64,000 nt of DNA, taken from assembly GCA_947588815.1 (NCBI GenBank), contig CANQAG010000004.1, positions 26,193-90,192 on the forward strand, written 5' to 3'. Shown in pieces: positions 1 to 64,000 of the stretch. This DNA comes from an uncultured Bacilli bacterium. GTDB taxonomy: Bacteria; Bacillota_I; Bacilli_A; RFN20; CAG-449. A program made the position numbers and the translations under genes. Every line of letters begins with the position of its first letter. Position 1 is the stretch's first letter. A model generated the notes under the pieces. That model worked only from the letters and a program-made list of their open reading frames with translations, was not told the DNA's origin and made no database searches.

Positions 1-425
1 TTTTAAAACCATATTCGAAATATCTAAGAAGTAAGTATCGAAATCATATTATGGTTCCTATTCCGTCTGTAAAAGAAAGTGATGAAGCACGTGGATTCAA
101 TCACGTGAAAGCGATTTTTGAAATTTTGAATTTACCAATTTGTGATGCATTATATAAAGTGGGAAATATAAAACAAGCAAATCAGCCATTATATAAACGC
201 AAAAAAATAACAGAACATTTATTCGTCAAAAACGATGTAAATTTGACAAATCTAGACATTTTGATTGTCGATGATGTATTAACGACAGGAAATTCTGTTT
301 TTCGAGCTATTCAATTAGTGCAGAAAATGCACCCAAAATCGATAAAAATACTAGTTTTATCGATAAATTGTCGATTTTTGAAGAACTTTGACACACGAAA
401 ACTTTTGGATTTAAAAGTAAAGTAG
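1..425 (+). CDS. comFC: ComFC-like phosphoribosyltransferase-domain protein, C-terminal part (5' end lies upstream of window)
   Basis: ORF runs off the window start; PRTase signature ILIVDDVLTTGNS near C-terminus typical of ComF/ComFC family. Confidence 0.55.
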   Translation, partial: LKPYSKYLRSKYRNHIMVPIPSVKESDEARGFNHVKAIFEILNLPICDALYKVGNIKQANQPLYKRKKITEHLFVKNDVNLTNLDILIVDDVLTTGNSVFRAIQLVQKMHPKSIKILVLSINCRFLKNFDTRKLLDLKVK

Positions 426-470
426 TCAATAATCCAATTGTAGTAACAAGTAGGAAAGGTGGTAAAAAAG

Positions 471-674
471 ATGACAGGAAAAGTTAAATGGTTTAACGCC
501 GAAAAAGGGTTCGGATTCATCAACCGCGGGGAAGGAGAAGACATTTTTGTTCACTATTCTCAAATTTTGGAAGATGGATATCGTTCTCTTGAAGAAGGTC
601 AAGAAGTTAGATTTGATCTCGCGGAAACCGAACGTGGATTACAAGCGAAAAATGTTGTAAAAATTTCATTGTAA
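471..674 (+). CDS. cspA: cold-shock protein (CspA family)
   Basis: [17 protein letters not shown]... RNP motifs; ATG at 471 has AGGAAAGGTGG 8 nt upstream (the GTG at 459 in the ORF track is less likely). Confidence 0.9.
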
Positions 675-683
675 GACTATTGA

Positions 684-706
684 GCCTCGTCGTAGACGGG
701 GCTTTT
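684..706. terminator. bidirectional rho-independent terminator shared by convergent csp and aminopeptidase genes
   Basis: gcctcgtc-gta-gacggggc hairpin (8 bp incl. one G-U) followed by TTTT; A-rich on the other side. Confidence 0.6.
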
Positions 707-1946
707 AAATTGCCCAAGTACCATTTTTAAAGATAGTTACTTCGCGATGATCTTCTGTTGTCGCGATAATTTCTAGATCACCAGTTCCGATCATAAAATC
801 AACGTGAACTAAAGAATCATTACCACCATGTGCCAATAATTCCTCTTTGCTCATGGAAGTTCCGCCTTCTAAATTCATCGAGTAGCATTGACCTAAAGCC
901 AAATGACATGAGGCATTTTCATCAAAAAGAGTATTGTAAAATAGAACCCCACTTTGATAAATCGGAGAATCGCAAGGTACTAGAGCGACTTCACCTAGTC
1001 GCGAAGAACCTTCATCGGTGTTAATTAAGGATTTTAAAACGTCGATATTTTTTTCGGCGTCACAGGAAACAACTTTTCCGTCTTTAAATATAAATGAAAA
1101 ATTCTCAATCAGCTTTCCTTCATAACTTAAGGGCTTAGTTGAAACAACTTTACCATTGATGGAATTTCTTTCGGGCATCGTAAAAACTTCTTCAGTGGGC
1201 ATGTTAGGATTAAAAAGGATATCAGTATTTTCGCGATATTCAGCACCCCCTGCCCAAATATGACCTTTAGGAAGTTTGATTACAAAGTCAGTACCATTTA
1301 AAGAGCGATAATGAAGTGAAACTATCTTTAAAGCGTTAAGTATCTCACATTTATCGTGAAGGCGTTTATCGTGGACATTCCACGCTTCGATACAATCGTT
1401 ATTTTCATCGATTCTGACACATTTTAAAATTTCTTCCCAAAGAGCTTGCTTCGCGGCACGTTTAGAAAGATTCGGGAAAACTTTTTTAGCCCAAGCAACA
1501 TTTGGAACGGCTGCCACACACCATTGCAATTGACTTGCCATATAAGGATCGCTGTATTTTGATAAAGCTTTTGATGAAGCGATAGATGCGGCTTGAATTT
1601 TCTTTTGATTTAACCCTTTTAATAAATCCGGATCATTTGAACTTAAAGAGATTCTTGCAAATTGATGTTCGAGATAATATTTTTCTGATTCGATTGTCGG
1701 TTGCGGGATGGTTTTTAGTGTTTTTATGCTTTTATAGCGATAATTGGCTCTAGTGATTTTATCTGACGACCAATTGATAACAACATCTGCTGCTCCGTGT
1801 TTATAAAGTGAAGAAACAAGGATTTCGACAAATTTATATTCTTCAATTGGAGCTTTGATTCGTACCGGTTGTCCTTTTTGAACATTAACTCCTTTTACCG
1901 CGATTAAATCAGCATATTTTTTTAAAAGTTTATTTGTAATTTTCAT
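705..1946 (-). CDS. aminopeptidase, M29 (AmpS/PepS) family
   Basis: 413 aa; global similarity to thermophilic metalloaminopeptidase family incl. C-terminal HVDFMIGTGDLEI... block. Confidence 0.8.
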   Translation of the reverse strand: MKITNKLLKKYADLIAVKGVNVQKGQPVRIKAPIEEYKFVEILVSSLYKHGAADVVINWSSDKITRANYRYKSIKTLKTIPQPTIESEKYYLEHQFARISLSSNDPDLLKGLNQKKIQAASIASSKALSKYSDPYMASQLQWCVAAVPNVAWAKKVFPNLSKRAAKQALWEEILKCVRIDENNDCIEAWNVHDKRLHDKCEILNALKIVSLHYRSLNGTDFVIKLPKGHIWAGGAEYRENTDILFNPNMPTEEVFTMPERNSINGKVVSTKPLSYEGKLIENFSFIFKDGKVVSCDAEKNIDVLKSLINTDEGSSRLGEVALVPCDSPIYQSGVLFYNTLFDENASCHLALGQCYSMNLEGGTSMSKEELLAHGGNDSLVHVDFMIGTGDLEIIATTEDHREVTIFKNGTWAI

Positions 1947-2114
1947 ATCTAGTACCTCTTATTGCTAGTATAAACAAAATAGAAACTCTTTTCAAAACAA
2001 AGAAAAGAATAACTTCGACAGACCTAAGAAATTGTAACTAAAGATTTAAAAATTGAATTTATGATGATATGATAGACATAGAAACTATTTACTAATGTCG
2101 ATAGGAGGAAAGCG

Positions 2115-3224
2115 ATGGAACCAAATGCTGAAAAAAATATAAAAAAAGCGCCATATAAAAATTGGGCTTTAGCGGTTTTTGTTGCATTACTAGTCGTTCT
2201 TTTTGTATTGGGAAGAGAATTATTTTCACGTTTCACAGCGGAAAATATTTATGTCTTTATTATTGTTACAGTTTTAGTCGGTTATGGGTTTAATGCGATT
2301 ATTTATGAATTGGGTCGTTTGATTATGGGAAAGATTTGCGGCTATCGCTTAGTGTCTTTGAATCTGTTTGGTATAACTATAAGAAGAAAAGATGGCAAAT
2401 TAAAACTAGGTCTAGAAGCTTTCGAAAATTTGGGTGGAAAGACCGTGATGGCGCCTAAAAGTGATAAAGCTAAACCGATTCCATATCTTTTAGGTGGAGG
2501 AATATTATATCTTATTATTTCCTCGATTCTTTTCACAATAGCTATGGTTTACAAAAATTTGGAAGATTTCAGTTGGGGAATTGTCGTTGTTATTGCTATT
2601 GGAATGGTTTTGAATGTGTATTATCTTCTTCCTTTAAGAATGGATGTTTATACCGATGGTTTTTTAATTAGAATACTTTTGTCACAAAAAGGCGCTAAAA
2701 AAGCCTTTCATGAAAATCTTCTTCAAGAAGAAGCCTTATATGAAGATATCGAAAAATTGCAATTATATGAATACGATGATTATTACAATACTTTCGAAGC
2801 ACAAAGTTTAATTTATCGATTATATTATTTTGTTCATCGCGAACAATATGATCATGCAAAAGAGGTTGCAGATCAAATTATCGAAGTCGAATCTTATCTT
2901 CTTGACGATTCGATAATCGAAGCGTACGCTATTAAACTTTTCTTTCTTTTTCTCTCTAAAAGCGGAGAGGAAGTCGGAACATATTATTGGGATTTAAAAA
3001 AATCGATTAGAAACTCCTTGGCTTCTTCTAATAACCTCACTACGTTAAAATCAGCTTTAGGAATTGCCGGATTAGTTGATAGTAACTACGATGAATATGA
3101 ATATATTTTACATCGTTATGATAAGTTACAAAAAAAATATCCGCTTCAAACCCGTAAAGACGATGAAGTCAAAATGATCGATACTTTGATTGCAAAAATA
3201 AAAAAGGTTAACCCAAATTGGTAA
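2115..3224 (+). CDS. hypothetical polytopic membrane protein (N-terminal TM bundle, soluble C-terminal alpha-helical domain)
   Basis: 369 aa; several hydrophobic helices in first 200 aa; YELGRL where M50 site-2 proteases have HExxH, so not called a protease. Confidence 0.45.
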   Translation: MEPNAEKNIKKAPYKNWALAVFVALLVVLFVLGRELFSRFTAENIYVFIIVTVLVGYGFNAIIYELGRLIMGKICGYRLVSLNLFGITIRRKDGKLKLGLEAFENLGGKTVMAPKSDKAKPIPYLLGGGILYLIISSILFTIAMVYKNLEDFSWGIVVVIAIGMVLNVYYLLPLRMDVYTDGFLIRILLSQKGAKKAFHENLLQEEALYEDIEKLQLYEYDDYYNTFEAQSLIYRLYYFVHREQYDHAKEVADQIIEVESYLLDDSIIEAYAIKLFFLFLSKSGEEVGTYYWDLKKSIRNSLASSNNLTTLKSALGIAGLVDSNYDEYEYILHRYDKLQKKYPLQTRKDDEVKMIDTLIAKIKKVNPNW

Positions 3225-3323
3225 AGTTATTTTTATCTTAGTTTAAGCATATTTTCTAAATAGATTAGGAGCGACATTTTCTCATAATCTATTTTTTATT
3301 ATTGCCGATTTACGGAGGTAAAA

Positions 3324-5963
3324 ATGTACGAAACTAAGACCAGTGAGGAAGTTTTAAAAGAACTTAATTCGTCTTTACAAGGATTAGACGAAGCGGAGGC
3401 ACAACAGCGACTACAAAAATATGGATATAATCAATTAAAAGACAAAAAGCAAAAAAAATTTATTACCCTATTTTTTGAACAATTTCTTGATCCGATGATT
3501 TTTATTTTATTGCTTGCGGCTGCGATAAGCATCGTTTTAAATGAAGTTTACGATGCGATTATCATCATGGTAGTTGTGATAACAAATGCTCTAATAGGTT
3601 CACTACAAGAATTTAAGGCCGAAAAAGATTTGGAAGCTTTAAAAAAATTATCATCTTCAATATCGGTGGTACGTCGCGAAGATAAGCTTTTAGAGATCGA
3701 TTCCAAATTATTGGTTCCCGGGGATATCGTGATACTTGAAGAAGGAAAAATTTCTAGCGCCGATATGCGCTTAATTAAAAGCGTTTCATTATTAGTTGAC
3801 GAATCAAATTTAACCGGTGAATCCCATGCGATAGAAAAAGACGCGGGATTAATTTACGAATCACCGCAAGCGATAAGTGAATGCGGCAATATGATTTTTG
3901 CTGCGACCCCGATTGTCAAAGGACGAGCAGAAGCGATCGTTTGTAAGACGGGGATGAATACTGAAATTGGTAAAATAGCGACTTTAATAAGTGATGACCA
4001 AGAAGAAACGCCTTTACAAAAAAAATTAGCATCTCTTGGAAAATTACTCGGACTTTTTATCGTTATTATTTGTTCGGCGCTATTTTTGGTGGCTCTTTTA
4101 AAAAATAATGATCCGGGTGAAATGCTATTGACTTCGATTTCGCTTGCTGTTGCGGCGATTCCAGAAGGCCTACCGGCTGTTGTTACCATCGTGCTTGCAA
4201 TCGGTGTGCAACGAATGGTAAAGGTGAATACGATTGTAAGAAAATTACCTTCAGTTGAAACGTTAGGCTCAGTTTCCATTGTTTGTTCTGATAAAACCGG
4301 AACCATTACTTTAAATCAAATGACAGTCAAAAATGGTTATTTTTCTTTTCGCGATCAAGAAGCAAAAAATATAGAAGAAATATTAATCGAAGGTTTGACT
4401 TTGTGCAGTAATGCAACACTTGAAACCGGAGATCCTACGGAAAAAGCTCTTGTGGTACTTGCTAAAAGCCATGAAATTGATGCGGAACATTTACGAAAAA
4501 TGCATCCACGCATATTTGAAATACCATTCTCCAGTGAAAGAAAAATGATGAGTGTCGGAGTGCTCTATAAAGGTCAAAAAATGACATTTATCAAAGGAGC
4601 CTTTGATGTCTTGTTAAATAGATGTGCCTTTATATATAAAGACAATCAAGTTATTAAAATGACTGATGCATTGAAAAACAAGTTACAGAAAAAGAATGAT
4701 GAATATTCTTCGAATGCTATGCGAGTATTAGCGTTAGCAATGGATTTCAAAGAAAATAAAGAAGAACAAAACTTGATTTTTGTCGGTTTAGTAGCCATGA
4801 TTGATCCACCACGCGAAAGCGTCAAAGAAGCGGTAGCACAATTTAAAAGGTCAGGGATAAAAACAGTAATGATAACAGGAGATCATATTGAAACAGCTTA
4901 TGCGATAGCAAAAGAAGTTGGTATTTGTAAATCGCGAAACGAATGTGCCTTGGGTCATGAATTGGAGAACAAGACAAAAGAGGAATTAAACCAAATTTTA
5001 AATCGTTGCAGTGTTTTTGCAAGAGTTTCTCCGACAAATAAAGTGCAGATAGTTAAGGGTTATAAAAACATGAACAATGTCGTGGCGATGACCGGAGACG
5101 GAGTCAATGATGCGCCAAGTTTAAAAGCTGCTGACATCGGTATTTCGATGGGAATCAATGGTAGTGATGTGGCAAAAAATTCCTCAGATATGATATTGCT
5201 TGATGATAATTTTGCTTCAATTGAAAAAGCCTGTGAAGAAGGGCGAAATATTTATCGTAATATAAAAAATTCGGTAATGTTTTTATTGTCCAGCAATTTT
5301 GGAGAAGTGCTGGTGATGTTTATTGCAATTGTAATCGGATTACCAAGTCCCCTTGTTGCTATTCACATTTTATGGGTTAATCTTATTTCAGATGCTTTAC
5401 CGGCCTTGGCTTTAGGCGCAGATCAAAAAGACGACGACATTATGGATGATAAACCAAGAAAGTTTGGAGAATCTCTATTTGCTAATGGTGGCATTAAATT
5501 AAATATAATTTATTCGTTGGCGATTTTTGCGTTAAGTATGATTGCCTTTTTGATAGTCCCTTTAACCGTAATAGGGACTGAAAAAAATTTATGGGAACTT
5601 TTGTTCAATGGTTCTTTGCTTAGTGAAATAAACATTGCATTAAATCAAGAACCGATATTACTAAAATCGCGAACTTACGCTTTTACGGCTTTAGGAATGT
5701 CACAACTTTTCCATATGGTTGGAATGTCTAATGTCAAAAAGACTTTCTTTGCTGTCTTTAAAAAGAAAAATTTCTTAATGCTTTTGGCTTTTTTAGTCGG
5801 TTTACTTTTACAGATTGTCGTCACTGAAATTCCTTTTCTTATCAATTTTTTTAAAACTACTAGTTTAGATATTTATGAATGGGTGTGGCTTATTCTGTTA
5901 TCATCATTTCCTTTAGTTGTTCATGAAGTATTGGTTCCGGGATTTAAAAAAAGCAATTTTTAA
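3324..5963 (+). CDS. cation-transporting P-type ATPase, Ca2+-type (PMCA/SERCA-like, YloB-like)
   Basis: 879 aa; DKTGTIT phosphorylation motif, TGDGVNDAPSLKAADIG hinge motif, 10 predicted TM layout. Confidence 0.9.
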   Translation: MYETKTSEEVLKELNSSLQGLDEAEAQQRLQKYGYNQLKDKKQKKFITLFFEQFLDPMIFILLLAAAISIVLNEVYDAIIIMVVVITNALIGSLQEFKAEKDLEALKKLSSSISVVRREDKLLEIDSKLLVPGDIVILEEGKISSADMRLIKSVSLLVDESNLTGESHAIEKDAGLIYESPQAISECGNMIFAATPIVKGRAEAIVCKTGMNTEIGKIATLISDDQEETPLQKKLASLGKLLGLFIVIICSALFLVALLKNNDPGEMLLTSISLAVAAIPEGLPAVVTIVLAIGVQRMVKVNTIVRKLPSVETLGSVSIVCSDKTGTITLNQMTVKNGYFSFRDQEAKNIEEILIEGLTLCSNATLETGDPTEKALVVLAKSHEIDAEHLRKMHPRIFEIPFSSERKMMSVGVLYKGQKMTFIKGAFDVLLNRCAFIYKDNQVIKMTDALKNKLQKKNDEYSSNAMRVLALAMDFKENKEEQNLIFVGLVAMIDPPRESVKEAVAQFKRSGIKTVMITGDHIETAYAIAKEVGICKSRNECALGHELENKTKEELNQILNRCSVFARVSPTNKVQIVKGYKNMNNVVAMTGDGVNDAPSLKAADIGISMGINGSDVAKNSSDMILLDDNFASIEKACEEGRNIYRNIKNSVMFLLSSNFGEVLVMFIAIVIGLPSPLVAIHILWVNLISDALPALALGADQKDDDIMDDKPRKFGESLFANGGIKLNIIYSLAIFALSMIAFLIVPLTVIGTEKNLWELLFNGSLLSEINIALNQEPILLKSRTYAFTALGMSQLFHMVGMSNVKKTFFAVFKKKNFLMLLAFLVGLLLQIVVTEIPFLINFFKTTSLDIYEWVWLILLSSFPLVVHEVLVPGFKKSNF

Positions 5964-6200
5964 TTATTTCTTAGGATTTAATTGATTTTGAATAACGACG
6001 TTTTGTGAGTTAAGCGAAAGTAATACTTGGCCGAGTAATTCAAAAAAATTCCCTAAAGATCCTTGTTCATCGATATCTATTTCTTGCCCGATTACAAATC
6101 CAAGTGAAAAAGCTAGAATCGTTAATTCGTTTGCGGAAAGACCAAATAAAAAAGAACTGAAACTTTTTAATGAATGGTCATTTAAGTTATTTTGATTCAT
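5964..6200 (-). CDS. small hypothetical protein (78 aa from ATG 6200; ORF-track extension to 6263 lacks RBS)
   Basis: AAAGGAGTG 8 nt upstream of ATG at 6200 (minus strand); no recognisable domain. Confidence 0.4.
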   Translation of the reverse strand: MNQNNLNDHSLKSFSSFLFGLSANELTILAFSLGFVIGQEIDIDEQGSLGNFFELLGQVLLSLNSQNVVIQNQLNPKK

Positions 6201-6282
6201 CGTAGCGGACACTCCTTTATTTATGAGAGAAAAGTCGATAATTTTTATAAAAACATCGTACAAATTACGTAAATATGAGGTA

Positions 6283-6312
6283 TTGATTATTTTTATAAAA
6301 GCATGTTATAAT
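6283..6312 (+). promoter_or_regulatory. putative sigma-A promoter for degV pair (-35 TTGATT, 18-nt spacer, extended TGnTATAAT)
   Basis: ttgatt 6283-6288; tgt-tataat ending 6312; 23 nt upstream of degV ATG region. Confidence 0.35.
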
Positions 6313-6335
6313 TTGCATAAATATGAGGTATTATT

Positions 6336-7202
6336 ATGGGCAAGATAGCTATCGTTACCGACAGTAATAGCGGAATCACAATTGATGAAGGACGACAACA
6401 CGGCATCACGATTATTCCTATGCCTTTTATGATCGATGGCGAAGAATACTTTGAAGAACTGTCGATCTCACAAGACGAATTCTACAGACGACTCCAAAAT
6501 GACGCTAATATTATTACTTCACAACCGGCGATCGGTAAAATTTTAGAATGCTGGGATGATTTGTTGCGCGAATATGATCAAATCGTTCATATTCCGATGT
6601 CTAGTGGCTTATCGGCTTCTTGCGAAACAGCTTTGCAATTGGCTAAAGAATATCCCAATAAAGTTTATGTTGTTGATAATCAAAGAATATCCGTTACTAT
6701 GAAACAATCGGTTTATGAAGCTCGAAGTATGGCGGATAAAGGTTACGATGCTAGAGAAATACACGACGCTTTAATGCGTGAAAAATTGGACGCTAGCATT
6801 TACATTACGGTTAATACCATGAAATATTTGAAAAAAGGCGGAAGAGTAACTGCCGCCGGGGCAGCATTAGGCTCTTTATTGAAAATTAAACCTTGTTTAG
6901 AAATTCAAGGAGGCAAACTTGATGCTTTTGCAAAACCGGTTGGAATGAAACAAGCCAAAAGAATCATGATTCAAGCGATGAAAAATGATTTTGAAACTAG
7001 ATTTAAGCCAGATGAAACTCATCAATATAAGCTTCATATTGCTTACACCTATGATTTAGCTCAAGCAGAGTTATTTAAAAAAGAAGTTGAACTAGCATTT
7101 CCGGGTTATGACGTCGATATTGATCCATTATCCTTGAGCGTGGCTTGCCATATCGGTCCGGGTGCCCTTGCTTTGGCTTGTGCCAAAGTATTAAACTTTT
7201 AA
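6336..7202 (+). CDS. DegV-family fatty-acid-binding protein
   Basis: 288 aa; MGKIAIVTDSNSGI N-terminus and overall DegV/EDD fold similarity. Confidence 0.9.
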   Translation: MGKIAIVTDSNSGITIDEGRQHGITIIPMPFMIDGEEYFEELSISQDEFYRRLQNDANIITSQPAIGKILECWDDLLREYDQIVHIPMSSGLSASCETALQLAKEYPNKVYVVDNQRISVTMKQSVYEARSMADKGYDAREIHDALMREKLDASIYITVNTMKYLKKGGRVTAAGAALGSLLKIKPCLEIQGGKLDAFAKPVGMKQAKRIMIQAMKNDFETRFKPDETHQYKLHIAYTYDLAQAELFKKEVELAFPGYDVDIDPLSLSVACHIGPGALALACAKVLNF

Positions 7203-7214
7203 AAGAGGTATAAC

Positions 7215-8069
7215 ATGGAAAAAATTAAAATTATTGCTGATTCTACTTGTGATTTAACGGAAGAATATTTAAAAGACAATGACATCTCGATTATTCCGCT
7301 TCATGTGATATTCGGCGAAGAAAGTTATGATGACGGCATTAATCTTGATGTTAAAGGTCTATACGATAAAGTAGATGAAACCAAGACTTTACCGAAAACG
7401 GCCGCTTGTTCCATCGGTGAATTTAAAGATTGCTTTGAAAAGTATCTTCAAGAGGGATATGACAAAATTTTGTTCATCGGAATTTCAAGTAAATTTTCTT
7501 CCACGGTGCAAAATGCAAAAATTGCCGCGGAAGACTATGATGGTAAGATATTCGTGCACGATTCATATAATCTCTCTAGCGGTATCGGCCTTCAAGTGTT
7601 GAAAGCCGTCAAAATGAAAAATGAAGGTTTGAGCGCCACGGAAATTTTAGCTAATCTTCAAAAAATTGCACCTAATGTACGTTCGCAATTTGAAATTGAA
7701 ACATTGGACTATCTTTATAAAGGAGGACGTTGTTCTTCTTTAACGTATTTTTTTGGTCGCGGATTAAAGATAAAGCCGATTATTAGAGTGATTGATGGCG
7801 GAATGAAGGTTTTTAAAAAACCTCGAGGAAAAACGATCAATGCTTTGAATACGTTATTGGATATTTTTAAATCCGACATTACAAATTTCCAATTAGATTT
7901 AGATTGTGTGATGATTACTCATTCAATGGCGGATGAAAGTGCTAAATATCTATATGAAGAACTTTCAAAAATTATCGATCCTAAAATAATTATGATTACT
8001 AAGGCCGGATGCGTAATATCGTCTCATTGTGGAAGAGGGACTATCGGAATTCTGTATATTTTAAAATAA
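7215..8069 (+). CDS. DegV-family fatty-acid-binding protein (second, tandem paralog)
   Basis: 284 aa; MEKIKIIADSTCDL; same family as upstream gene, 12-nt spacer. Confidence 0.9.
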   Translation: MEKIKIIADSTCDLTEEYLKDNDISIIPLHVIFGEESYDDGINLDVKGLYDKVDETKTLPKTAACSIGEFKDCFEKYLQEGYDKILFIGISSKFSSTVQNAKIAAEDYDGKIFVHDSYNLSSGIGLQVLKAVKMKNEGLSATEILANLQKIAPNVRSQFEIETLDYLYKGGRCSSLTYFFGRGLKIKPIIRVIDGGMKVFKKPRGKTINALNTLLDIFKSDITNFQLDLDCVMITHSMADESAKYLYEELSKIIDPKIIMITKAGCVISSHCGRGTIGILYILK

Positions 8070-8084
8070 TTGAATCAAAATTAA

Positions 8085-8112
8085 AAAGCGATGCTTGATA
8101 CATCGCTTTTTT
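8085..8112. terminator. rho-independent terminator (bidirectional; convergent with 8132 minus-strand gene)
   Basis: aaagcgatg-cttgata-catcgcttt hairpin then TTTT. Confidence 0.6.
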
Positions 8113-8131
8113 AATGGCTGATTTTACTTAA

Positions 8132-11100
8132 TTAAGCTTTAAGAAGCATATTATCGCGTTTTAAAATTATTTGTTTTTCTGCCAATTCATCAATAATGCC
8201 GTTAAGTCGAGTTATAGAAGACATCCTAGCTTTCTGGTAACCAAGAGAAAGCAACATCATTTTAACGACCACATCAGCTTCGATTTCTTTTAAATTATTG
8301 ACGATTTTGATAATTCCGGTTTTTAATTCGATATCGGTAATGCTATCGATATCACGGAATTCTTTGGTGTTCCTTGCTACAATTCTAAATTCAATATTGT
8401 GATCGATTAAATATATAAAATCATCTTTAATCGCAATTTTTTGTTCTTTTACCATCTCTTCAAGCAAATCATTGATTTTATCTTGATTTTCGAAAAGATT
8501 TAAAAGTTCGTCTTTTTTAAGTGGTGCAGAAAGTTCAATGATTTTTTCAACGAGGTTTTCTAATGTCTTATGAGCTTTATCGTCAATCATATAGAAAACT
8601 TCGCGAGGAGAAAGATAATGCTTAAATAACACTTCCATCGCAAGTTTACTCGTGGTTTTTTTAGATGGAACGTCACCTAGCTCATCGGAGTTGATGACAA
8701 TAAAGTGTTTTAATGCCATATATTCCTCTTCATTCATATAGAAGGAAAGAGGAATTACACGATAAGGAACGTAACCTAAATCTCTGATTTCGTTATCGGT
8801 TTTTTCAATTGATTGCAAGGCGGCCTCTAAGGAGTTAGATGATAATTTATCGATAATGATACCGGTCGCCATTTTCGATTTAGCCGGGCGTACTAAAATA
8901 TCGATATAACCGCTTTTGGTTTTTGCGTCTTTTACAATTTCAAAGCCATCTTGCTCTAATCGATTGTAAAGATAAGATTTAAATTCACTTGAACGACGCT
9001 CGTTGTTCAACCCTTTAGCGTCATATGAAGTAGAAATATATTCTACTTTTTCATAACATTTCGAAGTGGCAAACAAGAAAGAGTTTTTATCAAGTAAAGG
9101 TTTTCGCGCGTCTTCAAAGTTTCCTTTTAAATAATCGTCGTCAAACACAACGAATTGGTCGCCAAGAGCAAGAATGCCAATAGCATCTTTCATTAAAGTC
9201 TCTTTACTTGGTAAAACAAAGACGCAATCGAAATGATAAATCTCATTTGTTAACAAGGAAGGAACTTCTTCAATCGGACACAAAAGTAATGATTTAAGGT
9301 TATAGATGCTTTCTCTTGCTTCATATGCGATTGTTTTTAATGGTACGCTTGAAGGATTTTCATAAGCGGAAGTTATAAATGGCAACTCATAATTTTTGAG
9401 GTTTAAACCATTGTTGTGCAAATATTTTTGAATATTGTTTACAAAGAGATTTTGCATTGCCTCAATCCGTTTGCAACTAAGTTCTTCGTTTTGCTTCATC
9501 TCTTCTAAGAAATTTGCAAACGAGAAGTCAGTTAGCATTGAATTTTGGCTAATCGTGTAGTCGATTAATTGACGATAAAAAGCTTTTAAAAATATTTGTT
9601 CACTTTCTTTGACCAAATCCAATTCGAATAATTCATCGCCTAATTTATCGATAAGTTTGTTGAGCTTAATTCTGGCTAAATAGAAATCAAGATATTCATT
9701 GATAGAGGCAAAATGCAAAGAAGCATCGACCATTTTGTTATAGAATTCTTTTAAGTCCATTTCACCGAAGTTACAAAGCTTTTTGTCGAAATAACTTTGC
9801 AAAATTTCGACACTATCTAAAGTAGTATTAAACTCACGTTGCAAGAAATATCTAAAATCTAACAAAGCCTTCATAAGGACAGTATCATCAAATTTTGTGA
9901 CATCAAACTTTGAAATATCGACATTGTGCTTAGTAAGGTATTTGACATTACGGCGGTATTCTTTGACTTGAGTCAATAATTGATCGATTTTAGTAATATC
10001 AAAATTGCGATCTGAATAATATGCTTTAAATGATAATGGCAAGTTTTGAATCTTATCTTCAATTTGTCTTTCTCTAGTGCGATAAAGATCTAAAGAAATC
10101 ATCATATCGACCATTTTGTTTTCGGCTAAACGAGAAGATTTTTTGAATTTGGTATTCACTAATGTGACATCTTTAGGAGTGTATGATGATGTGACAAACA
10201 ATTGAATCATCTCATTTGGAATTTTAAAAACATCGGAAGTGTATGTATCTTCTAATTCACGAGCAAGATTAGCGTTTTCATCAATCGCTTTTTGAATCTC
10301 TAACACTAAATTATACGATTGTTGAAGATTTTCGTCTTTAAACCAACTTAAAGGTGGAAGATTTTCATTGTCGCTTAAAATAGCAACCATATTAAATTCG
10401 GCTTTTAATTGTTTCAATGTTTTTGGCATTGGGAATCCAAAGCGGTGATGTAAATTGTTGATATGAGATTTTAAAATCTTCAATTGTTCGGAAAGAAAAA
10501 TAATGTTTTCTTGCAAAGGTTTATAATCCTCTTTGACCATTCTTTTTCTTGAAAAGCCATAGAATGGGTGATCTTTAATTGAATTCTTAATGCTTTGAGC
10601 TGAATTTTTAAAATCACCGATGGCATTTATATATTCATCGATTTTTTGATTGTCAATATGAGCGATATTGGGAATTGTTATTGAAAGATCGGGGTATTTA
10701 TTAAAACGATAATATTGCTCTAGCATTTTATTTAATGACAAATTCATCGGAGGATTGCTAACTCGAAGGCTATTAATTATCTGTTTATATTTGTTTTTAA
10801 GATCGTAATATTCTTTGATTGATTCTCCGAGATCTTCAGTAGATAAGCCTTGGCGACTACGATAACTATCGTAATCGGCGAGTGTTTTTAAAAGAACTTT
10901 CTTATCTGTGGAAACTGAGTTGAAATCTAAATAATAAGGAGCCATCGATGAATTTTCAATCGTTTCCTTCAAACGTTGATATTGCGCTTGATTTTCATAA
11001 ACGACAAGAGTTTTGCTTCCGTTTAAAAGGAAAGCTTCTAAAGAGTTCTTCAATAAGTGAAGTTCGTTAATTTTAGACGAAGTTCGGATATACAAATTGT

Positions 11101-11884
11101 CGCGATCAGCAATTTTTTTAACGATTCGATATTCATCGAAATCTGTATCTAGCAACGATAAGTAACGGGAATTAATTCTTGTTTTTTGATTTTTTCTAAA
11201 ATTAAAAAATTCACTATTGAAATAAGTGATGTTTTTAACGAGATTATTGGAAGCGATTTTTTCATTATTGTTTAAAATGAACATTCTTTTATCGTGAAAA
11301 GTTAAATCAAAGTTTGCTAAAAAACATCCATTGTTGACAGACCAACTTTGAGCTTTGATTTTAACTGCGACAAAATAGAGATATTCGCCTAATGAGAAAT
11401 TTTTATCAAGAGGATAGTTTAACGAAATTTTAAATTCTTTAAGTAATTTATGGATTAGGGCATCGTTAAGTCTGACTTCTTTATTGATACTCGAGATGTA
11501 GTAACTACCATTTTCTTTTGTGATTTTTACTGGAACAAAAACTAAAGGAGCGGTTAAAACCTTTTCTCTAGCATAGTCGCTATAGTAATCTAAAAGTCCA
11601 AAAGTAGCATATAAAGTATGAACTGAATGTGCATTGTACCACTTTTCTGATTTATCAGCTAATTTTAATAAAACCGAATCGAGATCTTTGCCTTCAAAGT
11701 AGCTGGCGGAAATCTTAATTTTTTCTTCTTTCAAAAGACTTTCGAAAATTTTTTCATAGTCTTCATTTGTTATTCTAACGGAATTTTGACTTGTCAATTT
11801 ATAGTCGACAACCATGCTATCGATGACATCTTTTTCTAATTGGTCAACCCAAGGGTTTACATTTTTGTTATCCATAATAATCAC
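8132..11884 (-). CDS. large (1250 aa) helicase-related protein with degenerate ATPase motifs and a restriction-endonuclease-like C-terminal region (DUF4011 / Upf1-like SF1 / DUF3320-type architecture suspected)
   Basis: No intact Walker A (closest LNGSKT); motif-II-like block FDCVFVLPSKET...ALGDQFVVFDDD lacks DEAS/DEAD; GYIDILV...IIIDK REase-like block; long uninterrupted ORF with good codon usage. Confidence 0.5.
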   Translation of the reverse strand: MIIMDNKNVNPWVDQLEKDVIDSMVVDYKLTSQNSVRITNEDYEKIFESLLKEEKIKISASYFEGKDLDSVLLKLADKSEKWYNAHSVHTLYATFGLLDYYSDYAREKVLTAPLVFVPVKITKENGSYYISSINKEVRLNDALIHKLLKEFKISLNYPLDKNFSLGEYLYFVAVKIKAQSWSVNNGCFLANFDLTFHDKRMFILNNNEKIASNNLVKNITYFNSEFFNFRKNQKTRINSRYLSLLDTDFDEYRIVKKIADRDNLYIRTSSKINELHLLKNSLEAFLLNGSKTLVVYENQAQYQRLKETIENSSMAPYYLDFNSVSTDKKVLLKTLADYDSYRSRQGLSTEDLGESIKEYYDLKNKYKQIINSLRVSNPPMNLSLNKMLEQYYRFNKYPDLSITIPNIAHIDNQKIDEYINAIGDFKNSAQSIKNSIKDHPFYGFSRKRMVKEDYKPLQENIIFLSEQLKILKSHINNLHHRFGFPMPKTLKQLKAEFNMVAILSDNENLPPLSWFKDENLQQSYNLVLEIQKAIDENANLARELEDTYTSDVFKIPNEMIQLFVTSSYTPKDVTLVNTKFKKSSRLAENKMVDMMISLDLYRTRERQIEDKIQNLPLSFKAYYSDRNFDITKIDQLLTQVKEYRRNVKYLTKHNVDISKFDVTKFDDTVLMKALLDFRYFLQREFNTTLDSVEILQSYFDKKLCNFGEMDLKEFYNKMVDASLHFASINEYLDFYLARIKLNKLIDKLGDELFELDLVKESEQIFLKAFYRQLIDYTISQNSMLTDFSFANFLEEMKQNEELSCKRIEAMQNLFVNNIQKYLHNNGLNLKNYELPFITSAYENPSSVPLKTIAYEARESIYNLKSLLLCPIEEVPSLLTNEIYHFDCVFVLPSKETLMKDAIGILALGDQFVVFDDDYLKGNFEDARKPLLDKNSFLFATSKCYEKVEYISTSYDAKGLNNERRSSEFKSYLYNRLEQDGFEIVKDAKTKSGYIDILVRPAKSKMATGIIIDKLSSNSLEAALQSIEKTDNEIRDLGYVPYRVIPLSFYMNEEEYMALKHFIVINSDELGDVPSKKTTSKLAMEVLFKHYLSPREVFYMIDDKAHKTLENLVEKIIELSAPLKKDELLNLFENQDKINDLLEEMVKEQKIAIKDDFIYLIDHNIEFRIVARNTKEFRDIDSITDIELKTGIIKIVNNLKEIEADVVVKMMLLSLGYQKARMSSITRLNGIIDELAEKQIILKRDNMLLKA

Positions 11885-12069
11885 CTATCTTTTTTATTAG
11901 TTTACCATAGGTAAAAAAAAAATAAAACCGCTCTAAGCAAAAAAGTTTGTCTTATTGCCAAAAGTTTTATTCAATCGATTCATTTTTTAGGAAACCAGTC
12001 ATTAAAAATGATGATGCTAGTGGTATTTTTTAAGGAGTATGGTATAATGTAAAAAACGAGGAAGTTACT

Positions 12070-12645
12070 ATGAAGCCCTTTAAAAGAAGAAGAAAAAAAG
12101 GTCTAAATCTTTCATCCCTGCAAGGGGAATTAATAAAAATTAGAAATTATAGCGTAAGAGACGCTGTTATGCTATCGGAACTTTTATCGAGCGAAAAAGT
12201 AAAACAAAGATTTTTTGCCGCTGAAAAAATCGCTGTAGATGAAATCGCAGTAAAATTAGTTGAAATGGTACCGCTATATGACAATGAAAATCTTTTGGTT
12301 TGGGCAATTGCGGATGTTAAGGACAGCAAAAAAATATTCGGTCAAATTTCTATAAAAAATTTCTATCCGGAAGATCGTATTTGTAGCATTGATTTTTGGA
12401 TAGGTGAAGAATATTGGGATAGTGACATTTTGGAAGAAACATTAAAAATTGTAACAAAATATCTGCTTGAAGATCAAAAGCTTCATCGTGTTCAAATTAA
12501 ACTAAAAACTGAAGATGAAACCTCTAAAAATATTTTAATTAAATGTGGCTTTCAGTTTGAAGGAGTTCAACGCGGTAGAAGATATTTTAACGGAAAGTAT
12601 TATGATTTAAATACTTATGCCATATTAGAAACTGATAGGAGATAA
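12070..12645 (+). CDS. GNAT-family N-acetyltransferase (RimJ/RimL-like)
   Basis: 191 aa; C-terminal HRVQIKL...ENxxSxxLLxKxGFxxEG...R pattern of Acetyltransf_3; GAGGAAG RBS. Confidence 0.75.
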   Translation: MKPFKRRRKKGLNLSSLQGELIKIRNYSVRDAVMLSELLSSEKVKQRFFAAEKIAVDEIAVKLVEMVPLYDNENLLVWAIADVKDSKKIFGQISIKNFYPEDRICSIDFWIGEEYWDSDILEETLKIVTKYLLEDQKLHRVQIKLKTEDETSKNILIKCGFQFEGVQRGRRYFNGKYYDLNTYAILETDRR

Positions 12646-12648
12646 AAA

Positions 12649-13620
12649 ATGAAATTAATATCCATTGTTGTACCGATGTACAATGAAGAAGAGATGGCAC
12701 CTATATTTTTCGAGGCTATCAATAAAGTTATCGGTGAGATTAAAAATTACCGCTTTGAATTGATGATAGTAAACGATGGGAGTCGCGATAAAACTTTAGA
12801 TATATTGAAAGCTCAAAGAGAAAAACAAAACAATATTCATATTGTATCGTTTTCTAGAAATTTTGGACATGAAGCTGCGGTTGCGGCCGGAATGAAACAT
12901 GCTAGAGGCGATGCCTTAATAGTTATGGATGCCGATTTACAAGATCCTCCTGAATTAATTATCGAACTTTTAAAGAAATATGAAGAAGGTTATGAAGTTG
13001 TAAATGCAAAACGTGTTGATCGTAAATCCGATGGATTACTTAAACGTAAAACTGCCGAGTGGTTTTATAAGATTATTTCAAAGCTTTCAGGTAAAATTAA
13101 AATTCCTGAAAATATTGGTAATTATCGATTGGTGTCTCGAAGAGTCGCTGACAAAGTCAACGAATTGAGAGAAAAAAATCACGTATTTAGAGTAGTAGTT
13201 CCATTTGCCGGATATAAAACGACCGAAGTGGAATTTGTACGCAAAAAAAGACCGGCCGGACAAACGCATTATAACTATAAAGCGATGTTTCGCTTAGCCG
13301 GAGATTCCATTACTTCTTCTTCGATTATGCCACTTAGATATGCCTTTAAATTTGGTTTTGCTTTTATGGCAATATTCGGTTTGATCTCGATTTTGTTTTT
13401 GATTTTTGAGATATTGACGTGTTGTGGAGCAACAACGGCATTCTTAAAAATGCCAAATGGTACCATCGCAATTATCGGAGCAATTGGATTTTTTGTCGGA
13501 GTGCTACTAATTTTTATCGGTATTATTGGAGAATATCTTGGAAGAGTGATGATTGAGGTTCAAGATCGCCCGTTGTATGAAGTTGACGAAGAAATTTATA
13601 GCGATCTAGAAAAAGAGTAA
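12649..13620 (+). CDS. family-2 glycosyltransferase, polyprenol-phosphate sugar transferase (GtrB/CsbB-like)
   Basis: IVVPMYNEEE, DADLQDP (DxD) motifs plus two C-terminal TM helices. Confidence 0.85.
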   Translation: MKLISIVVPMYNEEEMAPIFFEAINKVIGEIKNYRFELMIVNDGSRDKTLDILKAQREKQNNIHIVSFSRNFGHEAAVAAGMKHARGDALIVMDADLQDPPELIIELLKKYEEGYEVVNAKRVDRKSDGLLKRKTAEWFYKIISKLSGKIKIPENIGNYRLVSRRVADKVNELREKNHVFRVVVPFAGYKTTEVEFVRKKRPAGQTHYNYKAMFRLAGDSITSSSIMPLRYAFKFGFAFMAIFGLISILFLIFEILTCCGATTAFLKMPNGTIAIIGAIGFFVGVLLIFIGIIGEYLGRVMIEVQDRPLYEVDEEIYSDLEKE

Positions 13621-13688
13621 TTAAAAAAGCAGATTTTGTGAATGATGACTAATTAATAGAAATTATTCAATAATCTGCTTTTTATATT

Positions 13689-15014
13689 CTATAATCCTGA
13701 AATTGCTAGTTTTTTAATTAAGATTGAAGGGGTAGAAATCGAATTGGGTTGCAATTCAAGATTAGATGCTACATCTTTCACTTCTTTGAAAAGAGTAAAT
13801 AAATTGCCCGCGATAGTAATTAAAGAAACCGCGTCTGCTTTTTTGCCGTTTTTGATTAAGTATCCGGCCGCTTGTAAAGAAAAGTTCCCGGATTTAGGGT
13901 TCATACCGGCGTGCAACCCTTGGACATCAGTGATATATATGCCATCGATTACTTTAGCGAATAATTCTTCTTCGGTTTTGCGACCTGGTTTTAAAACTAT
14001 ATTTACTGTGCCGATTCCCACTTTTCCGATAGCGGAAGATTTATAACCATTACCGGTCGAAGAGACATTGTCTTTGGCGGCGGTAGTTAAATTATATAAA
14101 TAAGTTTTCAACACTCCTTTTTCTACAATTTTTTTGTTGTAAGTGGCGACACCTTCATCGTCAAAATATCTGAAAAAAGCGTTTTTAGTTAAAGGATTTT
14201 CTTGAATTGTAACTTTTTTCGAACAAATCAATTGATTAAGCTTATCTTTAAGAAGCGAAGTGTTTTTTTGAATCTGTTCGGCTTCAACATTGGTGAGAAA
14301 GAAACCTAATAACGAAGCGGTGACTTTTGGCGATAATACGGCTTTATATTTTCCGGAAGCACAAGGCTTACCTCCAAATTGAGATAAGGTGTTTTGAACA
14401 GCTTTTTTAATGATGGCGTCCGGATCAATATCATTGAAATTTGTAAAGATTCTGAAATCGTAACTATTTCTAATTTCGCCATTATCGTTAGCGACTGCGT
14501 CTGCGTAAATAACGACATAGTTAGATTTATTTTTGAGCTTCAAGCCATAGGAATTTAAAAGTTCAATTTCTTCAATGCTTTCTTCATAAGATACTGTCGA
14601 TTCGGTAATACGCGAATCGCTATTTTTAATTCCATTTTCAATTTCTTTTAAAAGAGCGATTTTCGTTTCAGTTGGAATTTTTACTATCGTAGGATTATAG
14701 ACATTTTTCTTAAAATATTTTTCAGAACCTTTAAAAATATTTGGCACTTCATCATTATCGATTACCTTCGCGTTTTCTTTTACTTGATCGATAAGATATT
14801 GTGGGGTTGTTCGGTCATTTTTTTCAGAATATGCATAACCCATTTTTCCATGATAAATTCCACGAATAGCGATTGTATAAGTATCTGCATTTGTAAACGA
14901 ATCTATTTGACCTTGAAACAAAGAAATCGATAAATTATATCTTTTTACGATATATAACTCTAAAGATTCAATACCTTCTTCTTCGGCTAATTCAAAATAT
15001 TTATTGTAGTTCAT
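13689..15014 (-). CDS. pmbA: PmbA/TldE-family metallopeptidase partner subunit
   Basis: 441 aa, TldD/PmbA fold without HExxxH; 4-nt overlap (ATGA) with upstream tldD. Confidence 0.8.
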   Translation of the reverse strand: MNYNKYFELAEEEGIESLELYIVKRYNLSISLFQGQIDSFTNADTYTIAIRGIYHGKMGYAYSEKNDRTTPQYLIDQVKENAKVIDNDEVPNIFKGSEKYFKKNVYNPTIVKIPTETKIALLKEIENGIKNSDSRITESTVSYEESIEEIELLNSYGLKLKNKSNYVVIYADAVANDNGEIRNSYDFRIFTNFNDIDPDAIIKKAVQNTLSQFGGKPCASGKYKAVLSPKVTASLLGFFLTNVEAEQIQKNTSLLKDKLNQLICSKKVTIQENPLTKNAFFRYFDDEGVATYNKKIVEKGVLKTYLYNLTTAAKDNVSSTGNGYKSSAIGKVGIGTVNIVLKPGRKTEEELFAKVIDGIYITDVQGLHAGMNPKSGNFSLQAAGYLIKNGKKADAVSLITIAGNLFTLFKEVKDVASNLELQPNSISTPSILIKKLAISGL

Positions 15015-16411
15015 TGCTTAATAACGCCTCCTCTACCTCCGACAGTCATTTCACTTAAACGAATAGTCGGTTGTCCGACATCAACGGGAATCGAGCCGGA
15101 ACTTGCTCCGCACATTCCTTGTGCGCGTTTTAAATCATTGCCGACCATATCGACACGTGTCAAAACATCTTTACCGGAACCGATTAAAGTTGCTCCTTTG
15201 ACGGGATAAGCAATTTTACCGTCTTTTACGATATAAGCTTCGGTACACGCAAAGTTAAAATCACCGGTGGTGGGATTAACTGAACCGCCGCCTAATGACT
15301 TGGCATAAAGACCAAATTTGGTTGCTTTAATTATTTCTTCAGGGGTTGATTTTCCAGGAAGAATGAAAGTATTAGACATTCTTGAAGTCGGTTCATAACG
15401 ATAACTTTGTCGTCTAGCACAGCCATTACCGGATCTTCCCATTCTTCTTCCTGAGAAATTGTCGACCATATAATCGTTTAATATACCATTTTTTATTAAT
15501 AAAGTTCGTTGAGTTTTATTTCCTTCATCGTCGATGTTTCCGGATCCCCAAGCGCCTTCAATCGTTCCATCGTCAACTGCCGAGACGAGGTCAGAAGCGA
15601 TTTTTTGACCTTGTTTACCTGAAAATATCGAAAGTCCACGACCGACACTGCTAGCTTCAAGAGGGTGACCGCAAGCTTCGTGGAAAATGACGCCACCAAA
15701 CCCATTCCCAATAATTACTGGCATTTTACCTGAAGGACATTCTTTAGCGTCAAGCATGATTAAGGCGGTTTTTGCGACTTCTGTAGCTAGTTCTTTTAAA
15801 TCCAATTCTTGATCGAAAAACTCCATCCCTTTTTGCGCTCCAGGACCGACACCGCTTGTTTCGATAGCGCCTTCTTTGCTTGCTATCGCAGTCATATAGA
15901 TGCGGCCTCTGGTTCTAATATCGCTAAATTGTTTGCCTTCTGAATTGAAGATAACCACTTTTTTGGTATTGTCGGCAAAACTGACCATAGTTCTTGCAAT
16001 GCGTGGATCATAGTTTTGCATGATATTTGAAGCGGATTTCATGCGCTCGATTTTTTCTTGAACAGAAATATCACTATATTTAATTTGAGGTTTATGTTTA
16101 TGAGGGACACGGACTTTATTAATGTTTGTAACTTTAAAAAGCGGTTGTCCTTCATAAGAAGCTGAAAGAGTCTTGGCCAATTTTTCTAGACCTTTTCTTG
16201 AAATATCATTAGTGTATCCATAGACACTTTGAAGTTTGTTTAAAATTCTTATTCCCGCACCATATGTGATACCAGAATTTACCATTTCAACTTTTCCATT
16301 ATCAAGCGAAATTGAGTTGGAAATATTTTCTTCAAGGTAAATTTCAGCAAAATCGCCACCTGTTTGGAGGGCGATATTCAAAACATCACGTGCTAAATTT
16401 TTGCTGATCAT
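15011..16411 (-). CDS. tldD: TldD-family metallopeptidase
   Basis: 466 aa; HEACGHPLE (HExxxH) motif and C-terminal GxC/GG-rich region. Confidence 0.85.
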   Translation of the reverse strand: MISKNLARDVLNIALQTGGDFAEIYLEENISNSISLDNGKVEMVNSGITYGAGIRILNKLQSVYGYTNDISRKGLEKLAKTLSASYEGQPLFKVTNINKVRVPHKHKPQIKYSDISVQEKIERMKSASNIMQNYDPRIARTMVSFADNTKKVVIFNSEGKQFSDIRTRGRIYMTAIASKEGAIETSGVGPGAQKGMEFFDQELDLKELATEVAKTALIMLDAKECPSGKMPVIIGNGFGGVIFHEACGHPLEASSVGRGLSIFSGKQGQKIASDLVSAVDDGTIEGAWGSGNIDDEGNKTQRTLLIKNGILNDYMVDNFSGRRMGRSGNGCARRQSYRYEPTSRMSNTFILPGKSTPEEIIKATKFGLYAKSLGGGSVNPTTGDFNFACTEAYIVKDGKIAYPVKGATLIGSGKDVLTRVDMVGNDLKRAQGMCGASSGSIPVDVGQPTIRLSEMTVGGRGGVIKQ

Positions 16412-16503
16412 ATCTTTTCCTCCTAATTTATGAAACTATATCATATTTTCTCTTATTATTAAATGATTTTGCCTTTTTTGTTATAATAAAAAAAGAGGAT
16501 ATT

Positions 16504-17040
16504 TTGATGATTTCTTACGAAGATGCAAGAGTACTTTATGAAAAACTAAAGGAAGAGAAATATTTTGAAAAATTTTCCAATAACAAAGACCAACTTTTAT
16601 TTTCACAAAAGGGTCTTTTAAGATTTCGCTATCGAAAAAAATTTAAAGTTTTATATAATGGATTTTTGGCACTAGCCAAAATACTTGACTTAAATTACAG
16701 TTTTGATGACAACAGAATTAATAGTTGTTTATATACAGTACTTTTTTGCGCTGAAAATCGTTTTATAAATGATTCTGAATTTCTGGACTCTGTTGCTGAT
16801 AATATGAGATTGCACGATGGTGATTGCGAAGAAAAAAAGTTTTGGAAAAAATTAAAAAGAACAAAGGAAAACATTACACTACTTCAAGTACCACTTAAAT
16901 ATTGCAATAATCACTTAGTCTATTTGGCAAGAATTGAAGGCGAAGATGATTGGGTCATTAATGAAGGTGAAAAATTTCTTTACGTTATTTTTAATTTTTC
17001 AGTTGAAAAACAAGTTTATATTTTGCCATTAACAAAATAA
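16504..17040 (+). CDS. hypothetical protein
   Basis: 178 aa ORF with RBS; no recognisable domain. Confidence 0.45.
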   Translation: MMISYEDARVLYEKLKEEKYFEKFSNNKDQLLFSQKGLLRFRYRKKFKVLYNGFLALAKILDLNYSFDDNRINSCLYTVLFCAENRFINDSEFLDSVADNMRLHDGDCEEKKFWKKLKRTKENITLLQVPLKYCNNHLVYLARIEGEDDWVINEGEKFLYVIFNFSVEKQVYILPLTK

Positions 17041-17117
17041 ACTGCAAGTTTTTAGAAAAGGCAATATTGTAATAAAGAATATTTCTAACTCATAAAATTT
17101 ACCGAATAGGTGATTTT

Positions 17118-18377
17118 ATGAAAAGTTTTCGTATTGATGGAGGGTATTCTTTAAGTGGTAAAGTGACAGTAGGCGGTTCTAAAAATGCTGCTTTAGCCCT
17201 TATTCCATGCGCATTACTGACCAAGCAAAAAGTCGTTTTGCATGATGTTCCACAAATAAAAGATATCTTCCAGCAAATTGAAATTTTAAAAAAACTTAAT
17301 GTGAAAGTAAAATATAAAAATCATACTTTGATCCTCGATAGCAACAATTTACATAAATGTGATTTGACTTTTGATGAAATGAAAACTTTTCGGGCTTCAT
17401 ATTATTTTTACGGAGCCTTATTGCCGATATTTAAAAGTATGAAAGTAATTGCTCCTGGAGGTTGCAAATTAGGAGTAAGACCAATTGATCTTCATCTTTT
17501 TGCTTTTGAAAAAATGGGAGTTTCAACGCGTTTAGAAGGGAAAGTTTATGATTTAGTTGCTAGTGAACCAAAGCAAGCTTATATTTGTTTCCCCAAGGTA
17601 TCGATGGGAGCAACTATTAATGCTTTGTTATATGCTAATAGTATCAATGGTACAGTCGTTATTGAAAATTATTCCCATGAGCCGGAGGTATTCGAAGTTA
17701 TCAATATGCTGTCTTTGATGGGGGAAGAAATCCATTATGATGAGAAGATGATAGTTGTTGTCGGTGGCAAAAAATTACACGGTTGCACCTATAATGTAAT
17801 CGGTGATCGTATTGAAGCTGGAACTTTTATACTTTTAGGTGCAGCCTTAGGTCAAAATTTAAGAATTCATAATGTCAATAAAGCTCATTTGGAAAGTCTT
17901 TTTAAAGTATTGGACGAACTTGAAATATCCTATTTTTATAAGGAACATTGTATAGAAATTTCTAAAGGATCTAGCAAACATTCTCTTACAATCGAGACAG
18001 GACCATATCCGGCATTTCCTAGTGATTTACAGCCATTATTGACTTCCTATCTTTTAACGATTCCTCATATTCACCTTATTAAAGAAACGATATATGCTGA
18101 TCGGTTTTCTCATATAAAAGAACTATCAAAATGTAACGCAAAAATCGAATTGATTGGTCAAAGCATCGTCATCAATGGTAATAATACATTGATACCTGCA
18201 AAGCTAGTAGGAAACGATTTAAGAGCTACTGCAGCATTAGTATTAATCGCCTTATTCATTAAAGGACGAAGTTATGTTAAAGGAGTTGAGTTTATGGAAC
18301 GAGGATATGAAGATTTTGTCAATAAAATAAACTCAATCGGTGGTCATATATCTCTTGTTGAGGAGGAATTCGAATGA
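17118..18377 (+). CDS. murA: UDP-N-acetylglucosamine 1-carboxyvinyltransferase
   Basis: 419 aa; GGSKNAALALIPCALL N-term, catalytic Cys in PGGCKLGVRPIDLH loop. Confidence 0.9.
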   Translation: MKSFRIDGGYSLSGKVTVGGSKNAALALIPCALLTKQKVVLHDVPQIKDIFQQIEILKKLNVKVKYKNHTLILDSNNLHKCDLTFDEMKTFRASYYFYGALLPIFKSMKVIAPGGCKLGVRPIDLHLFAFEKMGVSTRLEGKVYDLVASEPKQAYICFPKVSMGATINALLYANSINGTVVIENYSHEPEVFEVINMLSLMGEEIHYDEKMIVVVGGKKLHGCTYNVIGDRIEAGTFILLGAALGQNLRIHNVNKAHLESLFKVLDELEISYFYKEHCIEISKGSSKHSLTIETGPYPAFPSDLQPLLTSYLLTIPHIHLIKETIYADRFSHIKELSKCNAKIELIGQSIVINGNNTLIPAKLVGNDLRATAALVLIALFIKGRSYVKGVEFMERGYEDFVNKINSIGGHISLVEEEFE

Positions 18378-19039
18378 AAAAAATCATCGCATCATTTGGT
18401 GTTTTTTCCATTTTGCTTGTAGGATGTTCTAGTAAGCCAAGTGGAATTATTTATTTGGGGACACCTTTAAACACTGATGAAGTTACACTTGAAAGACTCT
18501 TTAAAGAAGAGCTGAATCAAGATGTAAATATGGATTTTGCTCAAAAAAGAATGACAAGCAGTTTGTTGTTTAGAACGATTGAACAAGATGCAATGGATAT
18601 GGAAAGTAAGAAACATATTCTTTCTGCAATTAAAAGTTGTGAGTCTTTGATTATTAATATCGGAGTTTATGATATCGTTAACGCTGTCAAAATCACTCAA
18701 AACGAAGTTTTGTTCGAAAAGGAAATAATAGATGATCAAATGGAATTAATGGGCTATTATGTTTATCGCACTTTAGATCAAATTCGTGAAGTAAACGAAA
18801 CTTGTACAATAGCCTTTATTCTTCCTTATAATCCGTTGAAGTTAGAAGGGGAGGCAAGTAGAACTTTTACGGCTTTATTAAACGATTCCTCAAAGATACT
18901 AGAATCTTATAAAGATGAGTTTAATTTAACTTTTGTAAACCTTGATAAAATTAACTCTTATTTGCTTTCGTCGCATCGTCTTTCAAATGATGGTGTTAAA
19001 TATTGCTACGAAAATTTAAAAGAGGCTTTAAATGGATGA
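18374..19039 (+). CDS. hypothetical lipoprotein
   Basis: signal peptide with lipobox LLVGCSS; 4-nt overlap with murA stop. Confidence 0.6.
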   Translation: MKKIIASFGVFSILLVGCSSKPSGIIYLGTPLNTDEVTLERLFKEELNQDVNMDFAQKRMTSSLLFRTIEQDAMDMESKKHILSAIKSCESLIINIGVYDIVNAVKITQNEVLFEKEIIDDQMELMGYYVYRTLDQIREVNETCTIAFILPYNPLKLEGEASRTFTALLNDSSKILESYKDEFNLTFVNLDKINSYLLSSHRLSNDGVKYCYENLKEALNG

Positions 19040-19469
19040 ATCTACTAAACTAATAAATCATATTGGATGGTTGTTTCAAGCAATTCATGATCAAATAAGA
19101 TTCATTAATGCAGATGTAAAAGTAGCTAATAATAATCCTGTTTTTCACCTTAATCCATATTTTGCAAGTTTTAGCAAGCATCTATCAATGACGATGACTT
19201 TATTTTCACAAGCACAAAAAAGTTATTTTTCATTAATTAGAAGTCAACGAATTACCAAATTTTCTTTAAATAGAGTTTACACGATTTATGTGCAAAGAGC
19301 GATTTATAATGAACAAATTGCAGTTCATAATTTAAATCAGTACAATTTCAAAAATGATTTAAATGCCACAACGATTTATAGTGTAATCTATGATAAAACT
19401 TACAAATTGGAGCACATGATCAATCAATTGACAGCGGCTTATAAGAAATTATTAACGTTATATCAATAA
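19032..19469 (+). CDS. hypothetical protein
   Basis: 145 aa ORF overlapping upstream gene by 8 nt; no domain recognised. Confidence 0.45.
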   Translation: MDESTKLINHIGWLFQAIHDQIRFINADVKVANNNPVFHLNPYFASFSKHLSMTMTLFSQAQKSYFSLIRSQRITKFSLNRVYTIYVQRAIYNEQIAVHNLNQYNFKNDLNATTIYSVIYDKTYKLEHMINQLTAAYKKLLTLYQ

Positions 19470-19471
19470 AA

Positions 19472-19500
19472 AAATCTCAGATTGAAATTTCTGAGATTTT
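19472..19500. terminator. rho-independent terminator (bidirectional)
   Basis: aaatctcag-attgaaattt-ctgagattt perfect 9-bp stem then TTTT. Confidence 0.6.
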
Positions 19501-19521
19501 AATTTTAAATAAATGATTTTA

Positions 19522-20022
19522 TTATTTTAATTTGGCACAAACGATATCGGCGACACAAGCACAAAATCCAAAACAAGCGGTAAATCCGCCAATCCAACTA
19601 CCGATGCCTAAATGAAGGTTATTTTCATACATACCGATACTTGTAAAATGTTCGTTGCAAGTAGCTAGCAAACAGCCGACATTGGAGAAAAGTAGAATTG
19701 CGGATAAAATAAATAAAAATGCTGATAAGCCAACGAAGAATTTGCTTTTGTTAGTTAATAAGAATGCCAAAACTCCAGCGATAACAGGAAGTAAATATCC
19801 TAAGAAAGATCCCCAATTAAAGTAGAAAGTCGGAGTGCTATATGGAAGTTGCGCGGAACCTCCGAAAGCAACTAAAATTCCCCACATATCTGCTCGAGTA
19901 GCGCCGAGTCCGGTTTTTATATAACTTACCGAAGGTAAAAAAATCATTAAAGTTGTTATTAATCCTAAAATTAACGTGGCAAATGAAAATATAGAAAGGC
20001 CAGTTCTCTTGGTTTTTTGCAT
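19522..20022 (-). CDS. hypothetical integral membrane protein (5-6 TM)
   Basis: 166 aa from ATG 20022 (AAGGAGA upstream); ORF track uses TTG at 20028. Confidence 0.5.
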   Translation of the reverse strand: MQKTKRTGLSIFSFATLILGLITTLMIFLPSVSYIKTGLGATRADMWGILVAFGGSAQLPYSTPTFYFNWGSFLGYLLPVIAGVLAFLLTNKSKFFVGLSAFLFILSAILLFSNVGCLLATCNEHFTSIGMYENNLHLGIGSWIGGFTACFGFCACVADIVCAKLK

Positions 20023-20171
20023 ACACAAAAATCTCCTTATCGTTTAAATATTATAATAGATAAAAAAGTATTAGACAATAACTTAGTTTAAAATATTCGC
20101 AAAAGCATATCATATTTTAGAGTAGCTTTTATGTGCATGAATAAATCGGAGGAAATTATCAAGAAACTATT

Positions 20172-21077
20172 ATGCCTTTAAAAATCGGATTAGTGTTAAG
20201 TGGTGGTGGAGCACGTGGCGCCTATCAGTTAGGTGTGATGTTTGCGATTTATAAACACGGCTTTTATCGTCATGTCCAAGCTTTAAGCGGTGCCTCAATC
20301 GGGTCTTTAATGTGCCTTGCTTTCTTAGATGGTGATTTAATTAAAACTTATAATCTTTGGAAAAAAATCTCGCCTGAATTAGTATTGGCGGCAAAAGACA
20401 ATTATCGTTCTAGAGTGCCTTTTAAAGGTCGTGGTATTTTTTCTAATTATGCCATAAAGCAATTAATAACAGACAATTATGATTTAGAACGCTTAGTGAG
20501 CACTAAAAAACCGCTTTATTTTGCTACTAGTCAAATAAAAAGAAAAATCCTAAAAAAAGAATACGAAGCAAAATATTTTTTGGTCAACTATAAGTCTGAA
20601 ATTGAAATCATCCAATATCTTTTGGCCTCAAGTGCGATTCCTTATATTTTTGATAGGGTGAATATTGAATATGAATCATATACCGACGCTCTTAAATCAG
20701 ATAGTGAACCGATAAGCCCACTTTTACAATATAATATAGATTGTATCTTTGTCATACCGCTTACATCAGCGCATATAGTTGAAAGATTTAAAGCACTGAA
20801 AATACCGATAATCGATTTTATGAGTGAAAAACTTATCGCTTCACCGATTATTAATATGATCGATTTTGATTCACGGAAGATTGACGAATATATTTCTTTA
20901 GGATATTGTATTGGTGATACGCTTCTTAAGGAAGCTATTAACAGAAATTTTTTTTCAAGAAAAAAAACGATACAATATTTATCTTTGCAAAGTTCCGGAA
21001 TTACAATCGATGTGGATCGAAAGTTATCGTTAGAAGAAATAATTAGAGATTCTAATTACAAAAGGAGACGCTTATGA
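20172..21077 (+). CDS. patatin-like phospholipase
   Basis: GLVLSGGGARGAYQLGV oxyanion motif and GASIGS (GxSxG) nucleophile motif. Confidence 0.85.
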   Translation: MPLKIGLVLSGGGARGAYQLGVMFAIYKHGFYRHVQALSGASIGSLMCLAFLDGDLIKTYNLWKKISPELVLAAKDNYRSRVPFKGRGIFSNYAIKQLITDNYDLERLVSTKKPLYFATSQIKRKILKKEYEAKYFLVNYKSEIEIIQYLLASSAIPYIFDRVNIEYESYTDALKSDSEPISPLLQYNIDCIFVIPLTSAHIVERFKALKIPIIDFMSEKLIASPIINMIDFDSRKIDEYISLGYCIGDTLLKEAINRNFFSRKKTIQYLSLQSSGITIDVDRKLSLEEIIRDSNYKRRRL

Positions 21078-21607
21078 AATTTAATGACATGACCATCAGT
21101 GAGTATTGTTTAGCTTTGAAATCAAAGACTAGCGTTCCAGGAGGTGGTTCGGCCTTGGCACTGACTTTGGAAATGGCTTGCTCTTTAGCGTTAATGACCG
21201 CTCGGTTTACAATTGATAAAAAAGGATATGAAAATTATCAAACTGAAATTAAATCGTCAATAGATAAGTTGGAAAATTTTGCGATTAAAGCTCATGAGTT
21301 AATCGATTTGGATGGTCTTGCATTTCAAGCATTGATGAAGGCATATAGTAATAAAAATCAAAATGAAATCGCTGAAAAATCGGAAGAAGCAAGCGAAATT
21401 CCGTATCTTTTATATAAATATACCAAAGATGTCGAAGATTTAGCTTCAAGATTGATGGTTATCGGAAATAAAAATGTCGCTTCGGACGCAAGTATCGCGG
21501 TCGATCTTTGCAAGGCGATTTATCCCGGTTGTATATTAAATATCAAAGCTAATATTTCCAATATTAAAAATGAGGGATTAAGAAAGAAATATTTGGATTT
21601 ATTGTAA
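21074..21607 (+). CDS. cyclodeaminase/cyclohydrolase-family protein (FtcD C-terminal-like, folate one-carbon)
   Basis: 177 aa; SVPGGGSALALTLEMACSLALMTARFT characteristic block; 4-nt overlap with upstream stop. Confidence 0.7.
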   Translation: MKFNDMTISEYCLALKSKTSVPGGGSALALTLEMACSLALMTARFTIDKKGYENYQTEIKSSIDKLENFAIKAHELIDLDGLAFQALMKAYSNKNQNEIAEKSEEASEIPYLLYKYTKDVEDLASRLMVIGNKNVASDASIAVDLCKAIYPGCILNIKANISNIKNEGLRKKYLDLL

Positions 21608-22432
21608 GTTTTTAAAAAAATTTTTTAGAAATTTGACTACTCCGTGATGATTATAATCGTGAGTTGTAATATAAGAAGTAATTTCTTTAGTCTTTTCTTT
21701 GGCATTTACCATAGCAACTCCGATTCCGGCGGCTTCAATCATATCGTTATCATTTAAATTATCTCCAAAGGCAATAGTGTGACTATGAGGAATTTGATAA
21801 TAATCTGCTAAATAAAGCATAGCTTTACCTTTACTAGAATCTAAGCTTTGAAATTGAAAGGAATATACGTCGTTAAATTTGCCCCAAAAGATCATAAAAA
21901 ATTGATCTTTGTAAAGAGGTGAATTTAACAATTCGTTAAATTGATCAATGTAATCTTCTTTTACATAAAATTCTAAGGCTAATATGTCTTCTTTAATAAT
22001 AGAATCAAGATCGCCTTCGAAAATTTGGACTTGCTTTGTATCGTGTACAATAAAAAACGGAACAAACTTGCGGTTATAAAGATAGATATGGTTTAATGAG
22101 CTTGCAAAAGCACATTTTAAATATGGTTTGGCATCATTAAAAAAACTTTTAACAAGTGCGTTTGATAATGGAAAAGTAATAGCATTTTTTATGGAGTCAT
22201 CTTTATTTAAAAATACGATTGCCGCTCCGTTATTACAAATGATGGGTTCATCATAGAGTTTTAGTTGGTGAAATTGATATAACGTTCCTTGATACGGACG
22301 ACCGGTATTAAATGAGAAATGGTGTCCTTTTTTGATTAAGCGTCGCAAAAAAATTCGTGTTTGAAACGAGATTGATTTATTTTCTTTTAATAGAGTATTG
22401 TCCATGTCAGAAGTGATTAAGTATCTATTCAT
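21599..22432 (-). CDS. Cof-type HAD-IIB family hydrolase
   Basis: ITSDMDNTLL motif I, FGDNLNDNDM motif III. Confidence 0.85.
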   Translation of the reverse strand: MNRYLITSDMDNTLLKENKSISFQTRIFLRRLIKKGHHFSFNTGRPYQGTLYQFHQLKLYDEPIICNNGAAIVFLNKDDSIKNAITFPLSNALVKSFFNDAKPYLKCAFASSLNHIYLYNRKFVPFFIVHDTKQVQIFEGDLDSIIKEDILALEFYVKEDYIDQFNELLNSPLYKDQFFMIFWGKFNDVYSFQFQSLDSSKGKAMLYLADYYQIPHSHTIAFGDNLNDNDMIEAAGIGVAMVNAKEKTKEITSYITTHDYNHHGVVKFLKNFFKNLQ

Positions 22433-22551
22433 AAGCGACTCCGTACTGCTTTTATTTTAAACTTTATTAAAAAGTTTATCAATTAGTGATTATGAAACTG
22501 TTTAATTGTTAAATAGAGTAAAAAATATTAAAATATAGATGAGGTAAATTT

Positions 22552-22893
22552 ATGAAAATTTGTGACTATTTTAATGACACGGAAATAATTAAGGATCCAA
22601 GTAATCCTTTTTCTTATTGCCTTAAAGGGGCAAACAATCATCTTATATATATTGAACCGATGTTTGAAAATCAAGTCAATTTAATTTTACTTCACCACCC
22701 GGATTGTTTAGACAAAATTGTAGCGGAAATGAAACGTATTTCACTTTTAAATGAAATTGTCATCTTTGCCGGAGATGAAGAAAATATCATCACTAAAAAA
22801 GATGGTGCTATCGAACTCACCATCTATGATCTTTTAGATAAATTACAAATTTTTGTTGAAGATAAATCACGTGGATCTGACTATGGTGATTAA
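22552..22893 (+). CDS. hypothetical protein
   Basis: 113 aa ORF with RBS; no domain recognised. Confidence 0.4.
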   Translation: MKICDYFNDTEIIKDPSNPFSYCLKGANNHLIYIEPMFENQVNLILLHHPDCLDKIVAEMKRISLLNEIVIFAGDEENIITKKDGAIELTIYDLLDKLQIFVEDKSRGSDYGD

Positions 22894-23723
22894 GCGGTAA
22901 GATGTTGAATAAGTAAAACGATAAGACCGACAATTCCTACAAGGTAGCAATAAAAGGCAAAGTAATGCAATTTGCCTTTTTTAATAATCGCAAAGATATA
23001 TTTTAAAGCAATAAAAGTGGTTAAGCCACTTATGATAATTGCGACGATATAAGCGACAATGTCATTTTGGCTGATGGAAATTGAGTCAGCTTTAAATATT
23101 TTTATAACTTCGAGAAGAAATGATCCAAAAGAAACCGGAATAAACATCAAAAAAGCGAATTTTGCCGAATCTTCATTTTTAAAGCCCCGCACTTTATTGC
23201 CGAAAATTGTGATGCCGCTACGGGAAATACCGGGCAATATACCAATTCCTTGGAAGCAGCCGATAACCAAGGCATCGACGGGCTTCATTTCTTTTAAAGT
23301 TCTTTCTTTGTTTAGCTTCTTGTTTATTAAAAGCAACGTACCTGTGATAAGAAGGAAAATAAAAACGAAAAGTAAAGACGAGAGAGTAGATTCAATAAAA
23401 TCATCAAACAATAAACCGATTATTGCCGCGGGTAAGGAAGCGATGACTAGATATAAAAACAACTTAGCATTATAAATAGTCTCTTCTTCGCGATTTTTCT
23501 TAAAGACATAAAGACATACGCCTTTTACAATATTGACAAGATCTTTAAAATAATAGGCAAGAACTGCGATCAAAGAACCAAAATGAACAAAAATTGCTAA
23601 AGTTAAATCGGTTTTCATATTCAATAAATTTTCGACTATCAAGATATGCCCTGATGACGAAATCGGTAAAATTTCACTTAGACCTTGTACTAAAGCCACG
23701 ACAATATATTTCCAAATATCCAC
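22890..23723 (-). CDS. uppP: undecaprenyl-diphosphatase
   Basis: 277 aa; LVQGLSEILPISSSGH and GISRSGITI motifs of BacA/UppP. Confidence 0.9.
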   Translation of the reverse strand: MDIWKYIVVALVQGLSEILPISSSGHILIVENLLNMKTDLTLAIFVHFGSLIAVLAYYFKDLVNIVKGVCLYVFKKNREEETIYNAKLFLYLVIASLPAAIIGLLFDDFIESTLSSLLFVFIFLLITGTLLLINKKLNKERTLKEMKPVDALVIGCFQGIGILPGISRSGITIFGNKVRGFKNEDSAKFAFLMFIPVSFGSFLLEVIKIFKADSISISQNDIVAYIVAIIISGLTTFIALKYIFAIIKKGKLHYFAFYCYLVGIVGLIVLLIQHLTA

Positions 23724-23802
23724 AACACTCCTCCTTGTTATTGATAGGAATTTATAATAAAATAAATATACTCAATTATATGTGATAAAGGAGAATTTAA
23801 CA

Positions 23803-24702
23803 ATGTCTTTCAAAGAGTTTAGCTTAATTAACAATCGCGGTGAGACACTATATGGTAATTCGTGGTTAGTGGATAAAAATACAAAAGGCAATGTAGTTAT
23901 TTCCCATGGTATGTGCGAGCATACCATGCGTTATGAACCATTAGCTAAAAAACTTAATGAAGCGGGATATAATGTTTATGGATTGGATCATATCGGGCAT
24001 AAGTTGAATTGTAGTGAAGGCTATTTGGTATGGCCGATTGATGGATTTGAAAGATGTGTCGATAACCTTTATTGCCTTTTGGATAGTTTAAAAGGGGAAC
24101 CGCTTTATTTAATTTCTCATTCGATGGGATCTTTTATTGCTCAAGCTTTAATTGAAAGAAAAGATACTTCGATTCTTTCTGGCGTAATTCTCATTGGCAC
24201 AAATGGTCCAACCCCACTTTATAAATTTGGAAAGTTTATCACGAGAACTCACGCGTTATTTGTCGACGGAAAAAAACCATCTAAATTTCTTAATAGCATC
24301 GTTTTTAGCGGATATAATAAACGCTTTAAAGACGGGAATACAAAATTAGAATGGCTTTCAGCTTCGAAAACCAATATTGAAAATTATCAAAATGACGAAT
24401 ATTGCGGGGGCATTCCTTCGACTAATTTCTTCCGTTCTTTTTTAAATAACTTAGCGAAAATTCACCGCAAAAAAGAACTTCTAAAAATTGACAAAAATAT
24501 AAAATTATTGATATTAGGCGGTGAAGATGATCCGGTTGGAAATTATGGAAAAGGAATTTTTAAATTACAAACGCTATATTCCAAATATGGTATTTCTTCA
24601 GTCGCTAAAGTGTTTCCTAAAATGAGACATGAAATATTAAATGAAGAAAATAACGAAGACGTTTATATGATAATTTTGGATTTTATTGCTGATAAAATTT
24701 AA
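23803..24702 (+). CDS. alpha/beta-hydrolase (lysophospholipase/monoacylglycerol lipase-like)
   Basis: GHSMGS nucleophile elbow; start moved to ATG 23803 with AAAGGAGA RBS (ORF-track GTG 23782 sits inside RBS). Confidence 0.75.
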   Translation: MSFKEFSLINNRGETLYGNSWLVDKNTKGNVVISHGMCEHTMRYEPLAKKLNEAGYNVYGLDHIGHKLNCSEGYLVWPIDGFERCVDNLYCLLDSLKGEPLYLISHSMGSFIAQALIERKDTSILSGVILIGTNGPTPLYKFGKFITRTHALFVDGKKPSKFLNSIVFSGYNKRFKDGNTKLEWLSASKTNIENYQNDEYCGGIPSTNFFRSFLNNLAKIHRKKELLKIDKNIKLLILGGEDDPVGNYGKGIFKLQTLYSKYGISSVAKVFPKMRHEILNEENNEDVYMIILDFIADKI

Positions 24703-24800
24703 TAAAACTTCTTTTTTGGCTGATGTTTAAAAAATAGCCATCTTGAAAAGTTTTTTTAAATATGTCACAATTATAATGATATAAGATTGGATGTGAGTTA

Positions 24801-26096
24801 ATGAAATTAACAGTTGTAGGAATGGGCTTTGTCGGCCTTGTGACCGCGGTTGGATTTGCTTCAAAGGGCAATCAAGTTTTTGCACTAGATTCTGATAAGA
24901 AAAAAATCGTTGCGCTACGTAAAAACGAAATCGAAACGATTGAACCTAAATTATATGATACTTTACTTGCTTCTGAAGCGAACATTAGGTTTACTGCGGA
25001 GACGCGAGATGCGATTTATGGCGCAGATTTAATTTTTATATGCGTTGAAACTATTGAAAAGGACAATAATCCGTGTGATACGACTGCATTATATCAAACA
25101 CTTAAAGAAATCTGTCGTTTTATTCAAAATGACGTTACGGTTGTCATTCGTTCGGCGGTTCCGGTTGGCACTTGCCAAGAAGTTCATGATTTCATGATGA
25201 CCATTACAAATAAAAAATATCGTATTGATGTTGTGAGTAATCCTGAATTCATTGCTCAAGGAACGGCGATGCGCGATATGTTAACTCCGGCGCGTGTAGT
25301 TATCGGTGTTTCTACCAAAGATTCACGCGAAAAAATGAAAGAACTTTATTCTAACTTTAAAGCACCATTACTGTTTGTTTCACCGAAAAGCGCGGAACTT
25401 ATCAAATATGCATCAAATGGATATTTAGCAGTTAAACTTTCCTACGTTAATGAACTTGCCGACTTGTGCGATGCCATTGGGGCCGATATTCAAGAAGTAA
25501 GTGTTGGTATTGGCTTAGATCCGCGTATCGGGAGTAAGTATATGTCTTCTGGTATTGGATACGGTGGACCTGCTTTGCCCCTTGATACTCAAGTTCTTTC
25601 AAATATGGCGAAGAATAACGACGTTGAACTTTCAATTCTCGATGCTGCTGTTGCAGCTAATGAAAGAAGACCGCATGCAATGATCGATAAGATGAAAAAG
25701 GAATTAGGAAGTATTGCGGGTATGCGTTTTGCGGTTCTCGGTTTGTCATATAAAGGAAATACCAATGACATTCGTCGTTCGCCGGCTTTTAGAGTTATCG
25801 AAGAATTGATTAAAGAGGATTGTCGAATTATCGCTTATGATAGTGTGGCAACGACTACCTTCCGAAAGAAAATGAAAAGTGATCAAAGAATCGCGTATGC
25901 TAATACTTTAGATGAAGCTTTAAAAACTTGCGATGCTGCCATTTTCTTAAATGATTGTGAAGAATTTAAAAATTTAACAAATGATCAAATTGTCGAATAT
26001 ATGAAAAAACCGATTGTGTTCGATGGTAAAGGAGTATTGAATCCTTATGAATTAAAGGATGTTAAATACTATGCAATCGGTAAAAAAAGGCCATAA
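24801..26096 (+). CDS. nucleotide-sugar dehydrogenase (UDP-glucose 6-dehydrogenase family)
   Basis: 431 aa; VVGMGFVGLV Rossmann N-term, catalytic Cys in GYGGPALP/SSGIGYGG region. Confidence 0.85.
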   Translation: MKLTVVGMGFVGLVTAVGFASKGNQVFALDSDKKKIVALRKNEIETIEPKLYDTLLASEANIRFTAETRDAIYGADLIFICVETIEKDNNPCDTTALYQTLKEICRFIQNDVTVVIRSAVPVGTCQEVHDFMMTITNKKYRIDVVSNPEFIAQGTAMRDMLTPARVVIGVSTKDSREKMKELYSNFKAPLLFVSPKSAELIKYASNGYLAVKLSYVNELADLCDAIGADIQEVSVGIGLDPRIGSKYMSSGIGYGGPALPLDTQVLSNMAKNNDVELSILDAAVAANERRPHAMIDKMKKELGSIAGMRFAVLGLSYKGNTNDIRRSPAFRVIEELIKEDCRIIAYDSVATTTFRKKMKSDQRIAYANTLDEALKTCDAAIFLNDCEEFKNLTNDQIVEYMKKPIVFDGKGVLNPYELKDVKYYAIGKKRP

Positions 26097-26132
26097 AAAA
26101 TTTAAATTTCGAACTTTATAAGAATTTTATTA

Positions 26133-26168
26133 ATAAGCGGTTTGTCTAAATGTCAAACCGCTTATTTT
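26133..26168 (+). terminator. rho-independent terminator after dehydrogenase gene; left boundary of defence island
   Basis: ataagcggtttg-(9 nt)-caaaccgcttat 12-bp stem then TTTT. Confidence 0.65.
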
Positions 26169-26273
26169 GTTATCTTTACTAATAATATTTAAGCTTTTTT
26201 ATTTTGACATGGATAGAATATTAGGATTTATTACTTATTTCTGTTTTTTTGGTTGCAAAATGAAATTTTTTTT

Positions 26274-26301
26274 TGACGAATTGATGCTCTGGTTGAATAA
26301 T
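26274..26301 (+). promoter_or_regulatory. putative promoter of island operon (-35 TTGACG, 17 nt, -10 AATAAT)
   Basis: hexamers read directly; position ~70 nt upstream of HTH gene; alternative AT-rich -10 candidates nearby. Confidence 0.3.
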
Positions 26302-26369
26302 TAAAAATTATTATGTATATTAAAAATGATTAATTATAAAGGTTGATATTGTTAAACGGAGGAAAGTCA

Positions 26370-26582
26370 ATGCTTATCTCATACAACAAATTGTGGAAAT
26401 TGATGATTGATAAAAACATTAATAAAACAAAGCTTCGCAAACAAGCAGGTATTTCATCGAACGCTATGGCAAAACTTGGAAAAAATGAATCTGTTCAAGT
26501 AGAGGTATTAGCGAAAATATGCAATTGCCTTGATTGTACGATGGATGAAATTATGGAAGTTTTTTCTAAAGATAAAGAATAA
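26370..26582 (+). CDS. small XRE/Cro-C1-type helix-turn-helix DNA-binding protein (possible controller of downstream R-M-like operon)
   Basis: 70 aa from ATG 26370 (ACGGAGGAAAG RBS); KTKLRKQAGISSNAMAKLGKNESVQVEVLAKICNCLDCTMDEI is a classical HTH_XRE pattern. Confidence 0.7.
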   Translation: MLISYNKLWKLMIDKNINKTKLRKQAGISSNAMAKLGKNESVQVEVLAKICNCLDCTMDEIMEVFSKDKE

Positions 26583-26636
26583 TCCCAAGGTTTAGCATAA
26601 GGCGTTATAGAATTGTTAGAAAATATGGGAGATCGT

Positions 26637-29600
26637 ATGGAACTAATAGATAATACATTAAAAACATTACGAGATGATATGGCAGGTGAAATAAAGAAAG
26701 GCAGTAAATTATCCATTGCGGCCGCTTGTTTTTCTATTTATGCATTTCAAGAGTTGAAAGAAAAATTACAAGATATAGATGAACTTCGTTTTATCTTTAC
26801 ATCACCTGCGTTTGTTACGGAAAAAGCAAAAAAGGAAAAACGAGAGTTTTATATTCCGAGACTTAATCGAGAACGTAGTCTCTATGGTACAGAATTTGAA
26901 GTGAAACTGAAAAATGAACTTAATCAAAAAGCGATAGCAAAAGAATGCGCTGACTGGATAAGAAAAAAGGTCACTTTTAAATCGAATGTCACCAATGAAA
27001 ATATGATGGGTTTTATCAACCTTGACGACAAAAACTATATGCCTATCAATGGATTTACTACTATTGATTTGGGATGTGAAAAAGGAAATAATGCTTATTG
27101 CATGATTCAAAAAACAGGTATGCCTTATGCAAAAGCGTACATGGATATTTTTGAAAAACTTTGGAACGATCAAAATAAACTTCAAGAAGTTACAGATGAA
27201 GTTATTAATAGTATTACAGCAGCATATAACGAAAATTCTCCCGATTTCATTTATTTTGTTACCCTTTACAATATCTTTAATGAATTTCTTGAAGATATAT
27301 CTGAGGACTTGTTGCCAAATGAAGCATCTGGTTTTAAGGATAGTAAGATTTGGAATATGCTTTACAATTTTCAAAGAGATGCAGCTCTTGCTATTATCAA
27401 TAAGTTGGAAAAGTTTAACGGCTGTATTCTTGCTGATAGTGTAGGGTTAGGTAAAACTTTTACGGCTCTCGCCGTTATCAAGTATTATGAAAATAGAAAT
27501 AAATCTGTTCTTGTCCTTTGCCCGAAAAAATTAGCCAACAACTGGAATACATATAAAGACAATTATGTAAATAATCCTATTGCGGAAGATAGGCTTCGCT
27601 ATGACGTCCTCTATCATACGGACTTAAACCGTACACAAGGAACTTCTAATGGCCTTGATTTAAGTAGGCTGAATTGGGGAAATTATGATCTAGTTGTAAT
27701 AGACGAATCTCATAATTTTCGTAACGGAGGAAAAGTAATAGAAAATCCTGATGATGACGATAAGGAAAATAGATATGTAAAACTTTTAAAAAAAGTTATC
27801 CGTGCCGGTGTGAAAACAAAGGTTCTTATGTTATCTGCAACACCGGTTAATAATAAATTTCTTGATTTGAAAAATCAACTTGCACTTGCCTATGAAGGCG
27901 ATACTAATTTAATTGACGAAAAATTGAATACTTCTCGAACCATTGATGAGATATTTAAAAACGCTCAAAGAGCTTTTACTACTTGGAGCAAATGGAAACC
28001 GGAAGAAAGAACTACCGAAAATTTGCTTCGGATGTTAGACTTTGATTTCTTTGAAGTTCTTGATAGCGTGACGATTGCTCGCTCCCGCAAGCACATTCAA
28101 AAATATTATGACACTACAGACATTGGTAAATTTCCTACAAGATTAAAACCAATTTCTCTTCGCCCACAACTTACTGATTTGAAATCGGCCATCAACTATA
28201 ATGAGATATTTGAACAGTTAATGCTTCTAACTCTTACAATTTATACGCCATCTCATTTTATCTTACCTAGTAGGATGGAAAAATATGCTGAAATTTTCAA
28301 AGATAACCGAGTAAATATTGGGTTTACACAAGCAAATCGTGAACAAGGTATTCAACGTTTAACAGCGATTAATTTAATGAAGCGCATGGAAAGTTCGGTA
28401 TATTCGTTTAAACTTACGCTTAATAGAATAAAAGATTTAATTAGCAGCACACTTCAATCAATAGATAATTATGACCATTCACAATCATTAACTTTTGAAT
28501 TAACCGATATTTCAAACATCGATGAATTTGATGATGAGGATCAAAATAACGATGAAATCTTTTCTATTGGAAAAAAGATTAAGATTGACATTGGTGATAT
28601 GGATTATAAATCGTGGCGCGATAGTCTTGCAAAAGACGCTGAAATTTTAGAACTTCTTTCATTAATGATTGAGGATATTACGCCTAAACATGACGCTAAA
28701 CTTCAAGAACTTTTTAGGGTGATTAAAGATAAATTTGCACAGCCTATAAACGATAACAATAAAAAAATTATTATTTTTACGGCTTTTACGGATACTGCAA
28801 AGTATTTATACGATAATGTGAGTGAATATGTTCTTTCTAATTATGGATTAAATACGGCGATGATTACCGGATCGATCGAGGGTCGTACTACGGTTCCTAA
28901 GTTGCGTTGTGATTTAAATACAGTGTTGACGTGTTTTTCCCCGATTTCAAAGAACAAACAACTTCTTATGCCAAATGACAATACCGAAATAGATATTCTG
29001 ATTGCAACGGATTGTATCTCTGAAGGACAAAATTTACAAGACTGCGACTATCTTATTAATTACGATATTCACTGGAATCCGGTACGAATTATTCAAAGAT
29101 TTGGCCGTATTGATCGTATTGGGAGTCACAATCAATATATTCAACTTGTAAATTTTTGGCCGGATGTTTCACTTGATGATTATATCAATTTAAAAGCAAG
29201 AGTTGAAACTCGTATGAAAATCGTTAATTTGACAGCAACAGGTGATGACAACATTCTTAGTGATGAAGAAAAAACAGATTTGGAATATCGTAAAGCCCAG
29301 CTTAAGCGTTTGCAAGACGAAGTTGTGGACATCGAGGATATGACAAGTGGAATATCAATAATGGATTTGGGATTAAATGAGTTTCGGTTGGATCTTTTAG
29401 AATATATGAAATATAACGATAATCTTGATAAGACTCCATTTGGGCTTCACGCCGTTGTGCCGGCAAATGATGAAATGCCGGCGGGAGTTATTTATGTCTT
29501 GAAGAATCGATCAAACAATGTAAATATCAATAATCAAAATCGGTTACATCCGTTTTATATGGTGTATATCTCTAATGAAGGTAAAGTGATATGCGATCAT

Positions 29601-29885
29601 CTTTCACCTAAAACAATGCTAGATAAGATGCGCTATCTATGCAAAGGTAAAAATGAACCTTATAAGGATCTTTGTAATAAGTTTAATCAAGAGACAAAAG
29701 ACGGGAAGGATATGCATAAATTTTCAATTCTACTCGGTAATGCAATATCCTCTATTATAGAGATAAAAGAAGAAAGCGATATCGATTCGTTCCTTAGTGG
29801 TGGACATGTTAGTTTTATCGACGCTACTATCAAAGGTTTGGATGACTTTGAACTTATTTGCTTTTTGGTTGTGAAGGAAAGATAA
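26637..29885 (+). CDS. SNF2-family (SF2) ATPase/helicase with ~270-aa N-terminal non-helicase domain
   Basis: Walker A ADSVGLGKTFTA, motif II VVIDESHNFRN, helicase-C block ILIATDCISEGQNLQDCDYLINYDIHWNPVRIIQRFGRIDRIGS; start placed at ATG 26637 (GGGAG 5 nt upstream; TTG 26613/ATG 26625 possible). Confidence 0.85.
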   Translation: MELIDNTLKTLRDDMAGEIKKGSKLSIAAACFSIYAFQELKEKLQDIDELRFIFTSPAFVTEKAKKEKREFYIPRLNRERSLYGTEFEVKLKNELNQKAIAKECADWIRKKVTFKSNVTNENMMGFINLDDKNYMPINGFTTIDLGCEKGNNAYCMIQKTGMPYAKAYMDIFEKLWNDQNKLQEVTDEVINSITAAYNENSPDFIYFVTLYNIFNEFLEDISEDLLPNEASGFKDSKIWNMLYNFQRDAALAIINKLEKFNGCILADSVGLGKTFTALAVIKYYENRNKSVLVLCPKKLANNWNTYKDNYVNNPIAEDRLRYDVLYHTDLNRTQGTSNGLDLSRLNWGNYDLVVIDESHNFRNGGKVIENPDDDDKENRYVKLLKKVIRAGVKTKVLMLSATPVNNKFLDLKNQLALAYEGDTNLIDEKLNTSRTIDEIFKNAQRAFTTWSKWKPEERTTENLLRMLDFDFFEVLDSVTIARSRKHIQKYYDTTDIGKFPTRLKPISLRPQLTDLKSAINYNEIFEQLMLLTLTIYTPSHFILPSRMEKYAEIFKDNRVNIGFTQANREQGIQRLTAINLMKRMESSVYSFKLTLNRIKDLISSTLQSIDNYDHSQSLTFELTDISNIDEFDDEDQNNDEIFSIGKKIKIDIGDMDYKSWRDSLAKDAEILELLSLMIEDITPKHDAKLQELFRVIKDKFAQPINDNNKKIIIFTAFTDTAKYLYDNVSEYVLSNYGLNTAMITGSIEGRTTVPKLRCDLNTVLTCFSPISKNKQLLMPNDNTEIDILIATDCISEGQNLQDCDYLINYDIHWNPVRIIQRFGRIDRIGSHNQYIQLVNFWPDVSLDDYINLKARVETRMKIVNLTATGDDNILSDEEKTDLEYRKAQLKRLQDEVVDIEDMTSGISIMDLGLNEFRLDLLEYMKYNDNLDKTPFGLHAVVPANDEMPAGVIYVLKNRSNNVNINNQNRLHPFYMVYISNEGKVICDHLSPKTMLDKMRYLCKGKNEPYKDLCNKFNQETKDGKDMHKFSILLGNAISSIIEIKEESDIDSFLSGGHVSFIDATIKGLDDFELICFLVVKER

Positions 29886-29888
29886 CTT

Positions 29889-30494
29889 ATGCTGGGATTA
29901 CCAAAAGCGACGGAAGTAAATAAACAGCTTCCAAAAAGTGCGATTTATTCAAAGTTCAAAATGAATATGACAGCCAAAGACCGAATTGATCGAGATATTT
30001 CACGAATTTACATCACTAATGAAGTAACTGCATCAAAAATCAACTTGAAAGATGGAGCGGAAATAAAATCCTTTTTCGTAATGTCAGTACTACTTAAACG
30101 TAAAGACTTTAATGAAAAAAATATGATTGCCCTTTCTAAGTTGATAATGCAAAATATAGTGTTAGTTCTTGAATATAAAAGTGAAGGCAAAATAATGGTG
30201 TGTCGAAATGGGAAACTTTTACAGACCGAATGGCAACCAAAGGAAAAACTTTTGCTTGAAATCAAAGGTTTGAACCTTGATATGGTATGGGATAATATCA
30301 TCATTCAAATAGGTGGATTGACTATTACATCTGGCAATACCATAGATGAACAAATAGATATTGAAGAGCAAAAAAACAAACTTCAAAAAGAGATTGATAA
30401 ACTTGAAAAACTCGCACGAGTTGAAAAACAACCTAGAAAGAAGTTTGAGATGCACCGACAAATTTTGAAATTAAAGCAGGAGGAATCGGAATGA
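29889..30494 (+). CDS. DUF4391-like small protein (helicase-associated), translationally coupled to SNF2 gene
   Basis: 201 aa; starts 3 nt after SNF2 stop with AAGGAAAG RBS; size/charge pattern and coiled-coil C-term resemble DUF4391 partners of SNF2 helicases (assignment from memory, unverified). Confidence 0.5.
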   Translation: MLGLPKATEVNKQLPKSAIYSKFKMNMTAKDRIDRDISRIYITNEVTASKINLKDGAEIKSFFVMSVLLKRKDFNEKNMIALSKLIMQNIVLVLEYKSEGKIMVCRNGKLLQTEWQPKEKLLLEIKGLNLDMVWDNIIIQIGGLTITSGNTIDEQIDIEEQKNKLQKEIDKLEKLARVEKQPRKKFEMHRQILKLKQEESE

Positions 30495-30925
30495 ATGAAA
30501 AATTTTATGAACTCTGTTATAAAATCTTGCATCGGTATTTAAATCTTCCCGATGTGGCAGATACATTTCGAAGCATACTAAAAGGAATAGATTACATAAA
30601 AAAATTTCCATGGGATATAAATGATTTTTTATGTAAAAAAAATGAAATTATCTCTTATATTCAAGATGTGCGCTGTAAAAATATAATTGATGGATATAAC
30701 GAAAATCCATATTTATTAACTCCTACACCATTTAGCAAAAAGCTTTCTGACACAAATCAAAATGAATTATATTCGAATCTAATCGGAGAAATTCCAAGAC
30801 TTATTCTTAAAGGAATGCATCAAGTTATTAAAAATTTATATAACATTAAAGATGATAATGAACTTACAGAAGAATTAGTACAAGAAAACATTACTGTTTT
30901 AATGAAATACAAACTAGTAAAATAG
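30491..30925 (+). CDS. hypothetical protein (144 aa), translationally coupled (ATGA overlap)
   Basis: AGGAGG 7 nt upstream; no recognisable domain. Confidence 0.5.
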   Translation: MNEKFYELCYKILHRYLNLPDVADTFRSILKGIDYIKKFPWDINDFLCKKNEIISYIQDVRCKNIIDGYNENPYLLTPTPFSKKLSDTNQNELYSNLIGEIPRLILKGMHQVIKNLYNIKDDNELTEELVQENITVLMKYKLVK

Positions 30926-30939
30926 GGAGGATAAAGGCG

Positions 30940-32832
30940 ATGAATAAACTTAAAATGCAAACTATAAACAAAGCAGATGAGAATTTCAAGAGATTGACGG
31001 AAATGTTTCCGAATGCTATTACAGAAACGATAGATGAAAACGGCGAAGTTGTTCGTGCTATTGACAAAGATGTTCTTATGCAAGAAATCTCTTGCAAAGT
31101 AGTTGAAGGGCGCGAAGAACGTTATCAATTTACTTGGCCGGACAAGAGAAAATCTGTTCTGCTTGCAAATGCGCCTATTAACAAAACACTCCGTCCTTGT
31201 CGTGAAGAAAGCGTGAATTTTGACAACACCGAAAACCTTTATATTGAGGGTGATAATCTTGAAGTGTTAAAGCTTTTGCAGGAAACTTATCTAGGCAAAA
31301 TTAAAATGATATATATTGATCCACCTTATAATACGGGTAATGACTTTGTGTATGAGGATAATTTTACTCAAAGCACTGATGAATATCTTGCAAATAGCGG
31401 ACAATATGACGATCAAGGCAATCGGTTATATCAAAATACAGAAAGTAATGGTAGATTTCATACTGATTGGCTGAACATGATATATCCAAGGTTGAAACTA
31501 GCAAAAGATTTGCTCCGAGAAGACGGTATGGTCTTTATTAGCATTGACGATAACGAACAAGAAAACCTAAAGAAAATTTGTGATGAAATATTTGGAAGTG
31601 CTAATTTTGTTGCTAATTTTATATGGAAAAAAACAAGCAACCCAAATTCAACAGGAAACAATATTGGTGTTGAACACGAATACATTATTTCATATTCGAA
31701 AAGTAATAAGTATATTTTAAATTCTTTACCATTGGATAAAGAAGATTTTGATAAATATATAGGTAAAGATGAATTCTTAGAAGAAAGAGGACCATATAAA
31801 CTTGTTGGTTTAAATAAGACGGGAACTGTAAATGATTTAAGAGCTAATTTAATGTATGATATTGAAGCACCAGATGGTAGTATAATTAAACCAAATCCAA
31901 GATGGAGATGGTCATTAGAAAAATTTAACAAATGCAAAACAGAAAATAGAATAGTATTTATTAAATATAATGAAAAATGGAGCGTCTCGTATAAACAATA
32001 TTTAAATGAAGATACTGAAGGCAATATTGTAGCTCGAGGAAAGTTAATTAAAACAATTTTTAGTGATAATGGTAGAACAACTGATGGTACATTGGAAATA
32101 AATAGTTTATTAGGAAAGGGTTATTTTGATTTTCCAAAACCAAAAGATTTAATAAAAAAACTACTTTTCATATCTTCGAAAAAAAATGATATTATCCTCG
32201 ATTTCTTTTCCGGCTCTGCTACAACCGCTCATGCTGTTATGCAACTCAATGCCGAAGATGGAGGCAACCGAAAGTTTATTATGGTACAGCTTCCCGAAGT
32301 ATGCGATGAAAAAAGTGAAGCCTATAAAGCAGGTTATAAGAATATTTGCGAAATCGGAAAAGAACGTATCCGTCGAGCAGGTAAAAAAATCAAGGATGAA
32401 AATCCACTTACAACGCAAGATCTTGATATTGGATTCCGTGTTTTGAAGTGTGATACATCAAATATGAAAGATGTTTACTATAATCCCAAAGATATCGAAA
32501 TTTCATTGTTTGAAAACGATGATAACAATATCAAAGAAGATCGCACACCGGAAGATTTGTTGTTCCAAGTAATGCTCGATTTAGGAGTGTTGCTTTCTTC
32601 TAAAATTGAAGAAAAAGAAATTGCCGGAAAGAAAGTATTTAATGTTGCTGATGGTTTCCTCATTGCTTGCTTTGATGAAAATGTAACAGAAGAAACGATA
32701 AAAGAAGTTGCTAAGCAAAAACCATATTATTTTGTCATGCGAGATAGTTCTATGGCAAACGACAGCGTAGCTACCAACTTTGAGCAAATTTTTGCTACAT
32801 ATAGTCCGGATACGGTAAGGAAGGTGCTGTAA
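30940..32832 (+). CDS. mod: Type III restriction-modification Mod subunit, N6-adenine DNA methyltransferase
   Basis: 630 aa; IYIDPPYNTGNDF (DPPY motif IV), FxGSGTT-like AdoMet motif FFSGSATTAHAV; GGGAGG RBS. Confidence 0.9.
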   Translation: MNKLKMQTINKADENFKRLTEMFPNAITETIDENGEVVRAIDKDVLMQEISCKVVEGREERYQFTWPDKRKSVLLANAPINKTLRPCREESVNFDNTENLYIEGDNLEVLKLLQETYLGKIKMIYIDPPYNTGNDFVYEDNFTQSTDEYLANSGQYDDQGNRLYQNTESNGRFHTDWLNMIYPRLKLAKDLLREDGMVFISIDDNEQENLKKICDEIFGSANFVANFIWKKTSNPNSTGNNIGVEHEYIISYSKSNKYILNSLPLDKEDFDKYIGKDEFLEERGPYKLVGLNKTGTVNDLRANLMYDIEAPDGSIIKPNPRWRWSLEKFNKCKTENRIVFIKYNEKWSVSYKQYLNEDTEGNIVARGKLIKTIFSDNGRTTDGTLEINSLLGKGYFDFPKPKDLIKKLLFISSKKNDIILDFFSGSATTAHAVMQLNAEDGGNRKFIMVQLPEVCDEKSEAYKAGYKNICEIGKERIRRAGKKIKDENPLTTQDLDIGFRVLKCDTSNMKDVYYNPKDIEISLFENDDNNIKEDRTPEDLLFQVMLDLGVLLSSKIEEKEIAGKKVFNVADGFLIACFDENVTEETIKEVAKQKPYYFVMRDSSMANDSVATNFEQIFATYSPDTVRKVL

Positions 32833-33854
32833 TGGAAAATAAGATACAAAGTGAGATTCTTATTTATCAAACTGAAAAAGGAAATACAAAACTTGATGTA
32901 CGTCTAGAAGATGAAACTGTTTGGCTAACGCAGGCACAACTAGTAGAACTTTATCAAACTACAAAATCGAATGTAAGTGAACATATTAAGCATATCTTTG
33001 AAGATGGTGAATTGGATGAAACATTAGTTGTTCGGAATTTCCGAACAACTGCTTCTGACGGAAAAAAATATAACACAAAATATTATAACTTAGACATGAT
33101 AATTTCACTAGGATATCGTATTCGTAGTATAACGGCAACGCATTTTAGAAAATGGGCGACAGAACGTTTAAAAGAATATATTATCAAAGGTTTCACAATG
33201 GATGATGAGCGTTTAAAAGGGAATGGCGGCGGACAATATTGGAAAGAGCTGCTTGCAAGAATTCGTGATATTCGCTCATCTGAAAAAGTACTTTATCGTC
33301 AAGTACTTGATCTTTACGCTACAAGCGTTGATTACGATCCAAATAGTGAAATATCGATTGAATTTTTCAAAATTGTGCAGAACAAATTACATTATGCAGC
33401 TCATGGTCATACTGCTGCGGAAGTGATCTATGAACGAGCTGACGCTAATAAGCCATTTATGGGGATGAAAAGTTTTAAAGGAGATTTTCCGACTCTTGCC
33501 GATGCGAAGATTGCTAAAAATTATCTTAATGAGGATGAACTAAAAGTGTTAGGTAATCTTGTTTCGGGATATTTTGATTTTGCAGAAATTCAAGCAATCC
33601 GAAAGCACCCGATGTATATGAAAGATTACATAGAGAATCTTGATTCTATTCTTTCCGCGACTGGCGAAAAACTTTTACTTAATGCTGGAAAAATCAGTCA
33701 CCAAGAAGCTATAGATAAAGCAATAGCGGAATATAGAAAATATCAAGTGCAAACCCTTTCTCCTGTCGAAGAAGTGTATCTAGAAATGGTAAAAAATACA
33801 GAAAAGACAATTAAAAAACTTACGAAAAATAGTGAAAAAGGAGAGCAAAAGTGA
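32832..33854 (+). CDS. RhuM-family (virulence protein RhuM/Fic-DOC-like) protein embedded between mod and res
   Basis: 340 aa; N-terminal EILIYQTEKGNTKLDVRLEDETVWLTQAQLVELYQTTKSNVSEHIKHIF typical of RhuM family; start overlaps mod stop (TAATG). Confidence 0.8.
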   Translation: MENKIQSEILIYQTEKGNTKLDVRLEDETVWLTQAQLVELYQTTKSNVSEHIKHIFEDGELDETLVVRNFRTTASDGKKYNTKYYNLDMIISLGYRIRSITATHFRKWATERLKEYIIKGFTMDDERLKGNGGGQYWKELLARIRDIRSSEKVLYRQVLDLYATSVDYDPNSEISIEFFKIVQNKLHYAAHGHTAAEVIYERADANKPFMGMKSFKGDFPTLADAKIAKNYLNEDELKVLGNLVSGYFDFAEIQAIRKHPMYMKDYIENLDSILSATGEKLLLNAGKISHQEAIDKAIAEYRKYQVQTLSPVEEVYLEMVKNTEKTIKKLTKNSEKGEQK

Positions 33855-36800
33855 AATTCAATTTTAAAATACAACAGTATCAAACTGACGCTGTGAATGC
33901 AGTTGTTAAAGTTTTTGCCGGTCAGGGTTTTAGGGAAAAAATAAACTATATTCGCGATACTGGAAAACAGATTGCTAATGATCATCAGCAAACACAACTT
34001 ATTTTCGATAATAATGAAAAATACGATTGGTATGATCCGTTAAACGATACTGGCTATAAAAATGCACCTTTGGAACTTTCCGATGAAGAACTTTTAAGTA
34101 ATATTAAAAACCTGCAAATCGAAAATAATATTAAACAATCGGTTTCACTGAATAAAGAATTGGGGCAATGTTCTCTTGATATAGAGATGGAAACCGGTAC
34201 TGGCAAAACATATGTGTATATTAAGACGATGTTTGAACTAAACAAGCTGTACGGATGGAGCAAGTTTATTGTCGTTGTACCCTCCATCGCTATCCGTGAA
34301 GGAGTGAAAAAGTCCTTTGAAATCACGATAGATCATTTTATGGAATATTATGGTAAAAAAGCTCGTTTTTTCGTTTACAATAGTAGTAACTTATCACAGC
34401 TAGATAACTTTTCTCAAAGTTCCGGTATCAATGTGATGATTATTAACACGCAAGCTTTTGCTTCCTCTTTAAAGGAAGACGGAAAAAGTAAAGAAGCCCG
34501 TATTATTTATTCTAAACGAGATGAATTTGGTTCCCGTCGTCCAATTGATGTAATCAAAGCAAATAGACCTATTATCATTTTGGATGAACCGCAAAAAATG
34601 GGTGGTGATGTCACACAAAAGGCACTTAAAAACTTTAATCCACTTTTTTCTCTTAATTACTCTGCTACTCACGCTAAACAACATAATCTCATATATGTGC
34701 TTGACGCTCTCGACGCTTTCAACGAGCGCCTCGTGAAGAAAATTGAAGTAAAAGGTTTTGAAGTTAAAAATTTTCGAGGAACGGATGGCTACCTCTATTT
34801 AGAGAAAATTGTCCTTTCTTCAAAAAATCCGCCGATGGCAAAAATCGAACTTGAAATCGGATATAATAAGTCCATAAAACGTGAGACGAGACTATTAGGT
34901 GTCGGGGATGATCTATATTATGTCTCGCAAAAGATGGAACAATACAAAGGGTTTACGATTTCCGAAGTAGATCAGTTGCGTGGAACTGTTACATTTACTA
35001 ATGGTAATGTCATAGCTGTTGGGGAAATAGTAAACGATGTGTCTGAGAAAGATATGCGTCGTATTCAAATAAGAGAAACGATACTTTCTCATTTCGAAAA
35101 AGAAGAAAAGCTTTTTAATATGGGAATTAAATCTTTGTCGTTATTTTTTATAGATGAAGTAGCTAAATATCGCCAATATGATGAAGATGGTAACGAGATA
35201 TTAGGCGAATATGGAAAAATATTTGAACAAGAATATATTAATGTTCTCAATGAGTACATCACCATATTTGATACACCTTATCAAAAATATCTCCGCTCTA
35301 CTTGTAGCGATGTTTCATCTGTACATAAAGGTTATTTCAGTATTGATAAAAAGACCGGCAGAAGTATTGATAGTCAATTAAAAAGAGGCAGTGAGTTTTC
35401 AGATGATATTTCTGCTTATGATTTGATACTCAAAAACAAAGAACGTTTGCTGTCATTTGACGAACCTACAAGGTTTATCTTTTCTCACTCAGCGCTCCGT
35501 GAAGGTTGGGATAATCCCAATGTGTTCCAAATTTGCACTTTGAAACATTCTGATAGTAATACCACAAAGCGTCAGGAAGTTGGTAGAGGACTGAGACTTT
35601 GTGTCAATCAATTCGGCAACCGAATGGATGTTGAAACTCTTGGAGACAATGTTCACGACGTGAACCTCCTTACCGTAATTGCTAGTGAAAGTTATAAGAC
35701 CTTTGTGTCTGATTTACAAAGTGACATCAAGGCGGTTCTTTATGATAGACCGACAGTAGCAACGAGTGAATATTTTGCTGGGAAATGTGTAAAAGTTGGT
35801 GATTGTTTCACTACTATTGACGATAAAATTGCTAATAAACTTGAATATTATCTCATACAAAACAAGTATGTTAATATAGAACGCAAGGTGACAGATAAAT
35901 ATCGCGAAGATGTGGCAAACGGAACATTAGTACCACTTCCAGATGATCTTGCTCCAATGGCAGAGGGTATTCATAAGCTTATTCAATCCGTCTATGACGA
36001 CAGTATGTTGGAAAGTATGTTTACTGATGGTCACGAGTCTAAAATTATGGACAATCCGCTGAATGAAAATTTTGCTAAAAAAGAATTTCAGGCACTTTGG
36101 AATGAAATCAATCGTAAGTATGCCTATACAGTTAGCTTTGATAGTGAGGAACTGATAAAAAAAGCGATCGACTACATCGATCAGAAACTATTTGTTTCTG
36201 AATTACAATACACAACGACTATCGGAAGGCAGAAAGACAAGATGAACGAAAATGAAATTGAAAACCTAACTTCGTTCAGCAACGAAAAAACGAGAACCCA
36301 AACGTTGAAACATACTGAAGCAAGCAACGTAAAATATGATCTTATTGGAAAAGTAGCGGAAGGTACTATTCTTACAAGAAAAACTGTAGCAAGGATATTG
36401 AAAGGAATTAGGAAAGATAAGCTTAAGATGTTTAGCTATAATCCTGAAGAATTTATATCAAAAATAATAAAACTCATTAAAGAGCAGAAAGCTACAATGA
36501 TTGTTGAACACATTTCCTACAATCAAATTGATGGAAAGTATGATAGCACGATTTTTACTGCTGAAAAAACTACAGTTAGATTTGATAAGGCATATCTTGC
36601 CAAAAAAGCGATTCAAGATTATGTATTTATAGATGGAACGGCAGAAAATAGTATTGAAAGAAGATTCGCTAAAAGTTTAGATGAAGCTGATGAAGTTTGT
36701 GTCTATGCTAAGCTACCGAGAACTTTCCAAATACCGACACCAGTGGGTAACTATTCCCCTGATTGGGCGATAGCTTTTTATGAAGGTAAAGTAAAACATA

Positions 36801-36973
36801 TTTTCTTTATTGCTGAAACGAAAGGTACAATGGAAAGCTTGAATCTGCGACCAATTGAACAGGCTAAGATTTCATGTGCAAAAAAGTTGTTTAACGAAAT
36901 GTCTACAAGCAAGGTAAAGTATCATGAAGTTGATAGTTATACAAAATTGCTTAATGTAATAGAGATGCTTTAA
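33851..36973 (+). CDS. res: Type III restriction enzyme Res subunit (SF2 helicase + C-terminal PD-(D/E)xK nuclease)
   Basis: 1040 aa; Walker A ETGTGKTYV, DEPQ (motif II ILDEPQK), C-terminal PDWAIAF...IAETKG nuclease block; GTG start at 33851 with AAGGAGAG RBS overlapping RhuM stop (GTGA). Confidence 0.9.
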   Translation: MKFNFKIQQYQTDAVNAVVKVFAGQGFREKINYIRDTGKQIANDHQQTQLIFDNNEKYDWYDPLNDTGYKNAPLELSDEELLSNIKNLQIENNIKQSVSLNKELGQCSLDIEMETGTGKTYVYIKTMFELNKLYGWSKFIVVVPSIAIREGVKKSFEITIDHFMEYYGKKARFFVYNSSNLSQLDNFSQSSGINVMIINTQAFASSLKEDGKSKEARIIYSKRDEFGSRRPIDVIKANRPIIILDEPQKMGGDVTQKALKNFNPLFSLNYSATHAKQHNLIYVLDALDAFNERLVKKIEVKGFEVKNFRGTDGYLYLEKIVLSSKNPPMAKIELEIGYNKSIKRETRLLGVGDDLYYVSQKMEQYKGFTISEVDQLRGTVTFTNGNVIAVGEIVNDVSEKDMRRIQIRETILSHFEKEEKLFNMGIKSLSLFFIDEVAKYRQYDEDGNEILGEYGKIFEQEYINVLNEYITIFDTPYQKYLRSTCSDVSSVHKGYFSIDKKTGRSIDSQLKRGSEFSDDISAYDLILKNKERLLSFDEPTRFIFSHSALREGWDNPNVFQICTLKHSDSNTTKRQEVGRGLRLCVNQFGNRMDVETLGDNVHDVNLLTVIASESYKTFVSDLQSDIKAVLYDRPTVATSEYFAGKCVKVGDCFTTIDDKIANKLEYYLIQNKYVNIERKVTDKYREDVANGTLVPLPDDLAPMAEGIHKLIQSVYDDSMLESMFTDGHESKIMDNPLNENFAKKEFQALWNEINRKYAYTVSFDSEELIKKAIDYIDQKLFVSELQYTTTIGRQKDKMNENEIENLTSFSNEKTRTQTLKHTEASNVKYDLIGKVAEGTILTRKTVARILKGIRKDKLKMFSYNPEEFISKIIKLIKEQKATMIVEHISYNQIDGKYDSTIFTAEKTTVRFDKAYLAKKAIQDYVFIDGTAENSIERRFAKSLDEADEVCVYAKLPRTFQIPTPVGNYSPDWAIAFYEGKVKHIFFIAETKGTMESLNLRPIEQAKISCAKKLFNEMSTSKVKYHEVDSYTKLLNVIEML

Positions 36974-37317
36974 TTATTAAAAATTTCATTTTATCTAAAT
37001 ATTTTCATAATAATATAATAAAAAGCTCGATAAAGGTATGAGATTGATTAGGGAGTAAAATTTAACTTTTATCAAAATATAAATAAGTATTTTCTGTATG
37101 TAATGTGAGTGTAATTTTTTGTTCTTTGCATTGCAAAGTATAGATAATATTTATGTTTTTCATTTTGAAAAAAGGGAAAGCAGCACTTGAAAAAAATACG
37201 GAATAGAATTATAATTAAAATACGAATTAGGATTTAAAATTCGGATTATGAATGAACTAAACTTTTAACAGAATCGCAATAGAAGCACACAAAAAATTAG
37301 ATGGGAGGTATAAATAT

Positions 37318-37878
37318 ATGAAAATTGTTGTTTTAACGGGTAGTCCGCAAAAGCATGGCTCTTCAAATTTACTTGTAGAGCAATTTGCTAAAGGAGCAAG
37401 TGAATCTGGAAATATTATTTCTATCATCGATACAGCACGAATAAATGTCAATCCGTGCATTGGGTGTGTTAAATGTGGATATGGTGGTCCTTGTGTGCAA
37501 GATGACGATATGGGTTCTACAAAATCTGAAAAAGGTAAGATTAAATCTAAAATTCTCGATGCGGATATGATTGTTTTTGCAACACCACTTTATTACTATG
37601 GAACGACTTCCCAGCTCAAGACGGTCATAGATCGTTTTTGTGCATTTAATGGCGAAATTCAACGAAAACACATGAAGTCTGCACTTATTTCTGTCGCGTG
37701 GAACGCTGACGATTGGACTTTTGATGCATTAGTAGCGCACTATAAAACCCTTGTGAAATATCTTAATTTTGTAGATATGGGAATTATTCTCGGTAAGGGC
37801 TGTGGAACGGTTGATATGACGATACGTTCTCAGTATCCAAAAAAAGCTTATGAATTTGGTAAAAGCCTAAAAAGGTAA
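37318..37878 (+). CDS. iron-sulfur flavoprotein (Isf-like, NADPH-dependent FMN reductase fold)
   Basis: 186 aa; flavodoxin-like MKIVVLTGSPQKHGSS N-term plus compact CxxCxxCx5C cluster motif (CIGCVKCGYGGPC). Confidence 0.7.
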   Translation: MKIVVLTGSPQKHGSSNLLVEQFAKGASESGNIISIIDTARINVNPCIGCVKCGYGGPCVQDDDMGSTKSEKGKIKSKILDADMIVFATPLYYYGTTSQLKTVIDRFCAFNGEIQRKHMKSALISVAWNADDWTFDALVAHYKTLVKYLNFVDMGIILGKGCGTVDMTIRSQYPKKAYEFGKSLKR

Positions 37879-37911
37879 TAAATAATACTTTTAACATTAA
37901 GGAGATAAAAC

Positions 37912-38211
37912 ATGGCAATTACAATCAATATCTACTATACAGGAATGAATGGCAATGCACGTAAATTTGCGGAAGAAATGAAATCAAGTGGAGTTGTCGA
38001 ACAGATTCGTACGGAAAAAGGCAATCTCCGTTATGAATATTTTTTTCCTATGGACGATCAAGAAATGGTTTTACTAATCGATGCTTGGGAAAGTGAAGAA
38101 GCACTTGATTTTCATCATAAAAGTCCAATGATGAAACAGATTGCCGCTCTTCGCAATAAATATAAACTCAAAATGAGAGTTCAAAAATTTAGGGAAATTA
38201 TTAAGGAGTAA
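37912..38211 (+). CDS. antibiotic-biosynthesis-monooxygenase (ABM) domain protein
   Basis: 99 aa; ABM-like ferredoxin fold signature (LLIDAWESEEALDFHHKSP). Confidence 0.65.
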   Translation: MAITINIYYTGMNGNARKFAEEMKSSGVVEQIRTEKGNLRYEYFFPMDDQEMVLLIDAWESEEALDFHHKSPMMKQIAALRNKYKLKMRVQKFREIIKE

Positions 38212-38215
38212 TAAA

Positions 38216-38818
38216 ATGGAAAGAAAAAACAGGATGTCGTTTCTATTCGTAATTATAAGTTTCTTAACCTTTAGTCTTTCTGCTTGTAGTGAAGTAAGTA
38301 ATGACAAAGAAAAATATGATACCTCTAATTCGTCAAAAATTCTTGTTGCTTATTTTTCTTGCACAAATCATACCGAAAATGTTGCACAAAAAATTGCCGA
38401 CATTACTGGTGGGACACTTTATGAAATTATACCGGCAGAGCCTTATACGGATGCTGATTTGAATTATAACGATAATAGCAGTCGTTCGTCCGAAGAACAA
38501 AACGATGATTTGGCACGTCCTGCAATTAGTGATATGAATATAAATATGGCGAATTATGAAGTCGTTTATCTTGGTTATCCCATTTGGTGGGGAAAAGCAC
38601 CGAAAATAATTTATACTTTTCTTGAAAGTTACGACTTTTCTAATAAAGTGATTGCTCCATTTTGCACTTCTGGAGGCAGTGGAATTTCTCAAAGCGTAGA
38701 AGATTTAAAAAAGCTCAATAGTGGAGCAACTTGGTTAAGTGGAAACAGATTTTCTTCTTCAGCTTCACAAGTAGAAGTGGAGAACTGGATAAACGAATTA
38801 AAAGATGAGGTATATTAG
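38216..38818 (+). CDS. flavodoxin-like lipoprotein
   Basis: lipobox LSACSE after signal peptide; flavodoxin_4-like KILVAYFSCTNHTENVAQKIA and YLGYPIWWG motifs. Confidence 0.7.
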   Translation: MERKNRMSFLFVIISFLTFSLSACSEVSNDKEKYDTSNSSKILVAYFSCTNHTENVAQKIADITGGTLYEIIPAEPYTDADLNYNDNSSRSSEEQNDDLARPAISDMNINMANYEVVYLGYPIWWGKAPKIIYTFLESYDFSNKVIAPFCTSGGSGISQSVEDLKKLNSGATWLSGNRFSSSASQVEVENWINELKDEVY

Positions 38819-38819
38819 A

Positions 38820-39410
38820 ATGATAGATTTTCATGGACATATTATAACCGCTGAATACAAACGGGGAATTAAATCTTTAGGTATCGATCTTATTGATGTC
38901 GATGGATTTCCTTTACCTAAATGGAGCGCAAAAGCACATCTTGATTTTATGCAAGAAGCAGGTATAGATCATACCATACTATCATCTCCTACTCTGCGTC
39001 TTTGGGGTAACGATGTATTGCTTACTGCACAAGTTCATAGATAAGTAAATTCTTCTATATCGGAATTTTGTAAAGAACATTCCGATAAATTTTCATTTGT
39101 TGCTTCTGTTCCGCTTCCGTATGTAGATGCGGCAATCGAAGAATATTATTATGCAAAAAATAATCTTGGCGCTATCGGTGTGAAACTTACGACAAATGTA
39201 AACGGAATTTATTTAGGGGATCCTTTGCTCGATAATTTTATGGTAGAGCTTAATAAAAATCATGCGCTTGTAATCATACATCCGCAAAGAGCAATAAACT
39301 ATCCTAAAAATCCGATTACGGGAACAGTTGCCGCAATTTTTAAATACAAAAACCTTCTCCGTAAAATTTATGGAGAAAACGGGAAAAACTGCTTCGTGAA
39401 TAGAGAGTAA
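38820..39410 (+). pseudogene. amidohydrolase-2 (ACMSD-like) family gene remnant: single in-frame TAA at 39042-39044 and truncated C-terminus
   Basis: ORFs 38805-39044 and 39180-39410 are in the same frame and the intervening 45 codons are open except the TAA; combined product (~195 aa) starts MIDFHGHI (metal-binding HxH) but is ~100 aa shorter than family members. Confidence 0.55.
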
Positions 39411-39421
39411 TTTGAATATAA

Positions 39422-39456
39422 AAAACAGCAAGAAAATTTTCTTGCTGTTTTTTTTA
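39422..39456. terminator. rho-independent terminator (bidirectional)
   Basis: perfect palindrome aaaacagcaagaaaa/ttttcttgctgtttt then T8. Confidence 0.7.
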
Positions 39457-39492
39457 AATTTTAATACCTTAAAGAAAATGTTTAATTTTTAA

Positions 39493-40470
39493 TTATTTGC
39501 TATTTGCTGGTTGTGAAGATATCTTCATACCAAGCCAAGTAGTTCTAAGACCGATAAATAATACAAATCCGATAGATTGCAACATGGTTAATAAGAAACC
39601 GCTTATTAGAGTTAATAAAGCAGGAGACAAGGCTGCTAATAAAACCATTCTTAGAGATTCTGAATACTTTAAGCGAATACCGTTAACATTACTCTTAGTT
39701 CTTGAAAGAGCGAAGAGAGTCAACGATAAAATCAATGCAATTACCGCATTCAATCCTGTCATCCACAAAGTTGTGATTAATACGGTGCTGACTTTGATGC
39801 TATTATAAGCATCATTCATAAAAGTCGACCACTTTAAGATTGAGAAGTTAAAATCTTTAGTACTATCGTAGAAAGCATTGATTGAAATTCCGTCTAATTC
39901 ACTAAAAGTTCCTACATAAGTGTTAACCGGTGTTGCCATCGTCTCTTGCGATACATCGTTTACAGCACCGATTTCATACATTTTTAAATACATATAAGAT
40001 GGTGTAAATAAGACATAAGAATTGACGATGTTATTAGTGCCTTGTTCGATTTCTTTTTGTTTAGCATTGATTTGTTCGTTATCATCGCTATTTAAAAAAT
40101 ATACGGAAAAGACTTTTTTGCTTTCTTCACTTTCAATGCCATTTGCGTTTATCTCTTTAAAAGTTTTAAAATAATCAAATGTAGTGCTCGATGAAACATC
40201 CATTTTTCCGTTTTTAATTACTAAATTTGGTTGCGATTTGCTGAAAGCATATAATCCTTCATCGACACAATAAGTGAGATTAGAAGCGGTGGGATATAAA
40301 ATGTTTCCTGGGGTAACGGAAGAATAAGTAACAACCATAGGAATGATCGCTATAATTAGAGATAGGATGCCGATTAATATACAAAGCCACCATTTTGACT
40401 TGCGGTTATCGATAATTACTTGGTTTGAAAAAAGGCCTCTTAATAAAGTTTTTATGGTATTCATTTTCAA
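39493..40470 (-). CDS. hypothetical membrane protein (N-terminal TM, large extracytoplasmic domain, C-terminal TM pair)
   Basis: 325 aa; hydrophobic segments at residues ~25-50 and ~230-310. Confidence 0.5.
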   Translation of the reverse strand: MKMNTIKTLLRGLFSNQVIIDNRKSKWWLCILIGILSLIIAIIPMVVTYSSVTPGNILYPTASNLTYCVDEGLYAFSKSQPNLVIKNGKMDVSSSTTFDYFKTFKEINANGIESEESKKVFSVYFLNSDDNEQINAKQKEIEQGTNNIVNSYVLFTPSYMYLKMYEIGAVNDVSQETMATPVNTYVGTFSELDGISINAFYDSTKDFNFSILKWSTFMNDAYNSIKVSTVLITTLWMTGLNAVIALILSLTLFALSRTKSNVNGIRLKYSESLRMVLLAALSPALLTLISGFLLTMLQSIGFVLFIGLRTTWLGMKISSQPANSK

Positions 40471-40658
40471 ACTCCTTTCTTTAGTATAATAATGTTTTTA
40501 TCGTTTAATTTCAACAATTTATCAAATGATAGAGACTATTTAAAAAGCGACTTGAAGTGGCACTTAGAGATTAAATGGAATTATGGTGCTTTTTGTCTTA
40601 ACAAATCAAAATAGATAATATATAATGAGTGTAGTCATAACTAGGAGGAAAATTATCA

Positions 40659-41294
40659 ATGGAAGAGAAAATGCCACGTTATGTGAAGATTGCCCACGAT
40701 ATTTGTGGACGTATTTTAACTGGTGAATTCCCAGAAGGAACTATCCTAAAAGGAAGATCGATGTTAGCTTCGGTATACAATGTTTCGCCGGAAACCATCC
40801 GTAAAGCTGTGAACATCTTGGCGGAAGAAAAGATCATTGAGGTAAAACATGGAGTAGGAATTTTTGTCGACTCAGCTTTAAGAGCTCAACAATATGCTGA
40901 AAAATGGAAATCCAAAAATACGGTTAAAGAAAATTATTTAGCTGTTTCAGCTTTGATGGAAGAAGCAAAAAATATCAATCAAAAAATTGAAAAAGCCGTC
41001 GCCGAAATGCTCGATAACTTTAAATATCAAACTAATGAATCGATTATTTTCTCAGAGGTTGAAATTCCAACTGATTCATGGGTTAACGGAAAAACCATCG
41101 GTGAAGTTTACTTTTGGAACTACACTGAAGCGACGATCGTTGCCGTTGTTTCGAAAGATGATCATACAGCCCAAGCTTCTCCAGGACCGGATTTCCCATT
41201 ACGCGGAGGCGACAGATTAATTCTTGTTGGTAAGGATGATTTGTCATTCGAAAGAGTCTTAAGTTTCTTAACTTACGGCGTAGTTGAAGAATAA
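40659..41294 (+). CDS. GntR-family transcriptional regulator with C-terminal TrkA-C (RCK_C) ligand-binding domain
   Basis: N-terminal wHTH (GxxLPSERxL-like: EGTILKGRSMLASVYNVSPETIRKAV) and C-terminal GKTIGEV...RGGDRLILVG block. Confidence 0.7.
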   Translation: MEEKMPRYVKIAHDICGRILTGEFPEGTILKGRSMLASVYNVSPETIRKAVNILAEEKIIEVKHGVGIFVDSALRAQQYAEKWKSKNTVKENYLAVSALMEEAKNINQKIEKAVAEMLDNFKYQTNESIIFSEVEIPTDSWVNGKTIGEVYFWNYTEATIVAVVSKDDHTAQASPGPDFPLRGGDRLILVGKDDLSFERVLSFLTYGVVEE

Positions 41295-41304
41295 ATTATG
41301 AAAC

Positions 41305-41338
41305 AAAATCGCAACTTATTGAAAGTTGCGATTTTTTT
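41305..41338. terminator. rho-independent terminator overlapping the last codons of convergent trmH-like gene
   Basis: aaaatcgcaact-tattgaa-agttgcgatttt then T7. Confidence 0.6.
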
Positions 41339-42041
41339 GTTTGGCAAATTCGTAAAGGGCAATACTTACAGCATTTGGAAGGTTGAGAGAATCGATTGCT
41401 TGACTATGAGATATCAATAGACTGTGTTCATCGAGAAGTTCTTCAGGTAATCCGGTGGCTTCGTTTCCAAAAATAAGAGCGGTTTTAACATTTTCGAAAC
41501 GTTTGTTTTGTAAAGTTTCTTTTGCTTTAAGCATAAAAGTTATTTTTTGATGGTCGGGAAATTTTGTTAGATATTGTTCATAACTATCAAAGTATTCAAT
41601 ATTTAAAGAAAAGAAAGCTCCCATGGCACTTCTTAGAACTTTAGGATCGAAAATATCGACTCCCGGTTTTATAATAGCGACATCTTTGATGTTGAACCCT
41701 AAAGCGCTTCTTAAAATAGTTCCTACGTTGCCCATATTTGATGGATTGTATAAAACGATGTGGTCATTATTAATATCTAAGTGCGAACTATATTTTTTAA
41801 ATATTCCAACAATATAACAATTATCCTTTTGACATAATTTATTGATTAATTTATCGTTGATTATCATTTCTTTATTGCCTTTAAGGTCAGCGATTAAATT
41901 TAAAATCTCTTGATTTTTAAAAGAAGAATGAACGATGATTTTCAAAACATCTTGAGGATGATGTTTTAAAAGTTCGATAGTTGGAAAAGCTCCAAGAGTA
42001 TAAGAATAATAAGCATCTTTACGATATATTTTCAAATCCAT
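41316..42041 (-). CDS. TrmH/SpoU-family RNA 2'-O-methyltransferase
   Basis: 241 aa; SPOUT motifs YNPSNMGNVGTILRSA and ALIFGNEATGL. Confidence 0.8.
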   Translation of the reverse strand: MDLKIYRKDAYYSYTLGAFPTIELLKHHPQDVLKIIVHSSFKNQEILNLIADLKGNKEMIINDKLINKLCQKDNCYIVGIFKKYSSHLDINNDHIVLYNPSNMGNVGTILRSALGFNIKDVAIIKPGVDIFDPKVLRSAMGAFFSLNIEYFDSYEQYLTKFPDHQKITFMLKAKETLQNKRFENVKTALIFGNEATGLPEELLDEHSLLISHSQAIDSLNLPNAVSIALYEFAKQKNRNFQ

Positions 42042-42068
42042 ATTATCACCTTTCTAATTATAATATAA

Positions 42069-42106
42069 AAAAGTGGTTTAAGAAAAGTTAAGCCACTTTT
42101 TGTTTA
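42069..42106. terminator. probable terminator for yolD-like/uvrX operon
   Basis: aaaaaagtggtttaa-gaaaag-ttaagccactttttg hairpin (one G-U) flanked by A and T runs. Confidence 0.45.
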
Positions 42107-42234
42107 TTAGGGAATCGGAGAGAGAGCATTGTAGAGTTTTGATAAGTAAAGGGAATTAATTTAAATCTCTTTCTCCGAGTAGATTTAAATCTCTACGAAT
42201 ACATTAAAGCACAATTTAACATTTTTTCAAATAT

Positions 42235-42537
42235 TTAATTTATATTTAAAATATTTTCGTAAGAAATGATGATATTATCTACTTGAACCGCATTTAGATT
42301 TTTAAGCAAATGACAATAACCTTTAACCGTTTCAATAAAACCATCTTGGTAGTAAGTTATCGTTTTAAAGGTATTTTCGCAATTATTAAGTTGATAATTA
42401 ATTTCTGAAATTTGTTCGTCACTTAAAAGAGGCTTACTAATTTTCTGCTTATTTTTGATTGCTTTACGATATGTAGCATTCATATTATCGAGAGCAAAAA
42501 AAGGATTCCATTTTTTCATTCCGCGTTCATCATTCAT
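42235..42537 (-). CDS. YolD-like protein (accessory to Y-family polymerase)
   Basis: 100 aa; conserved KKWNPF motif; 4-nt overlap with upstream polymerase gene as in B. subtilis uvrX-yolD / yqjW-yqjX. Confidence 0.7.
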   Translation of the reverse strand: MNDERGMKKWNPFFALDNMNATYRKAIKNKQKISKPLLSDEQISEINYQLNNCENTFKTITYYQDGFIETVKGYCHLLKNLNAVQVDNIIISYENILNIN

Positions 42538-43784
42538 TTTCGATTGTGACCTCCTAATTTTTCATGTCTGCTTTTAGCAGTCGATGCTTTAGTTAAATCT
42601 TTTAGTCGTAAGACGCTTGAAGGACCATATTTCTTTTTAATAGAGTAAATCGCTCTTTGCAGAGCATATTTTTTTTCTAATTCTTCATATGTATGAAAAA
42701 GATCTAGTTGATAATGTGTTAATGGAATGAGACTTCCGATTGCTATCGATATTTTTCTAATTGGAGAACCATCGTAATATTTTAAAAATAACTGTTTAAA
42801 ACCTTCAAAAATAATTTCGTAATCAAAAGTCGGTTTATCAAGTTTTTGTTGTCGAGAAAAGCCACCGCCACAATCTTTTGAGTAATGAATATTAAGATGC
42901 AATGTTTGACCCATTAAATGTGAGAGTATCATCTTTAAAATTAAATCATCAGTCATTTCTTGAATTACCACCAAAATATCTTCTTGAAAATAATCTTCTA
43001 ATAAAACCTGTCCTATTGAAATAGAGCGGTCACAGGGAGAGTATTTTTCACGAATATCGCTATAGTCTAATCCATTCGCGTGATTGTAAATTTCTAAACC
43101 GATAATGCCAAGATGTTCTTTTAAAAATTGCTTGTTCGCTTTTTGAATATCACCCAATGAGAAAAAACCTAGGGCATTCAATCGCTTTTCCAAACGTTTT
43201 CCGATTCCCCATGTATTACTAAGCGGAGTGATTTTTGCCAATTTTTCTTTAACGATGGCACTTGGCCAATAAGCGATTCCGTCGGTGTTTTGTTTTGCTT
43301 CAGTGTCTAATGCAACTTTAGATGAAAATAATGAGTTGCTAATACCAATAGTAGCATATAATCCAGTATTTTTATTAAGCGATTTTAAAAGAGCTTTAGC
43401 GATTTCCAAGGGACTTTGTCGATAATATGAAAGATAATGCGTGAAATCTAAAAACGATTCATCGATTGAGTAAATATGAATGTCGTCATCGCCGACAAAA
43501 TCCAAAAAAACCTCAATTATTTTGCTAGAAATATTTAAATATCTTTCCATACGCGGTTTGGCATAGATGATATCATTTCTTTTAGGAAGTTCATATAAAC
43601 GTAAACGTGAAAGAATACCTTGTTCTTTAAGAAAAGGGGTTACTGAAAGAATTATTGTGCCACTACCGCGAGTTTTATCGCAGACAACTAAAGGAGTGTT
43701 TAATGGGTCAAAGCCACGATCTACACATTCCACAGAAGCGTAAAAAGCTTTGATATCGACACAAAAAATCACTTTTTCTTTCAT
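42534..43784 (-). CDS. Y-family DNA polymerase (UmuC/DinB/UvrX-like)
   Basis: 416 aa; N-terminal FCVDIKAFYASVE (catalytic D/E), little-finger C-terminal region. Confidence 0.9.
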   Translation of the reverse strand: MKEKVIFCVDIKAFYASVECVDRGFDPLNTPLVVCDKTRGSGTIILSVTPFLKEQGILSRLRLYELPKRNDIIYAKPRMERYLNISSKIIEVFLDFVGDDDIHIYSIDESFLDFTHYLSYYRQSPLEIAKALLKSLNKNTGLYATIGISNSLFSSKVALDTEAKQNTDGIAYWPSAIVKEKLAKITPLSNTWGIGKRLEKRLNALGFFSLGDIQKANKQFLKEHLGIIGLEIYNHANGLDYSDIREKYSPCDRSISIGQVLLEDYFQEDILVVIQEMTDDLILKMILSHLMGQTLHLNIHYSKDCGGGFSRQQKLDKPTFDYEIIFEGFKQLFLKYYDGSPIRKISIAIGSLIPLTHYQLDLFHTYEELEKKYALQRAIYSIKKKYGPSSVLRLKDLTKASTAKSRHEKLGGHNRK

Positions 43785-43884
43785 AAACCTAGTGTTTGAA
43801 GTTTTATTGATAATATTCTTTGCAAAATATTTAAAAAAAAATATAATTTAGTAAGTGTTAATAAACTAAAAGGAGAAGTAAATC

Positions 43885-44535
43885 ATGGGTAAAATGCTTT
43901 TAAAAAATATATGTCGAACATTGCTAAATGCTTTTTTGGCAGGAATGATGATCTCCTTAGGAGGAATTGTTTATTTAGCGACTGACAACAAACTTTTAGG
44001 CGCGTTTTTATTTTCAATCGGATTATTGACAATACTTCTTTATGGATATGATCTTTTTACCGGAAAAGTCGGTTACTTGTTAGAAAATAAAGCAGATTTT
44101 TTGTTTGAAACGATCATCACTTGGTTTGGTAACTTACTAGGAGCTTATGCGATGGGTGGGTTAGTAAGACTTACACGTCTTAACGAATTAGAAACATTCA
44201 AATCTACTTTAGTAACTATCGAAGCGACGAAATTTCATGATAATTATTTGTCGTTGTTGGTGATGGGATTTTTTTGTGGAATTTGCATTTATTTTGCTGT
44301 CAATTCTTATAAAAAAGCCGAACAACCGATAGCCCGTTTTCTTTTAGTGATCATGGGAGTAATGGTGTTTGTGGTTTGTGGTTTTGAACACTGCGTGGCC
44401 GACATGTTTTATTTTTCGTTGATTAATCCATTTTCAGGAGATACTATCGGTCGTCTTCTAACGATAACTTTAGGTAATACTTTAGGTGGTTTAATTATTC
44501 CGACATTAAGATTATTGCGAGGTAAATTAAGATGA
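43885..44535 (+). CDS. formate/nitrite transporter (FNT) family protein, short form
   Basis: 216 aa, 6 TM; FNT-like blocks LAGMMISLGG and GFEHCVADMFYF. Confidence 0.6.
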   Translation: MGKMLLKNICRTLLNAFLAGMMISLGGIVYLATDNKLLGAFLFSIGLLTILLYGYDLFTGKVGYLLENKADFLFETIITWFGNLLGAYAMGGLVRLTRLNELETFKSTLVTIEATKFHDNYLSLLVMGFFCGICIYFAVNSYKKAEQPIARFLLVIMGVMVFVVCGFEHCVADMFYFSLINPFSGDTIGRLLTITLGNTLGGLIIPTLRLLRGKLR

Positions 44536-45251
44536 AAATATACATGGAAAACGAATTGAAACTTCGTTCCTCTGATTACGATACTTATGATGAATTAACA
44601 CCCTATGCGATCCTCGATATTTTTCAAGATATTGCCGGAGAGCACGCGACTAAATTAGGATTAGGATTTCACGATATGATTTCTAAAAATCTTCTATGGG
44701 TTTTGCTTCGTACCAAATATGAAGTCGTGAAAATGCCACAGATGTATGAAAACGTCATCGTGAGCACTTGGCCGGAGGTTAAAGGTCGAGCAGATATGAA
44801 TCGTGATTACTTGATTAAAAATGATAAAGGTGAAGTACTTATAAAAGGAAAATCAAAATGGGTAGTTATCGATTTAAATAGCCGTCGTTTAGTAAGAGCC
44901 AGTAATGTTAATTATCCGGACGGTGAATATATTTTGGAGAATACTTTTGATGAACTTTATAAATTAGATGATTTTGATATTGAAAATTTAACTCCCCATC
45001 TAGTTCGCACTTCTTTTTCCGATCTTGATCATAACGGACATGTTAATAATGCCAGTTATGCTAATTACATAGTTGATGTTTTAAATTTGAAAAGGGAAGA
45101 AAAAATTAAAACTTTTGAAATAAATTACGAAAAAGAATTAATGCAAAATCAATGTTTCGAAGTATATGTTAAAAGAGACGACAAAGTAATTTTATTAAAA
45201 GGTTTAAAAGAAGACACTTTAATTTTTAAGGCAAAACTAGAATTAGTCTAA
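44532..45251 (+). CDS. acyl-ACP thioesterase
   Basis: 239 aa; tandem hot-dog layout with N-terminal YEVxxxD-like start and HVNNAxY block (DLDHNGHVNNASYANY). Confidence 0.8.
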   Translation: MKIYMENELKLRSSDYDTYDELTPYAILDIFQDIAGEHATKLGLGFHDMISKNLLWVLLRTKYEVVKMPQMYENVIVSTWPEVKGRADMNRDYLIKNDKGEVLIKGKSKWVVIDLNSRRLVRASNVNYPDGEYILENTFDELYKLDDFDIENLTPHLVRTSFSDLDHNGHVNNASYANYIVDVLNLKREEKIKTFEINYEKELMQNQCFEVYVKRDDKVILLKGLKEDTLIFKAKLELV

Positions 45252-45318
45252 TTTTTTAAAAAGTGAATCAAGTATCCTTGAATTATTTGGGCTAATCAAT
45301 TAATATAGATTAGCCAAT

Positions 45319-45394
45319 GGGGCTGTAGCTCACCTGGGAGAGCGCCTGATTTGCATTCAGGAGGTAGCGAGTTCGATCCTCGTCAGCTCCACCA
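45319..45394 (+). tRNA. tRNA-Ala (anticodon TGC)
   Basis: 76 nt cloverleaf: acceptor GGGGCUG/CAGCUCC with G3:U70 Ala identity pair, anticodon loop cuUGCau, T-arm GGTTCGATCC, encoded CCA. Confidence 0.9.
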
Positions 45395-45408
45395 ATTGCG
45401 ATAAAAAT

Positions 45409-45456
45409 AACCTCCGAATACGAACTGATGATAGTACCATATTTCGGAGGTTTTTT
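45409..45456 (+). terminator. terminator after tRNA-Ala
   Basis: aacctccgaa ... ttcggaggtt stem then T6. Confidence 0.55.
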
Positions 45457-45528
45457 AATATAGTAAATTCACTAGAAGACAAACATAGTTATGTGAATTT
45501 TTCAAAAAGTATAAAAGTATTCTTATAA

Positions 45529-46311
45529 CTAAGAATTTTTATTTTTTTCGGCAATCTGATCTAGTTCATATAAATAATCGATGCTCCAATCATAGCTTTT
45601 ACAAAACTCACCATGATAAGAACCGGTACCGGTTTTTAAATAATCCCAATAGTCGCATTGGATATGTGTTTTATCCAAAGTCAGCAAGGCTCTTTTAAAT
45701 CCCACGCAGTTTACACCGATATCGGTCAAGGTTTTTCGAAGTCTAAACACTGCGTTTCGATATAATATTTTAGCTTTTTCGATATCGGAATCTGCCCATA
45801 AACAAGTAATAGCGTCAGACATCGTTAAACTTTTTCCATTATAGGTTATTAGTAAGGCAAAAAGTTCTTTTGATTTTGAAGATGAAAATAAAACGAGGTT
45901 ACCATCAACAAAACAATCGAAACTATCGAACATTTTTACTGTAAGCAAGGGAACTCGTTTTTTGATAATATTTAAAAATTCCATAAGTTGTAGATTATCA
46001 TATGGTTTGTATAAAAAGCCAATCGTATTGGCTCGAATTCTTTCGCTTAAATCCTCGATAGTCACGGCCATTCCGGTAATAAAAACAATAGCAATATCTG
46101 GAATTATATCCAAAACTTTATTAGCTAAATCGATGCCGTTAATATTTGGCATACCAATGTCAGTAAAAATGGCATCTATTGGATTCTTGGAAATATATTC
46201 TAAGGCTAATTGAGAATCTTTAAAGAATTGGCATTCGATATCACAATCGATGACGTCATTTAAAAAGTATTGCAAAGATATAATTTCATCATCAATTACT
46301 ACTATTTTCAT
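45529..46311 (-). CDS. two-component response regulator: receiver + OmpR-like winged-helix (Trans_reg_C-like) + short C-terminal extension
   Basis: IVVIDDE...FTDIGMP receiver Asp pocket; C-terminal SKSKELFALLITYNGKSLTMSDAITCLW...FRLRKTL matches wHTH pattern. Confidence 0.75.
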   Translation of the reverse strand: MKIVVIDDEIISLQYFLNDVIDCDIECQFFKDSQLALEYISKNPIDAIFTDIGMPNINGIDLANKVLDIIPDIAIVFITGMAVTIEDLSERIRANTIGFLYKPYDNLQLMEFLNIIKKRVPLLTVKMFDSFDCFVDGNLVLFSSSKSKELFALLITYNGKSLTMSDAITCLWADSDIEKAKILYRNAVFRLRKTLTDIGVNCVGFKRALLTLDKTHIQCDYWDYLKTGTGSYHGEFCKSYDWSIDYLYELDQIAEKNKNS

Positions 46312-47674
46312 CTTCTACCTCCGTCTTATCGGTACTTAATATAATTTGTATACTTGTTCCTTTTCCTATGACACTTTTTATTGTTGGATCTACTCCAAGA
46401 AGTAGCGAAAACCTTTCGCAGGCATTTTTAATTCCGTGTGAATTGGAGAAAACTTTGTTTACGTCAAATCCTTTTCCGTTATCGTTAATTTCGATAAAGA
46501 CTTTTCCGTTTCGTTTGTAAGTAGAAATGATGATATATCCATTATCTTTTTTTTCGATGCCACTGTATTTTAGGGCATTTTCCACAAAGGGTTGAATAGA
46601 AAAAGGAGGAACTTTGAAGTCTGTATAATCGATATCATAGATAATTTCAATAGGATCTTTCTTTCCTAGATTTCTCAATTCCGCATAGGAGAAGACATTA
46701 TTCAATTCGGTTTCAAAAGGAATCAAATTATCATCAAAAGAATTAAGATTTCCGCGTAAAAAATTAGCAAAAAGATTGATACCTTTATCACCTAAAGCAA
46801 GGCTTTCGTGATAAAGTTCCCTAATTGATTCTAAAGAATTAAAAATAAAGTGAGGTTTAATTTGTTCTGATAAAAACTTTTTTTCATATAATTCTGCTTG
46901 TAATTTATAGACATTTGATTGTACAGCTTTTTTGTCAGTACGAATAGAAAATAATAGATAAACAATAATAAACATTAAATCAGATAAACTTGCATAGGTA
47001 AGAGAAAAACCGATAACTGATTCAAACGGCCCATTATATGAAAGAGTGTTGATATTTTGTACACCAAGGCCAAGACAAAATACCACGGTGGTAAAATAAG
47101 CGGTTAAAGTAAGATCTCCTTTTTTTCTACTGTTATAAAAAACGGCACAAAAATCAAGTACTAGCATAACAGCAATTATAAAATGAACAATATAACCATA
47201 GTTAAAATAACTGGAGATGGTGTAAATAGGTACAAAAAGAAAAGAGATTAAAAAAGAAAGTCGTAACCAATTTTTAAAATTGGAAAGACGATTTAAATAC
47301 ATTATATACTCGATACAACAAAAAGAGACAAGCACAAAGAAGGTCTCACTCAGTAAGCCAAAGACAATCTCTGGGATATAAATATCAAAGTTCCTAAGGA
47401 ATAATTGCATGTCGGTAGAAAATAAATAAAGGCCGAGAAGACATACAGCTAAAAAAACCGTGTGAATGGTTGAATCGTCAATTTTAAAGACCGAAACAAT
47501 TTCCACAATCAAAATAATTAATAGCAATAATAAAGAAGCAAAATAGAGACAACCTTCGGCAAAATTCGGAGAAGTACCGATATTTGCCGAAAAAAGTAGG
47601 TATTGAATCAAAATACTAATTAATCCAGGTAATATGATTGCTGAAATTAAAAGTGGTAATGTTCTCTTTTTCAT
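46292..47674 (-). CDS. sensor histidine kinase, multi-TM sensor + His_kinase (PF06580, LytS/YesM-type) + HATPase_c
   Basis: ~8 N-terminal TM helices; H-box HFIFNSLESI; G-box NDNGKGF; 20-nt overlap with RR gene. Confidence 0.8.
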   Translation of the reverse strand: MKKRTLPLLISAIILPGLISILIQYLLFSANIGTSPNFAEGCLYFASLLLLLIILIVEIVSVFKIDDSTIHTVFLAVCLLGLYLFSTDMQLFLRNFDIYIPEIVFGLLSETFFVLVSFCCIEYIMYLNRLSNFKNWLRLSFLISFLFVPIYTISSYFNYGYIVHFIIAVMLVLDFCAVFYNSRKKGDLTLTAYFTTVVFCLGLGVQNINTLSYNGPFESVIGFSLTYASLSDLMFIIVYLLFSIRTDKKAVQSNVYKLQAELYEKKFLSEQIKPHFIFNSLESIRELYHESLALGDKGINLFANFLRGNLNSFDDNLIPFETELNNVFSYAELRNLGKKDPIEIIYDIDYTDFKVPPFSIQPFVENALKYSGIEKKDNGYIIISTYKRNGKVFIEINDNGKGFDVNKVFSNSHGIKNACERFSLLLGVDPTIKSVIGKGTSIQIILSTDKTEVEDENSSN

Positions 47675-47954
47675 AGAAGTATTATAACATAATTTTTTGC
47701 ATTATTGATTTTTAATGTGTTTAAGATATTAAAAGTATGAAATATTATTTGCCAATTCTTAGGTATCATAATTTTTTACGATTAAACAAAATGAATTAAT
47801 GTTAAAAAAAGAAGCTGTTATCTGCTTGTTTTAACATAATTTTATTGATTTTTTGTCTTAATAACCGCAGGTAAATAGTGATTTTTATTGAGTCATAAAT
47901 TACTTTTTGATAAACTACACTTAGTTAGTATTAGATGTAGAAAGGTTTTATAAT

Positions 47955-48428
47955 ATGGAGACTGACAAACAAAAATTTGATGAATTATCAGCTTACATCG
48001 ATGAGATTGGGGCTACATCTCACGAATTGATCGCGGTTTTACACCGAGCGCAGCACATCTTTGGATACCTTCCTCGTGAAGTTCAAGAATTTGTCGCTGA
48101 CAAGTTGCACATTCCGGTTTCTAAAGTTTACGGTGTAGTTACCTTCTATTCTTTCTTTACGATGGAAAAGAAAGGGAAATATGTTATTAATGTTTGCTTA
48201 GGAACTGCATGTTTTGTTCGTGGCGCCGATAAAATTATGAAGGAGTTTGAAACGCGTTTAGGAATCAAAAACGGTGAAACTACCGAAGATGGAAAGTTCA
48301 CTTTATCTTCCTTACGCTGTGTTGGAGCTTGTGGATTAGCGCCGGTAGTTCAAGTGAATGGTAAAACTTACGGTAATGCGACAGTAGAAACCGTAAGTGA
48401 AATATTGAAAGAATACGGAGGAGAATAG
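47955..48428 (+). CDS. [FeFe]-hydrogenase-associated NuoE-like [2Fe-2S] thioredoxin-fold subunit (HydC/HndA-type)
   Basis: 157 aa; CxxxxC...CxxxC pattern (CLGTACF...CVGACGLAP). Confidence 0.85.
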   Translation: METDKQKFDELSAYIDEIGATSHELIAVLHRAQHIFGYLPREVQEFVADKLHIPVSKVYGVVTFYSFFTMEKKGKYVINVCLGTACFVRGADKIMKEFETRLGIKNGETTEDGKFTLSSLRCVGACGLAPVVQVNGKTYGNATVETVSEILKEYGGE

Positions 48429-48429
48429 A

Positions 48430-50331
48430 ATGTGCCTTCATAAAGTAAATACAATTAAAGAATTATATGATTTATATGATAATATAAAAGGATTATTAGA
48501 TATAAAAAAAGGCATGGCTGATGTTTCACGAAAAATTGAAATTTCAGTTTGTGGTGGAACCGGCTGCCATGCATCGCAAAGCGAAAAATTAAAAGATGAA
48601 TTGATTCGCTACGCTAAAGAATATGGCGTTGAGGATAAAGTTAAAATCTCTATCACGGGATGCTTTGGATTTTGTGAAAAGGGTCCGATTGTAAAGATCT
48701 CTCCAGATCATACCTTTTATATTAAAATTCATCCAGAAGATGCAGAACGAATCATTAAAGAGCATGTGGTTGAAGGAAAATTAATTGAAGATTTCCTTTA
48801 TGTTAATCCGGCAACTTCCGAAAAAATACGTTCGCAAGATAATATTCCCTTTTATAAGAAACAACATCGTGTTGCCTTACGAAATTGTGGCTTAATAAAT
48901 CCTGAAGTGATTCAAGAATATATTGCCAATCGTGGCTTTTTAGCATTAGCCAAAGTATTAGAAACGATGACGCCACAACAAGTGATTGACGAAATGAAAA
49001 AATCAGGACTTCGTGGCCGTGGCGGTGGCGGATTCTTAACTGGCATGAAGTGGGAATTTGCTTCTAAATACCAAAATGAAAAAAAATATGTGATATGTAA
49101 CGCTGATGAAGGAGATCCCGGAGCTTTTATGGATCGTTCGATTCTTGAAGGAGATCCATATAGTGTCGTTGAAGCGATGATTATTGCCGGTTACGCTATC
49201 GGCGCTAATGAGGGAAATGTCTACATTAGAGCAGAATATCCATTGGCGATTGAAAGATTATCGATTGCTATCGCTCAAGCAAGAAAGATGGGATTCTTAG
49301 GAAAAAATATTTTAGGAACTAATCATAGTTTTGATATTTTCATTAAATATGGCGCTGGAGCGTTTGTTTGCGGTGAAGAAACAGCATTGATTTCTTCGAT
49401 TGAAGGCAATCGTGGTGAACCGAATGTAAAACCGCCTTTTCCGGCAGAAGCAGGTCTTTATAAAAAACCGACGATTGTCAACAATGTTGAAACTTTAGCC
49501 AATGTTCCGGTAATTTTTCTTGATGGCGCAGAAGAGTTTGCAAAGATTGGAACCGAAAAATCAAAAGGAACAAAAGTTTTCGCTTTAGCTGGTAAAATCA
49601 ATAATGTCGGTCTTGTTGAAGTACCGATGGGAATTACTTTAAGAGAAATCATATATGATGTCGGTGGCGGTATTAAAGACGGACACGAATTTAAAGCCGC
49701 TCAAACCGGAGGCCCTTCGGGTGGTTGTATCACTAAAGAACATCTTGATATTCCAATCGACTTTGATAACTTATCTGCGATTGGATCGATGATGGGATCA
49801 GGCGGACTTATTATTATGGATGACCGCAACTGTATGGTTGATATCGCTAAATTCTATTTGGAATTTACGGTCGAAGAATCTTGTGGTAAATGTACTCCAT
49901 GTCGTATCGGTAATAAGCGTTTGTTAGAAATTTTAACAAAAATTACTAAAGGTGAAGCCGACTTATCTGATTTGGATCGCCTAGAGGAACTTTCCAATAT
50001 CATTAAGGATACTTCCTTATGTGGTTTAGGACAAAGTGCTCCTAATCCGGTATTATCAACCCTTAACTATTTCCGCGATGAATATATTGCTCACGTAAAG
50101 AACAAATATTGTCCTGCTAAAGTTTGTCGTGCTTTAACTAAATATGAAATCGATGAATCAAAGTGTATCGGATGTGGCAACTGTGCGCGTAATTGTCCGG
50201 TAAGTGCGATTGAAAAAACTGATAAGCCGGCAAAAAATCCGCGATTATTCGTATATAAAATCAAGGGCAACGATTGTATTAAGTGTGGCACTTGCGAATC
50301 TAAGTGTCCGGTTAAGGCAATTTCGCTTTAA
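48430..50331 (+). CDS. NuoF-like NAD(P)H-binding flavoprotein subunit with extra Fe-S domains (HydB/HndC-type)
   Basis: 633 aa; GRGGGGF FMN/NADH motif, C-terminal 2x CxxCxxCxxxCP ferredoxin motifs. Confidence 0.9.
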   Translation: MCLHKVNTIKELYDLYDNIKGLLDIKKGMADVSRKIEISVCGGTGCHASQSEKLKDELIRYAKEYGVEDKVKISITGCFGFCEKGPIVKISPDHTFYIKIHPEDAERIIKEHVVEGKLIEDFLYVNPATSEKIRSQDNIPFYKKQHRVALRNCGLINPEVIQEYIANRGFLALAKVLETMTPQQVIDEMKKSGLRGRGGGGFLTGMKWEFASKYQNEKKYVICNADEGDPGAFMDRSILEGDPYSVVEAMIIAGYAIGANEGNVYIRAEYPLAIERLSIAIAQARKMGFLGKNILGTNHSFDIFIKYGAGAFVCGEETALISSIEGNRGEPNVKPPFPAEAGLYKKPTIVNNVETLANVPVIFLDGAEEFAKIGTEKSKGTKVFALAGKINNVGLVEVPMGITLREIIYDVGGGIKDGHEFKAAQTGGPSGGCITKEHLDIPIDFDNLSAIGSMMGSGGLIIMDDRNCMVDIAKFYLEFTVEESCGKCTPCRIGNKRLLEILTKITKGEADLSDLDRLEELSNIIKDTSLCGLGQSAPNPVLSTLNYFRDEYIAHVKNKYCPAKVCRALTKYEIDESKCIGCGNCARNCPVSAIEKTDKPAKNPRLFVYKIKGNDCIKCGTCESKCPVKAISL

Positions 50332-50345
50332 GGAGGTAGTAAAAA

Positions 50346-52079
50346 ATGGTTAAAATTCGAATTAACGATATTCCACTTGAAGTAGATGAGGATATGAGCA
50401 TCCTTCAAGCCGCTCGATTAGTAAATATCTATATTCCTACTTTATGCTATTTGTCGCTTCATATCGTTCATGAACATAAGATTAATGCTTCATGCCGTGT
50501 TTGCGTGGTTGAAGTAAAAGGGAGAAGAAATTTAGCACCTGCTTGTTCAACTAAGTGCACCGAAGGTATGGAAATTTATACAAATACCAAAAGAGTGATT
50601 CGTGCTCGACGTACTGTTGTGGAGTTGCTTCTATCAGATCACCCACAAGAATGCGCCATGTGTGAAAAGAATACGAAATGTCAATTACAACGAATCGCCG
50701 CTAAAATGAACATTCGCGATATCCCCTATCGAGGCGAAATTTCACGGCCGAATATTTATATTGAATCGGCGGCGATCAAAAGAGACAAAGCAAAATGTAT
50801 TTTATGCGGTAATTGCATCGAAGCTTGCAGTAAGGTTCAAGATGTCAATGTCTTAACATACACTCACCGTGGTTTTAAAACTTTTGTCGGTCCGGCCTTT
50901 GATGTCAATCTCGATACGACTAAATGTGTATCGTGTGGTCAATGTGTGATGGTTTGTCCAACGGGTTCACTTTCACAAACAGTAGTGACCAATGAAGTTT
51001 GGAATATGATCCATGATCCTACAAAACATGTTGTAGTTCAAATTGCGCCTGCTGTTCGCGTGGCTTTAGGCGAAGAATTTGGATATGAAATCGGTGTCGC
51101 TACTACCGGTAAAATTGTAACTGCCTTAAGAAAATTGGGATTTGATCGTGTTTTTGATACTAATTTTGGTGCAGATTTAACGATTATGGAAGAAAGCAAT
51201 GAGCTTATTGAAAGACTTTCAAGCGGAGAGAATTTACCGCTTATTACTTCTTGTTGCCCGGGGTGGGTTAAGTTCATTGAAAATGAGTATCCTGAATATT
51301 TAAATCTTCCGTCAAGTTGTAAATCGCCACATGAAATGTTTGGTGCCATCGCCAAAAGTTTTTATGCTCAAAAAGTTGGAATCGATCCCAAAGACATCGT
51401 TGTAGTTTCAGTGATGCCTTGCTTAGCTAAAAAGAAAGAGGCAAATCGTGAAGAATTGCAAAATGGCGGCTTTAAAAACGTTGACTATGTTTTAACTACT
51501 CGAGAATTAGCGGATATGATTCAAGAAATAGGCTTGAATTTTGATTCGTTGGAAAATGGAGTATTCGATAATCCGTTAGGTGAATCTACCGGTGCTGCTG
51601 ACATTTTTGGAGTTTCGGGTGGTGTTTTGGAAGCTGCTTTAAGAAATGCGATTTTAACATTAGAAGGTAAGTGTCCGACATTGGAATTTAAAAATGTTCG
51701 TGGATATGAAGGATTTAAAGAAGCTGAAGTATCTATTAACGGCACTAAGTTAAAAGTTGCAGCGGTAAATGGCCTTAAAAATGCGCGTAAAATTATGGAA
51801 GCAATAAAAAACGGAACTTGTGAATATCAAGCGATTGAAGTTATGGCTTGCCCTGGTGGTTGTATTAATGGCGGAGGGCAACCTTTCCATAAAAGAAAGA
51901 TGTCTAGAACGGTCATCGGTAAACGTATCGAAGGTTTGTATATGCAAGATCGATCTAAAAAACAAAGAGTTTCATCACAAAATACCTCGATTATCCAATT
52001 ATACGATCAATTCCTTGAAAGACCGGGTAGTGAAAAAGCACATGAACTTTTGCATACCACTTTTAAAAGCAGTAAGTAA
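50346..52079 (+). CDS. hydA: [FeFe]-hydrogenase catalytic subunit
   Basis: 577 aa; H-cluster motifs L1 TSCCPGWV, L2 MPCLAKKKE, L3 EVMACPGGCINGGGQP; N-terminal 2Fe-2S and 4Fe-4S ferredoxin domains. Confidence 0.9.
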   Translation: MVKIRINDIPLEVDEDMSILQAARLVNIYIPTLCYLSLHIVHEHKINASCRVCVVEVKGRRNLAPACSTKCTEGMEIYTNTKRVIRARRTVVELLLSDHPQECAMCEKNTKCQLQRIAAKMNIRDIPYRGEISRPNIYIESAAIKRDKAKCILCGNCIEACSKVQDVNVLTYTHRGFKTFVGPAFDVNLDTTKCVSCGQCVMVCPTGSLSQTVVTNEVWNMIHDPTKHVVVQIAPAVRVALGEEFGYEIGVATTGKIVTALRKLGFDRVFDTNFGADLTIMEESNELIERLSSGENLPLITSCCPGWVKFIENEYPEYLNLPSSCKSPHEMFGAIAKSFYAQKVGIDPKDIVVVSVMPCLAKKKEANREELQNGGFKNVDYVLTTRELADMIQEIGLNFDSLENGVFDNPLGESTGAADIFGVSGGVLEAALRNAILTLEGKCPTLEFKNVRGYEGFKEAEVSINGTKLKVAAVNGLKNARKIMEAIKNGTCEYQAIEVMACPGGCINGGGQPFHKRKMSRTVIGKRIEGLYMQDRSKKQRVSSQNTSIIQLYDQFLERPGSEKAHELLHTTFKSSK

Positions 52080-52096
52080 ATCTTTGAATTGAAACA

Positions 52097-52135
52097 AAAA
52101 GGGCATGGTATTTATAGATTACCATGTCTTTTTAT
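52097..52135. terminator. terminator after hydrogenase operon
   Basis: aaaagggcatggta-(9)-taccatgtcttttt. Confidence 0.5.
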
Positions 52136-52171
52136 TATGATTTAATTTTTAAATGAAAAATTTTTATATCT

Positions 52172-52573
52172 TTAAATATTTAAGTTTTTGGTGGCGAAAA
52201 ATAATAATACTAATTCAGCAAATATAGATAGAGTAATCAATATGCCGATAAGCGAAAAATAATCGAGACCATAAAGTAAAGGGCATAAAGATAGTATCAA
52301 AGCGATTAAAAGTAATGTTTTTACTATCGATATTATTCGATCTTTATCTATAAATAAATAGATTATAAGTAAGATAATAACACCACAACTTATTATCGCT
52401 GTGAGTAATGGTGCAAAATTAGCGTATCCAAAGGGAGTTAAATCAAAGTAAGAATATGTCACGCGATGAATTTTATTATAGCCATCAGCAAAATTGCATA
52501 CTGCTCCATAGGGTAATATCTCTAAAACAAGAGTAATAAGCGGAAGTATTAAATATAATAACTTTCTTTTCAT
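52172..52573 (-). CDS. small hypothetical membrane protein (4 TM)
   Basis: 133 aa, almost entirely hydrophobic helices. Confidence 0.5.
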   Translation of the reverse strand: MKRKLLYLILPLITLVLEILPYGAVCNFADGYNKIHRVTYSYFDLTPFGYANFAPLLTAIISCGVIILLIIYLFIDKDRIISIVKTLLLIALILSLCPLLYGLDYFSLIGILITLSIFAELVLLFFATKNLNI

Positions 52574-52741
52574 ATCTTTACCTTAAACATATTATAGTTA
52601 AATTTGAAAGCCATTGAAAGTGGGTAAATATCAATATGCCCATTATCTAGTGAAGTTGTGATAAAGTTTTGTTTTTATATAACAAAAAAGGTGTAGCGAT
52701 AAAGCCACACCTAATTTTTTGAGTAAATTAATTAATCTTAA

Positions 52742-53773
52742 TTAAGCTCTTTTGTTGGTCATGCCTTCTTGGATAGCCGCAACAAAATCTCCGACCGACA
52801 TGGTACAACCGGTGATGTTGTCAACCCATTCTTCCGTATGAGTATTACCATCTGGTTCAGCAACATTAAAGCCATTTAATTCTTCAGAAGTCTTGCCCTT
52901 GGTCCATTCTTGGAATTTTTCAGCTTGGACATACCATTCTGTAGTATGAGCAAATTGAGCCATACCATAGTTTTCTTTAAGTTCAAACTTAGAAGCAAAT
53001 TCGGTACCTGTTAATTTGTTTTTAACAGCCTTGTTATCGGCATCTAAAACCCCGGCTTTTAAAGGAATTTGATAAACATCAACAACACTTGCGGCTGCTT
53101 TGTTACCAACGTTAGCAACTGAAGCAAAGTTGACATCGATTTGACTACCAGCAGCACCGACAAGAACACCGACCCCGGCCTTTGGAGCTTCATCAGAGCT
53201 GAAATCAACACTGTGTTTTTTGGCGTTTTTCATCGCGGTGACGAAATCGTCAACTAAAATAGTACAACCGGTGACGTTATTAGTCCATTCTTCAGTATGA
53301 CCATCATCGCCTGCTTCGCCTTTGGTAACGGTTAATTCGTCAAATGTTTTACCGGTAGCCCATTCTTCAAATTTATCGGCTTGGACATACCATTCTGTAG
53401 TGTTAGCAAATTGAGCCATACCATAACGTTCTTTAAGTTCTTTCTTTGTTTCAACATTTTTAGTTCCGGCGTTTTTGACTTGATTTGCATCAGGTTTGTA
53501 AGCATAGCTTTCTTCAGTATCACCGTCAGCGGCAGTGTAGACGATTGGGAGTTGTACTACATCGATGTAGGTACTAACAACTTTTTCATCTTGGTAAACC
53601 ACAGAAGCAAAGGTAATATCAATTTGAGTTATGATATCATTGTCTCCTTTTGTAAGACTAATCGCTTGTCCTAAGCCTAATTTGTAATCAGCAGTAGTAG
53701 TGTTTCCACCACATGAAGCAAGAGTTCCGACGACTCCTAAGAGTGCTAAAGCACATAATACATTCTTCTTCAT
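52742..53773 (-). CDS. lipoprotein with two tandem FMN_bind-like domains (probable flavinylation substrate, PplA-like)
   Basis: lipobox LASCGG; two ~70-aa repeats each ending xVTGCTxxVxDFV, resembling the SGAT flavinylation motif of FMN_bind domains; adjacent to ApbE-like gene. Confidence 0.55.
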   Translation of the reverse strand: MKKNVLCALALLGVVGTLASCGGNTTTADYKLGLGQAISLTKGDNDIITQIDITFASVVYQDEKVVSTYIDVVQLPIVYTAADGDTEESYAYKPDANQVKNAGTKNVETKKELKERYGMAQFANTTEWYVQADKFEEWATGKTFDELTVTKGEAGDDGHTEEWTNNVTGCTILVDDFVTAMKNAKKHSVDFSSDEAPKAGVGVLVGAAGSQIDVNFASVANVGNKAAASVVDVYQIPLKAGVLDADNKAVKNKLTGTEFASKFELKENYGMAQFAHTTEWYVQAEKFQEWTKGKTSEELNGFNVAEPDGNTHTEEWVDNITGCTMSVGDFVAAIQEGMTNKRA

Positions 53774-53861
53774 TAAAATATTTCCTCCTTAATGAATGCG
53801 TCTATATTTTATATAGATAATCTTAGTTTGTAAACAAATTTAAAATTAAAATCAAAAATTT

Positions 53862-54383
53862 CTAATTAATAAATAATTTTGTTTTTTCTAATTGCTTTAT
53901 CAAAAGTGAGGATAAAAAAGCAACTAAAATTCCGGTTATTAGTCCGCTTAAGACGATAATAGGTGTGTAAGCCATCATGTAAATTGAAGAATATAAAATT
54001 GCCGAACAAGCAACTTGACCTATCCCATGTAAAATTGCCGAACAAGCGGATAAGCTATAAATAGAGAAAACTTTAAAATTAGAAAGTATTAACACTATTA
54101 ATGTCGATAAAAGCCATCCCGAAAACGAAATAAAAAAACCACTTGTAAAAATTCCGGTAGTTAAAAGACCGACAAGCATTACTCTTAGAAAACCGATGGC
54201 AACAAAATCTCTTCGATTAAAAAAGTATAAGACAATTAATCCCATGGTATTGGCTAAACCAAGTTTAACACCCGGAATAGGTACGATGACTGGCAATAAT
54301 GATTCTAAATAATGGAGAAGAACGGATAAAGCCAGAAACATTGCCAATGTAGTGATTCTTCTAATTTGTTTTGAACTACCCAT
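53862..54383 (-). CDS. Gx-transporter family membrane protein (heptaprenyl-diphosphate-synthase-component-I-like, PF07456)
   Basis: 173 aa, 5 TM, TLAMFLALSVLLHYLES start typical of family. Confidence 0.65.
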   Translation of the reverse strand: MGSSKQIRRITTLAMFLALSVLLHYLESLLPVIVPIPGVKLGLANTMGLIVLYFFNRRDFVAIGFLRVMLVGLLTTGIFTSGFFISFSGWLLSTLIVLILSNFKVFSIYSLSACSAILHGIGQVACSAILYSSIYMMAYTPIIVLSGLITGILVAFLSSLLIKQLEKTKLFIN

Positions 54384-54822
54384 TAAATCTCACTCCAATC
54401 GGCACGATAAAATCATTATCTTCTCGACTTTCAATGATTACCAATACAGAATTAGGTTCACATAAGACCGGAAGATTAGGAGTTGTAAACCATCCGCGTT
54501 GTGAACAAATATGACGTGGAGATTGTTCTTTTTCAACGCGCACTGAACGTCCGTCAATTTCAATCGTCATATCCGCTTGCAAACAGTCAAACCATTTTGT
54601 TTCTCCATGTTGTTTTGCGGATTCTTCAGTTTTATACAGATAAATCTTTTTAGAGACGGGAAGTTTTTCACTATACTCTAATTTACCTTGAACATAAACA
54701 CAAACAGCACTTGGTGTATCGCTATTGCCAAAAAATACAACTAGCGAAAGAATTAAAGACGCAATTAAGACGATGGGAATAAAAAAAATATCGACTTTGC
54801 TTAATTTAGTTTTAAACTTCAT
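54376..54822 (-). CDS. NusG-domain-II (DUF1312) membrane-anchored protein
   Basis: 148 aa; single N-terminal TM then beta-rich domain; conserved operon partner of Gx transporter/ApbE. Confidence 0.6.
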   Translation of the reverse strand: MKFKTKLSKVDIFFIPIVLIASLILSLVVFFGNSDTPSAVCVYVQGKLEYSEKLPVSKKIYLYKTEESAKQHGETKWFDCLQADMTIEIDGRSVRVEKEQSPRHICSQRGWFTTPNLPVLCEPNSVLVIIESREDNDFIVPIGVRFNG

Positions 54823-56155
54823 AAGTTTTTACCTGAAGATTTAAATTTTGATTGTTGCTATAATATTGATAAAGCTCTTGATCAATCAAAACACTATTAA
54901 CATCTTGAACATTTTCTTGAATGAAAATTGCATGTAAATCATTTGTTTTACGAATTTTTTTGATAAAAGCTTTGGCTTCATCAAAAGGCATATTGAAAAC
55001 GATAGTTGAATAAGCGTCTAAATATCCAGCATCAATATCGTTCGAAAAAAGGGTGACAGTGCGATAATAGTTGTTTGGGATACCGGTATCAGTGTTTACA
55101 ATATGGTGTCTTCGTCTAATAACAGAATCATTAGGATTATTAAAGTAATAACCACGTTCCACGTCCCCGGAAGTAGAAACATTAAAAACTCCGTTCAACT
55201 TAACATTACCAATGTAGTTTTTATCAGCATCAAAACTGTAATAATTGTTAAAAGTATTTGGATTTTGCGGTGCGATATACCAAGCGTCGGTAAATGTTGC
55301 ATCCCCTAAAGATTCTAAAGAGCTGGTACCACCATTGATAATTCCTTTATTGAATCCGGCAGCATTTAAATTTTTGGCCAAAATATCGATAGCGTACCCT
55401 TTGGCGATTCCGCCTAAAGTCAATGATAATTTGTCGACATTTTTAAATTTATTGAATTTTACGGTTTTATGAACGCGATCGATTTCTAAGATTTTATTTT
55501 CGATAATTTCTTCATAGGTTGGAATACTGGCGACCAATTCGTTAATTTTGTTTAAAGAAGTTTCCCTATTAGGATTATCGGGGTTAAGAGGATCGTTAAA
55601 ATGATCACTATCATCAATAATCGAATCCCAATAATCTGAAAGTTCGCCAACGAAAGGATTGAATTTATTGTTACCTATTTTTGTGGATTCTAAAGCCATT
55701 TCAAGCATATTTAAAAGATCATCATCAACATTTTCTATTACCTTATTTGTTCCATAAGAATCATTTATGACTTTGATATTATTAATTAAAGATTCGCTAT
55801 TATCATCAGTATAATAATAATTTCTATCGGCAATTTTATGCAAATGAATCAAAGTGTCTCCGATAATATTTTCCATTTGCGTAATCTCTTGCGTTGTAAC
55901 GGATGCGTCATATCTTAAATAAATCAAGGTGTCAAACGGATTTGATGAATGAGATTTATTATGATTAAAAATTTTTGACTGACTTGTGGCGCAAACATTG
56001 ATAACCTTAGCTTTAGAAGAATGAAGTGAAGAACTTTCACTAGAGCAAAAAGAACTCGGAGTATAATCCGGGTGAGGATCATATTCATTTTGACATGCTC
56101 CTAAGGTGCAAGTCGCTATTAGGGCACTTAGGATAATTAAAATTCTTTTCATCAT
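54812..56155 (-). CDS. apbE: FAD:protein FMN transferase (ApbE family) lipoprotein with ~100-aa N-terminal extension
   Basis: GGIAKGYA motif; lipobox TLGAC; start set at ATG 56155 preceded by GGTGGTGG (ORF-track start 56221 adds 22 aa without RBS). Confidence 0.75.
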   Translation of the reverse strand: MMKRILIILSALIATCTLGACQNEYDPHPDYTPSSFCSSESSSLHSSKAKVINVCATSQSKIFNHNKSHSSNPFDTLIYLRYDASVTTQEITQMENIIGDTLIHLHKIADRNYYYTDDNSESLINNIKVINDSYGTNKVIENVDDDLLNMLEMALESTKIGNNKFNPFVGELSDYWDSIIDDSDHFNDPLNPDNPNRETSLNKINELVASIPTYEEIIENKILEIDRVHKTVKFNKFKNVDKLSLTLGGIAKGYAIDILAKNLNAAGFNKGIINGGTSSLESLGDATFTDAWYIAPQNPNTFNNYYSFDADKNYIGNVKLNGVFNVSTSGDVERGYYFNNPNDSVIRRRHHIVNTDTGIPNNYYRTVTLFSNDIDAGYLDAYSTIVFNMPFDEAKAFIKKIRKTNDLHAIFIQENVQDVNSVLIDQELYQYYSNNQNLNLQVKTYEV

Positions 56156-56332
56156 TGCCACCACCACTAGATTATACTTACTATTCAATAAAAAATCAAA
56201 AATTATTAAAATATGCGACAAATTTGACTGATTCCTTATTTAATAAGGATATAGTAAATTTAAAACTATAGGGTTAATTAAAAAGGTCTAATTAAAATTT
56301 TACAACTTTATTACAAAAATAAAAAATCTTTG

Positions 56333-56362
56333 TTGACTAGAGCCTATAAAGTTTTGTATAAT
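56333..56362 (+). promoter_or_regulatory. S10 operon promoter (-35 TTGACT, 18-nt spacer, extended -10 TGTATAAT) followed by ~130-nt leader
   Basis: hexamers at 56333-56338 and 56357-56362; first gene rpsJ starts at 56495. Confidence 0.55.
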
Positions 56363-56494
56363 GCCAAAGTCGACGCTTTTTATACTGCGCGCGTTGAAGT
56401 GGAAGATTGCTAAACACCGACACTCGTTGTCTGTGATTTAGGTAACTTACACCGAGCGTAAATGTCTAGCCAAGATTTAGACAAGGAGGAAATT

Positions 56495-56806
56495 ATGGCA
56501 AAAAGTAAAAAGATTAGAATTCGCTTAAAAGCTTACGATCACAATATTCTCGATCTTTCTGTTTCGAAGATCGTTCAAGCGGCGAAAAACACAGGTGCTT
56601 CAATTGTTGGACCCGTACCGCTTCCAACAGAAAAGCAAGTTTACACAATTTTAAGAGCAGTCCACAAATATAAGGATGCAAGAGAACAGTTCGAAATTAG
56701 AACACATAAGAGATTAATCGATATTATCAATCCTACAAAGCAAACCATCGATACTTTAACTCGTTTGGATTTGCCAAGTGGTGTAGATATCGAAATCAAG
56801 TTATAA
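56495..56806 (+). CDS. rpsJ: 30S ribosomal protein S10
   Basis: [16 protein letters not shown]...; AAGGAGGA RBS. Confidence 0.95.
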
Positions 56807-56819
56807 GGAGGCAGGAACG

Positions 56820-57512
56820 ATGAAATCAATCGTAGGACGTAAAATGGGGATGACCCAGGTGTTCGGTAAAGATGGCAAAATGTATCCTGTTACCGTTATT
56901 GAAGTGCTACCAAATGTGGTTACTCAAGTAAAAACTAAAGAAAAAGATGGATATGATGCGGTTCAAGTCGGTTATGAAGATAAAAAGGAACAACGGTGCA
57001 ATAAAGCAGAGTTAGGAATTTTTAAAAAAGCCGGCGTTGCCCCAAAATATGAACTTAAAGAATTAACCGGCGATGAGATGAAATATGGAGTCGGTGAAGA
57101 AATCAAAGCTGATATTTTTAAAGCCGGTGATATCATTGATGTAATCGGCGTCAGCAAAGGTAAAGGATTTAGTGGTGCAATCAAACGTTATCACTACACG
57201 ATAGGCCCAAAAGGACATGGTTCAGGATATCATAGAGGCCCGGGTTCCTTTGCTACCAATGGTAGATGTAATAACCGTGTGCATCTAGGTAAGAAAATGG
57301 CCGGTCATCACGGCAATCAAAGTGCGACGATTCTTAATTTACTCGTTGTCGCAGTCGATGCTGAAAAGAACGCCATATTAGTAAAAGGTGCTGTCCCTGG
57401 AGCTAAGAAATCAATTGTGACTTTAAGAAGCGCCGTTAAAACGCAAAAAAATGTCGAAAAAGTTCACGAACTTGTCAATTATGCTGCTTCCGGCAGTGAA
57501 AATAATCAATAG
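56820..57512 (+). CDS. rplC: 50S ribosomal protein L3
   Basis: MKSIVGRKMGMTQVF N-terminus. Confidence 0.95.
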   Translation: MKSIVGRKMGMTQVFGKDGKMYPVTVIEVLPNVVTQVKTKEKDGYDAVQVGYEDKKEQRCNKAELGIFKKAGVAPKYELKELTGDEMKYGVGEEIKADIFKAGDIIDVIGVSKGKGFSGAIKRYHYTIGPKGHGSGYHRGPGSFATNGRCNNRVHLGKKMAGHHGNQSATILNLLVVAVDAEKNAILVKGAVPGAKKSIVTLRSAVKTQKNVEKVHELVNYAASGSENNQ

Positions 57513-57537
57513 CCTGTAACGGAAAGGAGAAATAAAG

Positions 57538-58182
57538 ATGGCAGAAAAGGCAAATAAAGTTACTTTGCCGGTCGTTAATCAAACCGGTGAAGAAGTTAAC
57601 AAAGTTAGCTTAAGCGGTGAAGTGTTCGCTTGCGAAGTTAACAACCAAGTAATGTTCGACGCCGTTCAGGTTTATCAAGCCAATATGCGTCAAGCGACAG
57701 CAAAAACAAAAACTAGAGCCGAAGTTTCTGGTGGCGGTAAAAAACCATTCCGTCAAAAAGGAACCGGACGTGCAAGAGCGGGTTCAACTCGTTCCCCATT
57801 ATGGAGACATGGTGGAATCGTATTCGGCCCCAAAGGTAATCAAAATTTTAAATTATCGATGAATAAAAAGGCTCATGATGTCGCGATGAGATCAGCTTTA
57901 TCGATGAAAGTCGCTGAAAAAGACTTAATCGTAGTTGACGCTTTCAACTTTGAAACCCCGAAAACAAAATCGATGGTTGAAGTAATGCAAAAAGTCAATA
58001 TGAAAACTAAATCTTTGATTGTAATCGCGGAAGATAACGACAATCTCGTTGCTTCAAGCCGCAATATTCCGGGAGTTATCGTAACCGGAATTGACAATTT
58101 AAGTGTTTACGATATCTTAAATACACAAAGTTTAGTGATGACTTTAGAAGCGATTAAAGCAGTTGAGGAGGTGCTCAAATAA
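57538..58182 (+). CDS. rplD: 50S ribosomal protein L4
   Basis: 214 aa, conserved order and sequence. Confidence 0.95.
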   Translation: MAEKANKVTLPVVNQTGEEVNKVSLSGEVFACEVNNQVMFDAVQVYQANMRQATAKTKTRAEVSGGGKKPFRQKGTGRARAGSTRSPLWRHGGIVFGPKGNQNFKLSMNKKAHDVAMRSALSMKVAEKDLIVVDAFNFETPKTKSMVEVMQKVNMKTKSLIVIAEDNDNLVASSRNIPGVIVTGIDNLSVYDILNTQSLVMTLEAIKAVEEVLK

Positions 58183-58529
58183 TGGCAAGAGCAAAGAAAG
58201 CTGTTGAAGAAGTCGTTGAAGAAAGAAAATTTGCGGCACCTAAAGCCGAAGACTTCGATGTGATCATCAAACCGATCGTCACTGAAAAGACGATGAATCT
58301 TCAAAAAGAACAAAAGAAAATTACTGTTGTTGTTAAAAAAGATGCTAACAAAGCGCAAATCAAAATTGCGTTTGAAGCGATCTTCAATGTTAAAGTCATT
58401 GATGTAAAAGTCATGAATGTGGCTCCGAAAGCCAAGAGAGTCGGACGATATGAAGGTAATGTCAGCGGATACAAGAAAGCGATTGTAACTCTTGATCCAA
58501 GTGAAAACCTCGATGTCCTCAGTGAATAG
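58182..58529 (+). CDS. rplW: 50S ribosomal protein L23 (with ~20-aa Lys/Ala/Glu-rich N-terminal extension)
   Basis: 115 aa; conserved core KPIVTEKTM... Confidence 0.9.
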   Translation: MARAKKAVEEVVEERKFAAPKAEDFDVIIKPIVTEKTMNLQKEQKKITVVVKKDANKAQIKIAFEAIFNVKVIDVKVMNVAPKAKRVGRYEGNVSGYKKAIVTLDPSENLDVLSE

Positions 58530-58572
58530 CCCGAATGCGGCGATCTAAAAAATAAATATAGGAGAAAAAAAT

Positions 58573-59406
58573 ATGCCAATTAGAAGTTATAAGCCGACGA
58601 CACCATCCCGTCGTCACATGACTAACTCTACGTTTAGCGAAATTACTACTAGTACTCCTGAGAAAAGCTTATTAGTTTCACTTTCAAAAACTGGAGGTCG
58701 TAATAATACTGGAATGATTACGACTCGCCATATCGGCGGTGGTCATAAAAGAAAATATCGTATCATCGATTTCAAAAGAAATAAAGATGGTATTCCAGGC
58801 AAAGTAAAAACGGTCGAATACGATCCGAATAGAAATGCTAACATCTGCTTAATCAATTATGTAGATGGTGAAAAAAGATATATTTTAGCCCCTAAAGGAT
58901 TGGAAGTTGGAGATACCGTCGTTTCTGGCGAAGAAGTCGACATTAAAGTCGGTAACGCCTTAGAATTAGGAAATATTCCAGAAGGTACTATGGTTCACAA
59001 TGTGGAACTTTCACCAGGTAAAGGCGGACAACTCTGTCGCGCTGCTGGAACTTCCGCGCAAGTCCTTGGTAAAGAAGGAAAATACGTTTTGGTTCGTCTT
59101 GCTTCTGGGGAAGTAAGAAAAGTGTTAGCCAAATGTCGTGCAACTATCGGTGTTGTCGGAAATGAAGATTACAATTTGATTAATTTCGGCAAGGCCGGTA
59201 AATCGAGATGGTTAGGTGTTCGTCCGACTGTTCGTGGTTCTGTTATGAATCCGAATGACCACCCACATGGCGGCGGTGAAGGTAAATCGCCTGTCGGCCG
59301 TAGCGCACCACGTACTCCGTGGGGCAAGAAAGCTCTTGGTGTTAAGACTCGCGACACTAAGAAAGCCAGCAATAAATTAATCGTCAGAAGACGTAATGGT
59401 AAATAG
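58573..59406 (+). CDS. rplB: 50S ribosomal protein L2
   Basis: 277 aa; HIGGGHKR..., GGGEGK motifs. Confidence 0.95.
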
Positions 59407-59426
59407 AGAAAGAGAGGAAAGGAAAT

Positions 59427-59723
59427 ATGGCACGTAGTTTAAAAAAGGGTCCCTTCGTTGATGAACATTTAATGAAGAAAGTGGAAGCCCTTAATGCAGC
59501 TAACAAAAAAGAGTTGATCAAAACTTGGTCACGTAGATCAACTATCTTCCCACAATTCATCGAACACTCTTTCGCTGTTTACAATGGTCATGAATTTATC
59601 ACCGTTTATGTGACGGAAGATATGGTAGGACATAAGTTAGGAGAATTTGCTCCAACTCGTACCTACAAGGGACATACCGGTCATACTGCTGAAGATAAAG
59701 CAGCCGCGGCCGCTCGGAGGTAA
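59427..59723 (+). CDS. rpsS: 30S ribosomal protein S19
   Basis: [15 protein letters not shown]. Confidence 0.95.
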
Positions 59724-59728
59724 TTAGA

Positions 59729-60061
59729 ATGCAAGCTATCGCAAAAGTTACTGGAGTTCGCGTTACTCCAAGAAAAGCTCGCTTGGTAATTGACCTTGTA
59801 AGAGGCAAGGATGTTGCTGAAGCTCTTGGAATTTTAGCCAATGTCAATAAATCGGCAACTACACCTGTTGTCAAATTAATAAAAAGCGCTGCTGCAAACG
59901 CAGTTAACAACAATAAGATGGATGAATCAAAGCTCTACATCGCCGAAATTTACGCTGGTGATGGACCACGTCTTAAAAGATTTCTTCCTCGTGCGAAGGG
60001 ATCTGCTTCATCACTTGTTAAAAGAACTTGCCACATCACTTGTGTGGTTAAAGAAAGGTAG
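59729..60061 (+). CDS. rplV: 50S ribosomal protein L22
   Basis: 110 aa, conserved. Confidence 0.95.
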   Translation: MQAIAKVTGVRVTPRKARLVIDLVRGKDVAEALGILANVNKSATTPVVKLIKSAAANAVNNNKMDESKLYIAEIYAGDGPRLKRFLPRAKGSASSLVKRTCHITCVVKER

Positions 60062-60069
60062 GAGAGCAT

Positions 60070-60759
60070 ATGGGACAAAAAGTTAATCCAGTAGGAATGA
60101 GAATCGGCATTAGCCGTGATTGGAATTCTAGATGGTATGCTAACAAAAAAGATTATGCTGCTTTCTTAAAAGAAGATATCCAAATCAGAAAGTATTTAAC
60201 TGCACAATTGAAAGACTCGCTGCTTTCTCACATTGAGATTGAAAGAATCAAAGAAACCATCAATGCGATGATCTTCACCGCTCGTCCTGGAATGGTTCTC
60301 GGTCAAGACGGAGCAAGAATTAAAGAGTTAAATAAAGCGGTTAATAAGTTAGTCAATAAAGACAAAAAAGTTAAAAAAGACGTTAAATTAGTCGTCGTTG
60401 AAGTCAAAAATCCTTCTTTAGACGCTAATATTATCGCGCAAGATATCGCTAAACAACTCGAAGATCGTGCTTCGTTTAGAAATGTTCAAAAGAAAGCGAT
60501 TCAAAGAGTTCTTAAAGCGGGTGCTGTCGGATGTAAGACGATGGTTTCGGGACGTTTGGCCGGTGCTGATATCGCACGTAGCGAAGGTTACAAAGAAGGA
60601 GTCGTTTCTTTACATACCTTGCGTCAAGATGTCGATTATGCTTTGGCTGAAGCTCATACCACATACGGAAGATTAGGCTGTAAAGTTTGGATCTCCCGCG
60701 GGGTTGTCAATTTAAAAGCCAAACCCGAAGAAACGAAAGAAGAAAAGAAAGGAGAGTAA
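60070..60759 (+). CDS. rpsC: 30S ribosomal protein S3 (acidic/lysine-rich C-terminal tail)
   Basis: MGQKVNPVGMRIGI, KH domain. Confidence 0.95.
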   Translation: MGQKVNPVGMRIGISRDWNSRWYANKKDYAAFLKEDIQIRKYLTAQLKDSLLSHIEIERIKETINAMIFTARPGMVLGQDGARIKELNKAVNKLVNKDKKVKKDVKLVVVEVKNPSLDANIIAQDIAKQLEDRASFRNVQKKAIQRVLKAGAVGCKTMVSGRLAGADIARSEGYKEGVVSLHTLRQDVDYALAEAHTTYGRLGCKVWISRGVVNLKAKPEETKEEKKGE

Positions 60760-60765
60760 TTCCAA

Positions 60766-61182
60766 ATGTTACAACCAAAGAGAGTTAAATACAGAAGACC
60801 TCATGGAATCAAATACGAAGGCTTGTCCAAAGCCGGTAATGAAGTATCATTCGGTGAATTCGGTCTCCAAGCTATCTCCGGTAACGAGATTAACTCCCGT
60901 CAAATTGAAGCGGCGCGTATTGTGTTATCCCGTTACACTAAAAGAACCGGGCAGATTTGGATTAGAATCTTCCCACATTTGGCCAAAACCAAGAAACCTG
61001 CAGAAGTTCGTATGGGTTCTGGTAAAGGTAGCCCAGATTCTTGGGTTGCAATCGTTAAAACTGGTCGTGTGATGTTTGAAATCGGTGGTGTTCCTGAAGA
61101 AGTGGCTCGTGAAGCTTTACGCTTGGCAAGCTACAAACTTCCGATTAAAACTCGCATTATCGCGAAAGGAAAAGGTGAGTAG
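60766..61182 (+). CDS. rplP: 50S ribosomal protein L16
   Basis: [13 protein letters not shown]. Confidence 0.95.
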
Positions 61183-61184
61183 TT

Positions 61185-61382
61185 ATGAAATTAAGTGAAA
61201 TCAGAGAGCTTTCAACTGAAGAACTCAACGAAAAAGCTTATGAATTAAAACAAGAGTTGCTCACACTTCGCTTCCAACACGCGACAGGACAACTCGATAA
61301 AGGCAAAAAATTAACTGAAATTCGTAAGACAATCGCTCGCATTTACACGGTGCTTAAAGAGCGTGAATTAGGATTAAATTAA
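61185..61382 (+). CDS. rpmC: 50S ribosomal protein L29
   Basis: 65 aa; [10 protein letters not shown]. Confidence 0.9.
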
Positions 61383-61396
61383 GGAGGAACTAAATC

Positions 61397-61663
61397 ATGG
61401 AAGAAAGAAATTCAAGAAGAGTCCTACAAGGTGTAGTTGTCTCCGATAAAATGGACAAAACCATCACGGTTTTGGTTGAAACTCATAAACGCCATCCGAT
61501 GTATGGTAAACGTGTTAAATATTCAAAGAAATACAAAGCCCACGATGAACAAAACGAAGCGAAGATGGGAGATGTTGTTACCATTATGGAAACTCGTCCG
61601 CTTTCCGCAACTAAACGCTTCCGTTTATTGAAAGTAGTCGCTAAAGCTGAAGAAGTTAAATAA
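61397..61663 (+). CDS. rpsQ: 30S ribosomal protein S17
   Basis: 88 aa; [14 protein letters not shown]. Confidence 0.95.
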
Positions 61664-61680
61664 AAGGAGGATTTACGAAT

Positions 61681-62055
61681 ATGGTTCAAACTGAAACAAA
61701 TTTAGTGGTAGCCGACAATTCGGGTGCCAAATCGGTTCGTATCTTCCGTTTGTACGGCGGAAGTCACCGCAAATCTTCTTCGATCGGCGATATCGTTCTT
61801 TGTGCAGTTAAATCTGCCATTCCAAACGGTAAGGTCAAGAAGGGTGATGTCGTAAAAGGCGTCATTGTCAGAACAAAAAAAGGTATCAACAGACCAGATG
61901 GTTCCTATGTCCGCTTTGATGATAATGCAATCGTTTTAATTAACGATGACGGATCTCCTCGCGGTACGAGAGTTTTTGGGCCCATCGCCCGTGAACTTCG
62001 TGACAAAGGTGAAGGATTTATGAAAATTATTTCCTTAGCACCTGAGGTCTTATAA
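61681..62055 (+). CDS. rplN: 50S ribosomal protein L14
   Basis: [17 protein letters not shown]. Confidence 0.95.
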
Positions 62056-62066
62056 GGAGGTTTATC

Positions 62067-62375
62067 ATGAAGATTAAAAAAGGTGATAAAGTTATCGTTA
62101 TCGCAGGTGCGGATAAAGGAAAGGTCGGAGTTGTTCAAAGAGCTTTCCCAAAATTAAACAGAGTCGTTGTCGATGGAGTTAACACCGTCATCAAACACCG
62201 CAAACCCAAACAAAACAACGCCGAAGGTTCACGTGTTGAAATGTATGCTCCAATCGATGTTTCCAATGTCGCTATTTACGATGCCAAGACTAAAAAAGCG
62301 ACTAGAGTTTCATATCAATTTGTCGATGGCAAAAAGGTTCGTGTTACTAAAAAGAGCAACACGAAATTAGATTAA
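62067..62375 (+). CDS. rplX: 50S ribosomal protein L24
   Basis: MKIKKGDKVIVIAG. Confidence 0.95.
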   Translation: MKIKKGDKVIVIAGADKGKVGVVQRAFPKLNRVVVDGVNTVIKHRKPKQNNAEGSRVEMYAPIDVSNVAIYDAKTKKATRVSYQFVDGKKVRVTKKSNTKLD

Positions 62376-62389
62376 GGAGGTAGTGAGTA

Positions 62390-63064
62390 ATGGCAACAGC
62401 AAAAAAAGAACCAGCAACCACTGAAGAAGTGAAAAAGCCGGCAGCCAAGAAAACGGCTCCTAAGGCAAAAGCTGAAGTTAAAAAAGAAACTCCAAAAACT
62501 AGTAAAGTATCAAGCGATAAATATGTCGCTCGATTAAAGAAAAAATATGATGAGGAAGTTGTCAAGGCTTTGATTGAAAAATATCAATACAAATCAGTGA
62601 TGCAAGTACCTCACATTGAAAAAATCGTCGTTAATGTCGGAGTCGGAGACGCAACTTCAAATTCTAAATTGCTCGATGATTCGGTTCGCGAATTAAGCGA
62701 AATTACCGGTCAAAAACCAGTAGTTACCAAATCTAAGAAATCAATTGCATCTTTTAAATTAAGAGAAGGAATGCCAATCGGATGCAAAGTTACTTTAAGA
62801 GGAACGAGAATGTATGAATTCCTTGATAAACTTGTTACGATTTCCCTTCCGCGTGTAAGAGATTTCCGCGGTGTCAGCAAAAATGCTTTTGACGGACGAG
62901 GAAATTATACATTAGGTGTCAAAGAACAATTGATTTTCCCGGAAATTGACTTTGACAAAGTTTCAAAGACTAGAGGAATGGACATCGTTATCGTTACGAC
63001 CGCTAACACCGATGAAGAAGCTTACACCCTTCTCGAGATGTTAGGAATGCCGTTCCATAAATAA
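62390..63064 (+). CDS. rplE: 50S ribosomal protein L5 with ~44-aa Lys/Ala/Pro-rich N-terminal extension
   Basis: 224 aa; conserved core from [11 protein letters not shown]...[16 protein letters not shown]; GGAGG RBS 9 nt before ATG 62390; no in-frame start codon at canonical position. Confidence 0.9.
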
Positions 63065-63078
63065 GGAGGATAGAGAAA

Positions 63079-63264
63079 ATGGCAAAGAAATCAATTATCG
63101 CTCGCTGCAATCGTCCTCAGAAATTCAAAGTCAGAGAATATACTCGCTGTGAACGTTGTGGACGTCCGCATTCAGTCATTAGAAAATTCGGCTTATGCCG
63201 TATTTGCCTTAGAGAACTCGCTTATAAAGGTGAGATTCCCGGCATGAAAAAATCCAGTTGGTAG
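63079..63264 (+). CDS. rpsN: 30S ribosomal protein S14 type Z (zinc-binding)
   Basis: 61 aa; CxxC...CxxC (CERCGRP...CRIC). Confidence 0.95.
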
Positions 63265-63282
63265 AATAGGAGGAATGAAAAA

Positions 63283-63675
63283 ATGATGACAGATCCAATC
63301 GCCGATATGCTTACAAGAATTCGTAATGCAAATCAAAATCGCGATGAAAACGTCTCGATGCCTTCTTCTACCATGAAAGTTCGGATTGCTGAAATTTTAA
63401 AAGAAGAAGGTTTCATTGTCGACTATAAAGTCGAAGGCGAAATAAAAAAGGTTTTAACCATTAACCTTAAATATGGTTATAAAGGAGCAAGAGCGATTTC
63501 CGGTTTAAAGAAAATCTCTAAACCAGGTCTTCGCGTGAATGTTCCAGCCGATAAACTTCCGCGCGTTCTTAATGGCTTAGGCATCGCCGTTGTTTCAACT
63601 TCAAAAGGTGTGATGACAGATAAACAAGCCCGCAAAAATGGCGTTGGCGGAGAAGTTATCGCTTATGTGTGGTAG
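63283..63675 (+). CDS. rpsH: 30S ribosomal protein S8
   Basis: [16 protein letters not shown]. Confidence 0.95.
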
Positions 63676-63685
63676 GAGGTAGCGT

Positions 63686-64000
63686 ATGTCAAGAGTTGGT
63701 AAAAAACCGATTGTACTCCCGGAAGGAGTTAGCATTACTATCGATGGCCACGTGGTCGAAGTCAAAGGACCGAAAGGTACTTTAAAAAGAGAATTTCCGA
63801 AAGAGCTTAAAATCGAATTAGAAGGCAATGTATTGACTGTTACTCGTCCCGATGATTCGATTAGAATGAAGGAACTTCACGGAACTTGCAGAGCTAATCT
63901 CAACAATATGGTTGTCGGAGTTAGCCAAGGGTTCAAAAAAGAACTTGAAATCGTCGGTATCGGTTATCGTGCCGTGATGAGAGGTGAAGACATCGTTCTC
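63686..64000 (+). CDS. rplF: 50S ribosomal protein L6 (N-terminal part; continues past window end)
   Basis: ATG 63686 after GGAGG; MSRVGKKPIVLPEGV...; no stop before window end. Confidence 0.9.
   Translation, partial: MSRVGKKPIVLPEGVSITIDGHVVEVKGPKGTLKREFPKELKIELEGNVLTVTRPDDSIRMKELHGTCRANLNNMVVGVSQGFKKELEIVGIGYRAVMRGEDIVL

Follow-up and report, generated by a model that had tools for sequence, protein, structure and literature searches.

A RhuM-family gene as probable accessory defence cargo between mod and res of a Type III restriction-modification operon

[quoted passage not shown] This arrangement, described in an earlier note made from the sequence alone, was confirmed. Comparison with related loci suggests that rhuM, rather than being an oddity, exactly fills a cargo slot of the Type III locus. 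We consider it probable that RhuM is a self-sufficient accessory defence or toxin cargo that is co-expressed with the R-M enzyme.

Results

A four-gene core with two cargo slots

The operon that contains rhuM consists of the following genes:

26613..29885, + strand: SNF2-family helicase, first core gene (1090 aa, TTG start as listed)
29889..30494, + strand: DUF4391 protein, second core gene (201 aa; Pfam DUF4391, E 1.7e-26)
30491..30925, + strand: 144-aa ORF in the first cargo slot, between DUF4391 and mod, overlapping the DUF4391 stop by 4 nt
30940..32832, + strand: Type III methyltransferase Mod (630 aa; Pfam N6_N4_Mtase, PADLOC MTase_III)
32832..33854, + strand: RhuM-family gene, PADLOC PDC-S05 (340 aa, ATG start; Pfam and PADLOC matches)
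33851..36973, + strand: Type III restriction subunit Res (1040 aa, GTG start)

The SNF2 gene product encompasses the SNF2-rel_dom, Helicase_C and ResIII domains of Pfam and matches the PADLOC model C3a139 “HKD+Snf2” (E 1e-123). Among the matches listed, this gene is located upstream of mod-res in 34 of the 39 related loci with enough flank, and DUF4391 adjoins it in related loci as well as in plasmids of E. coli and Aeromonas. Thus compared, the SNF2 helicase, DUF4391, Mod and Res appear to form a widespread four-gene core with two cargo slots, a system that is essentially undescribed. Its assignment to DISARM found no support: the SNF2 gene scores 155 bits with the DrmD models vs a cut-off of 610, and neither DrmA nor DrmB or DrmC was found in the operon.

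Mod matches N6_N4_Mtase (PF01555; E 8e-37) and, over the full length, MTase_III (E 2e-232). Res combines a helicase motor with a C-terminal endonuclease domain (ResIII, DEAD and RE_endonuc in Pfam) and matches REase_III of PADLOC from residue 1, across model positions 1-984 (E 7e-290); with the NCBIfam model for type III endonucleases (NF012027), it scores 398 bits, under the equivalog cut-off of 564, and is therefore a relative rather than an equivalog. Both window genes have the features of their Type III classes; the usual order, with mod directly followed by res, is interrupted by rhuM, with the coupling chain apparently kept.

The first of the two slots, which separates DUF4391 from mod, is filled in 16 of 34 related loci among the matches listed, by AAA_13, KAP NTPase and other genes. 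The 144-aa ORF that occupies it in the window produced no family match in Pfam, PADLOC or NCBIfam and was found only in the window and in one other of the related loci compared (L001). The entire locus is surrounded by chromosomal housekeeping genes, and no integrase was found near it.

Identity and integrity of rhuM

The 340-aa ORF matches Virulence_RhuM (PF13310) with E 5.3e-106 and 354 bits vs a cut-off of 33.7, residues 66-308 being aligned with model positions 2-248 of 252, and PDC-S05 with E 9.7e-162, residues 5-328 being aligned with positions 4-327 of 330. The gene exceeds the family threshold over the full domain in both databases, in agreement with its original assignment to RhuM. 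All the columns that are invariant in sets of 20-61 homologs are present in the window protein, and homologs from different phyla share 75-88% identity with it.

An independent genome (L165) shows the two stop/start overlaps again, with its genes in the same order and a res that starts with GTG; two ENA metagenome contigs also carry the exact locus. Together with the family matches, this recurrence indicates that the arrangement is real and rhuM is no chance ORF. The window and L165 have diverged in parallel along the operon, with 86% identity for RhuM, 84% for Res and 88% for SNF2. Between the two RhuM genes, dN is 0.082 and dS is saturated, which implies strong purifying selection. By these sequence measures, rhuM is an intact gene maintained by purifying selection; comparison with orthologous loci that lack the insert, as the earlier note had suggested, likewise identifies it as cargo and not a pseudogene.

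The N-terminal domain of RhuM (about residues 20-110) is predicted to be winged-helix-like; the C-terminal domain is helical, highly conserved and nearly invariant. Two AlphaFold2 runs gave mean pLDDT of 45.8 and 56.0, with the N-terminal domain alone modeled confidently and the C-terminal domain at about 40-55. Weak similarity to DdrC and to proteins with a winged helix was the best result of the fold comparison, and two profiles searched against PDB sequences retrieved no solved relatives. The N-terminal half shows a weak match to Bro-N (E 0.014). The description of RhuM as “Fic-DOC-like” did not hold: neither half matches a Fic/Doc family in Pfam even at E<=10, and the stretch nearest to the Fic motif HxFx(D/E)GNGRxxR, LHYAAHGHTAAE, is without the GNGR/NKR core. 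Homology to E. coli DinD, a possibility raised by a CDD name that PMC9881135 cites, was also rejected (hhalign probability 0.2%); DinD has a Bro-N domain.

Gene junctions and ribosome-binding sites

The mod stop codon (TAA, 32830-32832) and the rhuM start codon (ATG, 32832-32834) have one base in common (ctgTAATGg), and the rhuM stop codon (TGA, 33852-33854) and the res start codon (GTG, 33851-33853) form the four-base overlap GTGA. A putative Shine-Dalgarno sequence, read from the DNA, precedes each of these starts:

32817..32824, + strand: Shine-Dalgarno AAGGAAGG, within the final mod codons, 7 nt 5' of the rhuM ATG
33838..33845, + strand: Shine-Dalgarno AAGGAGAG, within the final rhuM codons, 5 nt 5' of the res GTG

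In the loci that lack an insert, the conserved Shine-Dalgarno sequence at the mod 3' end serves res instead. The conserved mod 3' end ...AAGGAAGGTGCTGTAATG leads straight into res in these loci and into cargo elsewhere; similarly, the conserved junction ...gtaaggaaggtgctgTAATG continues into res (MKFNF...) in L085, L129, L141 and L142, and into cargo in the window, L084, L099 and L123. Upstream of res, other loci with cargo likewise have GGAGG-like motifs.

No terminator-like sites were found on the + strand within 26613..36973, nor was a compositional break detected within the operon. Given the Shine-Dalgarno sequence before each start and the lack of a terminator, operon expression is the natural inference; rhuM is likely to be co-transcribed and translationally coupled with mod and res, consistent with its initial reading as an integral part of the R-M operon. 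In contrast to what had been proposed, the GTG start of res is not imposed by the insert: ATGA is found at other RhuM-res junctions (L086, L177), and GTG also occurs without an insert (L117) and with an unrelated cargo (L163). The N-terminus of Res, (M)KFNF, aligns with those of orthologs that start with ATG. Transposon-like insertion of rhuM was rejected, with no flanking direct or inverted repeats found around the gene and no integrase nearby.

Variable content of the mod-res junction

The related loci are metagenomic and come from scans represented by their best 80 matches; 68 loci contain both mod and res. Among these matches, the two genes are adjacent in 38 loci, with the same TAATG junction, separated by rhuM in 15, and separated by another cargo or a gap in the remaining 15. 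Dereplication at 90% Res identity left 51 loci, again among the matches listed, of which 30 are adjacent, 7 contain rhuM and 14 fall into the third category. The other cargo genes encode DUF1016/YhcG, SLFN AlbA_2+HATPase_c_4, Abi_C, SduA_C (Shedu-like), DUF2971, PDDEXK_3, an SMC/AAA_21 protein and a 23S_rRNA_IVP protein; these are well-known defence-island genes. The slot of an Aeromonas plasmid is occupied by an AAA ATPase together with DUF4276, and the order Mod-RhuM-Res is also found in a distantly related Type III system of two genes, carried by a Thiodictyon plasmid (40% identity for Mod and 35% for Res). The claim that an insertion at this position is less commonly noted stands for the literature, where none of the papers searched mentions both RhuM and type III restriction, but not for the sequence data, in view of the RhuM-containing loci enumerated above.

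The trees of RhuM and Res are discordant. Compared with the window, L086 shows 80% identity in Res and 44% in RhuM, whereas L078 shows 48% in Res and 68% in RhuM; among the matches listed, the nearest relatives of the latter RhuM belong to Type I and Type ISP loci. These sequence relationships indicate that RhuM entered the mod-res slot independently at least three or four times.

RhuM outside the Type III locus

Most RhuM genes outside the mod-res slot are solo or belong to Type I systems. Among the matches listed, an R-M neighbor was present in about 9 of 80 species-level RhuM loci, five of these being Type I operons. Other neighbors include OLD, STAND and AAA_21+DUF4435 genes. The neighborhoods are enriched in defence genes, although the contexts are highly varied and include housekeeping genes. 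The 1250-aa ORF at 8132..11884 of the window, considered as a counterpart of the STAND protein that flanks RhuM in L005, L012 and L014, is equal to it in length and unrelated. The family as a whole falls into 39,285 clusters when grouped at 50% identity, and its members share 75% identity even between phyla.

The ties of RhuM to R-M operons and its suspected role as a toxin, both invoked at the outset, have precedent in the literature: RhuM has been proposed to be a toxin within R-M operons, in neighborhoods that it shares with PrrC (PMC3710099), and the link to R-M operons and the toxin proposal also appear in PMC9881135. In the single experimental report, a preprint on another member of the family, one PDC-S05 gene alone lowered the plating of T7 and T5 on E. 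coli about 1000-fold, with protection reported against T7, T5 and T4 (bioRxiv 10.1101/2024.09.26.614923).

A covarying palindrome inside rhuM

The rhuM gene contains an additional conserved element:

33026..33050, no strand assigned: perfect palindrome of 12+12 nt with a central base, AGTTGTTCGGAA T TTCCGAACAACT, within rhuM

This 25-nt element lies in codons 65-73, which encode VVRNFRTT. Across 90 distinct homologous segments, 92.9% of the cells are paired, compared to 72.5% after shuffling, whereas slid controls are 16-44% paired; both sides changed in 12 of 13 pairs. The arms occur in 30 different sequences, and one natural alternative, GTTGTTGCAAA/TTTGCAACAAC, encodes VVAKFATT. The palindrome is also present inside the RhuM genes of Type I operons (Aliarcobacter, Rhodobacter and Roseicitreum plasmids). 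This pattern of substitution is best described as conservation across distant RhuM clades through compensatory, protein-altering changes. As RNA, the palindrome would form a 12-bp stem of -16.2 kcal/mol; no Rfam match was found. The mismatches are unbiased, with G.T and A.C about equally frequent (22 and 18, respectively), which disfavors a structure of the sense-strand RNA alone.

Discussion

The explanation we favor is that the boundaries of the cargo coincide exactly with the rhuM ORF at the mod-res junction. By this route, rhuM would capture the ribosome-binding site in the final mod codons that normally serves res, and its own final codons would supply a replacement site for res. Such a handover would keep the coupling chain from mod through rhuM to res, so that, as proposed here, production of the R-M enzyme would always bring RhuM with it. 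RhuM itself, combining a DNA-binding winged-helix N-terminal domain with a conserved effector domain, would then most likely be a second, self-sufficient defence layer rather than a restriction-enzyme subunit.

The tight coupling and the location immediately downstream of the methylase gene, seen in operons of Type I as well as Type III, would fit a functional link to the R-M enzyme as well. RhuM could be a guard akin to PrrC, held inactive by Mod/Res and freed as a toxin when a phage inhibits or overwhelms the R-M system. PrrC itself is a precedent (PMC12707154), and RhuM occurs in PrrC neighborhoods (PMC3710099); RhuM is found, with stop/start overlaps, inside Type I, Type ISP and Type III R-M operons, and coupled translation would fix its stoichiometry to Mod and Res. 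We nevertheless regard such a role as unlikely: among the matches listed, most members of the window RhuM clade have no R-M neighbor, and such solo occurrences speak against an obligate dependence on R-M, as does the reported protection by a PDC-S05 gene on its own (bioRxiv 10.1101/2024.09.26.614923). Furthermore, many unrelated genes occupy the same slot, and the discordance of the RhuM and Res trees gives no indication of long co-evolution. Even less room is left for RhuM as a part of the R-M system with a structural or regulatory task, such as a controller that binds DNA and sets the timing of res expression or modulates cleavage. The winged-helix-like domain with its weak similarity to Bro-N, the location directly between the methylase and nuclease genes, and the palindrome, which could act as an operator, are compatible with such a role, but mod is coupled straight to res in 56-59% of the orthologous systems among the matches listed, nucleases, ATPases and Abi-like genes take the place of RhuM in the slot, RhuM is usually solo, and the large, near-invariant C-terminal domain exceeds the needs of a controller protein; we deem this role very unlikely.

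It is also highly improbable that RhuM is a selfish or neutral passenger at a recombination-prone, well-expressed junction or, alternatively, a virulence factor. The size and mobility of the family, the variety of its contexts down to housekeeping neighbors, and the conserved palindrome, which might take part in mobility or maintenance, are what a passenger might show, and the name RhuM derives from the phenotype of a Salmonella SPI-3 mutant (PMC7449626). Against these readings stand the strong purifying selection, the enrichment of defence genes among RhuM neighbors, and phage protection in the one experimental report (bioRxiv 10.1101/2024.09.26.614923); in addition, the host is apparently a low-GC Firmicute of the gut or rumen type, with the locus in chromosomal housekeeping surroundings and no integrase.

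Returning to RhuM as independent cargo, a linked pair of proposals on how such cargo moves and what the palindrome does is tentative, and we rate it as rather doubtful. In the first, both junctions are cassette-exchange sites, where ORF-exact defence cargo may be swapped between mod and res, and between DUF4391 and mod, through recombination in the conserved flanks, the ribosome-binding site possibly being passed from gene to gene during the swaps. In the second, the palindrome of 25-27 nt, maintained in different phyla by compensatory changes that also alter the encoded wing in the winged-helix domain, would be a functional nucleic-acid element, a cruciform or hairpin that may be bound by RhuM or control the expression, mobility or activation of rhuM. 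If so, the same bases would encode the DNA-contacting residues of RhuM and their own target site.

The nearest known arrangement is the Type I hsdM-rhuM-hsdS-hsdR operon on plasmids of Aliarcobacter cryaerophilus, Rhodobacter xanthinilyticus and Roseicitreum antarcticum, where a rhuM of the same family, with the same palindrome, directly follows the methyltransferase gene and is flanked by stop/start overlaps of 4-8 nt. The window system differs in being Type III (Mod/Res), in having the SNF2-DUF4391 pair upstream, and in the placement of rhuM between the methylase and nuclease-helicase genes rather than between M and S. Alignment of the window protein with the PDC-S05 models covers their full length; the relatives covered by this family are mostly stand-alone genes in defence-rich neighborhoods, whereas the window rhuM overlaps the genes of another defence operon in which it resides. 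As an accessory gene embedded in an R-M operon, rhuM resembles the gene for PrrC, the anticodon nuclease that gives the EcoprrI Type IC locus its second line of defence (PMC12707154); unlike PrrC (ABC-ATPase + HEPN), to which it has no sequence or domain relation, RhuM is doubtfully dependent on the R-M enzyme, given its many solo occurrences. The closest parallel for the slots is the hmaABC operon of Halomonas, a Snf2-helicase defence system that carries varied defence inserts at its intergenic junctions in the majority of loci (PMC11232893). Its core genes are different, however, and its inserts are whole systems (Septu, PARIS), whereas those in the window-type loci are mostly single ORFs that fit exactly between stop and start codons.

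RhuM is among the largest families of defence-island proteins of unknown mechanism, and these loci offer natural isogenic comparisons, with the same restriction system present without cargo, with three RhuM clades, or with other defence genes. Because the cargo variants are located at the same base, an independent layer, a guard and a regulator become directly testable. Accessory defence genes embedded in a restriction operon, a situation familiar from Type I systems, also occur in Type III, where they come with what appears to be a precise handover of the ribosome-binding site, and the covarying palindrome provides a concrete, unexpected handle on the control or movement of RhuM genes.

A RhuM gene within a Type III restriction-modification operon

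The gene located between the Type III mod and res genes in the window encodes a 340-aa protein that matches the Pfam family Virulence_RhuM (E 5.3e-106, 354 bits, with a cut-off of 33.7) and, over its full length, the PADLOC candidate single-gene defence system PDC-S05 (E 9.7e-162). It belongs to an operon of six genes arranged head to tail, with intergenic gaps of -4 to +14 nt:

26613..29885, + strand, SNF2 helicase, operon gene 1
29889..30494, + strand, DUF4391 gene, operon gene 2
30491..30925, + strand, 144-aa ORF between DUF4391 and mod, with a 4-nt overlap with the DUF4391 stop
30940..32832, + strand, mod, Type III Mod (PADLOC MTase_III, E 2e-232)
32817..32824, + strand, Shine-Dalgarno sequence AAGGAAGG within the last mod codons, 7 nt 5' of the rhuM ATG
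32832..33854, + strand, rhuM, 340 aa, ATG start
33838..33845, + strand, Shine-Dalgarno sequence AAGGAGAG within the last rhuM codons, 5 nt 5' of the res GTG
33851..36973, + strand, res (PADLOC REase_III, E 7e-290; Pfam ResIII, DEAD, RE_endonuc)

The mod stop (TAA, 32830-32832) and the rhuM ATG (from 32832) have one base in common (ctgTAATGg), and the rhuM stop (TGA, 33852-33854) overlaps the res GTG (from 33851) as GTGA. The sequence and the profile matches thus bear out every detail of the arrangement described in the earlier note, a RhuM family gene overlapping both mod and res; the feature is real and its initial reading was largely correct.

There are no + strand terminator-like sites within the six-gene stretch, and promoter-like matches are fewer than in shuffled sequence. 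The G+C content (0.29-0.36) is even over the operon and its flanks. Upstream lies a gene for UDP-glucose dehydrogenase and downstream are genes for FMN reductase and flavodoxins, all housekeeping genes of the chromosome; the surroundings contain no integrase, and no repeats flanking rhuM were found in the window. The 144-aa ORF matched nothing in Pfam, PADLOC or NCBIfam and, among the loci compared (metagenome contigs, genomes and plasmids, designated L001 and so on), was found only here and in the metagenomic twin L001. Roughly 15 kb 5' of the operon, a 1250-aa ORF (8132..11884, - strand) contains DUF4011 and an MTES_1575 restriction-endonuclease-like domain and is possibly a further helicase-nuclease of the defence type. 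STAND proteins flanking RhuM in other genomes are likewise 1250 aa long, but the ORF is not related to them.

The mod-res junction as a cargo slot

A Res-centred scan of metagenome contigs yielded, as the best 80 matches, loci with Res 51-82% identical to that of the window, of which 68 have both mod and res. The two genes are adjacent in 38 of these 68 loci and separated by a RhuM gene in 15 (two of these, L087 and L088, assigned by hand) and by other cargo or a gap in the remaining 15; after dereplication at 90% Res identity, the 51 loci comprise 30 adjacent, 7 RhuM and 14 other. Of the non-RhuM cargo, all on the + strand, DUF1016/YhcG nucleases and Schlafen AlbA_2 plus HATPase_c_4 proteins occur in three loci each. 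Further cargo genes encode an Abi_C protein, a PDDEXK_3 nuclease, a 1017-aa SMC/AAA_21 protein, a nucleoside deoxyribosyltransferase-like protein and a 23S_rRNA_IVP protein; in addition, RhuM is accompanied in the slot by a Shedu SduA_C protein or by a DUF2971 protein. Comparison with loci lacking the insert shows rhuM to be cargo, best seen as a recurrent occupant of a slot rather than a one-off insertion. In two loci (L132 and L154), mod and res are separated by 0.7-1.5 kb with no sizeable ORF, which may be decayed cargo; the locus L100 carries, besides its slot RhuM, a second RhuM gene (8279..9343, 57% identical to that of the window) 3' of res.

The 3' end of mod (...GTAAGGAAGGTGCTGTAATG) is conserved among the loci compared. 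Where there is no insert (L085, L129, L141, L142), it passes directly into res (ATGAAATTTAATTTT, MKFNF); in the window and in L165, L084, L099 and L123, it passes into the cargo gene, which brings its own GGAG-type ribosome-binding site immediately 5' of res. The limits of the insert are thus exactly those of its ORF. Conservation of the N-terminus (M)KFNF shows the GTG at 33851 to be the true res start. The suggestion that the insert forces this start does not hold: L086 and a Thiodictyon plasmid have ATGA at their RhuM-res junctions, and res starts with GTG without any insert in L117 and behind an unrelated 266-aa cargo in L163 (Massiliimalia timonensis).

The slot belongs to a larger host system. 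In 39 loci, 5 kb or more of sequence is available 5' of mod; the SNF2 helicase and DUF4391 are encoded there in 34 of them, and 16 of these 34 have extra DNA between DUF4391 and mod. This is a second cargo slot, whose contents include AAA_13 and KAP NTPase genes and, in the window, the 144-aa ORF. The SNF2-DUF4391-Mod-Res core, with its two junctions for variable defence cargo, spans Firmicute metagenomes, E. coli IncFIB plasmids, where it is free of cargo, and an Aeromonas plasmid, whose DUF4391-mod slot contains an ATP-binding protein and whose mod-res slot contains an AAA ATPase together with DUF4276. In a sub-lineage (L133, L134, L144), the SNF2 helicase gene follows res instead of preceding mod, and no upstream DUF4391 was detected. 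In the literature searched, DUF4391 receives only two mentions, each a passing one, with essentially no literature of its own.

Repeated entry of RhuM

In L165, from an independent NCBI assembly, the order SNF2-DUF4391-Mod-RhuM-Res and the overlaps are the same as in the window; identity is 86% for RhuM, 84% for Res and 88% for SNF2, with dN of 0.06-0.10 and saturated synonymous sites. RhuM is thus a long-standing part of this operon lineage and under selection. Across loci, the slot RhuM genes form three clades with mutual identity of only ~45%, and the relationships among these clades disagree with those of Res: between the window and L086, Res is 80% and RhuM 44% identical, whereas between the window and L078, the values are 48% and 68%. 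The closest relatives of the L078 RhuM are in Type I and Type ISP loci, and those of the window RhuM are solo genes. Furthermore, Thiodictyon plasmid pTs485 (L177) encodes Mod-RhuM-Res in a two-gene Type III system that is only distantly related (Mod 40%, Res 35%). RhuM has thus entered mod-res junctions at least 3-4 times. The L177 genes (13304..18912) directly adjoin a Wadjet-like set (DUF3322, ATP-binding protein, DUF4194, DUF3375) and so lie in a defence island.

The RhuM family is very large (39,285 clusters at 50% identity, E<=0.001) and unusually conserved, with 75% identity among Firmicutes, Campylobacter and Bacteroidota. Among the best 80 loci of a RhuM-centred scan with one genome per species (63-76% identity), RhuM lies within Type I operons in five (L028, L072, L075, L079, L082), alongside a divergent Type I system in L020, next to a large N6_Mtase-containing protein in L076, next to a Type ISP enzyme in one and between Type III mod and res in L078 only. 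All others stand alone, some with housekeeping neighbours and many with other defence genes next to them (STAND NTPases, OLD, AAA_21+DUF4435, Schlafen). On annotated plasmids, hsdM is followed by RhuM with 4-8 nt overlaps.

A covarying palindrome inside rhuM

The rhuM gene contains a perfect palindrome at a position that is palindromic, with differing sequences, in all RhuM clades examined:

33026..33050, 12+12 nt palindrome AGTTGTTCGGAA-T-TTCCGAACAACT, rhuM codons 65-73 (VVRNFRTT)
Alternative arms GTTGTTGCAAA/TTTGCAACAAC, VVAKFATT
Alternative arms AACCTGTCGGAA/TTCCGACAGGTT, TCRKFRQV
Alternative arms AACTATCCGGAA/TTCCGGATAGTT, TIRKFRIV
Alternative arms AACTGTCAAGAA/ACTTGACAGTT, TVKKYLTV

In 90 distinct segments, there are 30 different arms. 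In a gapless 42-nt alignment, 92.9% of cells are paired (72.5 +/- 0.8% in shuffles), double-change cells number 257 (77.6 +/- 15.7 in shuffles) and sliding the partner by 1-3 columns reduces pairing to 16-44%. Shuffling and sliding are both known to be imperfect controls for related sequences with a structure inferred from the data. Changes on both sides are seen in 12 of the 13 pairs. Genes from Enterobacter, Thiodictyon, Roseicitreum, Aliarcobacter and Rhodobacter contain the palindrome as well; in the S. suis, L. salivarius and Salmonella copies it has partly decayed, to 9-10 of 13 pairs.

The compensatory changes alter the encoded amino acids in mirror fashion and, together with the variety of arms, are difficult to account for at the level of the protein. 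The palindrome codons encode the first strand of a wing predicted in the structural model of RhuM, and the element could be an operator or cruciform bound by the protein's own predicted winged helix. Alternatively, it could be an expression-limiting hairpin. Folded as RNA, the segment would form a 12-bp stem (-16.2 kcal/mol). G.T and A.C mismatches occur equally often (22 and 18) and so give no particular preference to a sense-strand RNA hairpin over an element acting in the DNA. It is also possible that the palindrome is a mobility or recombination signal, or that it is functionless and its arms evolve in concert by template switching. An Rfam search with the palindrome returned no family, and a literature search yielded no relevant paper.

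Likely role of RhuM

No solved structures related to RhuM by sequence were found. The AlphaFold2 model is confident only at residues ~20-110, which adopt a strand-helix-helix-wing arrangement; the best fold matches, none significant, are DNA-binding DdrC and winged-helix regulators, and the N-terminal half weakly matches Pfam Bro-N (E 0.014). The earlier description of RhuM as Fic-DOC-like finds no counterpart in the Pfam search, which gave no Fic/Doc match; homology to E. coli DinD is not detectable either. The C-terminal two-thirds is helical and bears the invariant polar residues of the family (such as R145, R148, S150, E151, Y155, D167, Y168, Q183-N184-K185, T194-A195-A196-E197 and K229-N230-Y231), a sequence pattern that suggests an enzyme or effector.

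The molecular function of RhuM has been stated to be unknown (PMC7449626), and a toxin role has been proposed for RhuM in restriction-modification neighbourhoods (PMC3710099). One PDC-S05 gene, expressed by itself, reduced plating of T7 and T5 ~1000-fold (bioRxiv 10.1101/2024.09.26.614923). The literature searched contained nothing combining "RhuM" with "type III restriction". Most likely, the rhuM gene of the window is an independent accessory defence or toxin module, with its expression chained to the restriction system. Accessory defence genes embedded in restriction-modification operons are a known kind, documented for Type I; new here are the Type III context, a ribosome-binding site handed on with ORF-exact precision, the four-gene host with two slots, and the covarying intragenic palindrome.
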